Source of the DNA: Gnetum montanum
Taxonomy: Eukaryota > Plantae > Gnetophyta
NCBI GenBank assembly: GCA_015680685.1
Contig: MNCI01000996.1
Location: 63,371-127,370, forward strand
Length of the DNA stretch: 64,000 nucleotides
Direction of reading: 5' to 3'
In this document: positions 1 through 64,000 of the stretch, piece after piece
Layout: every line of letters begins with the position of its first letter
Numbering within the stretch: position 1 is the first letter of the stretch
The notes under the pieces: model-generated
Database searches by the model: none
The model's input: the letters and a program-made list of their open reading frames with translations, nothing else
What the model was told of the DNA's origin: nothing
Made by a program: the position numbers and the translations under genes

Positions 1-219
1 AAAGTTGGCTGAATCTCTTTAAAGTAAAGTCATTTGTAGTTCACACACAACGAAATTGTCACATTTCATACAACCGCACGCCGCAACAGCACACACACAT
101 ACTCACATTAGCTACTGAGTTATTTGGAGGTATCTGGGCCTTGGTGTTGCCAGAGACCAGCGGGCACCTAAATCCTGTTCGAGGACACTCGTTGGCGGTC
201 GCGTCCCAAACGGTCGCCA
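1..219 (-). repeat. Copy A of a CpG-rich block ending in a PBS-like motif (runs off the left edge); copy B at 53619-53837
   Basis: About 11 substitutions and 2 single-base indels over 219 bp (~94%) versus 53619-53837. Both copies end at GTCCCAAACGGTCGCCA (minus strand TGGCGACCGTTTGGGAC) and diverge immediately afterwards. Confidence 0.9.
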
Positions 220-737
220 CATTGACCATATTTACTATAAGTAGTAGAAGATGAAAAGCATATATTAACTAAATCCAAAATTGATTTGCCAAGAATTTAT
301 TTTCATGTTGGAAAAAATCAAAACTAGTGTTCTTGTTATAGTATCTATTTAGCCTAGAATTTTGTGTTGGTAATATAGTAGAGCTATTACATATCCAAAA
401 TAATCTATGTGAAAAATTTCTTCTCTTGGCTTAGTGTTATTGGCCCAACCATTACACATATCCACAATATTTCTTGGGAAAAAGGTTTTTTTTTTTGTTG
501 GTCAAGCATTATAATGATAACTATTTATGTTTGACCATAAAGTCTAGCCAACTAGTCTCTTAGCCAAAAGTAATAATTTTCATGAAACAGTTCATTTCTT
601 GGCTTAACATTATAATGATAATTAATTTTTCTTGTAACAAAGTTCAAGCCTATTGGCCAAAATGGCAATAATTATTTGTTTATTTTAACAAAATTTAGAC
701 CAATTGGTAGTTGGCCTTTTGACCAAAATAACCTTAC

Positions 738-1756
738 TGATGAGTGGTGAGTATGCCCAATGTATAAGTATATAATCTACAACCATCATAGTAGACTATG
801 TCATAATCCATGAAAGGGAAGGATTGTATGTCTAGGAGTAGCATAGGTAGATTAAAGGCCATTGTCTTCCCAATCATATTTTTAGTGACTTATAATGTAT
901 TTTTAAACATGACTAATCATTGATGATATTGTTTGATCCATGATTATAATTCTATATAAAACCAGTGAAATTATATCTCATTGTCTAATTTACTAATTAA
1001 CTAAGAGTAAAAAATAAATCCTATTATAGACTTAGAGCAATGGGTATCTTTCAAACTTATTTTATAACCTTTGTATGCACTAGAATATCATGCTCATGAT
1101 CATTCCTTTTAATTTGTTTATTTTTGCATAAGCTCATGTCTCGTTTTCTACTTGATCTTTCAATCTTTTAGATGCCATCTGCATTAAGGACTCCCAGATG
1201 AATGAGTTAACACTTTCATTCTCATAATAATTTCTTGTTCTTTTTAGATAAGACCATAAATAAAATGCAATTTTTCATTTTATGGAATCCTCAAATATCA
1301 AATTTATCTTTATGTTTCTTAATTTGAAAATCCATACTATCTCCTTCTCTAAGAAAAATTCACAACATTGGTGTGAGTTAGTGTAAGTCATATAAAGTAT
1401 GATATTGATGTCCATAGTGTAAGATTTTGAAAGGAAAAATTAAAAAATTTTAAGATCAAAATAAGTAACTTAGGACCTTGAGACATTTTTGATGAAAATG
1501 ACACTCATAGACATCTAAGTAGTTTAATGTCAATAAAAAATAAAAATAAAAAATTATAATAATTTGCACATATTTGTAACATATTTTCATAACATGGAAA
1601 TATTGATTGATAATAATTTAGTAAGGTTGAAAAATATGAAAGAAAAGGAGAAGCATGGCATGAGGTACTATGCCTATAGATATAATGTGCCTTATGTGTA
1701 AAGCACGATTAATGTGAATCAACTTATCCTTCAATCTAGACTCGAGACCAAGTCAT
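738..1756 (-). mobile_element. Very degenerate LTR related to the Athila-like TGATGAGTGG family
   Basis: Starts TGATGAGTGGTGAG like the LTRs at 1891 and 58252, with patchy downstream similarity. The right end is uncertain. Confidence 0.3.
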
Positions 1757-1890
1757 ACATTTTTCAATGACATAGGATTATATCCTTCTTAAGACTACCA
1801 TCTAAGGAGCAATTGAAAAATTAATATAGCTACAAGACTAATTTGTTAATTTGTTATGGGAAATAAAATGAAGAGTATTAACTTAATAGT

Positions 1891-2650
1891 TGATGAGTGG
1901 CGAGGTACCCCTACACTCAACCATACGAATACAAGCGTCTCACGTGCGATCCGGTCAAACTCCAAGGACTAAGTGCTTACACGCCTTAATAGAACACTTA
2001 AGGTTAATCAATCGTTGTCCTCCCAAACTTACTTGTATTGTCACGGTTGTATGGTTAAGTAAGTTTGAGGTATGTGATTGTTATAACTTTTATCTTTTTA
2101 ACGCCTATTCTAATAGGGAAAGGTGAAGAGAACTAAATGACTAAATTTCATTAACTAATTACTAACTAAGTTCTAATTATCCTAGCATCAGTATCCGTTC
2201 CCACTTGCCACACACACCCTGAACCAGTGCAACGCTACTGGGATTACCAAACGCTACTCGTTATTGGGTTACCAAGCATTACACACGTGCTCGAAGTGGT
2301 TGTACTAAATGCACTTAACTAGGAGAGTCAAGGGTTGAGAGAGATTGATTATCTAGGAAAGCATTTAAACATTTAATAATAATTAAATCCTATATAGCTT
2401 AGTCCATATGCTGCAAGGTTTATCAGAAAGTTCGTCTTTATTGTCGTACACAAATGTGTGCTCAGGTACAATTTCATTGAATAAAGATCCATTCACTTTG
2501 AGACTCCTACTGTGGACACATGGAAATTATTCTAACTCTGGAATGGTAAAACTACTATAGTTTGGCTAAGGGACTAACTTTAGATGCATGAACAAGGGAA
2601 AACTATCTCTTATTTATAGACAAGTCGGCGGGACGTGATATCATGTATCA
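1891..2650 (-). mobile_element. Solo LTR, Athila-like Ty3/gypsy family
   Basis: TG..CA termini (TGATGAGT..GTATCA), perfect 5-bp TSD ATAGT (1886-1890, 2651-2655), colinear with the 3' LTR at 58252-59120. Confidence 0.9.
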
Positions 2651-2689
2651 ATAGTTAATTAATTAAAATTTTATCTTAGATCATTGATT

Positions 2690-3190
2690 AGTTGTGCACC
2701 TTCAAGCATGAATCACATGCATTTTTAACTATATGACCAATGCTAGTCTTACTAGAGGAGTATCTTCATACATGGGTCACATGCCTTTCTAGTCATATGT
2801 TAAGGCTAGTTCCAAGTATGGGTCTTGGCTTGGTGACCCTAGGTTATAGGTTCAATTCTATTAGGTAGCACTAAGTTATATGCTTCTATAAATCTTGGGG
2901 GTGTATTTGTGCTTCAATTATTTTTGGTTTCAAAACCTCCCATATGTTGAGGCTAGTTCCAAGATATTTTATTAATAGAGGTATATCTTTAGACATGAGT
3001 CACATGTCCTTATAGTGACATATCAAGACTAGTTAAATTCATGAATTAATCAATTCTTTTATTAATATTTTTTAAGGATCTAAAACCCCCTTCCCCCACC
3101 CACAATTAGTACAAATTAATCAATTCTTTTACTTAGTAAAGGTCTACCTTTAGACATGGATTACATAGCTTTCTAGTAGCTTACCAAGTG
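2690..3190. repeat. Degenerate short-unit array with core GACATGGGTCACATGTCTTTCTAGT; second array at 19905-20200
   Basis: Core variants near 2706, 2770, 2991 and 3153, and again near 19916, 19996, 20078 and 20178. Confidence 0.7.
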
Positions 3191-3218
3191 GGGTCAATTT
3201 TAATATTTATTAATAATG

Positions 3219-3370
3219 AGGTGTTAGCCTAGTGGTAAGACACCTAATCTAGATGTACTAGGTCATGAGTTCAATTCTAGTGGGCAATGCTAAGTTACAT
3301 AAAGTCCCAAGTGGACCATATATCTTAGGGTGTACCTATGCTTCACTTATTTTAGGTTCCAACATCCAAA
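3219..3370 (+). mobile_element. tRNA-derived SINE-like element (degenerate)
   Basis: A-box TAGCCTAGTGG (3225-3235) and B-box-like GAGTTCAATTC (3267-3277) at tRNA spacing. The body recurs at ~2826-2940 and ~56367-56455. No cloverleaf or anticodon arm is evident. Confidence 0.5.
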
Positions 3371-3755
3371 TTTTAAGATATAGTATCCTTTTTATTTATT
3401 CTTTTAGTCTAGGTATCTATGTGGTAAAACAATGGATCCTAGGATGGTATCTTGGAGAGTCAACAAATTCCTTGATGTCATATCCTTGTCCATGATTTCT
3501 TGGTTATTTCTCCTTCTTTTTGACTTTTGTAATTGTGAAGTTCATTAAATTTTTTAGGATGAAATGACTGCATTCTACTAATGAAAATAATCTCTTATTA
3601 ATGAAAAATATAGTGGCAATTAAAGTGGTCTCATTGATCATTATAAATGTAATACTTCTAGTAGAAAATATGGAATGGATTGATGCATGCAACTTCATGA
3701 TGTCCACTTGCAAAACCATGCATATCATGTTAAAACAAAAAAATAAAAATATAAT

Positions 3756-4627
3756 TGATGAATCACAATTTGTGAGGCCCCGATATTGGGTATCTGATAT
3801 CGAGTACAAGATATCGGGTACCCGATATCTCAGCCTGGATATGATATCATATACACGATATTGTGATACCTGTGTTGGCCTATAAATACAACACTCAGGC
3901 AGACAGGAAGAAGTCTTTGGCTAGTAAGTCTTAGGGTAGAGTCTTTTTGTCAGTTTTCAATTCCTTTTCCTAGTGCATGCTCGCAGTGTGATGCTTGTAA
4001 TTGTATGGAACCTTTGTTCAAGTGTGACGTACTTGGACACGCACACGATTGACAATAAATATCGAGATTACTCCATCACTGTAGCATTCACTTAAGCTTT
4101 TAATTACTTTAATTTTTAATTATTTATTGTTGTATTTTTAGTTCATATTTTCTTTATTGTCAGTTACACTTCTTGTTGATTAATGTGGAATGAGTATGAC
4201 TTAATCACGAACATTTAAGTGTAACTACTTGGTAACCCAGTAGCGTATCTAGGAGTGCTCAAGTAATGTGTGCTTGGTAATCCCAGAAGTAGTACATGAG
4301 GTCCAAGATGCATATGGATGCTTAAGGATAGATGCTCATCACACTTAGGCTAGTTTAGATTTTATTTTCCATTGTTTATTAGTTGAATTAATATTATTTT
4401 CCATTTTTTCTAGGAGTAGCCTAGTGTTAGGAATTACATCATACACCTCACTTTGGACTAAACCATACATGACAAAGAAAATACTAGTCTAGGTGGGAAG
4501 ACAATGAACTATGATCAATGTATAACTATCTCGGTGCCACAATTAGTCTGTCCACGGAGTTCGACCGAATCGCACGTACATGCTCATATTCGTATGATTG
4601 AGCATAGGGGTACCTCGTCACTCATCA
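3756..4627 (+). mobile_element. Solo LTR, Athila-like family (opposite orientation)
   Basis: TGATGAATC..CACTCATCA termini, perfect TSD ATAAT (3751-3755, 4628-4632), reverse-complement similarity to 1891-2650 and 58252-59120. Confidence 0.9.
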
Positions 4628-4649
4628 ATAATTGAAGTACTAATATTAA

Positions 4650-7600
4650 GACTATAAAAAAAATAAAAAAGACATGGCAATAAATACATGCATGAACCAC
4701 ATTTATAGCATTATTTGGTTAGTATCTTAGTTGAAATATTATTTGAACATAATGAAGATTTGTCCATGTAGTCCTAACAATAAGAGCATACTTATCGCAC
4801 TTAGATCCAAACCTAGGTAAGAAGGGGATGCATAAGCACTCCTATGTTGATGCATGGATGTTAGCATATCCTCTTGCTAGAACACCAAGTAGTAGGTATA
4901 GATGAAACTTGGGACCCAACGAAACATGTTGAAAGAATATCAAGGTGTTTGAACTAGGTTGAAAATATCCTAAAGAGCTTGAAACATGCATACAACTGAA
5001 AAGTGTGATATAAGAGCCAAGGATGCATTTCTGGAAAATACAAACCTTAATAAAATATGCTAGAACTACAAATATAGGGTGTGTGAAATACTTCTTGAGT
5101 CCAAGCCTTATAATGAACTTAGAAAATGTCATCAAATAACTGATTAGTATAGTTGAAGACAAAGATAAAGGAAAGAAAAAATACATATAAATGAACTACT
5201 ACCAACAAAAAGGAAAAGTAGGTAAAATTGAAGAGGTTGTAGAATCTAATTCAAATAATGATGGTTGTGACATTTTTCAATATGAACATTCAATAGGTTA
5301 TTTTCAAGTGATGTTACATATTTAAGAGTCCAGGGCTTATGGATTATATCCAAAATTGATCAAAAAGCAAGCACCTCAAAGGTTTCCATATCCACAAATT
5401 AACTATCAAGAACCCTATCAACATAACAATACTATTGTAGTGGAGCTCTACCTCAACCTTGGAAGTACTACTAGTAGTAAAAGTAAAACCCAAAATTGTA
5501 AGAGATGCTACCATCTAGATAATAATATTCCTACAAGTAACTAGATTCTTATAGATATTATGTCTTGTAGCTTATTTTTCCAAGTGGATCTACCACTCAA
5601 AATCCTATCCATCATTATTACACTCTAGATTATGATAGATCTTCCACTTCATAGTTTCAATCTCCATCATATGCTCTTCATTCTCATCATCATTAGAACA
5701 TCCAACTATATTCTTCTACCCTTTGTCACTTGCTTCACCTATGAAAGGTAAGATACCTTCTTAACCATGATAAGGAAATTCTATCCAAGATGTAAAATTG
5801 CAAGTAGATGATAGTTTAATTAGTTATGATTGGAAATTGTAGAAGCACCCTTTCTTTAGACCTACTAGTCCACCTAAGCCCATTCAAGCGTCTATGGATA
5901 TGGATCCTATACTAGCCATCTTTTATATCCTTGAAGAGTTACTTTCAAACTAAAGTAACAATATCCACACCATGATGACGACTCATATTATAATTGATAA
6001 GATAAAGGTAGGGGACCTTTATAGGAAGTAAACCAATCTTGAAAGTCTCTTTCTTTATTTTTAGATTGCAGGAAATGCACCATGTAAGGCTCTACTAGAT
6101 TCATGTTTTGGAGTAAATCTAATATATTAAGAAATGAAAAATGTTTGGAACCTATCTTTTCTAAAGAAGTACAATATCATATTATAGTTTATAGATTAAT
6201 CCATCACTATTACCTTTAGATTGGTGAGGCAAATTATAATCACCATCAGTGGATAATTATATCTTACTAATTTCCTTATGATTCATGTGGACAACTACAA
6301 GGAAAATTTTCTTATCTCTATTGAAAGATCTTGGTTGAGCATCATTGATGTCAAGCTAGGAATCAAAGACTTGTCCCTGAAAATTTCTAAGAAAAATGAG
6401 CATGAAGTCATCATGAAGAAGCATATTTCATGCATAATGTATAGTAATAGAAAGTGCAACTACAACTAGAATGTTTGGACCATTAGCCAAAAAAAAAAAA
6501 AAAAAAAAAAAAAACATGACAACATGCAATACATATGAAGAAGAAGTGTGTGTCTAGAGGTACCTATATGTAGTAGCCAAAAAGTAAGAAGGCACCAAGT
6601 CACTGATGGTAGAAGAAAGTTATAGTTCTACAATGTGCATGGAACCACCAAAAGCTTTTACTATCTTATATGTTGAGAAGTTGCATGAGGTGGAGGGCAT
6701 AAAGTAGTAACTCTTTGAAGTAGCACATGTGCAACAAGAAGAAGATATTAATGAGGGAAGTTAGATATTCTAGAAGAACTTGTACGTAAATCATTAGAGC
6801 TAAAAAAAATTATTGGAATTACTAGATTATGTTTTTCTTAATAAGAGCAAGCCAATAATAATCAGTGTAGAGTTAACAAAGGAATAGAAGTGGAAGCTCT
6901 TGAAAGTTGTAAATAAATGACCTATATTTTTTGTATGGTTCTATGATAAAATTACAAGAATTGATCTTTGTATATGCCAACATCACATATGCATGGATCC
7001 TATAATGAAGCCTAGGCACCAACCATAGTACAAGCTAAACCCAAGGCTAAAGCAAGTAGTCAAGAAGAAAATTAGGAAACTCTTGAAGGCTACGTTCATA
7101 TATGCTATTATGGATAGCAAGTGAGTAAGTCCACTAGTAATTTTACTAAAGAGAGAAGACCAGTGATGAATATACATTGATTTCTATTTATTGAACATGG
7201 AAATGTTCAAGGATTAATTATCATTATCATTTGTTAATTAGGTTCTTAACACAATTGTAGGCCATAAGTATTACAACTTCTTGGGTGATTATAGTGGATA
7301 TAACCAAATTTAAATTATATTAGAACAAAAAATACAAATAATATTCACAAGTACCTATGGGACTTTTACATACAAGAAGATGTCATTTAGCTTGTGTAAT
7401 GTACCTACTACTTTTTGGTGCATGGTCTTGACATCTTTTAAATGTAGATTTGGATGGTATTAAAGTCTTCATGGATGAATTCTTTACTTATGACTCTAGC
7501 TTTGAACAAGTGTTGGATCAATTAGAGTAAGCATTAAATAGGTGTGTTGAAATAAACCTAAAATTTAACTAGTAGAAAAGCCACATCATGGTTCAAAAAG

Positions 7601-8140
7601 GCATAATATTAGAGCATAAGATCTTTAAAAAAGGCATTGAAATAGATCTATAGAAGATTAATTTTATCCAAGTAATCACATATAAACATCAAATATTAAA
7701 GGATGTGAGGTCATTCCTTAGACATATAGGATACTATAAATACTTCATTGAGAATTTTTTTAAGGATTACTAAGCCATTGGTAAAACTTATGAAAAAGGA
7801 TTCATCTTTTGTCTAGATGGAAAATTATGACAAGGCTTTTAAACTTCTCAAATAGAATCTTGTAGATACTAGATTGATCTAGACCATTTTACAACATGAC
7901 TATTGCATTCAACTATGCCTTGAAGCCATGCTCATATAGATGTATGATAAAACACATTCAAACTATATTCATTATGCGAGTAGAAGCATTGCTAGTGCAC
8001 AACTAAACTACACCACAATAGAAAAGGAGTTTATGGTAATGGTGTATGCTCTTGAAAAATTTTTGATACTATGTGCTTACAAATTCAATCTTTATGCATA
8101 TTGATCAAATTGTAATTTTTTTTTAATGAATAATCCAATG
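4650..8140 (+). pseudogene. pol: Athila-like Ty3/gypsy gag-PR-RT-RNaseH remnant
   Basis: PR KALLDSCFGVNL (~6086), RT YKLNPRLKQVVKKKIRKLLKA..DSK*VSPL (~7030), GHKYYNFLGDYSGYNQI (~7260), VFMDEF (~7465), RNase H YASRSIASAQLNYTTIEKEF..YALEKF (~7973). Many stops and frameshifts. Confidence 0.88.
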
Positions 8141-8159
8141 ATGCCCTTAGATCACTTAA

Positions 8160-11100
8160 TGATTGGTGATATTATAATAGTTCAACTAAGTCATTAATCA
8201 CATGGTGCCATAAATGTGGTGGATTCATGCATTTATATAAGATTTTATTGTTACTACATAAACATTGATGTGTAAACAAAGAGGTTCCGACATTAACATT
8301 AATGCATTGATGAAGTTGACTAACTCACTATTTATCATGCCCCATGATTGACTAAAGACTCATCTTTAAGTTAGAAAAATTGAAAAAATTATTTACAAAA
8401 TATGGGAATTGACTTGACTAATTAGAGCATCACATTACAAAACTTATTTTAGTGATTTACATTTGACAAAAATATTACATGAAAAAATTATAAACACATT
8501 CTCCTTACAAGTCTAATACAAAGAACTACAAGAAAAAAAACCAATCTTAAGGCATATACCTTAAGTAGTACTTAGTGGTGATAGCTCATGTGGTTGCTCC
8601 TCTAATAAGCTAGGCAACAAAATATTTTTTTTCAGTGTTGAACAAATTCACTGTATCCCTTAGCCCCTAATATTCAAACATTCTCTTAGCTAAGCCCTCT
8701 GCCACATCTCTTTGATTTATGATTTTTACCTTAAGAAATAAAATTTTCATACTTATAGTTTGTAGTGTTTGGAATGCTTCATAATAGAGATTATGGTTTT
8801 TTTCATATATTAATATGAACTAGCCACTTATTTTTTCAACTTTTCATGGGATTAATTAGTATTAACATTGTAGTGGTTTCATAACATAGGTTGGTGAGCT
8901 TCATGCATTCAGTCATCTTCTTAGTTTGTAACTCCTTCATTCTAATCTTAACTTGACTATAGGCATTAAGACCATCAACGATGGCTTGCCATGTTTCCTC
9001 TTGGTGTTGATGAAGGGCTTGATTGACTATTACCTTTGTTAATTGAATCTCTTCTTTCCTACCCACTTATTCTATATAGCGATTTTTAATCTTTTCATAT
9101 GTTAAAATATTCATTCTTCCAAGTGGTGATCTTGATGGATACTTTTAGCTAAAAATTATAATTTCCTTCATTGAGAGATTATGATTTTTGGTTTCCAACC
9201 TATGTATGTACACATTAACGTTTGTTAATTTCTCTTGGAAGCTCTTGAGCTATTATTTTATTTGTTCATTCTACTTTTTCACATTTAGCAAACTATAGTT
9301 ATTTTACTAGCTCTTGATTCCCATTTTGCATCATGGTGAGATTCATGTTTGATCCATTTAATATTTATTTTATTAAGGATGCATCCTAGGTGATCTTGTA
9401 CTTTTCAATCTTCACATGTTTCTACTTAGCATTTAACTTCTCAAAGACTTCATCTCTTATGAGGCCAACTTGGTGGATGAAAGCATTTGATAAGCAAACA
9501 TGGAGTTATGAAACTTCATTTATTAACTATTGATCTATTGTATTCACCTCATATAGTTGTCTTTTGGAAATAGCAAGCTTGGCTTGTATCTTAACAAGTG
9601 TGAATTGTGTTGCTATGATGTCTTCAGGAATGTTGAGGACATCTAGAATTGATGGTCTAGCTTCTAGCATTCTCTTTAACACATCATCATGTTGGGTTAT
9701 ATTGTTGTTTCATGAAATCATTCTTGCAAAAATTTACATGTCTAAAATTATAGTGAAATTTGAAATTAATATTGGAAGAACCTTGAATAGTTTGCTAATT
9801 CTATTGGCCATAACTTTTACAATTGTTTCTTGCCCTTTTTTAAACATGATCACCATTGTGGCTCAATCCTCTTTTTCAAGCATCATAAAGAAGGTTGCAA
9901 AATTCCATTAGATATGTGATAATTATTCAATAGATTGGAATATTATAGCTTTTCTTGTGGCAAGGTTCAATTAGATGGTGGATTGTCTTCTTTGTGTAGT
10001 GAAGATATTGAATAGATCATTATGTTATCACCTAATAATTTGTGTAACTTCATCAAGACAGATCATGATAGGATGGTAGTCTTCTAAACCTCCAATAGGT
10101 GCTTAATGAGATACTTCTAGTTTCACAGTCCTTACTTTAGTTTGAAGTATTTGTTACTACTCTAGTGTTAGATGATGGAGGTGGAACCTCCTCTTGAAGC
10201 ATAAGTGATGGTCTATTCTTCATCATTTCTTGCTAGGATGTGACAGTGGCTCTTCAAAGAACATTGTTTAAATACTTTGTTCTTCTCCAAAGTTTCTTGA
10301 TCAAACATGAAAGGAGAAACATCTTATTAATATTTTTGTTGTTGTTTTTGCATATTTTTATCTCTAATAAGATAAATTATGTCAAGTGAATTGGGAATCA
10401 TCCACCAAATGCTAGGTAGGCCCTCATCAAGAAAAATGTGATCTTACTTGGTCATACCATTGGATTAAGATGGTATGACACAATCTTGAAGTGGATCCTT
10501 TTGGATTGAATGTATTCTTTCTTATTTATCACATAGCATTACTACATCCACTCATTCTTTATATCTTGATCTAACTGAATGGAAACCTTTGCAACCTTAA
10601 TTCCCATATTTGGAATCCCTAGGGCTTCTACAATAACCTTTACCAAATAAAAAATTGTGATATCTTTGATCTTGATCATTACATCTTATTAGTGGTTATT
10701 CTAGATGAGATGTATTTTCCAACATTCCATGTTTCTAACCTCTAATTTATGTTTATCTATCTTCTATTAACTTATGACTTGACTTATGTATTTTATTAAA
10801 CTATTTATGCTTCTTGGGGATTTGATCTCATAACCTTCCTAAGTAATTTTAATTGTGCATTATCTTTTATAAGACCTTGTAATATTTAATGAATCTTATA
10901 TTTAAGTATTACTTATAATAGATTATAAATTATTTTATAAATATTCTTATTTGAATTATTATTTTTGGAAACATTTAGTATCTTTTTATAAAACATGATT
11001 TTATTTAGCCTTTTGGTTTTATATTTAGAAATTACTAATCTTTTGGTATTTTCTTCCTACGAATAGGTTGGAAGGAGAGTGGCACATGATGTGAACTAGT
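8160..11100 (-). mobile_element. Truncated pol-less Athila-like remnant (gag fragment, 3' accessory ORF, PPT and LTR stub)
   Basis: LTR end plus PPT-like TTATCA|TGCCCCATGA at ~8331-8347. ORF 8836-9066 (EIQL..WQAIVDGLNAY..KELQ) is homologous to 25715-26100. Gag-like similarity to 29700-30200 lies at ~10350-10700. Confidence 0.65.
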
Positions 11101-11801
11101 AATTTAATATTATTAGGAAATATTATATTTTTATAAAATTTTCTCTTATTCTATTTCTTGCTCAAGTGGACTTTGACTTTTCAATATTCACTAGAATTTT
11201 AGCTAGCTTTTCTAATTATTATGGAATTTATCAAATGGATATTCTATTATGAACTATTATTTCTAAATCAACTTGAAAATCCTAGGATTGGGTATAAAGG
11301 TAGGATTATGTTTTACATGCATTCTTTGTCCATTCTTTTTAGGAAATTTCTCCCATTGATGATATCATTATTTTATTGGCATTTTAAGAGATATGATCTT
11401 GTATGTTGTAGGTTTTGAGCAATTGGTGAACTAAGGTCAATGGATAGGTTTCACTAATGGTCCCTTCTTTGGGTGATGTCCAAAAGGGATTCCAACTTGT
11501 GAAGATAGAGCAATTGGTTTTGAGCAATGATGTTTTCTTATGTCTCAAATTTATTCTATGTTATTACTTATGTTTCCAAGTGATGTAATCTCTTGTGATG
11601 ATGTAATCTTGTTAGATTTAGTTCTATAATTCTAATTTTGGCCTATGTTAATCCTATTTTTCTTGTAGTTTCTAACACATATATTGTGGCATTTTCTATC
11701 ATCACAATATATGGAATGTTTATCATGAATTTTGATGAAGATGACACTAGAGATTATAGGTCATGATTCCCAACCATGAATAAACTAAGGATTGGGAACT
11801 T

Positions 11802-11914
11802 GGGGGTGGGGTGTGGGGGGGTGTGTGGGGGTGCAGGCGTAGTTGGGGGGGTGGGGGGTGGAGGGGGATGGTGGGGGGGTGCATGGTGTGGGGAAAGGAA
11901 GAGGATGTAGGGGG
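11802..11914 (+). repeat. G-rich tract (G-quadruplex-forming potential) in the 3' LTR
   Basis: More than 8 runs of at least 3 G. The sister LTR has only AGAAGGGAGG (15783-15792) at this position. Confidence 0.85.
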
Positions 11915-13439
11915 TTGAATAAGTTATCTAGTTTAAGTGTTGTAGCAACAAAAAAAAAATAAAAAAAAATAAAAATACAAATTTTACATGGTTCCTCAAC
12001 TTGGGTAGGTTCATACTTAGAGGGTAGAATTTGTTCATACCTCTAGACTTTGTTGCTTTAGAAAATGTGGTTTGCGTGGCACCACAACCTCAACAAGATT
12101 TGAGCTCTACCATGGAGAGTTTCATTGTTGTGAAACTTGTCAATCCTGCAAGGTTTCAAAAAGCTCAAAATGTGATTTAAAGGATCCCAAAACCTTTACA
12201 AATGTGAGCTTTGCTTCAGAGTATTTTTTCATTGCAAAACCACTCAACCCTGCAAGGTCTTGACAAGATCAACAAAGATGCCTTCTCGCAAGAAGCACAT
12301 CCACCTTGTAGAGTTACATGAAAGATATAAAGAAAGATATAGAAAATAAAGTATAATTGAATTTACAAAGTTCTTGGAATGAATCCCATAAAAATATACA
12401 ACATGATAGTACAATGAAGGACAATCACATGTTTTCTTTTTATAGCCTTAAGTTGATGTTATAGTGACAGTACTTGCACAATTTCCAATATTCTTGCTTT
12501 GTCTTATGCTCTTTGGATTTCTAAAAACTCCTTAGAATTAATGCAACAACTAGTATAAATGTCTACTTGTAAGTTTAGATGTCTATCTGAGAATACCCCC
12601 AATGTAGGAGAGATGTCTACATGTACTGATAGACATCTATCCTCAAAGATAGACATCTACTATTTTTTCCAGACATCTACTATTGAGAAGCACTTTGAGA
12701 TATGAAGCATTTATTTGATCCTTGGGATTCTTAGCAGTCTTCAAAACATCTTCATTTGGCTTGTAGACTTCATTTCCATCCATGTTCTCATCTAGTCCAC
12801 TTAGTTTGCTTTTTGTCATCTCATTGTGGATCTTGTTTCTAAAGTCTCATATTTCCATGTGAAGTTCTTATTCATGGTCCTGCAAAATTATCATTACACA
12901 CATACATTCTACATTCTCCATTTTCTTTAAGGTTTTGATGTACTAAAAGGTCAACAATCTCCCCCTTTTTGGCGATGTTCAAAACTTAAGAAAATGGGTT
13001 AGTACATTTCATATCATATAAATTAAATGATAAACAATAAAAAAATTTAAGAATTATGAATTCCAATGATAGTAGAGGGTAATGTTGAAATAGGGATATA
13101 AAGGCTAAAGCCAATGAACTAAAGAAAAATTAATAACATCAAGGAGTCTTCATAAACTGTCCAAAGGCTAACCTATCTCGATAATATATCATGCTACCAA
13201 AAATATAGTTATCGATATAGATAAACATGATCTCTATCCATATAAGATCAAGAACAATAGAAATTGTTATGAGTTGCCCATCATTGGATACAAACAAGCC
13301 AAAAGGATCATAACATGATGCCCATATAAATATATCCATAACCATGTACAATCCATACAATCCAAAAATTCTCCCCCTTTTGGACATCACCCAAAGAAGG
13401 GACCATTAGTGAAACCTATCCATTGACCTTAGTAGCATC

Positions 13440-14335
13440 ATCAAGCTAATCATTAGAGGTAGCTACTACACAAGAAGGCCTATATGTCTCCTCTTCATCA
13501 TTGTCATTGCTAGTGTTGGAGACATGCTGCTCATCATCATCATCAAAAGATGGAACTTGTACAGGAGCTCTTCAGGGATGTAGCTTCATACAAAACAATG
13601 ATAATGTCAAAGGAGCCTATTGAGAAGATGAGGAAGTACCCTTCCTCTGATATGTGATTGAATTAGTTAATATAAACTAAGAAGAGGATCCAAAGATGCT
13701 ATTCATCACTTGTTGCTTAAAGGTCTAAGGAGCATCATCATGAGAAAGAGAGCTAGGTCTAGGTTGCATAGGATTAGGAAACATCCCTTGGACATGTGTG
13801 GGAAATGCATCAAGATCCTTAGAATCAGATGCATTTCTTGAGTCATATGCTTGGGATGGCCCAACAACTATCGAGTGCATATTTGGAGTGGGATAATCCT
13901 TCTTACTATCTAATATGGAAGGAGTGGTAATCTCCTCAAACTGCTACCCATATGGAGGAAGATGTACTCTAGTTGCATTCGTTCTCTTACAAAGGTAAGA
14001 AAGGTTTATGCCAATCATACCTATGGTCCTTGAAAAAGGTTTTAGCAATTTCTTGAGGGATGATCTCACTTGGATGCTAACTAACTTGGATCTTCTCAAC
14101 TGAAGGGAGGCATTGGAAGGTGATGTAGATATCTTCTTTCTTACTTTCTTACCTAAAAATGATGCTGTGCTTTAGTGAACCAAAAATGAGGAGTATAATT
14201 GTTTGCACTGCTTGTTGATGCTTCCTTTAACTTCTTGCTCTTTTGAGGAGGAGCCCTAGACATCCCAATCTTTTTGTGAGCCATCAATCTACAAGGATAT
14301 GCATAAATCACCATTTTTGTTGAAGCCTTGGTCAT
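13440..14335 (-). pseudogene. Accessory ORF remnant at the Sirevirus env-like position
   Basis: Basic N-terminus (MAHKKIG..PPQKSKKLKE) and acidic C-terminal stretch, lying between gag and the upstream PPT. Interrupted by stops. The call is positional only. Confidence 0.5.
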
Positions 14336-14799
14336 TTTCTCTTAGTCATTTATGCTTGGATGTGGAAGAAAGAAGAAAAAAATGAAGTGTTGGTTTTATA
14401 TAATTGCAGTTGTCGATGATTTTTTATGACAAGTTAAACATCTAACTTAACTAGTAGATTTCTATTTCATGTCAATCCAAAACTAGATAGATGTTTAACT
14501 CTAGATGTAGAAATCTATGGGTAGACAACTATCTTTTTTTGTAGATGTCTAATGGTAGACATATACATGTAGATGTCTAAGCAAGCAATGAAATGAGATA
14601 AGAAAGTTTTAGGGGATAGCTGCCATGGATTATAGTCTTTAAATTTTTTTTAAATGAGATGGAAAAATGAAAAATTACCTCTACTTACCTTGCTTACTAA
14701 TGGAGATCAAGATGTTTAAGAAGATTGCAAAATGAGGTCCTTCTTTTGAAGTTCCTCTTCTCATACAAATTTCTTTTATTTCTAATGTTTGGATCCCTT

Positions 14800-15710
14800 T
14801 CGAAAAATTGTGGACATTTGGAGGCCACATGGCCTCTTCCACCACATATCTAACATTCTATTGAAAATGTATTAAAATTTGAATTTGTAAAATTTTTACC
14901 TTTCTCTTTACCTTTGGATTTATTGAGGCATAGTTGATTAAAGCTTCTAACTTTTATTGCAAGAAGTATTTGAACTCTTCTTGATAGAAAAGCTATTTCA
15001 TGTTCACTATTTGTTTCTTGTTCAGTTAGATCCTTTTCCTTTGATGTAGATTTTAGGATGATGGACTTTTCTTTTATGGCTCCTTCACTTATGAGATTCA
15101 TTTCATAAGAAATTAGAGTTCTTTGAAGCTCCTCAAAGTTTAGCACCAAAAAGTCTCTGACTTCTTCTATGGCAGTGACCTTAGGTTTGAACTTGGGTTG
15201 TAATGTTCTAATCATTTTTATAATTACATCACTTTGTAGCAAGTACTTACCCATCCCTGTAATTGCTATGACAAGATCATTTGCCCTAGAAAAGTAATCT
15301 ACAATCTTTTCTCCTTCCTTCATTTTAAGCTTATCATATTTTCTTTGTAATGCTAAGAGTTTTGATTGTTTAACTATAGATGTATCCTCTTAAGTTGCCT
15401 CTAAGATTTTCCATATTTCCTTAGTAGTTTTACACCTAACTATTCTATTAAACTCAAATTTATTTAATCCACAGTATAAGCAAAGTTTGGCTTTTGGGTC
15501 ATACATGAACTTATCTATTTCTTTGGAAGTCCATTTGATTTGTGGCTTGAGTACTTTTATGACATTGTTAACAAGTGGTATGTAGCCTTTAAGGATTGAC
15601 TCCCATACTTCAAATTTCATGGATTCAAAGAATCCTTATATCCTTGACTTCTAATATGCAAAGTCAAACCCATTGAACATTAGTGGCTTGGTGTTAGACA
15701 TCGCATCCAT
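14800..15710 (-). pseudogene. gag: Ty1/copia gag (UBN2/retrotran_gag_2 type) with zinc knuckle
   Basis: MDAMSNTKPLMFNGFDFAY*K.., FNRIVRCKTTKEIWKILE, MKEGEKIVDYFSR..KFKPKVTAIEE, and C-x2-C-x4-H-x4-C (C*ICGGRGHVASKC) at ~14815-14860. Confidence 0.92.
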
Positions 15711-16851
15711 TGTTCACTCCTGAAATGCGAAGCATGAACTTGAGAGTACCTAGCTTTGATACCATTTAAGGATTAAGAACTTAGAAGGGAGGTTGAATAA
15801 GTTTCCTAATTTAAATGCTATAGACACTAAAGAAAAAATAGAAATTTTACATGGATCCTCAACTTGGGTACGTCAACACTCAGAGGGTAGAATCCATGCA
15901 CACCTCCAAACTTTGTTGCTTCAAAAATGTGGTTTGCAAGGCACCATAACCTTTACAGGATTTGAGCTTTGCTATAGAGAGTTTAATCACTATGAAACCT
16001 CTGAATCCCAGAATATCCCAATAGGCTCAACACATGGTTTAAAAGATCCCATAACATTTACAAATGTGAGCTCCACTCTAGAGTGTTTTGTCATCGCAAA
16101 ACCACTCAACTCCACAAGGTCTTGACAAGCTCAAAAATATTCCTTCAATAAGAAGAACATCCACCCCATAGGGCTACAAGAAGGAAAAAAAGGAAAAGAT
16201 TAAGGAGAAGGTGTATCTAAATTTATAGAGTTATTGCAATGAAGCTCATACCATATACAATATACAAACTAATATTACAATGAAGGACAATTACAAGTTT
16301 TCTTTTTGTAGCCTTGATTTGATTTGATAATAATAGTAGTTGCACATTTCCTAAGATTCTCACTTTGTCTTATACTCTTAGAGTTTCTAAAAAATCCTCA
16401 GAATTCATCCCACAACTATTAAATGGCTAGTATAGACGTCTACTTCAAAGTTTAGATGTCTTCTTGAGAATACCCCTAATGTAGCAGAGACATCTATCGA
16501 GAAGTGTAAATGTCTACTTGTAGATGTCTATCCTCAAATATAGACATATGCTATTTTTGCTAGATGTCTACTTTCTAGAAGCACTTTGAGTTATGAAGCA
16601 TTTCTTTGATTCTTGGATTTCTCGATAGTCTTTAAAACATCTTCATTTGGCTTATAGATTTTGTTTTCATCCATGCTCTCATCTAGTCTACTTATTCTTT
16701 GTTTTGACATCTCATTCTAGATCTCATTTCTGAAGTCTCACATCTCCATGTGAAGTTATTGTTCATGGTCCTAAAAATAATCATTACATACATATATTCT
16801 ACATTTTTCATTTTCTTTAAGGTTTTGACATACCAAAATGTTAACATAAAC

Positions 16852-19600
16852 CTTGGCTCATGGTTTTAGAGGTACTCAAAGCTTGAGTCAAAATGTGTAT
16901 TTTTCAAGTTGTGATGGCTTCCCATGACTCATGATGAGGTTGTGATCTAGATCATGAATTGATCATAGGTTATGGTTAGATAGATTTTTTGAGTGATGAA
17001 TGGCATGGTTTGTGGTGAAATTGTGGCATTCACCACAACCTAATCATGAATCATGGTATATCTTCATTTCTTAACCACAAGTCATGGCCAAGTAAGGGTC
17101 TCCAAATCTTATTTTTTTTATGTCATTTTTACTTCATTTGATTCATTTCTAACATTTGGTGCTTTGATTCAGGCATAATCTAGCATTTTGACCTTTTGGT
17201 TATGTTTTGATATGATCAATTATTAGGCATTGTGGGGGGTCTACTTTGGCTTTTAGTAATTGATTCACATAATATTTTATTGTACTCTAGGTAGCCTAGA
17301 CCATGCATTTATGGACAAGCATTCTAGAGAGTGTGGTTGGTTGTTAGTCTTCAACCATATCACTTGTAATTATGCTTAGGCTATGACAATTGGCAAGCAT
17401 TATTATGGAAACTATTTTTTCATTAGGGCCTACTCACATTGCTTGTGATTATTTACATGAAAGATTATTTTATTTCATGATTCAAAATGATTGATCTAGA
17501 TGTACCACATGGGATTATTTCTAGAGTTGATTCATCCAAGATTAGATGATGCTTGGTTAACTATTCCTTTAGGAGGGTCATTGATAACATCCAAGATAGG
17601 TGAGACTTTTTTGGAGTAAGTAGTCCTTAAGGATGACCAATTTCTAGGGTAATCTTCATTAATCCATTTTGTAGACATTCTATGTAACATCATAGTTTGT
17701 TATTGATTATGAAGTCTTATCTCATGGATATTGTAATGGTTTCTTATGTAACATGTGCTTCCATTTTATAACTTATTCTAGGTGCACCGTTGACTCTATT
17801 AGAAGGTTTCTAATTCTTCTTGCATGTTTGTATGCATATTCATATGGAAAGAGCTAGGTTCCTAATGACTATTTAAAGTGTGATCAATAAACTTTCTTTC
17901 TTTGTTTTCAAATTTAGTTTTCCTGTAGGATTTCATGTATTGATGGACATGATTTATTAACTTTAATATACTAATGGATTTGATTAAAAATGTTTTGAAA
18001 CTATTATGTTATCATTTATGAGATTTAGTTTATAATCATGGATTTTGTTATCTTAAGCACTATGATATGGATTTTCTATTTATACCATACACTTTTGTTT
18101 TTCGGTTTGATAATTCTTAGAATTGATTTTTTCTTAAGTTATAAGCATTATCATAGCACATGCTCTAAGTATTAAGTATGTGTAATTTAATAATGGATAT
18201 TTGTAAGTTAAATTATAGGATGTGATATATTTCTTTTAAATATGACTCTCCATTAGTTAAGATGATGGACCATAATGTTGATGCCTACAGTTTATCTTGG
18301 AGTTTTTAAGATGCAAAATCTAAGGGTTCAAAGCTTGGTTTCTAGAGCCAAGAACTATGGATCTCCTTGGTTCAGATCTACTCTAGGTAGAGTTCTAGTA
18401 GTGTAACTCCAATGTTAAGGATTGGCCTTGATGCTTCATTCTACCTAGATTGCCCCATTTTTGCTATTGGAATTTGCCTAACAAATTCCACTTTGGGCTT
18501 CTCCCTTGTAGGTGTAGTTGTGCAGGTGACCTTTAGTTCTTACTCTTATTAATGTCCTCATCCTGATCCATCTCATGGTCACTTTTTCCTTCTCTAGGAT
18601 GGACTGCAAATCTCCAAGACTTTTTTAGACATCATTTGTAGTAATATTAATTACAATTTATTATTTTGCAAATGAATTTTAAAAGAGTTTTAACTCTTAA
18701 TAATTCTTAAAATTGGTCTCGATTTGAAAAATTCTAATATTAATTCTTCAAAGTGATTGCAAAATAATATCTTAGAGGTCCTATGTAGTTGGGTTTTTCT
18801 AATTCTGAATTATTTTAATTATTTATTAAGATTAACCACCTTAACTACTCAAAATTTAAGATTTTTTGGATGGCTAGGATTCATAGATTAGATGTCCCTA
18901 TGACCTAGAGGTTAATTTTGGAAGCTCATAGGTTTTAGAATAGTTGAAATTAAAGGTTTAGTATGCTAGATATCATACTTGGAAGGCTTTATCTCTCAAA
19001 AATGATGAGAACTCCTTTATCATAAATGAGATGTATGAACAATTTTCAAATGGTATTGTAAATATATATAGGTTTTTTTCCTCGTGTATACATTGCTTTG
19101 TCAATAGAGATACATTAACTAAGTCCTCTAAGCCAATGTTATTATGTTGATTAATTTTAGGCTTATTTGTGGTAATTTCTTAGCATTTTTTGGATCAAAT
19201 TAGATTCATAGCAAGGATTATAATCGATGGAAAATATGTGGATAATTTAGATGATTTAGGATGATGGATTGACATGATTTAAAAGCTTAAACATGTAAGG
19301 AATTTGGGATTTTTAGTATGCAAGTCTAACAAATATAAGGAGAAATGGTTAAATGATCATGCACAAGAGAAAAGTGAATAATGCTTGATGTTGTGGACTT
19401 GTAGGATTGAGTTATACAAGTAGGTCTTTCCCATAGTAGGATCAAACCTAAAATACTTTGTATAATCATTTCAAAAGATGTCCATGGGTGCCTTGGAAAT
19501 TGAGTGTTGAACAAGTCCATGTTATAACAACCATACAACTATTATCATTAGGATCCTACACTATCCTAAACAATAGTAGCTACTTCATAATTAATCATAT
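16852..19600 (+). mobile_element. Highly decayed gypsy-like remnant into which the Sirevirus inserted
   Basis: CATGA-rich LTR-like sequence on both sides of the copia insertion ends TCTAACA (~17154), followed by PBS-like TTTGGTGCTTT. Weak integrase-tail-like sequence at ~19300-19550. Confidence 0.35.
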
Positions 19601-20242
19601 TAATAAGGTGAAATTAAATCAAAAGGATTCATAGATGTTGGAACATGAGGTACCTTTTCATCTTCATAATGAGTTTCTTTGTGTTGAGTATTGTTAAAAT
19701 AACCATCATACCTATTCATCTAGATTTTAAACCAAGTCCATACCATTACTAGTGACATTGCATTATGTCATCATGGGCCTATTATCATGAAACCGACTAC
19801 AACCATTACTCAACAAGAAAAAATTGGAAAACATGCTGTAATTCAATAGTACAATTAATCAATTATAGATATGTAAGGTATTGATTCTAGCTATTAGATA
19901 GAAGGGTACCTTTAGGCATGGGTCACATGTCTTTCGAATCACATAATTAAACTAGTGTAGAAAACCATGAGATTCTTGGAAGTAGCCTATCTTTAGGCGT
20001 GGGTCACATATCTATCTAGTCACATGATAAAACTAGTCTAAGAGATGATAACATTCTTGGAAGTAGGATATCAGTAGGTATGGATCATATGTCTTTCTAG
20101 TGGCACTACAAGAATGATTTGTACATTGTAATTAATTACTTAATTAATTTATTATTCTTAGTAAAGGAATACAATTAGACATGGATCACATGTCTTTCCA
20201 ATGTTGTACTAAGGTAACAATCTTTGTAAAAAAGATATTTTT

Positions 20243-20659
20243 CTATGTTTCATAGGTCCCTGATATGTAGAGATGTGGGGATGTAAGGATGAGCCTCCAA
20301 ATGCATTTGAGAAGGGGATGGATTTTTAGAATGCTATGAGGATGCAACTTGAACATGATGCGGAATAGGTTTATGTAAATTATATTATGTTTTAAAGCAC
20401 CAAAGATTATAGATAAAATTATTATAAAATATGATTTCTAAGATATTTTCTAGGTTTTTATTGCACTTTTGATGAAGAAACATTTTAAAAGTATTTCATA
20501 AAAAATAAAATAGTTGTAGCTAGCATATAATTTTTTTTAAAATTATTGCATCATGCACCCCATCTCACCTATGTTTAGACATGTTTTGGAATGCATCCCC
20601 ATCCCAAGGACATCATGAATGTGAAATTTTTCATAAGGATACATCCCTATGTAACACTA
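20243..20659. mobile_element. hAT-like MITE
   Basis: Imperfect TIRs CTATGTTTCATAGG and CCTATGTAACACTA, GGATG/CATCC subterminal repeats facing inward, AT-rich core, 8-bp flanks ATATTTTT and AGAATTTT (6/8 match). Confidence 0.5.
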
Positions 20660-21139
20660 AGAATTTTCAAGCCATGAAAATATGAGTGATGGCATATCGA
20701 CATAGAGTGGTGGGATCCATAGAGGAAGTCCAAAGAATAAAGACATCCCTTGTATATCACACCCTTTTTCAATCCCTCTTAGTCCTTCTTCCTTTCTTTA
20801 AGGCATAATGATCATGAGTTAATTTTAGTTTTTATGTAATAAGAACCATATTACTTCCATGATAATATTTCTTTATTTCTATAAATAAATGGATGAATGT
20901 TGTGATATTACTACTATTACACAATTAATCTTCTAATATTTTGACAACACATGACATAATCCCAATAATGAAGTTGGATCCTACACATAAGTACAATTTA
21001 TTAACAAAAATTTGTAAAATAATGGCTTAAAGAAATTTTAAAACTATTGAAGAAATATAACACAAAAAATACAAAATATAAAAAAATTGAAAAATGAAAA
21101 GAAAGTGCAAGACAAAAAATTTAAAAATTGCACTTAGCT

Positions 21140-22640
21140 TATTTCAAAAGATCTCCTTCGTGATTGAGTTTTGAGGGAGAGATGTGGAAAATGGATCTCA
21201 TAGTAGTATAGTTAGAAGTGTTTACAACATTGATGTCATAGAATTCATGAAATGACTTAATTTGGTAATTGTTGATTAGGATAACCCTTTGTGAATTTGT
21301 TGTTTGGTAAATTTGCAAGACGGTAGATCTATAAATCACATGTACTTTAAATAAAACCTTCCAAAGTATTTAAAATTTTGTACATTATGATACATGATTT
21401 GGATTATAGTGGAGGACTATCTTCTAGTTGAAGATTTAAATGTCAAATTTTTACATCATTTCTTCTTTTGCTATATAATTTTTGAACTTCATTATGCATA
21501 AGGGCTATTATTCTATTTTCACTTAGCACATATAAGTTTATCAATCTCTCTTGTTATGCTATGATGAGGTCAAAGTCTAGTTCATAAGTAGTATTAAATG
21601 CATAAAGGTTTACTTGTATTGATAGTTTAGGTAATTTTTTGATATGCTAGTTCATATGGAGAATAACCAATAGGAAGCTTCCATGTTAACATATAAGCCC
21701 ATAGAGCATCATTAAGTTTAGTGCTCTAGTCCTTTCTATACTTACTAAAGATACATAGTAGTCTTTAGGTTATCTCTTAGTTAGTGATGTTTGCTTATCC
21801 ATTGGCCTGCAGGTGATATAATATGGTGAAATTATGGTCAAATCCTAAGCATTACATTACTTTCTTAAAGATGAACTTAGTAAAGTGAGTCTCATTGTTG
21901 GATACAAGTGAATGAGACATAGCAAACCTATTTATTACATGCTACTCAAATAATTTAGTAGCAATTATTGTAGTGTAATAAGTTACCATAGTTTCTTCAA
22001 CCCATTTCATGTAGTAATCCATGGTCATAATAATGTACAACTAGTCATTCGAACAAGGGGTAATAAGACTTATGATGTTAATTCCCCATATAATGAAAGG
22101 ATTTAGTATTTGAATCTACTATTGTAATTCTTGAAATCTTATTGATATTCTATCATCACATTGACATCATTAGTAGAATTTTGTAAAATAATGAACATCA
22201 TAGAAGAGAATTGGTTAAAAATAGTTAGTCATGAGAATCTTTATTTTTTTCATCTTGTCTACATAATGAATGCCACATGATCCTTCATGTATATATTGGA
22301 GAACTCTTATCTGGTTTTCTTTAGGAACATACATATCACTAGACCATCAACATAGATATTGTAGAAATTCTTTTATTTCCATGAATTATTTGCCTTGATG
22401 TAGGAATTTTTGAGTCCTACATATATCCATTTTACAAGGAATTATTTTCTTCTCTAGGTATATTAGGTAATCATCAAACCAAGAAGTGATCACTACTAAG
22501 GTCACTGCAATAGCCTATGCAAATAAAGGCTCATTATGAAATTGATTGGATAACAATTCTTCATTAGTCTTATTGTCCCATTTGAGTCCTAATAAGTAAT
22601 ATACAACAATGTTCTTAGACTTCTTCTTATCTATGATTAT
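21140..22640 (-). pseudogene. pol: Athila-like integrase remnant of an old host element
   Basis: PFIIWGINII (~22090), MDYYMKWVE (~22010), KLNDALWAY (~21700). Heavily stop-interrupted. Confidence 0.85.
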
Positions 22641-22806
22641 AATGTATCCATGATTTTATTGTTTGATTACTTTGTTAGTAAAGCACTTGAATAAATTTTA
22701 TAATGTCTAGTTGGTTAGTTAGTCAAGTTAACTCTCATATTTTATAAATAAAATCTATTCCAATTTTGTTAACTTGAAAAAAAGTGTTTAGTTAGTCTTG
22801 AAGGTT

Positions 22807-23685
22807 TGATGAATAGTAAACTAGTTAACTATATCAATGTATTAACATCGATGAAGTAGCTTTGACACATTAGTATTGACATAGGGTCTGCTACATTGAC
22901 ACATCAACTTTCATATAGTGCTAATAAATGGCTATATAAATATGTGGACTGATTGCATTTATGATATTATTTGATTCATAACTTAGCTAAACTCTTTTAG
23001 TTTTACACCATAGAAGTTAGAATCTATTAACAAATTCCCACAACATAGTATACAACAATTATTTAAAATCCTTCTTTAAGTGTCTTATACCTAGACATAT
23101 TACATGATAGTAATAAATATTAAGACTTTTTTTCTATTGCATCACTTTGACATGGATTGAAATTTTTCTTAATGCAATTTAATTTCTAATTCACATTAGC
23201 TAATATTTACATTTCCTTACATATTAATGAATTGGTGAAATGGGTATGAGTATTTTCAAGCATAAACACATATTTACTTGGTAATCCTAGCAGTGCTATT
23301 GCTTGGTTTCACCTAGTTGCACAACACTTAATAATCTTGGTAGTGGATACATGTATTCAAGATGTGTATGATAAACTAGAAGTCATGCACTTATCATAAT
23401 TAGGCTAGAGTAGGATTTATCTTTATACTTAAAATAAATTAGATTAATTTTAATATTTTAATAACATTTTATTACTACCTTACAACATCATTCATCATAT
23501 TTCTCAGTTACACTTAATTATATAAACTAAGAACTTTTATAAGTGTATTTTAGAAGATAGTAACCTATGATTGAACACTTGACTATTTAGATATCACACT
23601 AAACTAGCCCATGGAATATGATTATATCACACATAAATGCTGATGATTTATATGATTGGGTGTAGCGGAGACTCACTACTCATCA
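22807..23685 (+). mobile_element. Athila-like 3' LTR with degenerate PPT (5'-truncated element)
   Basis: TGATGAATA..CTCATCA termini, preceded by AGTCTTGAAGGTT (family PPT is AGTCATGGGGGTA). No TSD. Confidence 0.7.
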
Positions 23686-25599
23686 CCATCTTTAATAATT
23701 TACATTTTTCTTTATTAATAAATACAATATTGATGGTAATTAATTTCTTATAATTTAGATGTAAGTATTTTGATTAATTAGAAATTGTATTTATTTTAAA
23801 TGGTTTAGAAATATTTTCTTCTTGAATTTCAATTTTTTCTTGATCCTTTTGTATAGTTAGATTGCAAAACTTCATATTATAAGTCATCTTCTTAATCCAC
23901 TTTTTCAACATAGGAATTGGTTAGCTATTATGTAGGTTCCATGTATATTTTAGATATTTTTGCTTGATTTTCAACTAGCCATTGGGTGTTTTCTTGTTTG
24001 TTGATTATCACATATACAATTTTCTACATACACTACTCTTCTTCACAATTATTACATGCTAGGCTAGTGAGAGTTTTGATATTTTATACAAAGCTATACC
24101 AAGTTTCATCATAGGTAATTCATGTAAATTTCTTCCTCCTTACTATATCATGTTTATTTTCCTTGAAAAGTTTCTAGGAAAATCTCTAGTGCTTAAATTT
24201 TTATTCATAGTTGATGATTAGTGGGTATGCCCTATGCCCAACCATACGAATTACAAGTGTTCACGCACAATCTAGTGAAATTACATTGATGGAACTAGTT
24301 GTGGCATCTAGATTATTAAGCATTGATTGTAGAATGTTGTCTTCCCACTTGGACTAGTAGTAACCTTGTTATGTATGGTTTAGTCCAAAGTGAGGCATAT
24401 GATGGTTGATGTTGTTGCAGCCTTAAAATAATCTTAACAATAATAAAGAAATTAATTATTTAATCTAATTAATGACAAGAAGATGAAGTATAAACTAGTC
24501 TAAGGGCAATAACAATCTATTCCCAGCTTGCTATACACATCTTGAACTCATGTATCCACTATTGGGATTAGCAAGCATTATGCTACTGGGCAAACCAAGC
24601 AATAACAATATTGGGATTACCAAGAAAATATGCGTTTGTGCTTGAAAGATGATTGCACTCATTCTTTGAATTGATTATTATGCATGAAATGTAAATATTA
24701 ACTAAGTGCATGAAAATTAAAGTGCATTGAAAGTAAATCTAGTCTATTCCAAGTACTACAAGATCTATCAAGGAGTTCATCTTTATTGTTGTTCACATCA
24801 AAGTATCTAGGTACAATAGTGTTCAAATAAAGATTCATACACTTCTCAACTCCTACTATGTACACCTAGAAAATATTCTAATTGTCATAGGAAAAAATGC
24901 AAGAACTTTGCTATGCTACTAAATGAATGATGCCTTAAATGCAGTAGGTGCATGTATCTATATAGGCAAGACTAGACAGTCTGTTGATGTGTATGCACTG
25001 ATGAATCAAATCATGCAATGAGGGGATCATGTTGATGCATTCATGTCGATGCGACCTAAACAACAATGATTTATCATACCTCCAACACTAATTAAAATTC
25101 ATCCTTGAGTGAACAAAAGGAGGAACAAGCTTTGTCAAAAATTTGGGAAGGTATGGGATTATTGATTGACTGCCTGACTGACTTGAATTGACTCAAATTG
25201 ATGCTAAGTGCCCAGGTGCATGGATTTATAACTTTTAAGAAAATAGGCATTCATGAAAATAAAATTAACACCATTATAAAATTTGATAGCTGAACACCTA
25301 TGGTGGTTGTAGATGATAAGAAAATCAAATGGTCCCAAGAGGTGGAAGCTCCTGAGGTGTTGAAGGTCCTTCTCCTAGCTTTGGTGAATGCGATGGTTAC
25401 AGTTGAGGATGTGGCGAGTGTGGTTGTCCTGTTGCAATTGCAACTACTAGTAGAAGAGGAAATACATCTAATAATGCATTTATCTTCTCCTCCTTACTTC
25501 AAGGATCATACACAGTCCATGCAATATCACCAATATGGACCAGTACAAGAACATCCCAGGGATAGGACATGGTAAGAAATAACTTCTTAACATTAAAAA

Positions 25600-26332
25600 A
25601 CTAGGCAATGAATTGTTTGCATTCGATGTTGAATGCTTTGATTGCATTCTATAGCTTCTAGTAGTCACTCATTCTTCTAGCTAGGTTCTCAACCATTGAT
25701 TGTTAATATGTGAATCACTCTTTAAGAAATTTGAGTTTAGCATTGGCTATTTCGAGCTTTTGCTTTAAGTCCTTATGGTTATTGAACTCAATCTCATATA
25801 AAAGGTACAAGTTGGCTACTTGCTTTTCCAATTCCAACCTTATCCTTCTGGTAGTTAGCATTACCAAGTTTGCATAATGGAGGTTCGCAAACTCCATGTA
25901 CTTTGTCATTTCCTAGATTTGCAACTCCTTGATATGGATTTATACTTTGTTGTATGCATTTAATCCATCAAAAATGGGTTGCCATACATCACCTCCTTAT
26001 TGGAGTTGCTAGAGGGCCTCGTTCACCCTAGCCTTCACTAGTTGGATCTCTTTCTCATTGACCTCTTTGAGAAAACCAACCTAGTCCCTATGCTAGTTCT
26101 TGATCCTTTTGAACTTGAGGGCCTTATTTTTCTAGGTAGTGATCTTAATTGCTAATTTCTAGCAATGAGTTTAAAATTACTTCATCAAGAAATTTCTATT
26201 TTTTACAACCAACCTCAGGTCCATGATTATCTTGGCAAGCTACTCTTGTTGTTGGCCCCTTCTAGTTCTTGATCACTTTTCCCTTGGTTGGGATGATATT
26301 GTATCCCCTCCTTGTTTAGGTCTTGGTGCCAT
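25600..26332 (-). pseudogene. 3' accessory (env-position) coiled-coil ORF remnant of the Athila-like element
   Basis: Starts MAPRPK directly after an acceptor-like GATTACAG. Heptad-like RIRLELEKQVANLYLLYEIEFNNHKDLKQKLEIANAKLKFLKE. Homologue at 8836-9066. Confidence 0.65.
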
Positions 26333-26554
26333 CTGTAATCACAACATGACCAAGGTTTAGCATTTGATGTGTAACATGGAGCACTTGAATACCTTGTCTC
26401 TTTGGATCAGTTACATTTTGTCTATGTTGTGATTTTGGCAGATTGATTATTTTAATATTATTTTACTTAGATGGTTGCTAGAGTTCATTGAAATGGTTTA
26501 CCTCTTATGAATTAGTGATTTTAATATTATTTTATTAGTTAAACCTTGTGGGAG

Positions 26555-26877
26555 NNNNNNNNNNNNNNNNNNNNNNNNNNNNNNNNNNNNNNNNNNNNNN
26601 NNNNNNNNNNNNNNNNNNNNNNNNNNNNNNNNNNNNNNNNNNNNNNNNNNNNNNNNNNNNNNNNNNNNNNNNNNNNNNNNNNNNNNNNNNNNNNNNNNNN
26701 NNNNNNNNNNNNNNNNNNNNNNNNNNNNNNNNNNNNNNNNNNNNNNNNNNNNNNNNNNNNNNNNNNNNNNNNNNNNNNNNNNNNNNNNNNNNNNNNNNNN
26801 NNNNNNNNNNNNNNNNNNNNNNNNNNNNNNNNNNNNNNNNNNNNNNNNNNNNNNNNNNNNNNNNNNNNNNNNNNNNN
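26555..26877. other. Assembly gap (323 N)
   Basis: Run of N. Confidence 1.
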
Positions 26878-29800
26878 GATATAGATGTAGAGAAAAATTT
26901 TGCACTTGTAAAAGCTAAGAAAAAATAAAGAGTTTTTGCATAAAATTGGAGTCCAAAGAAAGCCAAAAAATCCTAGAACATGATGGAATGCTTGAAGAGG
27001 GATAGAATATGCATAAAAAAGGAGATTTCATTTGGAGAACATTCATTAAGAAGTGCAAAACTAGATGTAATTAACGTGGATTGCAAAAAATTTGAAGGAA
27101 AAATGCCTAAGGGATGAGAAACCTAACCAGTCTAATTAAGAAGTGTGCAAGTGGATCCTCCCCATAGCAAGTGCATGTCCTTAAACCAAGGAGTCCATGG
27201 ACCCTATGGATGATTAATGATTATGATTAGTTAAGGACCAAATCACCAAAGAAACCATTAGAGAAATTTGATTGTATTAAACAAAGATACTAAAACAAAC
27301 ATGAGAAAGGTAGTGAGGTGAGTGATGGAGAGCATAGGTGGATGAGAGAGTGTGGCATGGAGTCTTGTATCATGGTTACATGAAATTCCCTATGGATTAT
27401 GTGGCTAATATGACATGGTAACCTCCATCCTTAGTCTGAATTAATACCAATGACTTTTAGTGACTTCACATTGACACCTCTAGACTAGTCCATGCCCCAA
27501 GGTGTAAGAATACCCTCACAGATCAATCACCATTCCAGAGAAAGAAGAAAAGAAAAGCAAGAACTGGGAAGGGCCTTAGTTAGAGGGGTGCCTTCAGGCA
27601 TGGGTAACATATCTCTCCAGCCCATAACCAATGCTTGTAGACTGTTATTATGTCTTAAGGGGTATGATTTCAATTCCCATTGTTATTTTTGTTTTTTCAT
27701 TATTTTATTTTTTTTAATTTTCTATTTTTGTTTTCAATGGAAGCCAAACCATGCAAAGACTTAGCTTCTTATTTATTAGTCACTATAGGAATGGAAAAGG
27801 ACTTGTGAAGATACAAATGAACCTTAGAAGGTAGGCATGTATAAAAAGTGTAAAATCTCCTTGAGGTCACATCCTTATCTATCCATTTAATCGATCCCAA
27901 GTTTGAAAACTACCAAGGTCACAAGTTCATTATAAGTTTCATTTAAGAAGGGACTTGATACTTCGAAAATAAGGGAACACCATAGAGTTTTGTGGATAGA
28001 TGGATGAAATAGATTCACTACCTATTAATCATGAAAAGAAACAATGTCTTAGTTATCAAAATCAAAATTCAAAGATAGAACCCAAACATTTGTAATCAAA
28101 TAGGATTATAAAGTATAAACCACCATCAATTAGTAGCTATAGCCACATCAAGTCCTGGTGGCAATAAAGAAAAAGAAGAAAAATTTAAGAAAAACACAAA
28201 TAAAATACAGTAAAATATGGAAAAAATTGTAAAATATTTAAAAGAATGAAAAATATATGAAGAATGATGTAAAACAAAAAATGAAAAAGCAGTTATTAGT
28301 TCTTGGTTCAAGATGTAGGATCTCCCCCATGACTAGGCTCAATACTAGAATAAGGACTAATAAGTGAGTTATATGTTTCCATGCATTTTGTGGATGGTTT
28401 AGCATTATTATTCTTGAGCCACTAGGGTTCTCTTAGTTTAGTGGCTACTGTTCAGATGTGGTCATGCATAGACATTTATTCCTTAAGTTTGTTATGGGTT
28501 GGTGTAGGGATCATGTTGATGCTTTGAGCATTCAACCAACACTTACACCCTTTATGTCTCTCCACAATAATAGGTTCATCTTTTACATTTTGTGCTAAAG
28601 TAGTGATAGTTGTTGGATTTTTTGTAGGATTGGAAGACATTGTATCTACAAGGAAGGGTGTTTTACCAAATTGGCCTTGTGCTGGTGTTGATGAGCTAGT
28701 AGGCCTCTAAGTTTTATTCACATGAGTGGGAACCATCCTAAAGAAAGGATGTTTCTGAGACTTTTGTGGAGACCTACTAACATTATTATTTGATTGTATG
28801 TTCATAACACAAGTTTCATTCTTCCATTGAGATTATGGTGCCAATCCTTCTTGCATTGTTGGTGGTGGCATATGATGAATGGAATTACAAAAGTAGTGAG
28901 GATGTAATGAAGGATTAGAGGTACAAGATAGTGATCCCATTGGAGATGTTGTGGGTTGATGATATTCAAAAGAGTGGTAGTAGTAATTTGAGGTAGAGGA
29001 AGTAGAACTAGTTGGAGAAACAAATTGTTGAACATAGTAGCCATGAGGGTTTGGTTGGTAATAAGGGTACTACTAATATGTTGATGGCCTCCCCCACAAC
29101 TATGGGCTTTTCCACTATTGTTGATAGTAGTGTTGAGGCTAATAGGAGGTCCCACTAGGATAGTACAATTAACTGTAATATTGTCTATAATTTCCTTGTG
29201 GATAGAGTAATCTCCTAGGATTTTTCTTCTATATGAAATTAGGGTTCAAAGAAAAAGCTTTAAAATCTAGTAGATGTAATAAAATTGAGCAATAGTCATT
29301 TGGATGATCATATTAGCAGATGTTACATCCATCATCCTCTTTTGTATTTGAGTCTATAACCTCTTCTACTACAACCATTTTTCCTTTTTTCTGATAAGTA
29401 TTTCTATCCATTTCATTTTTCTTTTTCCTCTTCTTGTTTTAATCACTTGATTCTTTTTGCACTGCCTTCTCTTCTATGGTTTCCAAGTTGGTTGTAACTT
29501 TTTCATTCATCAACTCCCACATCTTATTGAACCTTTCTTTAATATTAGTAATAGCCTTTTGTATTGGCAAGGTTTTTTGTGAGATCAACTCATTGAGAGC
29601 TTTATCTTTTTCCTTATCATACATATGGACCTCTCTTGTTTGAAGAGTTGGATCCTACTCATATTCCTCAAAACTTCCTTTTACATATCTCTCCTTCTTC
29701 TTTTGGCACCTATTCAACTAGCCTTTGTATCTGATGGGATTTCAATTTGAATAATCGACCTTGGGCATAAGTCCCAAGGGTGACCCTCATTTGCATATGA

Positions 29801-31714
29801 AGTCCATTTATGATGTGGAAAAGCTAATCTTTTTGAGAGAAATCATGGCTTGTTTTTCTTACTTTCATCCTTAGATTTGTTTTCTCAGGTTGGAAACTAT
29901 CACATAGGTTTGGTATTTCTTGTTAATGAGTTCTAGCATTATGGACCACTGGTGGATTAAACTCAGTTCCAACAATCTATACCTACTTTTAGCTTCATCT
30001 ATTAGTGTCGTAGGAAAGAGTTTAAGATTTTGCTACTTGTGTTTAATGTTTTGCAATGCATAGGCATCATGGATGCTTGTAAATGATGTTGTGGATTAGA
30101 ATTTTAGTTTCCTTTAAATTTAGAAATGTTGTTCATATTTAGCTAATTGATGTAGTTGTCCCTTTGATGCCTTTGGTATATTTGAACTACCTCCCTAATC
30201 TGTGTCATGTCACTGGTAGCCAACTAGGGTTCATCAGTATCAGACATGTCATGGTGATAATCTCTATTTCTTATTTATATTATGATGATGAACTTGCCTA
30301 TGCTCACTTTGTTGTCTTTGATCTTGCCCTTGGGTTTGATTTCTATCTCCATATTGACCCTTTAGTAGAGCTCTATCTCTACACCTACATTCATCTTCAT
30401 CAGAACTAGACATTAAAGAGGAAGAGGAAGATGGGGAACTAGGAGAATCACCATGGCTCCTATATCTTCCACCATGGTCTCTTGATCTATCTTTTCTAGG
30501 TTTAGAGGAGGTCCTAGGCCTTGAGGTTCTCCTTATTCTAGCACTTGCTTCATCTCCTCTAGGGTTTTCTTTACCAGTTGAACATAGTATTTGCATGTAG
30601 TACAAGTCAAAATGAACATATGAAATCCTTGCTTGAGGTTGTTCACTCCAATCCTCTTTAGTATAGAACGTACCATTTCTCCTATGAGTGTTTTCATCAT
30701 ATGATGCATTACTAGTACTATTTGAAGAAGACATGTTTTTAATGTTTGTGAATTAAATTATTAATATTTTCTAAAAGATAAATATTTAATACTTTTACAA
30801 CAATCATTTATGATATAACCAATCTAGATAACTAGCACCATTCTTAACAATAGTGCCAATGATGAATAATGGGTACCCCTTATGCCCAACCATATGAATT
30901 ACAAGCATTCACATGCAATCTAGCCAAATTCTATGGATGGAACTAGTTGTTACATCTAGATTGTTAAGCATTGTTTGTAGGACATTATCTTTCCACTTGG
31001 ACTAGTGGTAGCTTTGTTACATATGATTTAGTCCAAAGTAAGGCATATGATTGTTGATGTTGTTGTGGCCTTAAACTAATCTTACCAATAATAGAGAAAT
31101 TAATTACTTAATGTGATTAACAACAAGAAGATAAAGTCTAAACTAGCCTAAGGGTGATGAGTGTCCATTCCCAACTTTCCGTACATGTCCTAAAATTATG
31201 TATCCATTATTGGAATACCCAGTATTATGCTACTGGGAAAACCAAGCAATAACATTGTTGGGATTACCAAGCAAATATGTGTTTACACTCAAAACTGGTT
31301 GCACTCATTTCATCAATTGATTAACATGCATGAAATGTAAATATTGACCAAGTGCATGGGAAGTAAAGTGCATTGAAAATAAGTATAATCTCTTCCAAGT
31401 GTTAAAAGGTCTATCAAGAAGTTTGTCTTTATTACCATTCACACCAAAGTGTCCAAGTACATTAGTATTCGAATAGAGATCTGTAGACTTCTCAACTCCT
31501 ACCATGTGCACTTAAAAAATATTTTGACTATTACAGGAATGAACTACAAGAACTTTGCTATGGTTCTAAATGAACAATTTGTTAAATGTGGTAGGTACAT
31601 GCATTTATATAGACAAGGCTAGACACTTCATCGACATGTATGCATTGATGCATCAAATCATGCATCAATAGGTATGCATCAACACAACCCAACCAATAAT
31701 GATTCTTCAATAAT

Positions 31715-32200
31715 AATAAATCATGGACTTTTCATAGTGATAGAAAAGTCACCCTTATTATCCTCACTATGAATTACTAGAAAATCAATAGGATAGGATC
31801 ATCCATTAATAGTGATCAAATGATCTTCAACCTATCTCAAAGATAATATAACTAATTAATCTACCAACTCTAACTTAAGATCACTTATCTTTAGTGAGGT
31901 AAGTTTTAGGCTTGGTACATCTTCTTTAAGTTAAGATTTAGTTCTTAACCTAAAACTATTATGACTTTGCATGATGAATTTCCTCAAGTTTGCAACTAAA
32001 AAAGTGAGTTGTTAGGATCTTTTCTTTTCAAAGAAATATATCTTACTTTAATCCAACTTGTAACTGGTTGAGTAAACATGACTATCCTAATAGAATTTTA
32101 TGATTTTTTCTATTCTATTGATTATTGTTCTGGTAGATAAGAAGGTACATTTATTGCATTTTATGCCACTAGTTATTAAATTTCTAATGAATTAGATGGA
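31715..32200 (-). pseudogene. Protease-region remnant of the old Athila-like host element (other pieces at ~23880-24206 and ~55665-56250)
   Basis: LKLELVD..VEDHLITING*SYPIDFLVI matches the PR regions at 6180-6290 and 61683-61800. The flanking pieces match the post-PR linker (6540-6680) and the gag C-terminus (29090, 62454). Confidence 0.7.
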
Positions 32201-34481
32201 TGAATAGTGTAGCACCTAAAACATTTGGTGTTGAAACCCCAAAAAATTTAGAGTGGAATAGTTTTAATCTTAGATCCATGGACCTTGCAAAAAAGGATTC
32301 AAAGTGCCTTGGATGGTCTTGTTGACTACCTAGGGAGTTAAAGATTAATAACTGATGTATTAATAAAAATAAAAAAATGTATGCAATAGTGGTTTAAGCA
32401 TTAGATCCAATGAGTGAGAATAGAGAAATGAACAATGAATGTAGAAAAATAAAGAAAGATACAAATTTGTATTAATGCACTATAAAACAAAGGTTTAGGA
32501 AATACATATTGTGGGTTATAAAACTTGAGAACATGATAATATTTTTGATGCTTGATGTAGATAGCAGGGTGTATTCTAGCATGAAGTCTACACTTGTTCT
32601 TCTTCAATCAATCCACTCTCAAACTTTATTTGTTACAAGTTTTCTCTACTCTAGATGATTAGTGTTAGGGGATAAAATTGTTGCTAACTCTTGGGTATCT
32701 ACACTTCTCAAAAAGTCTCAAGTTAGCCTTGAATGAAAATTTTGTCAAAAGTCCTTTCAATGAAGCAAATTATTGTTTAAATAACTATTGGATCTTAATT
32801 TGTGGTTGAAAATTTTTTCCATGATTACTAATAGATTTTTGGCAAATTTTGGTGTGTTCAGGGCATCTTTTAGTAGCATATGAAGAAGTTTAGCTAATTT
32901 TTTTACCTTTACATGCTACCTCCACATACTACCGAATGTGTGGGATTTAGATGCCTAGTGTGTGGGCTTAAAGCCCAAATCCTATATGTTATCTTTGCGT
33001 ATTGTCTAATGTGTAGAACTGAAATGCTTAGCATGTGAGGTGAAAATACCAAATTTTGTAGCCTACAAAGAATTTTCAACCCTCAAAAACTAGGATACAT
33101 AGAATTTGCAGCTTTCACAAGTTGGAAGATAAGGAATTTACAGCTTATGAAGCATTTTCTTAGCCTCCCCAAGATGGGATGTATAAGGTCTACAACGTGT
33201 GAGCTACAAGTGTCAATTTTTACATTGAAAACTACTCTAAATTTCATTCATACAAGATCATAATTTTGGATTTTTTGGGTTTCCACTAAATTACAAAGAA
33301 TTTTAGTCATGGGCAATAACATGACTTTTTCTTTGGGGTGTTTCATGAGTCCCTCTTTGTTGATGTTTTAAGAATTGATCCACAAGACATCAACAAAGAA
33401 TGTGAAACACTACTACAAGTTTCATCATCAATGCTTTTTCTTCATGTTTGATTCGATTGCTATGAAACCATTCGAAAGATTTCCTATGATGATGAAACGA
33501 GGTCATGATGAAGTATTACGATTTTGAGAAGAGATAAAGGCTTTATGGGCTATCAAAGTTAGTCATATGGGTTAACATAGAATTTCGAATATTGAAATCA
33601 TGATTATGGTATGGTAGTGACATGTGAACTAGCTACATAGATCTTCATGCTTTGGGCGAACTACTAGCTACTCAATAATGTGTTAGATGAACTAGCACTC
33701 CACTCTTGGGCTTCTTTGACCACAAGAATCTTTCTTTTGCTTGTTTTAGGCCATTGATTCAGCTTTAGGCTTCATTGGCCTCTTGGATTTCTTGGAAATT
33801 TGCTTCCCTTCCTTTTTTTTCTTTTTCTTAGATGAATGAAACCTTCATTGGGTTTCATTACCAAGGTCAAATTTTGTTTTGTTTTCTCATTGAATAAGAT
33901 GTGTTTCATCTAATGAACTTGATGTCAAAGCATGTTGAAGGAGATGGCATAGGCCCATGATGCATAAATGTAAAAAATAGGTTTTCATTGTTATTAGGAT
34001 AAGGAAAATTGTAATTTGATTATGGGGATATGATTTCAAGAGGGGTAATCAAAGTGGTGTAATGCACACACTTTTAGCAAATTTGGATAGGCTAACTAAA
34101 TCTTGTGCATCAAGGTTGTGTGGTAACTCACTACTACGATGAGTTGCATCCTTGCAATGAATTTAGGCTTTATTCTATAAGCACAACTCCAAGAGGATAA
34201 GAAAATAAGTCAAAAAATACATGTGCATATAAAAGATTGCATAAGATCGCATGAGGAAATAGTTAGAATATAGACCATCCATTACAATTGATACAACATG
34301 AGAAATGTATATTTTGTTTCATAGATTTATACAAGTTTGTAGTTTATTTATTATGCCAAAGAAAGTAAGAACTAGAGGTTTCATAGGCTCACTTGTTGTA
34401 GATTGTAAAGGAAATTAGTGTCCATCATTTGTTCATACCTATAAATAAAAGTAAACAAAGGCCTTGAGAAAATAGGTTAGT

Positions 34482-37400
34482 GTTAGATATAATAAGATTT
34501 AAGATAGGAATGATTAATCAGATTGGCTAATTCATTCCCATCTATGTCTGCTAGTCTAAATGCTCTCTTGTAATAAGCTTTGGTAACCAAGAAAGGTCCC
34601 TCCCAATTGTCTGAGAACTTTTTTGCATGTTCATGAATGGTTTTAAGAACAAGGTCTACTTCCTTGGCTTTTCTTCTATTTGGATCATGATGATGTTGTT
34701 GCTTTAGCCTCTCTTGATATTATTTGATGTGAACTAGTGTCTATATTTGCTACTCTTCCACCAAGTCAAGGTCAATGGTATGTAGCTCCTTATTCTATTA
34801 ATCATTGATGAAGTTAGATAGAGCTAACCTTAGTGGTGGAACCTATAATTCAAGAGGAAAAAAAAACTTTAGACCTATAAAAAAGACTATCCATGGTGAC
34901 ATTGGTCATAGTTTGAACAGTTGTTCTATAGGGCTAAAGTACAAGCATAAGCCACTCATGCCACTTATGTCTACTATTGTTTAGCATATTTTTGAGTAGA
35001 TTTATGGTGACCTTATTATTGGCTTTGGCTTGTCCATTGGATTGAGGATAATATGCTAAAGAAAAGGAATTCTCGATGCTTACTTGTTGACAAAAAGTTT
35101 ATGTTTCTTGGCTACTAAACTATGGTCCATTGTGTATGACTATAGTTAAGGGTGTGCCAAAATGGGATACTATATTATCTAATATGAATTTATAGACTTA
35201 TTGAGATGTCATTTTCCTTAGAGGAATATCTTACAATAACTTTGTAAAATATTAGGTTATGATAATGATGAAGCTATGTTCTACAAAAGATTTAGGTGTT
35301 ATAGATCCAACAATATCAATTTCTCATTATTGAAATGGCCACATGTATTTAACTAGTATGAAACTTAGTTGGTGACACACATATTAAGTTATTGTAATAT
35401 TGACAAGTATCACAAGTTTTAACCTTCTTCAAGTAGTCACTTTCCATATAGGGCCAATAGTATCCTAATCATCTAATCTTTAGAACCATAGCTCTAGGTC
35501 CTATATGTCCTCCACATACACCCTCGTGTAGTTGCTCAAGGATTGTGCAAGCTTTTATTTGCCCAAGCACATCAACAATATGCCATCATAGGATCTTTGA
35601 CATAGTGTGTTATTGGCTAAAATGACATTTTTTTTATCTTTTACATACAACATCCTTTTGAAAGGTAGTTAGGTTCTATGAAAAATCACCATGAATTAGA
35701 TAAAACTTGATATTTTCATATAATTTTTTAAGGGACATCATCAATGGTGGCTCTATATATGCCCTCAGTGTTCTATGTGATGGGAAGAGCATAGTTTTCT
35801 CTCAAGAAGGGTAACTCACTAAACACATCCATTGTTATGCTTAGGGTCAAGGTTGTAATGGTGTTAACTAAGGTATTCTTGGTTCAAGGTATGTATTAAA
35901 TGTCAACATTTGTGAATTGTTCCATGAAGTTCTCTACTAGGTCACAATAAGATTGTAAATTTTTGGCTTTGCATGTGTAAAATTAGTTAATTTTTTAACC
36001 ACTAGTTGTGAATCACTTGTTATCATCAAACATTTGATTCTTTGTTACATTATTCCTTCGATCAAACCTTCATATTCCACAACGTTGTTGTACATGAAAA
36101 TTGAAAATGATAACTAAAAGATTGGATTGCACTAGAGGATGATATTATGATGGTAGCAACATTGACCCCATGGGTAGTAGAAGCTCCATCAAAGTGCATG
36201 ATTGTCTCATAATTCTTAGGTACCTCATTGATAATGTTGACAGACATGTCAAGGAAGTTGGGATCAACAAGTGTATTATCTTCAATTGGGGAAGTTGTAA
36301 GTTGTGCAGTTATAGCTTGACCTTTCATTGAGGCTTGGGAGAATGTAATGCAAGTCAAACTTAGCCATTATGACCTTCCATCATACTATATGATTACGTT
36401 TATAAGTCTTGGTAATTATGGCTCTCAGTATGTTATCCTTGCATATGACATTCACTTGGCACGTAAAGAGGTAGTTTCTCCACTTCTTCAAGTACAAGAT
36501 TAGGGCTAGGAAATACTTCTTAGCCTTTGTGGATTAGGTCTTGTAAGCCATCAATGAATGGCTCAAGTAGTGTACAGGAATTTTTGGTTGATCATTTTTT
36601 TTTAACAAAGCAGAGAGTCTATCAACATGTTAGAGATTACAAGGTAGATCTGAACAGTTTATCCTTTTGAGGAGAATACACCATGAGTAATTGGGTCAAT
36701 TCTTGTTTAAGATTATTAAAGGATACTTCTTAGGATTGGGTAGTCCCCTCATAGTGAACTCCCTTCTTAAGTAGGTGTTTCATGGGTTGTAGCTTATCTA
36801 TAAGCCTTGAGATGATCCTATGAATAAATTGTAATCTACCTTGTATTCTTGTTAACTCCTTAAGGTTAGTAGGTACTACAAAGTTGGTTATGGCCTTAAA
36901 CTTATCAAGATTGACAAGTATCCTAGCCTTGGATACTACAAAACCAAGAATACTAGTAGTTTTAATGTTGAAGACATACTTCTTAGGATTGAGCCTAAGA
37001 TCATACTTTAGGCATTGTTGGAGTACTAAGTTGAGGTCATGTGCATGGTAATTAGCTACTTGGGACTTGATTGCTATGTCATCAACATCATTGTTAAGTA
37101 ACCTTACCATGTAGTCACTAAATATGTAGTTCATGGCTCATTCATAGGTTGCACCTATATTCTTTAAACCAAATGACATTATGATATAACAAATAATTTT
37201 TCAATGGGTCATGAAGGTCATATAGAGTTGATGTTCTGGATTGATCCTAACTTGGTTGTACCCTAAGAACCTATCCATAAAGGATAATAAGACATGTTCA
37301 ACCATGGTATCGATAAGTTGATTGATGCTAGGCAATGAAAAATCATCTTTAATGATAACCTTATTAAGGTCTCTAGAATCTATATAGATATGAATGCTTC

Positions 37401-37960
37401 CATTCTTCTTGGGAGCTATTAGTATGTTAGACATCGATTCAATGTAGACACCAACATGTATGAAAGTAGCTTAATAAAGTTTCATGATCTCATCACGAAT
37501 TGCCAAGGCTAGATTTGGTCTAATTTTAGCCACATTTTAAAATGGGTTTGATGCTAGTATTGAGTATGATGTTATGTTGTATTAATCATGGGTCTAGAGT
37601 TAGCATATCCTCATGTGACCAATCAAAGGCCTTAATGTTGTTTTGAAGGACCTTGGTGATGTCTTGAGCTTCTTGTGAGTTGAGTGAGGAACTTAGTTTT
37701 AGCATTTTCTCCTCACCATTATGTGTTGTGATGAGAAGTTCAGCTAAAGATTCCTCAATAATGTCACCAGCCTCAAGGTCAAGGGCTTTGACTATGTGTT
37801 CAAGCCACTCAAAAGATTTTTCTATAAAGGCTATGTGGTCAAACAGGCTCTTAGGCTTAAGATTAAGGTAATTAAGATCAATGGATTACTCAACATCATC
37901 TTAAGATCCATTAAGGCTTAAAGGTAAGCTAAATTGTATCCATGTATTCATATTCTAGTC
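34482..37960 (-). pseudogene. pol: Ogre/Tat pol: RT, RNase H, additional (archaeal-type) RNase H, integrase
   Basis: RT PKKNGSIHIYIDSRDLNK..DDFSLPSI..FMDRFLGYNQV, VDDIAIKS, LRLNPKK; aRH MHFDGAS (~36190); INT WPFQ**EIDIVG, YYPQSNGQA, KFSDNWEGPFLV; ends NHSYLKSYYI*. Confidence 0.92.
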
Positions 37961-38299
37961 CTACACATTAATAAAGTGCATTAAGTGGCATCTGCATGAC
38001 ATAATTCACTAAATAATGCCATTTGACATAATAATAGAATACCATTTGACTCAACTATATCAAAAAAGGTGAAACAAGGTCCAATGATGATTAAAAATAG
38101 GTAAAAAAGGGTCAAAGATGCTAGAATACGATTGAATATGGTTGCATGTTGCCAGTTTTAGGTCTTAGTAGGCTATGGTGTTGCTAGTTTTAGTCCTTAA
38201 CAGACCATGTTTGGGGCTTGTTTGACTTACTTTGATTACTTGTAAGCTTGGAAGGGTCATTGTAGGACTTGTTAGAGTTTCTTAGACTAAAAATTATCA

Positions 38300-40250
38300 A
38301 GTTTGAATTGACTTTTTGCATGCAAAACCTTCATACATAGAGCCCACATGCTAGCCAACATGTGGGACTGGTATCCTAGCATGTGGAGTTTGGCCATGAA
38401 GTTTCCAGGAGATTTTGACTTAGTGTTTTGGAATTCTTGGGATCTTATGGTAGCTTCCAACATATGTAGAAGGGTTTAGACATCTTGTACGATAGGTTTT
38501 CGAGTCACAAGATTTTATATGGGTCATATGTTAGCCCACATGTTGGCTAGCATGTGGCACTTGGGTTACCAGTGTATAGGATTGAAATTTTGATTTAGGG
38601 GTCTTCTTTGAATTTTTTCTTATTATTGTAGGCTTTTGATGTCAATGTAGTGGCTTAGGGAATGATATGAGTTGGTTTTGGCACTAGTTTGAGCTCCTAG
38701 AAGGTCTTAAAAGTCCTCACATCTTGGACCACATGCTAGCTAGTGTGTGGGAGTATGGTCCCAACATGTAGGAGTCTAAAATTTGATTAATGAAGTCCTT
38801 AGAATTAGCTCTTTTGTTATATAAGTACTTTATGGTAGCACATAACTATTGGTATAAAAAATGACTATTTTAAATCCAAAATAAGTTAACTAATGGCCAT
38901 CTTAAAGCTCACACATTAGCCCACATGTTGGCCAATGTGTGCAACCTAGAGGCTTAGTGTGTGAGTACCAAAATCCATCTTTTCTTTTCTCAAACATAGT
39001 TAAATGATAGTCTAAATTCCCATTTAAGGTTTTGAAGTTCTACCAACCAAATTCTTAAAAATATTTAGAGTTGAAAGCTTTTTAAAGCCCTCCACACACT
39101 ATCCCATAGATTAACTAGCATGTAAAGTTTAGCTATCGAGTGTGTGAACTAAGACTTGACTAATTTAGATTCATTCAACCTAGTTTTCTAGTCCTTGGAG
39201 TCACTTGTGTTTGGAGATTTGTATGATGTTTCTTAAACATTCTAGATTGGAATGAATGTTATTTATAGTCCATACACTGGCTAGTATGTGGCACATCCTT
39301 CCAGTGTATGAAGTTAAGATTTTAGTTTATAAGGTCTTTTTGATTAGCCTTTTTGTTATCTTAGGCTCTTAAGTTAGTGTATAAGTTTCATCATTTTAAA
39401 ATAGCTCTCTTTGGCATTCTAGGGAGGTAAAGAAAAATTTTCATAAAGCTTATACACTTTCAACATGCTGGCTAGTGTATGGGCTTCATCTGCTTAGCAT
39501 ATAAGGCTTAAATTCATGTTTTAGAGGCTAAAAATTGGTTAAAGTTTAGGTCATCTTCTACCTTAGGCCTTTGAGCTTTTACCAATCAATTTTTAAGTTA
39601 TTTTGAGCCAAGGAAACTGGTCAAAAGCCCCCCACACACTGGCCAACATGTGGGCTTTGTGTTCCTAGTGTGTGGGCTAAGGATTGATGAATCTTAACCC
39701 TTTTTGACTTGTCTTTTTGGAGCTCTAGGATTACCAATGCCTTCAACTAGGGTTTAAGGCTGGAATTATCAAATTCGAAGGTTGTTTAAGGCTACACATA
39801 AATGTTTTGAATCCTACACACTGTCCCACATGTTGGTCAATGTGTGAGACTAATGTACCCAATGTATGAGGTTCTCATAAAATTTTCTTTGTATCTAGGA
39901 GCTCTTGTGGTAGTGCTTAGGGTTTTGATGTGACATGAAACTCTGTTGATCATCTGAAGCCAAGATTAAAGTGTGGGTGTCTCCTAGGAAAACTATTAAA
40001 GCCTTGTAAATTGCCATATAATTTGCATGACCTAGTGGGCATGATCCCCAACATATTGTTGTGTTTTGGCATCAAACCCCAACATTTGGGATTTTTTATA
40101 ATATTATTTTGCCCACCTAAGGTTAAAATAATTCATAGGGCATAACCTTAAGTAAACCTAGCATATAGGGTATTTCCTTTTGTAGATGTCTAGTTCACTA
40201 TATGTTAGGCAAGTTTCTAGCATACTGGGCCTCCATCCTCAATGCATAAG
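38300..40250. repeat. ~190-bp-period array of a palindrome (consensus CCCACAYRCTGGCCAGYRTGTGGG)
   Basis: Cores near 38343, 38534, 38729, 38919, 39092, 39270, 39460, 39631 and 39825. Related motifs occur in both LTRs (~32922, ~55211). Confidence 0.85.
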
Positions 40251-42857
40251 TACTTGGAAAAATTTTGATCATTAATCACTTCATGTATGCAATCATCCCA
40301 AGCTTGGCTTCACCAGGGCAATATTTGGAATTGAGGCTTGGCTATCGTGGCCTAAATACTTCATATTTGAGAGTGTATTACACACCCATCCACATCTAAG
40401 TATAGTATAATTGCAGAAAAATTGAAGATTTTGCTTTCATTTGATGATAGGCTAGGCCAAACTATTTTTTGTTTTAGTAATCATGATGAAAAGAAAGGGA
40501 TCATCAAGTAGAAATCCTACATAAGATGACAAGGCATTGAAGATCATTTTTCAACTTATGGATCCTTTTGCAAGAAAGGGATCTTTTCTAGGATGGCCAG
40601 GTACCTATCTTTTGCCAATTTTTACAAGTTTTCATCAAATTGTGAGGACGTTCTTCAATACCTAGGCTTGTTCTAGTTGAAAATTTTTTATTCTATTTGT
40701 ATTGAATACAAGGTTTAGGTTATGCAATTATGACTAGAACAAGATTTTTACTTTGGATTTATTTTTACAAAGATTTAATTTTTTCTTAAGCCTATCTACA
40801 ACATTTTTGTCATAGTTCTTGTGGAAACTAGTAAAAATTTGCAATTTTTATAAGTTCATGGTGTAAAAATTATAGTTTCCAAGTCCATAGGGTTGTTGTA
40901 TGAGGTTTTGCACTTACCCTACTTTTTCTATGATTTTTTCTCCAAAAGATGGATGGCGTTGACCATGCTAGGATTAATTTTGATAGCATCCAAGATCCTT
41001 GCGGATTACCAAGTAGTGTAGAGGGGCCTTGTATGAAGTTTTTAATTTTTTGAATTTTTTTGTATTTTTCGTAGAGGTTTTACTATAGTTATTTCACTAT
41101 AAACTAGTTTTTTCTTGAAAAAGTCCAAGTAATTTAAATTGCAATTTAAATTTTTGTAAGGTTGCTGGTGCAGTGTTGGAGGAGGATTTGGGTTGTTTTA
41201 GGCTTGCTCCCATCGTTTGTAGCTAGAAATAAAATTTTGAATTTTTTGTGAATTTTTCTAACCATGGAAATTGCCTTGGCTAGTTGTAGTTTCTATTCTT
41301 GGATTTTTTTGGCTTTTCTTGGTTGTTTGATAGTGTTGGGTACTTTGGTATGGGTTTTGGCAACTATGAAAATTTTTCATGGTTATTTTGACCATTGTGT
41401 AACATGTTTGAAGTTGCTAGGCCATCATGTATGATGCTTTGGAGCCTTTCACAAGTTTTCAATGGTAGCGTATGGGCTGAATTGTCTAGTAAAACCCACA
41501 TTTCTACTACCATCTTCTCTTGAATCCTCCCAAATTCCTAGCGTATGGGCTTCTAGGATGGTTTTACTAGTGTATATCCTACAAATTCTTGTACCTAATG
41601 CATCAATACTATCAATTTGGCTTGTTAGCTATTTTGAAATTTGGTTTCGTGCCAACTATTCCTATAAATGTCTATTGGTGATTTTTATGTCAAGACTTTG
41701 TGAAAATGTTAAGAGGTTAGACTTTTGTTTATGTCAAATTTGGAAATAATGAAATTTTTTATTTTACATATTTTTTACGTATTGTTGGTAGCAACACTGG
41801 TATTACATGTGTTATATTTGGTTCTAATGTTTTCTTATGGTAATATGGCTTGACTATGTAGGGTATTTTTGAAACTCATCATGGTTATCATTGAACTAGT
41901 TGAAATGCTATGTTGCATAAAGGTAGCTATGCAAAATAGCCTAAGCCCCAACATGGTTCTTGGACATCATGACTTGGTGTGGTTTAGAACTAGGCAAGAG
42001 AGTTCCTAGCATACTTGCTTCAATAATTTAGTGTGATCATGTGGTCATACTTGGCTTCGGATTGTGCAACCATGCTTGTAAAGACCCTTTTACCAACATT
42101 TTCCAATCACGTCATGAAGTTCATGGTAGATGAACATGATACTCAAGTAGAGGGTGATTAGCTCAATGGTTTGTTTACTCTATTGATGTGTAAGTTATCT
42201 CAGATTTGGGATATGCCTAAGTATTCTTGATATAATACCAATAACATCTTAATGATAGGCCATCAAACTAACATCTTGTTTCAAAACCCTTCCAAAACCT
42301 TCTAACTTTTGCAAGCATAAGCTTTATCTTAAGTTTTCATCTTGTTTTTATTTATGTTAAGCTATTTGCTCTAATGATCTTTGCATTCTCATGTTGTAGA
42401 TATAGGGTTTATAATGGAGGATTGATTAAGAGTGATCAAGTTATATTTGTGATGTTGTAGCCTTGGAAATATTTACACAAGGCCAAATTATAAGATTTGT
42501 GATGTTGTAGCAACTTTGTGATGAATTTACTAGGCATAATTCATGGTTTTCTCAATTTTGCTATAGGTGTTTAGCTACTAAGACAACTCATACCTAGTGG
42601 AGTCTCCTGGAGTTAGGAGTACATGCACCCATAGCTTCAAAGGTTCCAATTTTGCTTAAGCCAAGTAACTAGTTTTCATTTGTGCAAAGCCAACATTCTT
42701 CAATGTTTTTTCTCTTTGGTTATTTTAGTTTTAGTTAGTTAGTTGGTTCTAGCTTTATGTTTATAACTTCCTAGCTTTGTATGGTCTACCTATGTTAAAG
42801 CCAATGGACTACTTGTGTTGGCTTGCAAGTCTTGTGCATGGTTTACCTTTGTTATGA

Positions 42858-45520
42858 TCACCTTGGGCAAAATAGAGGAAAAAGCATACTTAAGTGGGGT
42901 GAAGTAGACTCATCATAGGAGTGGCTAGCAAGCAAAGCTCCTAGAAAGATTAAGCAGAGGATCATCGATGCTGGTTTACTAGATCTATTTATGCTTGATA
43001 GCTTGTTGATGTCCATAATAGAGATGGTGAATGTAATTGATTTATTTGAAAAAGGAGTTAATAAATTCATCTCTTGTATCCATGATATCCTTATGGTTTT
43101 GAACATCAATGAGTCTAAATTTAGTGATCTCTGTGGTATTCCTTGTGATGACATCAAAGTTTCTACAAGAGAGAAAAAAGAGGTGAGCCATATACAGGAG
43201 ATGGAGGAATGACTTAACTCTCATAGCAATGGATCATTGACCCTTGATAAGTACAAAGTCAAAGAGGTAAATGAGACCTATCCTCTATTTTATTTAAGAG
43301 AATTTCTCCTATTGTTCTCACAGAAGAAGATGATAGGTGTTTAGTAGGCTTGGATCATGAAAAAGATTCTCACCAATGATACTAAGTTTTTAGGCTGTGA
43401 GATGAAATTTGAAAATTCTGCAATAATCTTGATACGATATGTCATATGCATTTCACATTCCTTGCTACATATCTTAGGAGGTTTATGGAATTATTGGTGG
43501 TTAAGAAATATGGAAATTGGATGAGCCATGATCTCTCCTAGTTTTTCAAGCCTTAGGCCAAACATATTGTTCCAATGATGCATGTCCAAGATCCATTAGC
43601 TTAGTATATTGGAGAATTGTTGTCAGTTATCACTAAGAAATTTAGCAGTGTGCATTATGCTTTCCTTAACAACATGGGGATATAACTTCTTGCTACACGT
43701 GGTAATGCCAAGAGAGCTAAGAAGGTATGTGGAAAAGTTGATGATGTGGCTAAAGAGAAGATAAAGAGGCCATTAGTTGAAGTAACTATTCTTGTTGTCA
43801 ATTAGTAGATACATAAGAAGGTATTCATCAGATTTTGCAACATGGATTAGTCTATTGTAGGTATGTATATATGAATTTATGAATTTTTATGTTTATATAT
43901 ATATATTATTTATTGTTATGTATATATATCATTTTTATCAAAATGTTTCTAACTTATTCTAAGTTTTACCTTTGCCATGATTGTAGGGAGATAATAAGGA
44001 TTGGAAACCTAGGCCATTGCAGAAGTAGAACAAAGATGTAAGTAAGAAGAGGAGTGAAGACATCAAGAGAAGGAAGAAAGAGTATCCAATGAAGCATTGG
44101 ATGCCATGGATACTATGTTTAAGGACTCGCCTTTAGGACGCAACTCCCTTGTGGATATGCCTTATTATTTTCCAAGTACTTACTTAATTTTAATTATATT
44201 TTTACTTTTAAAGTTTATGTCAATTTTCTAAAAGTTGTGTTGATGATTATACTTCTTATGATACATGAGCCCCCTATAGAAGCATCTACATCTAAACTTT
44301 GCTTGAAGCATTGGGTTGAGGTTTTAGACAAGGTAAAATTCATGTAAGACACGGTGGATGATATGGTCAATTGATTACAATAGATAGCCCCTGATGTTGA
44401 TAAGAATAGTTAGAATAATTTTGCTTTGCATTTTTTACTTTAAGCTTTAATGGTTTTGGTGCTATAAAATATTTTGGTTATTTTTGTTGTTTTTTTATTT
44501 TTATGTTATGTTTTGGTCATTGTAGTATCCAATGTTAGATGGAATCCTACATGTGACATTGAGCTCCTTACACTTCCACCTAAGGTGGAGAACATTCCAT
44601 GAAGGTTATATGAGGGAACTACTTAGTGTGATATCTCATGTGCTAGAACATCTTGGAAGTGCCAACGCTCTAATGAATTCCAATGGGAGAAGGTCATGGC
44701 CTTGGAAAAGTAGGTTAAATCATCATCAAATGAGAAAAAGAGGCTTAGGGATTGTAAAACGTTTATAGAAGCCCATGTGGCCAATAGATAATCTTTGAGC
44801 ACTAAAGAAATTGAGTGGTCATGCTACTAGAGTACCATCTAGGGCAAGGTTGCTCTAGCTAGGAGCAATGTGGAAAAGGATATGCCAATGGATCTGCTAA
44901 TTCATAAGACTAGAGACTAGAGGGATTATTATGCCTGGATGCTTGAGTGAAGAAAGAAAACAAAATGCTCACAAGCGACAATACAAAGTAGAAAAGGAGA
45001 GTTATCTAAAATGACAACATGAGGAGGTTTTTGGATGTAGAAAACTTGAGTTATTTGTATAGGGAATAAATGTAGAGAACACTTTGAAGATATTTGTAGA
45101 TTTAGTGATAGTGTCCAATTCTCTTGCCCTTTAGATTAGCACTACTTCTAGAGAGACTACCTCTGCTACTCTTACCTAAGAGCCTCCTGAGTGGATAAAC
45201 ATTGAGAGGAGAAATATCCTAGCAGAGGTAGATCTAGGAAAAATCAACTAGACAAACATGAGTGAAGAGCAAATTCTTCACAAGCTAGAGACAAGTCTTT
45301 AGACATTTACCATAGAAGGTATTGCCTCGAAATCCATAGAGGTTTGTTTTTAAAGTTTTGAAGATTTTATGTTATATTTTAGCTTTATTATATTCTTAGT
45401 TCTTATGGCTTCATAGTTATGCTTTTTTTATGATGATTAGTAATTATTTATGTTTTGGTTATTTATAGGCTTGAGGTGATTGTAATGACATTGGTGATGA
45501 TATAGGCACTCACCCTTCGC
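42858..45520 (+). pseudogene. Antisense, multi-exon plant mobile domain (PMD)-like gene remnant inside the Ogre spacer
   Basis: IKQRIIDAGLLDLF..VIDLFEKGVNKF..LNINESKFSDLCGIPCDD resembles the PMD iTl.dv..llGLP..G motif. GT-AG introns at 43861-43986 and 45342-45468, plus two more with decayed donors (44155-44279, 44400-44525). Charged, coiled-coil-like 3' exon. Confidence 0.55.
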
Positions 45521-46259
45521 CTCTTTCTCTAGCTTAGTTTTAGCTATGTTAGTCATGGTACTTTTTTGTCATTCTAGTTATAGTATTGTAGTTATTTACT
45601 TTGGCTATCGTAGCTGTTGGGGACTATGTAATATTTTAATATTATTATTTGATTATTACATAGTGCAACCATGGCTATAGGACATTTTATTTATTCTTGT
45701 TCTTATCATTATTTCATCACACAATGTGACTATGGCTATTGGTATGGACACTTTGGTCATAAAAATATTTTAAATATTTTTATTTTATTAATTTTATTTT
45801 TTCTTGCATAAAAGATCTATGCATTAGAACAATAAGATTATAAAAGAAAGTTTCACAGTAAAATAGTAAAGGTGCAAGATACAGTGTAATAGCTTTTAAG
45901 TGACCTAAGAAAAGGGAAACAATGGTATTACTAGTTTTAGGCCCTAGTAGGCCACTAGTTTAAGGCCTTGGTAGGTCATTTTTTTGGTTTTATGTTTTAA
46001 TAATTTTTAGGAAGTTTTATGGTTTTCCATTTTTTATGACATTTTATAGTTTTAAAAGAAAACAAAAAAGGAGAATAGGAATAACTTGTAAACCTAACAC
46101 AAGAATGTAAAGCAAAGGCTAAATAGCAATAAGTCATAATAAGGCTAAAAATTTATTAAGAAAAGTAAATTAAAACAAAGCATATAAATGAAAGTTAAAA
46201 CCTAGGTTATAAAGTAAAAGGCTACGTGGTAATGTTAGATGGCATGCTTAACCATGCAA

Positions 46260-49200
46260 CTATTTCCTAATCTTTAAAACACTAGGGAACTTGTAAAGCC
46301 TTTGTTGCATGATCTTGTACCCTCCATTCTCTTCACTAACAATGTTGAATGGAAGCTCTTCCCATGTTTCATTCATGATTTTATTATTTTTGGTCTTGGA
46401 TTGGTTTACATTATTATGTCTCTTGACTTTGCTTTTGATAGTAGGAGCCTCTTCTTGAAATTTCACTTTGGATCCTTGTTCCACATCAATATTGTTGACT
46501 AACAAAGGGACTACACTATTACCATGTATTATGATTTCATCTCCTCCATAAGGTAGGTGAATTTCTTGATGTATAGGAAAAGAAATTACTCTTAACTTAG
46601 CCAACCAAGGCCTCCTTAGGATTAGGTTGAATCCTGCTATTTCTAGCACCACTAAGAAATTAGTAGACATGGAAAACTATTTCCTCATGATGAAGCCTAA
46701 AGAGATAGATCCTCTAACTATTACCCATGAATTGATAAAGGACTTGAGAGTAGAGGTGGGTGTGCTTTGTATATGATCCAACAAGCCTAGATGTGTTATG
46801 ATGGTAGAAGTTATAACATTTGTAGCTGCTCTATCATCAACATGTACCCAGTGTACCTTGTATTTGCCAATTCTTATAGTTATGAAGAGAGGGGCTTTTG
46901 ACTTCACCGGTGTGTAGACTAGTCTTTACCTCATTATCATAAAATAGTAAGGCAGTTGACTTTGTTTCTTCCCTAGGTGAAGGTGGTACCATTACCGCAT
47001 GAATGGATTCTTCTCTAGTAGAAATATATTCATTGCTAGGAATAGAGGTTAACTTTTTAACTAAGGCCTTGCTGTGAGTAGATAAGGTCATCACTAGGTC
47101 ATATAGGCTTAAAGAAGTATTCTTCAATTTGAGAGAAAGCTTGACTTGTTCTATGACAGTGAGTAAGTCTTTGTCACTATTCATGATCTTTTCATTCTTA
47201 TTGACTTTGAATTCTTCCTTTCTACTTGGAATTTTTACCTCATGCTTTAGCATTTGTGTTTTAGGCCCCTCTTTTTTTTTGTTATTTTTTGTCATTCCTA
47301 GGTTGACTTGTTGAAGCAAATTTTGCATTAGTATCCATAGGTATTGCTAAGATTGGGGTGTGCTTTGGTAGGTCCACCTCTTTTCAAAGTTGTGGTTGTT
47401 TACTATTCTTAGATTTAGGCTAGTAGGATGGCTTCTTTTATTGTTTGATTAGTGACTTTTTGCTATTTTTTTGTGAAAATTTTGATGCATTGGTTACCAT
47501 GGAAGAATGTTGATCAATTTGTATCATAGAATTAGGCATGGTTGGGAGGGATAGTCTAATAATGAATGGTTCTTTAGGAGGCATAGGTGATGGTACCCTT
47601 ATGAAAAAAGGAGTTCTTGAACTTGATGAAGTTGATGTTCTTTCATTACAAGGAGGTATCAAAATTGCAAATGGCTCCTTGGCAAGTTTAGGATTGTTGC
47701 TAACATTAAAGGTAACTATAATGTAGGAATTGTTACTAGCATTTATTAAATCTTTATATACTTGCATGTGTTGGTTCTGAGGCATAACTAGGTTTGATGT
47801 ATCTATAACCAACTTACAATTGTCTATCATCTTTTAAAAATCATCCTTTAAAGCCTAGAAAAAATTAGTGTCATGACTATGAAGCTAGTGGTAATGGTAG
47901 AATCTATCTAGTTAAAAATATTTGGGAATAGGTGGATCATCCTTTGTGGCCATGGTGGATTTCTTAGTGATCTCACACAAGTAGTCATGCCTCTTGTGGG
48001 AAAGTTTTGTCATCTATTTATATTGGACATGATGACTCTTGAGTAATTGGTCAAGAAGCTTAGATGATTTCATGGGCAGCTTCATGTATTTGGACTAATC
48101 TTTTCTTTTGAGGTTAGGCTTAGATTGATTGGATGTAGAGGCATCCGATGTTGAAGGTTGAGTAGTAGTGGTAGGGGCCTTTAGTTGATTAGTTTTTGGT
48201 TTGTGTGTGGTTTTTGTTTCTTTGACCATGGTGGCCACAACTACATGGTTCTATTACTCTTTATTCATATATGTTCATGTATGCTAATTCTTGTATGTTA
48301 CATGGGCAAGATCATTGCTAACTTTAGTGGCATCCTCTATGTTTTTGGTTTGGGAGAAGGCTTTTCTAAGTAATTTCAAGTCTAGGAAATATAATTTAGA
48401 CTTGATAAAGTCATTAATTGCCCTCTTGAATATGGATAGAAGGTGTGTGTTAGTGATGGGTTCAAGAATCTCATTAAGGAGTGCATTTCATCACTGTATG
48501 AACTTCTGTATAGGTTTAAGGGATCCTTGTTTAACTTTCATTAGTTGGTCAAGTGTTGTATTTGGTTTCAAGTTATACTTGAAATGGTTAATGAACTATG
48601 TAATCAAGTCCTCTAGTGAGGTAATGGAACCTCTAAGTAGAGTGAAGTACTAGTTTAGGACCTTCCCAATAAGGGACATAGGAAAGATACACATAATAAT
48701 GGGGCCAAGCTTGTAAAAACAAGCACTTGAATAAGAAGATAATGAGATATGAATATGGATCATCATTGCCATTATACTTGGTGAACTAGAGAATGGGAAT
48801 TCTAGCAAAAAGAGTTATCTATGGGATAGTGGAGTTGATGGGGTGATATTGGTAGAAGTCCATCATCTTCACTGTCTAAGTGGTGGAGGCTGTGAGCTTT
48901 CACAGCTCTTTGATGAGGTCCTAGATCATCTAAAAGGCTTAATCTAGGACTTGGAACATTTCCATGACTTGTGGTATTTGTACAAATGGCTATGAAGGGA
49001 GTTGAGAGGCTTGGGGCCATGTGATGAACATCGGTATTGATGGAAGGGGCTAGGTGATCACTATGGTAGAAGGGTTAAATAGAGAAAAGGATGTCTGAGC
49101 TCACACTTGGAGGATAAAGGAGATAAAGGAAATGTAGGAGATTTACATAGCTTGGGATCCCAAAGAGTGTTCCACTAGTATGATGAAGGGAGATGGTGAT

Positions 49201-49600
49201 GTAGAAATCACTTGGATCAGGCACACAGAATGAGGTTGAGTGGAAAAGGGCATCGACAAGAACAACAATGCAGAGTGAGATACAAGTGAAGATTGGTATG
49301 CTATGATGACAAGCGTTAGACCAAACATGGTATGACATACATGGAAATATTAGGGAACCTACACTATTGGAGATACTAGGTGTGTAAGGCTAGAGATGGT
49401 TATTTGGGAAGATGATTATTGAAAGAGATTTTTGATAAATTTTTCTAGCTCTAGTTCTACCTTGAATTCATCATGTTCCTCCTAATTTTTATTAGAACTA
49501 ACTTCCTCAAATTCATCCTATTTCTCCCAATTCTCATCCAAACTAACTTTCTTACTTATGTTATAGATGTCTATTAGTTATGTCAAAGTGTGTGCATAGA
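46260..49600 (-). pseudogene. gag: Ogre/Tat gag and protease remnant
   Basis: KYNGNDDP (~48780), FINHFKYNLKPNTTLDQLMKVKQG, Ogre-type YHYH*LHSHDTNFF*ALK..MIDNCKL (~47830-47900), PR VHVDDRAATNVI and FNLILRRPWL. Confidence 0.88.
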
Positions 49601-50430
49601 AGTTTATTAGGTTGATTTGATCTTAAGGGAAGTGTATGTATTCCTTCCCATTTCTGTTGATGATCTTAAACTAATGTTTGACATCCGATTCAAGATGTGG
49701 AGTTAGGAGACCTACTTGAATTCCAGCACAAAATAAAATTATGATACTTCTTATTTATTATTGTGAAGTCTAGTTCTTGTGCCCTTCATTTAAGTGATTG
49801 TCTACTATATATGATTGAAAGATCCTTGGGATTATAGATGTGAATTGCTTCTCGATTGGAGGCCATTTGTATTATGTTGTGAGGCAAGATTGTTGAACAA
49901 TGAAAAGGCATAAGCAAAGTGATAAACCAAGTGATTGGCTAAGTCTATTAACATGTGAGAGTCTCTGTGAGAACCTCTACATATGAGCATCTCAGTGTAT
50001 GGAGTAATCTTAGCCTTAACCATTGCAAAGTAAAAATTTCCATTTAAAATTTGTTCAAGGAAAATGGCCGAGAAATTATAAAATGTAGAGATGAAAACAA
50101 GGATTTCAATGTAGATTGAAACTTCAAGAATAGTGCATGTGGCTGTGATAGCACTGTGCATTGCACTAGAAGAAAATTAGCTCTTATGTTTTAAAAATGA
50201 AGGGAATGGTGGAAGCATTGCAAATTGTAATTAGAAAATTGAATGGAAAAAGATTTGTGTTGGTACATTTGGCCATTCCATGGAACAGTTGCAATATTTT
50301 ATGGTTGTAAATGTACAAAGTGAATTTCAGCTTTAGTGTTGAAGGTTGGGTGTTTTTAAGGAAGCAATTCACTAGTGAAAAAATTGATGTTAAAGCCTTC
50401 TCAATATAAGATAAAGGTGCCAAATTATCT

Positions 50431-53400
50431 TGTTGTTAAAATCAGAAATTAGAACTATGGCAAGGAAGCAAGTATGTTATTCATGTGAAAAGCATTAAGT
50501 TGCAGATCCCGGTTTACAAGACAAAATAAAAAATGTAACAAAACCAGCAACGCCTTCGTCGTTTTGAAGATCATAAAAAGAAAGGCAAATTAACATCCAC
50601 CACTGTACCTACTGAAGGGAAAAACAATGGAGATAAGGAAAATAGTGAAAGCATAGGAGACTGTTGCAGGAAAATGTACAACATCACCACCGTGATGTTC
50701 ACCCTGGCGTAGACGGACATCTTCACAAACACAAGAATATTACTTCAAAACAAAGTTTGAAACCCCCATTTGCGAAATATGCAAGGAAATGGGTTATGCC
50801 TTGTTAAAACCCTGATTTGTTTTGCAGGTCGTGGTGTTTTTGATCCTTTTTGCAGGGTATAACATAGAAGGTTCCTACGGATCTGCTGGACGAAGATCCA
50901 CAAAACATTGGCCCATGATTCGGCAAACAGAAAAACGCAGGAAGGAAAACAGAAAAAAAAAACATAAGTAAAGACAAGTCCAAAAATCGCAACAAATCAG
51001 AATTTTGCGTGACAAAGATTAGATGGCTGGTAGCCTTGCAAAACACAATGTTTGCCTGATGCAGATGCAGCTTGGCAAACGCACGTCATGACAGTAGTGT
51101 CGTGCACACAGCACCCCTGTTGCCAGCTACACTTAGATCCTTTAGATCCGCGCAGCACGGTAATCTTCTGCGAAAATGCAGTATCCAACAATCGAGGTAA
51201 GAAAATTCTGGAATGTGTGGGTTTTTAGCGGGGAACAGAAATGGATTTACGAGTTTGCTGCCGTAAAGAAGATAATGAAATAGTAATGTGTATCGATCAA
51301 GAATGGAGGCAAGGCTCGGCACACGTTCTTTATTTCAAATTTCTATAATGATTTACCATAGGGTAAATCTGCAACATAGCATTTTGCGGAAATGAAGAGA
51401 GTTTGAGGATATCGCTCCTTGAGATTGCAGACTATTTTGGGGATTTAATTTTGTGCAACATGGGATGATACGGCGCTAATCCTATAGCTGAGATTTGTGT
51501 GGATCATTCTATTAAGGACAATGGTTGCTGAACGCAGAGGCTCTGGGCGGTGAAACCTTAAGTTTTATTTATTTTAAATTCATTTCATGTGTGGATGAAT
51601 TTCCGTAGGATAGTGCAGGTGAGAAGTAAATCATGGCTATATTTGTCGTGGCAAAGGTTACAACAGTTTCAAATTTTTTCGGCACATTCGGCAATGTTAC
51701 CGAACGCGGTGGCGGAGCCTTCTTCTGCGGAAACAGTTGACAACGATTTTGGACTGGGTGGGACAATTTGGAATTATTTACGGTGGTTACAGGCCCAGAT
51801 CTCATATTTTATGTCAGATACAGGAAAGATATATAAGAACGGTCGTGACCTCTGCATCCACAATACCCCTTGACTATAACATGATAAGATACACATATAC
51901 CCATAGTGTGAAGCCCCAGTTATAAACTTACCTTTTTTTTAGACTTTAAAAACATTATTATATAAGTTTTATAGTTTAAACATGTTTATAATATTTGTAG
52001 TATAGATATAACTTCGATAGCATAAATCTCTCCTAATTATATGTATAACCTCCTAAATAACTCTTTCCTAATTAAATGAGTAAGTTGTAACCTCCTTGGG
52101 AGAAAAGTTAGCTAGGATATTTTAGCAAGTAATCTCCTATTGGTTGGCCAAGTTACTTGTGAGAAAAGTTAGGAGAGATATTTTTGAGATATTTTTGGGA
52201 TATTTGGAAATTGCAACTTCCCTATACAATACTTAGAGGACATCTCATTTTGAAGAAGCAAAATTAAAAGGATATATATGTATGGAGTAAGTTGCAACTA
52301 TAGCTTGTATTCCTATGTATTTTAGAAATTGTATTTTAATTTTCTATGATATTGTAACTACCAAGGCCACTTGTCAACTTCTTTTTCTCTTTGGTGGTTG
52401 CAACCACCCAAAATTGTTGTAACTTACCTAACTTGTTGGGCAAGTAATCTTCTAATTGGTTGGCCAAGTTACTTGTGAGAGAAGTTAGGTGAGATATTTT
52501 TAAATTTGTAACTTCCCTACCTACCTTTGAACCCTATAAAAAGGTTGGGGGGAAAATAAGATCATGATCACACTAAGGAGGACTTGGTATCATCACTTCT
52601 CACATCATTTGGGGTCTCATACATCACACTTTGAGAAGGCTACTAGTTAGCATTTGGGCTCTTACTTGGAGACACTTTGAGTCTTGGGAGAAGAGCTTTG
52701 TAAAGAAGAAGTTGTGACGATTGCTTGCAAGATGGCTTGCTAGAATAAAGATTTCAGCCTCTTTGTCATGGTCCTATGAGTTATGCATTTCATTTCTTAT
52801 TTTGTTTAAATTTTTTAGCTAGTGGTTTAGATAGTATCATCCTTGGCAAGTAATTTTGGGATTTTTAGATTGCTCTTATTGTTCTTGTTGCCCGATAGAA
52901 ATTTCTATTAAAATTTTGCCATAGAAGCGTTCGTGTTTAAAAGCCTTAAGAGCATTTTAGTAGTAAATTTCATTATTATGCAACGTGTGGGAACTACTAT
53001 TGGGATTGTTGTAAGAGAGCCTCTTTTTGTAGTCACGCCGTTGAACAATTCAGTAGTCGAGAGGGTTCAGAGAATCTTTGGTATTTTGATGGAACCTGAA
53101 TAGCTTCTTTTTATCTTTAAAGTGAATTCTCGTGGTATTTCAATCAGAAATTGTCAAGTCTTTTAAAGGTTCTATTTGAATGCAATCGTTGACATCTATT
53201 ATCTAGTCAAAATGGAGTCTCGTACGTGGTAGTTTACGCAGCAATTTTTGGTAACTTAGTAGGATTGTCTTGGAGATATTGCTTGTTTGAGCCTTGTAAG
53301 TTTGAACAATTCGTAGATATTGAATTTGGGATAGCTTTATTGCGAAGTGTTTACTCGTGTCATTTTACCTTGTTTAAATATTTGAGGTCTACACAAATCT

Positions 53401-53837
53401 GCTTTCTTTTCTTTTCTGCTTATTTCCATCGAATCTTGCTCTATTTCTAGTTTTCTTGTGGAACTATCTCTTTCTCTGGGGAAAATTAGGAGTAGATTAC
53501 GGAGTTGTGCTCAAATGTTTTTGCAAAATTTTATTTGTTACAAGTAGGTATTATAAGGACCGCGTAGACTAGGCAGTTGAACAAAATAAGAAATTTTCAA
53601 GAACTCACAGTACTTGACAAAGTTGGCTGAATCTCTTTAAAGTAAGTCATTTATAGTTCACACACAACACAATTGTTACATTTTACACAACCACACGCCG
53701 CAACAGCACACACACATACTCACATTAACTACTGAGTTTATTTGGAGGTATCTGGGCCTTGGTGTTTCCAGAGACCAGCAGGCACCTAAATCCTGTTCGA
53801 GGACACTTGTTGGCGGTCGCGTCCCAAACGGTCGCCA
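50431..53837 (-). mobile_element. Younger CpG-rich non-coding retroelement-like insert: PBS, leader, PPT, single LTR-like block
   Basis: PBS-like TGGCGACCGTTTGGGAC (53821-53837). PPT-like AGTCAAGGGGTAT (51863-51875) is directly followed by TGTGGATG at 51862. CpG is retained at 50500-51862 and 52890-53837. The left end is uncertain (50431, 50484 or 50534). Confidence 0.5.
51907..52890 (+). mobile_element. Truncated gypsy-type LTR fragment
   Basis: Starts TGTGAAGCCCC, internal ~47 bp duplication (52127-52172, 52442-52489), TATA-like CCTATAAAAAGG (~52533). No matching 3' terminus. Confidence 0.5.
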
Positions 53838-56499
53838 AAAATTTGAAATAGGTTGTTGGCTACACACTAAGTTTTCGTGACCACGCAACCAAAGTTTGTA
53901 GTGAAATTTACATGCTAGGTTTTGGAAAAATTCAAAATAAAATTTTTTCAAAGTTAAAAGCTAAAATAGATTGCAGATTATACGTTGGCCTTTGTGCACA
54001 CCCAAAATCCAATTTTGGAAAAGTTAAAAATGTAAGTTTGTTGGAGGTTGTACACTAGATTTTAAAACATCCAACTCCTAATAGAAAAAATAAGGTTTGA
54101 AAAACTGGCTATAAGCTATATGGTGCATTTTATAAAATCCAACACTTGATAGAAAAATAAAAAATGAACAACCTTTTTGTAGGTTAATGTTGGGCTTTAG
54201 GAAATCCTAGCACTTCACCATAAAAAAATAATTAGAATAAAGAAAAACTAGTATTAGGCCATATGTTGGGCTTTGGGAAAGCCCAACACTAATTTTAAAA
54301 TTGAAACAAAGCCCAAACAAGTTATAGGTACAACACTAGTTTTAAGGAAAAATCCAAAACAAATTTTTTGGTTGCAAGTGTAGGGTTGGTTTTGGGAAAA
54401 TCCAAAATAAAATTCATAGGTTACAGCTACAAAACATAAAGCCAACACTAATAGAAAAAATTTTGTAATAGGTTTTTAAGAAGAAGTTGAGTAGAGGCCT
54501 TCCTTCTAACACTAAAACAATTTTGTGTTGAGAAACCTAGAAAAATTTAGAGTGGAATAGTTTTAACCATAGATCCACATGCATTACAAAAAGGATCAAC
54601 AGTGCCCTAGATGGTCTTGTCAATCATGCAAGGACTTAAAGATCTATTACTAATGTGTTAATAAAAATAAAAAATGTATGCAATAGTGATTTAAGCACTA
54701 GATCTGATGAGCGAGAATAGAGAAATGAACAATGAATGTAGCAAAACAAAGAAAATTGAAACTTTGTATTAATGCATTGTAAAAAAAAGGTTTAGGAAAT
54801 ATAGATTGTGGGTTATAAAACCCAAGAACATGGAAATTTCTTTGATGCTTGATGTAAATAACAAGGTATATTCTATCATGAAGTTTATACTTCTTCTCTT
54901 GTCAATCTACTCTCAAACATTTTTTGCTTCAAGTCTACTCTACTTTGTATGATTAGTGCTAGGGGAGAAAATGATTACTAATTGTTGGGTATCTACACTA
55001 CTCTAAAAGTCTCAAGTTCAGCATGAATGTAGATTTATCAAAAGTTCTTTGAATGAAGAAAATTCTTATTTAAATAGGCTATTGTATCCTAATTTATGGC
55101 TGAGAAATTCTTCCATGATTATTGATAGATTTCTAGCAAATTATAGTGTGTTTAGGGCATATTTTAGTAGCATATGAGCAAATTTAACTAATTGTGTCTT
55201 GACACATTGCCCCCACACACTGTGAGATTGGGATGCCCAATGTGTGAGCTTAAAGTCCAAATCCTATACACCATCTCTGCATATTACCTACCATGCAGAA
55301 TTGCAATGCTCAACATGTGAAATTAAAATACCAAAGTTTGTAGCCTATAAAGCATTTTCAACCCTCATAAGCTGGGATACATAAAATTTGCAGCTTCCAC
55401 AAGTTGGAAGATAAGGCATTTATAGCTTATAAAGCATTTTCTTAGCCTCCACAAGTTGGTATGTATGAGGTCTATAGCATGTGAGCTAAAAATCTCAATT
55501 TTTACATTGAAAACTACCTTAAATTTAATTTATAAAGGGTCATAATGCAAGATTTTTTTAGGGAAAAGTAAGGAAATTGTATATGCCTTTATGTTTTCAC
55601 CAAAGTACAAAGAATTTCTGTGATGGGCAGTAACATGAATTTTTCTTTGGGGTGTTTCAAATAGATCCATTAGGAATAGATACTAAATTAGTTTTCATTC
55701 TATAAAAGGATGTTTTCTAAGTTTGCACTTTAGGGCTAGTAGGTTCATTATTCACTTGCAAATGAATTTCACCTACAAAGTAGCATTTCCTTCTTGTAGC
55801 TATAGTGGTAGCTTTGCTTGCATTTAGGATGAAGGCACAAAAGGTGAGAAAGTTTTAAATGAATAAGGTACCAAAGATTAGAATTGAGGAGTAGGTGTAA
55901 CATGTTGATGATATTTTAGAGGGTAATAATAATGTGTAGGAGAAGTAGGACTTGTTGAAAAGACTGTTTATTATACAAAATACTTGAAAGAATCTAGGTG
56001 GTGCTATGGATATGATTGTTGTAATGATAGCATCCCCTACAACTATGAAGTTTGCCTCTACTACTAATATGACTCTTGTGGTTGAGGTGCTACTCCTCTT
56101 GAATAATGAAACTGAAACTGATTTTTTATTTATGTTTAGTAAGATCTTCTAGAGTTGTCAAACTAGTTTGAGAATTACTTTTATAAATTTTTTTTTGTAC
56201 ATAACTCAATGTAGTTTACTAGAACCTATAACTATGTTTATTTATGATTACTTTGTGCATATGATTTTTAAAAAAATTTAAATTCAAAGAATAAGTATCT
56301 ATCTCTTGTATATTTATGATCATTTGGGATATCACAAGGTAAACACCCTTGGTATATTCATATTAATAGTGGGAAATGCTAAGTTATAAAGTTCTAATTA
56401 GACTATATATCTTAGGGTGTAGTTATATTATAATTATTTCAAGGTTCCAACACCCTTCTCACACTTCCACTCCCACTTAATAATATTCATAGTTAATGT

Positions 56500-58250
56500 T
56501 AATTTCTGTCTTTGAATTAGCTACTTTTTCATTTGTAGGTATTTGATGTAGAGACACCTCTTTTAATCTCCTTTTCACTTCCCTACAGATCCAAAAGATA
56601 TCTCTCCTAGGTTGGAGACATCTTCCACACATATGACATCAGTGGAAATGTCTCACCTCAATAGGGAACATCTCCCGCACCCAAGAGACATCTCTCTTGC
56701 AAGTTGGTTTTGATAGGTAGAAATCCTGAGAAAGATAGAGATGACCCATATGGCTAGAGAAAATTTCAAATTAGTAGTTTCAAATTAGGAAACAAATGAA
56801 TAAGAGGACAAAAAGATGAAAATAGTCAAAATTCTTCAAGTTGAGATTGGGAAAATACTTCTAGATTTCATATCTTGGTTTTCTAATAAATTTTAATATT
56901 GTTTCATGTTTTTTTCATGAAGGGTTGGTAAGAGATACCAAAAGAGTACATTGTATGAGTGCATGATTGTGGTTGCAACTTCAAGATCAATTGTATATGT
57001 GTTGGTCTATGTGTTCTTGTATTCCTAGTTATGTGTTGAGATCTTAGTCTTAAGTTATGGGAGATATTTCCTTTAGGTTATGCCTTGCATTGAAGATAAC
57101 CATTGTGTAATTTTGAAAAACCTCATTCTTTGAAATATCATGAGTGTGTATGAGTGTTTTGGATGTTTGTGAGATATGGAGCCATATTATAATCTTCTCT
57201 ACATTAATTTAAGGTAGCTAGTTTTCTTATTTTCTAACATATTGAATTATCTTTTATAATATTTTGATTTATTGGAATTAAAGATTAAGTTTTATTGGAA
57301 TGAACCTACTCTAGCATTATTAGTATTAGAGATTTTGGTTGATTATTGCTAGGAAATTAGTTGTAGAATTTTGTTAAATTTAGATAGCGCCTAATAAAAA
57401 ATAGGTTCAAGCCTTGAATAGAGACATATAACACTAGAGTAGGTTTACTCCAATATCATTTAGCCTTTAATCCTACTAAACCTAGATATTATAAAAGAGA
57501 ATTCAATATGATATAAAATAAGAAAACTAGCTATATTCAATTAATATAAGGAAGATTATAATAGATCTTTACAATATACAAACATCCAAAATACTCACAT
57601 ACACTCATAATATTATAGAGCATGAGGCTCTACAACCATAAAATGATTTTGTTTAATGAAAGGTACAACTAAAAGAGAGTCTTTCCAATTACTTAGGATT
57701 GAGATTTCAACACAAGCAAGAATATAAGAATACATATACCAACACATACACAATTGACCCTAGAGCTATAACCATAAATATGCACTTAAATAACATGCTT
57801 TCTTAACATCTCTTACCAACTCTCCATGAAAAAAGCATGAAACAACAAGAAAATTTATTGGAAGACTAAGATATAAAACTTAGAAACCTTTCTCCATGCT
57901 CAACTTAAGGAAGTTTGATTATTTTCATCTTTTTTTATTTTATCTAACTATTTTCCAATTTGTAATTGCCAATTTGGAAGTTTTCTTGGCCATACAAATT
58001 ATCTTTGACTTCCTTAGGATGTCTTACTATCAAAACGAAATTATAGAAGAGAAGTCTCCTAGGTGTAGGAGATGTCTTCTATTAAGATGAGATGTCTTCA
58101 ATTTGGTTGAGGTGTCTATGTGTGGAAGACATCTCATCAAAGACATTTCCAATCTAGAAGATATGTTTCTTGAATTTAACAAACATCTTGTATGAAGACT
58201 TAACTCTCAACCAAGACATCTCCTTAACCTCCAAGACATCTCCATAGTTC
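56500..58250. repeat. Long imperfect inverted repeat of two LTR-like arms (~56500-57314 and ~57433-58250)
   Basis: Arms are reverse-complementary throughout, e.g. GAGTGTTTTGGATGTTTG versus CAAACATCCAAAATACTC and ACCTACTCTAG versus CTAGAGTAGGT. GAGACATCTC repeats sit at both outer ends. Spacer ~120 bp. Confidence 0.8.
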
Positions 58251-58251
58251 T

Positions 58252-61200
58252 TGATGAGTGGCAAGGTATCCCTACACTCAACCATATAAATACGAGTGTA
58301 GCACGGGTGATTCAGTTGAACTTCACAGACTAAGTGACTACACACCTTATGGAACACTTAAGGTTAATCATTCGTTGTCTTCCTAGAATTAATTGTAGTT
58401 GTCATGATTGTATGGTTAAGTAAGTCTGAGGTATGTGATTTTTATGTCTTTTATGTTTTATCTCCTATGCTGACAAGGTGAAGGGTGAAGAGACTAATTT
58501 ACTAACTTTAACTAACTAAGTCTTAATTAACCTAGGATCAGCATCTGTTCCCACTTACTGTTCACACCCTAGACTAATGCAACCTTGGTTACCAAATGCT
58601 AGTCGTTGCTGGGATCACCAAGTGTAATGCACGTGCTTGAAGTGGTTGTATTGAGGCACTTAACTAGGAGAGAAGGGTTGAGAGATTTAATTAACTAATA
58701 AAGCATTTAAATAATGAATAATAAATGATAGTAAATAAAATCCTAATTAGCCTATTCCATGCACTGCAAGGTTTACCCAAGAAGTTCATCTTTATTTCCA
58801 TACACAAACTTGTGTTCAGGTACAATATTTGCTCGAATAAAGATTTGTTCACTTTGGAGTTCCTACTATGGATACATGGAAATTATTCCATCTCTGGAGA
58901 GGTAAAATTGCTAGAGTTTTGCTATGGTCTAGGCCTAGATGTGGAACAAGGAAGAGCTACCTCTTATTTATAGACTTGGCAGCGCACCACGATATAGCGT
59001 ATGCGATATTGCAGGGGAAGACGTGATATCGCATACCCGATATTGCGTGCGATGCGATATCGCGGTGGCCGCAATATCGCGTATGTGATATCGCGGCCCA
59101 TGTGATATCGCATCCCATCATACCCCCATGACTAAATGAAATCTCATCCTTGAGTTCTTTACAAAATATTGGGAAGGTATGGGATTATTGACTCAAATGG
59201 AACTAATGGTGAATGGGATGACATGTGAACGGATCATCATTATAAGACATGGCAAAGCTACTGTTCATGAAAACAAGAGTGAACACCTTATTACATTTGA
59301 CATTAGGCCTTATTTGGTAGCTGAGAGAGAAGAGAAAAGATTAAATAAGTCTTGCTGTTGACAATGCCAATATTGCACCTTTCGTTGTCCATCCGTAACC
59401 GCATCATCGATCTCATTCTTTACCTAGCTACTTCAGCATCGATCCATTCCAAGTGTTCCCTCTAGATCCAATCCATTGTTGCATGATTTCCATCTGGACA
59501 CACAACATAGTCTTATATTAGCAAGGGTAAATGAATCATCATGTAATTGATACCCTGCCTCAGTGAAAGGTCCATTTGTTGGGTTGTGGTATGGCTGATT
59601 GCGGATCTGGAGATATATTAATGATGACTACCGAAGGTGTAGGGGTTAGGAGAAAATTGAAAAAATTGGGCCTCGTACCCCCATGACTAATCGTGAACCT
59701 CCGGTAGCGAGAGAATGGAGAAGGAAAAAGAACAAGAAAGATGGGGAAAAAAGAAACAACTGTAATGTCGGTGAAGTAGATGTCAAGATGGAAATGAAAA
59801 AAATAAAGTAGATTGCAAAAATGTTAAGGAAAATAATTTAACAGATGCACCAAATAGGAATGCCAGTGGTTCCTCCCCAAAGTAGGCTCATGTCCTTAAT
59901 GCTCTGACAAACCCACATTCAAAGAGTCCGTAGGCTCTAGGAATGTCCTTTGGAACAAGAGTTAAAGTCTTAACCACAAGAATTTATGAAAAAGAAAACA
60001 ATGCATCTACCAAAATATACACTGATTATACAATCGGTAATGAGGTGAATAATGGAGGAAGAATGATGGAAATGAGAGAATGGAATGGAGTCTTAAGAAC
60101 AAGGTGGTGTACAGCCCCTTGTGTATCTCATGATTAATGTGACTTGGTAGATCTCATTCCAAATCGAGCCTCAAACAAACCACATCCAGTGACTTCACAT
60201 CAATGCATTTGGCCAATCCATCCTCTTGAATAGCAAGAATGCGTCCCCCAAGAGTCACCACCATTCCGGTGAAACAAAGGAGGAGAGAATGGGAAGCGAG
60301 AAGGGACTTAGTTACAGGGAATGTGTTTATTTGAGTTCCATAACTAGTGCTTGTAGTCCAAGGGATATTTTTTCTAAGGGGTGTGCTTTGAATTCTCATG
60401 TCTTTTTTCTTCTTTTTTGTTTGTTTTATGTGTTTATGCATGAGAACCACACCATGAAAAGACTTTATTATTTTTATTAGCTCAACTTCCTGATAATTGA
60501 GTGACATCGGAACGATAAGAAAACTCATGAAGAAAACATCCAAGAACCCAAGAGAATGGCCAACACAAATGCATCAAGTTCCCTTGAAGTCACATCCTTT
60601 TCAATCCTTGAGTCCTTCCTTAGTTTTAGAAATACCCAGTCACCAGTTTGTTAATGTTCTTATTAGAAAGGGACTATACATTTTCAAGCCAAGAGAGACC
60701 ATAGACTTTTGTGGATGAATGGATGAAGTGGACTCATTGCCTATCATATCAAAAGAAAAATGCCTTAGTATCACATCATAATTTAAAGGTAAAAACCAAA
60801 CATTAGCAATCAATAGGAAAACAATTCATACCATCATAAAGAACATTTATTGGGTGAAAAATTTACAAGATGGATAACACACACACAAACACACACAAAA
60901 AATGAAAAAGTATAACGATGTTGTGAAAAAAAAACCAGAAAAGTTAAAGAAATTTTTAAAACAAGAATGTGCAAAAAAAAAAAAATGCGTAAAACAAAAA
61001 CGTGTAAAACAAAAATGTGTAAAACAAAAACGTGTAAAAAAAAACATGTAAAAGAAAAATGTGTAAAAAAAAAATGTGTAAAACAAAAATGTGTAAAACA
61101 AAAACGTGTAAAAAAAATGTGTAAAAAAAAAGTAAAAAGAACTGAGGGCCTCCAATGATCAGCATAAGTGGCCATCTCCCCCATGACTGAATGGAAAGGG

Positions 61201-64000
61201 AGAGATCTAAAATAATGAACGGCTATTTGAATTTTTCAAAAGTGTCAAACTTCTCCTAACTAATGTTCTTAGATTAAGGGATGGAAGTTGGTGACGCTCA
61301 TATTCCAATGTGTCTATGCCTTCATTGTTAGTGTGGGTTGTTTCCCTAGTTCATTCCATGCATGTTGATGGGTTGCTCTTTTGTTTAGTTTTCAACCATG
61401 GGGTATCCACTTTTTGTGTGGTTGCTACATATAGACACCTTTGTATCTAAGTCTCTTCGCCACACTAGTTGCATGGAAGAGATGCTGAGCATTCCTCTAT
61501 GTCATCACCCTCTGAGTCACTATATGTGATGCACAAACCTTTTTTCTTCTTGATCTTTTCATAAATGTTTACCTTAGATATCTCTAAGGAAAGATCATGG
61601 ATCCCTAGGTACGCATCTATTGTACTCAGCCATGGCCTTTCCATTATAATTGGGAAGCCCCTATTGTTACTGTTAACTTCTATCACCAGGAAATTAATGG
61701 GGTATTACAACCACACACAGTGATAACTATGTCCTCCACCAATCCCAAGGAAATGGTGATGGACTGGTCAGCCAGCTCAAGTTGAATATTTCTCTTCTTA
61801 AGTTGGGGCAGCTTCCAAGCTTGATACATTTCTTGTGAGATTAAGTTGACTCTGAAACCTGAGTCAATAAGAGCCTTATGTGGCTCATTCCTGATGACTT
61901 GTAGGTAGATTAAGGGGCTTCCAAGATTAAAGAGTTTCCTAGGAATGTGACCTACCTTGATCCAATCGATAACAATATGCATTAACATAACCGTATGCGT
62001 GAAGCTCTATTGTTGGACTGAAGGAGGCCCCGAAGTGTTATTTGTTGGAGGAGCATGTACAGACTTAACTGCTTGTTGTTGTGAGAGCTTGCCTGGGCTT
62101 TTGGTTTTGAAGAAAGATCTTCTTTTCTTGTGGTTTTCAGAACTAGCAGTGGGTTGAATGTTTACAGCTCTCGTAGCATTATGTTGCTGCAGTTGAGTCG
62201 GGAGTTCCCCTTGCATTGTTGGAGTAGGTGGTAGTGGAACTACTGGCGGAAGAGTGGCGAATGGATTTGGAGGATGGTATGGATGTGGAGCATCTCCTGG
62301 AGGAGAAGGAGTCCTTCTAAAATACTCTTGAACTTGGTAGTGACGTTGGGGAGTTGTATGACCCATAGAGTCACTTGGAGAAACTGGCTAATACATGTAA
62401 TAGCCATAAGGATTAGGTTGCCAGTAAGGGTATCGTTGTCTAGGCGGTGGCATCCCCCATGATTGTGGGTGTTGCCACTATTGATGTTGCTCGATAGGTT
62501 GTGGTGGAGTTCCACTTAGATAGTACGTTAATGGTTGGTGGAATTGTCTTGGGTTACCTTGGGGATAAGATAACCTTTAGGGTGCTTGCCGTTGGTTAAG
62601 TCTTGGGTTAAGTTCATACACCCCAGAGTCTTGCAGATGTGAGATGATTGGACAACATCCCTTAGGATGGTCATATTGACAGATATCACATCCACCGTCA
62701 TTGTCTATGTATGAGCCCACAACCTCATCAGAGATAGTTATTTTCCCTTACCATTGTTACATGCATGGCCTGCATCTCTCTGCTTTTTCTTATTAGAGTC
62801 ACTACCTCATTCCACCTTAGACTCCTCTACAATTTTTAGGATAGTTTCAAGTCTAGAGTCTAAGGAATCCAACAATTGATCCACCTTAGCCAACACTTTG
62901 GTTGTTAACTTCTGGAGTGGCAAGGTTTTTTATTCACCAACTCTTCGAGTGGTGACTCATCCTCCTCATCATAAAATCTCACTCCCTTCTTTTGAAGGGA
63001 AGGATTGCAGTTATATTCTTCCACGCTACTTACTCCAACAAGCAATGGATTTCATGGACTCTAAGTTCTAATAATCTCCCTTGGGAATAAGTCCCAAGGG
63101 TTCTCCTAGTTTCATACCTTAGCCCATCTACGAGGTGGTGGAGTTGATCCCGCTATGCATAACCATGGCCCGGGCAACAATGTAGCAATGCGTAGTATCA
63201 GCCCATGGTAGCATCCAAGGGTTCATGGGTACCTTGTTTCCATCCTTGGATTTGCTTATGTAAGTTAGACACTCTGGAGTACATTTGGTATTTATCATTG
63301 AACAATTCTAACATCGTACTCCATCTCCTAATGGTTTCCGGTTCTAAGGACCGGTACTAACTCTCTGCTTCTTTTATGAATATCCTAGGAAATAACATTA
63401 GTTTCTACCACTCGTTCTCTATGTTTTGAAAGGCACAAGCATCATGGAATTCTTGTAAATGATTCTCCAGATCAGCGTTGTATCACTCTTCGAAGCGTGG
63501 GATATTATTCAGGTCTAAGCACTTGATCTGACTATCTTTCTGATGCCTTGTGGGTATCCTAACGACCTTCGTAATATCTAGCATACTTTAGGTGGCAAGT
63601 AGGGGTTCATCATGATCATCTCTTTCATGACATCTATGATGTATATGTTGGTCCCTACTTTCCCTTCGTTCATGCTCTTGTCCTCGCTCTCGAGTCTCTC
63701 GTCAAGGTCTCTCTTTTGACTACCTCTATCCTCACTATTATGCTCTTGGTGGCTGTGCCCAGATGTGGAAGGAGAGGGTGAGTGATGTGATGAAGGGAAA
63801 GAAGAAGGAGAACCATCGCCATGATGATGCTTCTTACCTTCTCTTCGGTTGCTACAACGCTGATCGTGATAACAATTTAAGTGTCCATCCTTACCATGTG
63901 TTGTTGTTCCCTCAGTGAATAATTGGTGTTCACAGGGATCAGAACTAGGGTTGTGTATCATGGAGCATAGGTTCTGATACACCACCTCCTCACCATCGTT
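58252..64000 (-). mobile_element. Youngest Athila-like element: 3' LTR 58252-59120, gag and PR, no RT/INT; continues past the window
   Basis: LTR TGATGGG..CACTCATCA, PPT AGTCATGGGGGTA (59121-59133), PR ALIDSGFRVNLI and FPIIMERPWL (61465-61988), gag DQLHHLVDGL (~63125) and CDICQYDH (~62680). CpG partly retained. Confidence 0.9.
60965..61135. repeat. 15-bp minisatellite (YGTGTAAAACAAAAA), about 11 units
   Basis: Directly visible tandem units. It accounts for the low-complexity ORFs at 60834-61184. Confidence 0.9.

Follow-up and report, generated by a model that had tools for sequence, protein, structure and literature searches.

How pol is expressed across 8 kb is the question posed by a decayed LTR retrotransposon of Gnetum montanum. 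The window analyzed here is a stretch of 64,000 nt (contig MNCI01000996.1, positions 63,371 to 127,370, forward strand), in which one 23.45-kb Tat-clade element on the minus strand was recognized from its LTR pair and domain order. Between its protease (PR; 46551-46889) and its reverse transcriptase (RT; from about 37705 downward) lies a gap of 8,292 nt (37961-46252).

The element and its placement

The two LTRs (82.8% ungapped identity, K2P 0.20) are bordered by an intact 5-bp target duplication, AATAG; together, LTR pair and duplication indicate that gag-PR, the gap and pol were held by a single integration event. The 8.3-kb separation of PR and RT, described in the first-pass annotation, was borne out: the RT was found by both Pfam and tblastn, and the protease, without a Pfam match, was called by tblastn. 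In a related organism, one contig runs across the RT-side border of the gap, with 3 differing letters and 11 gap letters, and this border is therefore not an assembly artefact. The features are collected in Table 1.

Table 1. Features of the element and its PR-RT gap (window coordinates).
Feature	Position	Strand	Evidence
3' LTR	32208..33345	-	TG..CA on minus strand; AATAG duplication at 32203-32207
Array-unit motif in 3' LTR, two matches	32905..33063		nhmmer E 6e-11 and 2e-4
Polypurine-tract-like stretch, precedes 3' LTR	33346..33360	-	sequence, by eye
Integrase (INT), stops and frameshifts	34489..35555	-	PF17921 E 2e-10, PF00665 E 5e-5; tblastn
Additional archaeal-type RNase H (aRH), between native RNase H (RH) and INT	35946..36095	-	PF00075 E 0.008, PF13456 E 0.026, both weak
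RT and native RH, N-terminal extension	36340..37961	-	PF00078 E 1e-11, PF17917 E 2e-8
U-rich acceptor side of gap, TAG/G acceptor-like site at 37961	37961..38140	-	site scoring, AT skew
Weak direct repeat, left copy	38149..38280		63% over 137 nt to 45928-46052, E 0.001
Degenerate tandem array, 9 units spaced 167-194 nt (~190 bp)	38303..39965		sequence, profile
TATA-like box ahead of putative antisense gene	41663..41669	+	by eye
Putative decayed antisense gene, approximate limits	41900..45500	+	relatives' reads, frame scan
Intron-shaped segment, GT..AG, 126 nt	43861..43986	+	strict filter
Possible intron, GT..AG, 104 nt	44176..44279	+	by eye
Intron-shaped segment, 126 nt, acceptor intact, donor one letter off	44400..44525	+	by eye
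Intron-shaped segment, GT..AG, 127 nt	45342..45468	+	strict filter
Weak direct repeat, right copy	45928..46052		alignment to 38149..38280
U-rich donor side of gap, weak donor GT at 46252	46040..46252	-	site scoring, AT skew
Protease and C-terminal tail, stop at 46260-46262	46260..46889	-	tblastn E 2e-6 over 46551-46889
gag capsid domain	48413..48688	-	PF03732 E 3e-4
5' LTR	54504..55659	-	AATAG duplication at 55660-55664
Array-unit motif in 5' LTR	55198..55258; second 55423-55502		nhmmer E 1e-5 and 0.008

The aRH, the LTR pair, the 5-bp duplication and the order gag-PR-RT-RH-INT agree with Tat (Ty3/gypsy) elements. By tblastn, the aRH region (36617-35997) matched Tat proteins bearing aRH, and the closest RT relatives (35-43% identity) were mostly Tat proteins of this kind (PF13456). 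In a 101-sequence FastTree, which included no named Ogre reference, the decayed RT formed a long branch outside the clade of PMD/DUF7745 and Transposase_28 loci (support 0.50), and it did not group inside the angiosperm Ogre or Retand sequences. Of 485 confirmed metagenome loci, the 80 retained had RT identities of 32-42%, with no close relative among them, and the element's LTR end was absent from the viral contigs searched. Beside the 5' LTR no TGG-led (tRNA-Arg) primer binding site was recognized, and it may be decayed; the candidate TGGCGACC at 53830-53837 was rejected, given that it terminates a CpG-rich segment common to window positions 1-219. No sign of an extra ORF (eORF) was found in the 3' region (1.1 kb, pol to 3' LTR). 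A younger nested insert sits in the element's 5' region.

Contents of the gap

The best antisense frame in the gap, 42859-43467, contains 4 stops in 203 codons. Because 43 of 500 shuffles equalled it, its openness alone is not beyond chance, and the coding evidence comes from relatives. Eighteen poly(A) RNA reads of one relative, located at 43318-43365, carried 7 listed differences from this copy. Five fall on the third letter of a codon in the 42859 frame, and the remaining two give sense codons at this copy's two adjacent stops. One relative of the antisense gene is thus expressed, with an open frame at the stops of this copy. At the reads' loose end, a hand reading gave 10 more codons with no stop and 3 identical residues. 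The mates of the RNA library ran in both directions (8 and 10), so that the reads carry no strand information. Another 14 reads, at 41030-41069, had a poly-T end lying on a T-rich stretch and were set aside. Charged, helical-looking stretches were seen by eye downstream of the best frame.

The gap is repetitive, and relatives of the antisense gene are many: where a single locus would have a word depth of about 4-7, the summed contig depth in two organisms, which is not a copy number, was 138-1022 over 41968-44400, 19-121 over the array part (38305-40746) and 275-480 over the LTR. Depth is several times higher over the gene part than over the array, where it also falls below that of the LTR; relatives of the antisense gene may therefore sit in other contexts. 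The relatives' contigs are short and do not join the gene to gag-PR or pol, and none of them showed a complete sister copy.

Four segments of 125-127 nt, two with intact GT..AG ends, had been proposed to break the frame. The two intact ones stand: with AG/GT..TAG/G ends, they are the only matches to a strict intron filter run over both strands of the 64-kb window, the filter having been defined after both segments were seen. A third is present with a decayed donor, and the fourth was not recovered at that length, the remaining candidates measuring 104 nt and 122 nt (42278-42399; 70% AT over 42274-42399). The segments are mutually unrelated, all 10 pairs falling within the shuffle range when 2 of the 5 segments were cut about one base off. 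Among the 15 rows listed, in data that cover the gap short of its PR-side end, no joint matched a predicted intron. On the evidence of the strict filter and the relatives' reads, an antisense gene with introns is likely.

The same frame had been named PMD-like, and computed support for that name was found neither in Pfam and the protein sets nor in PDB, our own profile and hhalign. Six-frame translations and single exons of the gap gave no Pfam match to PMD (PF10536) or DUF7745 (PF24924). As a control, four intact fragments, each of 156 aa, from a genuine retrotransposon PMD protein, confirmed as PMD/DUF7745 with the ESM Atlas, were compared with PF10536 and gave 21, 21 and 13 bits and no match; all fell under the cut-off of 34.9, so that the Pfam test is weak and little can be concluded when a decayed copy gives no match. 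A PMD/DUF7745 profile made from 5 sequences found nothing in the gap or elsewhere in the window. With hhalign, the score of 18.2 exceeded all 30 shuffles (maximum 16.7), yet the probability was 0.6%. The gap protein matched 0 of 729 candidates from a 5.8-billion set (longer proteins only), none of 1.84-billion representatives and no viral contig; PDB returned one chance match (E 0.24), the best of 104 retrieved loci reached E 0.42, and no relative was found in the rest of the window. A single-sequence structure model was unusable (pLDDT 37). Any link between the gap gene and MAIN/MAIL1 would be one of analogy.

The tandem array, missed by Tandem Repeats Finder, lies upstream of the plus-strand gene and, on the minus strand, directly upstream of the RT. 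Each unit is built on a 24-nt palindrome-like core, with a mean unit identity of 46%. The proposal that a palindrome is common to the gap and the LTRs was confirmed, as the 9-unit profile matched both LTRs, within their first 430 nt; elsewhere in the 64-kb window, outside this element, it found nothing below E 7, and the reversed profile gave E 7.6 or worse.

Origin of the gap and expression of pol

CpG observed/expected ratios were 0.13 in the gap, 0.09 in pol, 0.04 in gag-PR and 0.66 in the younger nested insert. The decay of the gap matches that of pol, unlike that of the nested insert, which indicates that the gap is of the same age as the element. Together with the LTR-specific array motif and the lack of a TIR or LTR pair at the gap ends, this favors native cargo over a nested foreign element, as had been suggested. 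On balance, it is somewhat probable that the decayed antisense gene and the array are a native accessory module copied with a dead Tat-clade element, and the best reading of this module is a Retand/TatV-type unit of antisense ORF plus tandem array, located here between PR and RT; Retand and TatV elements have theirs behind integrase.

For such a module, the full-length RNA would be packaged unspliced, and the introns of the cargo, oppositely oriented, would never be spliced from the genomic RNA and would survive reverse transcription; that antisense placement guards introns from loss in reverse transcription can be deduced from established retroelement biology. The cargo would be transcribed from a plus-strand promoter of its own, located downstream of the array, and the product, by analogy, may be a PMD/coiled-coil-type nuclear regulator acting on the motif of the array and LTRs. 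The weakest step is pol, which would be reached by excising the gap in full, as a single intron of Ogre type; the two halves of this intron, U-rich and about 210 and 180 nt long, would still flank the cargo. Of the donor-like and acceptor-like bounds described earlier, the one at 37961 is a fair acceptor, followed by G and with a T-richness that 11% of YAG sites reach. The donor at 46252 is at chance level: it agrees with 3 of 7 consensus positions, and 47% of the window's minus-strand GT do no worse. The minus strand is U-rich at both ends, with an AT skew of +0.44 at 46101-46200 and +0.27 at 38001-38100.

The native module might instead be combined with a separate pol transcript, the array serving as an internal LTR-like promoter that drives the antisense gene one way and a pol mRNA the other, with the acceptor at 37961 used for a short leader intron. 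The position of the array directly upstream of the RT and the motif that it has in common with the first 430 nt of the LTR fit this arrangement, as do the weak donor, which lies downstream of the stop terminating the PR frame, and an ATG 12 nt past the acceptor, in a frame running into the RT. Foamy viruses, in which a separate pol mRNA is known, offer a precedent. We nevertheless regard it as unlikely: the PR side is U-rich on the minus strand, as expected of the 5' part of an intron, the PR stop may be decay, and splicing at the PR-RT position is established in Ogre, according to a second-hand citation.

It is likewise doubtful that a separate mobile element, either a non-autonomous Tat derivative or a decayed DNA transposon, makes up the 7.9-kb core, having landed in the normal PR-RT intron (~400 nt) of this copy or a single short-lived sublineage. 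The weak direct repeat at both core ends (alignment score 124; the highest of 200 shuffles was 111.5) could represent relic LTRs of an older nested element; two U-rich halves flank the core, depth is greater over the gene part than over the array, nesting is common here, as the younger insert exemplifies, and intron-bearing PMD and DUF1985 genes are known from MULEs. The repeats, however, are only about 63% alike, against 83% for the host LTRs, and so are not LTRs of a later insertion. TIRs, which had been named as evidence for a nested element, were looked for and not found at the gap ends: among the 25 longest of 184 inverted pairs, only one 31-nt low-complexity pair joins them, and blastn gave no inverted self-match across them. 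The CpG decay, moreover, is that of the host, and the LTRs matched by the array motif are the host's own. That the gap is noncoding filler, an expanded repeat with AT-rich scraps in which frame and introns arose by chance, would agree with the missing family matches, the chance-level openness and the unusable model, but is very improbable in view of the expressed relative, whose differences are biased toward third positions and which has sense codons in place of the two stops, the higher depth of the coding-like part and the location of both strict intron matches in the gap.

Comparison with known systems

Taken as a native module, the gap can be compared with the accessory regions of other Tat elements. 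The label Ogre-like applies to the structure, as in Tat lineage IV/V: the element is very large, PR is joined to gag, noncoding DNA precedes the RT and the aRH lies between RH and INT. It does not extend to the RT, which does not group inside angiosperm Ogre, nor to the gap, 8,292 nt against a mean of 274 bp in the cited portions of the Ogre literature, in which PMD occurs in 57% of Ogre elements and eORFs are located either 5' of gag, in sense orientation, or 3' of INT, in antisense (Neumann 2019 PMC6317226; Ustyantsev 2015 PMC4408406). The eORF positions of Ogre, TatIII and TatV are not matched, the extra gene here being in the PR-RT gap. An aRH between RH and INT is also described for Retand and gymnosperm structure 1.

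The closest parallel in anatomy is the 3' module of Retand, Grande and RIRE2, an antisense ORF beside a family-specific tandem array, in which gene23 of Grande has its own promoter (Vicient 2025 PMC11963269; Vicient and Casacuberta 2020 PMC7264820). As these sources describe it, that module always lies between pol and the 3' LTR and encodes a Transposase_28 domain, unlike the PR-RT position and intron-shaped breaks found here; the word intron has no occurrence in the Retand text consulted. Gymnosperm Tat structure 1 ('retroviral' dual RH; clusters Tat J/K) has the same domain order and fits an RT outside the angiosperm clade, in a comparison made without a Tat J/K reference sequence (Biryukov and Ustyantsev 2023 PMC10508981; Prokopeva 2026 PMC13468544); the main texts of both papers contain no occurrence of antisense ORFs, introns or PMD.

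In the cited portions of plant LTR-element surveys, extra genes were placed before gag or after integrase, and the largest survey scored those two positions only; an accessory gene module in the PR-RT gap was not found in the literature searched. If family-wide, a spliced gene in the PR-RT interval would add a third position, one that the survey design misses and that would probably break automated annotation in large gymnosperm genomes. With regard to the role of retrotransposon PMD genes, a candidate gene beside an amplified palindrome shared with the LTRs offers a testable protein-motif pair for anti-silencing. For VANC of VANDAL DNA transposons, binding and demethylation have been demonstrated (Hosaka 2017 PMC5735166), and PMD-C protein-motif modules have been described (bioRxiv 10.1101/2024.09.27.615353); the present locus, known from its sequence, matches these systems, as cited, in anatomy alone. 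By this analogy, we propose very tentatively that gymnosperm Tat elements may have, midway through their coding region, an anti-silencing unit that is VANC-like and sequence-specific. It would consist of an antisense gene of PMD/DUF1985 type with introns, whose product would bind the palindrome of the array and both LTRs, with the array as a switch for pol (giant intron or internal promoter).

The additional antisense gene brtn of fungal Boty elements reportedly has a multi-exon structure and, if this is right, would be a precedent for introns retained through antisense placement. Unlike the gene considered here, brtn, as described in the portions cited, lies between pol and the 3' LTR, and Boty is a fungal chromovirus (PMC8365987, PMC4227169).

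Element structure and the borders of its gap

A single insertion of a Tat-clade LTR retrotransposon was found on the minus strand, with a probable antisense gene, now decayed, lying between protease and RT and a motif shared by this gap and the LTRs. The separation of 8.3 kb proposed in the first-pass annotation was confirmed by measurement. The LTRs, a direct repeat pair in the window self-comparison, show 82.8% ungapped identity (K2P 0.20). With TG..CA termini, as read on the minus strand, and the pentamer AATAG next to each outer end, the 23.45 kb is one integration. For the domain search, broken frames were translated with X in place of the breaks; gag (PF03732, E 3e-4) and protease (tblastn, E 2e-6) were present, and RT, RNase H and integrase were recovered from the X-bridged frames, with a weak match, between RH and integrase, to an additional RNase H. 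The element genes are all dead. The closest RT relatives were 35-43% identical, and most of them were Tat proteins from flowering plants that bear an aRH; in a tree of 101 sequences the element RT formed a long branch outside the clade holding PMD/DUF7745-bearing and Transposase_28-bearing loci (support 0.50). By structure alone, the element is Ogre-like in build. Two metagenome RT loci, L061 (a single frame, 3463-9693) and L104, were basal to the element RT and the angiosperm Tat clade.

Features of the element and of the surrounding window
Feature	Position	Strand	Remarks
Element	32208-55659	minus	
LTRs	32216-33345 / 54512-55659 (extent of the direct repeat)		
Protease-RT gap	37961-46252		8,292 nt
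Palindrome array	38303-39965		nine units; spacings 192, 193, 192, 182, 167, 191, 171, 194 nt
Longest antisense frame	42859-43467	plus	4 stops/203 codons
Intact intron-shaped segments	43861-43986; 45342-45468		
Third intron-shaped segment	44400-44525		donor decayed
Younger CpG-rich insert, element 5' region	~50400-53837		right end 94% to window 1-219; common TGGCGACC terminus, minus strand
Second palindrome-like motif family, other elements	2740-3188; 19900-20213		families D8, D14; 80-220-nt spacing
RT/RH and integrase remnants, decayed	6825-8062; 21642-22322	plus; minus	no gap gene match near either
Perfect 59-nt inverted repeats	11430-11488 / 13375-13433		1.9 kb apart; enclose one copy of next repeat
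Direct repeat	11910-12956 / 15788-16846		76%
Direct repeat, 0.8 kb	24212-25017 / 30860-31664		80%; possibly another LTR pair
323 N of window	apparently near 26001-27000		between copies of preceding repeat
Imperfect palindrome	56615-58135		1.5 kb; arms about 72% complementary
A-rich 15-bp tandem array	60928-61147		about 11 registers

The gap had also been described as bounded by splice-like sites, and this held at one end: a fair acceptor-like site lies at 37961, but 47% of GT dinucleotides score at least as well as the donor-like GT at 46252, located 8 nt past the stop ending the protease frame. The stop itself could be decay. On the minus strand the gap ends are U-rich over about 180-210 nt each, and the RT-side border was spanned by one contig of a related organism. 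Pol would be reached by an Ogre-type splice across the whole gap; that an internal promoter serves pol instead is unlikely.

The antisense gene and its relatives

Four segments of 125-127 nt had been reported in the antisense gene; two are intact and a third is recognizable, whereas the fourth misfits this length. The intact pair were the sole matches in 64 kb, on both strands, to a strict intron filter that was defined after they had been seen. The openness of the longest frame, comparable to that of RT (4 stops in 286 codons), was equalled in 43 of 500 shuffles, and the coding case rests on relatives.

Relatives of the gap sequence are repetitive and partly expressed. Summed contig depth at 80% likeness in two organisms, which is not a copy number, was 138-1022 at 41968-44400 (gene part), 19-121 at 38305-40746 (array part), 275-480 for most of the LTR and 2,600-22,500 for pol; the single-locus word depth was about 4-7. 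In a poly(A) RNA run (X14), 18 of the 84 reads placed derived from one relative at 43318-43365, with mates in both directions (8 and 10). Among its seven listed differences, five are at third codon positions and the remaining two put sense codons where this copy has a pair of neighbouring stops. The evidence covers one short stretch, and the listing covered 40 of more than 3,300 difference rows. None of the 15 joint rows listed, 1000 more lying beyond the listing, matched a predicted intron.

The PMD-like identity assigned to the gene was supported by no search: Pfam gave no PMD match in six frames or exon by exon, two large protein sets, PDB, a five-sequence PMD/DUF7745 protein profile and hhalign gave no support, and the predicted structure of the gap protein was too poor to inform the question. 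The search is a weak test, because four intact 156-residue control pieces of a true retrotransposon PMD (21, 21 and 13 bits, and no match) all fell under the Pfam cut-off. By eye, the antisense frame looks similar to PMD-type motifs, and the charged helical stretches after it are reminiscent of the PMD-coiled-coil eORFs of Ustyantsev 2015 (PMC4408406). The chance that the gene is of PMD/DUF1985 type is about even.

The palindrome array and the origin of the gap sequence

The palindrome in the gap forms the core of each unit in a degenerate tandem array, which escaped Tandem Repeats Finder and whose units are 46% alike (mean). Its earlier reported presence in the LTRs was borne out, as a profile built solely from the nine gap units matched both the 3' LTR (E 6e-11 and 2e-4) and the 5' LTR (E 1e-5 and 0.008); outside the element, the best match in the window was only E 7.8 (reversed control, E 7.6). 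In records from relatives (1 and 3 contigs and 1 read, with short sides), the LTR motif is followed by another copy of the palindrome, a weak hint that the LTRs of relatives hold more array units. Other elements in the window carry a second palindrome-like motif family; arrays of palindromes may be a common feature of the retroelements in this genome.

CpG observed/expected was 0.13 for the gap, 0.09 for pol and 0.04 for gag-PR, against 0.66 for the nested insert; the gap is thus about as old as the element, its CpG decay being near that of pol and gag-PR and unlike that of the insert. No TIR or LTR pair bounding the gap was found by window self-comparison or inverted-pair search. Both results, with the motif shared by array and LTRs, favour the earlier view of native cargo over a nested transposable element. 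Two observations count against it: relatives' contigs, which are short, showed no sister copy in full, and in them the antisense gene is deeper than the array. A weak direct repeat near both gap ends (63% over 137 nt) scored 124, versus a maximum of 111.5 in 200 shuffles; being more diverged than the host LTRs, it predates the element insertion, and it may be a trace of the module's entry into the intron.

Taken as a whole, a native antisense module in the gap with an Ogre-type splice to pol has, in our estimation, slightly better than an even chance. Unspliced genomic RNA would carry the cassette, whose introns would survive because on that RNA they are in the wrong orientation for the spliceosome. 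The antisense gene would be served by a promoter of its own, like Grande gene23 (PMC7264820).

Comparison with known systems

In literature seen mostly at record level, subscription titles aside, no Tat element is described as having an extra gene between its protease and RT, and antisense ORFs, introns and PMD are absent from the main text, as far as available, of two recent Tat surveys (PMC10508981, PMC13468544). The former describes Tat structure 1, known in gymnosperms and angiosperms, with the same domain order as the element. Other sources cover the Ogre intron (by second-hand citation, PMC6317226), PMD eORFs located either 5' or 3' (PMC6317226, PMC4408406) and, by title, brtn as the antisense gene of a fungal element (PMC8365987, PMC4227169). 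Antisense eORFs accompanied by tandem arrays are likewise already known after integrase (PMC11963269, PMC7264820).
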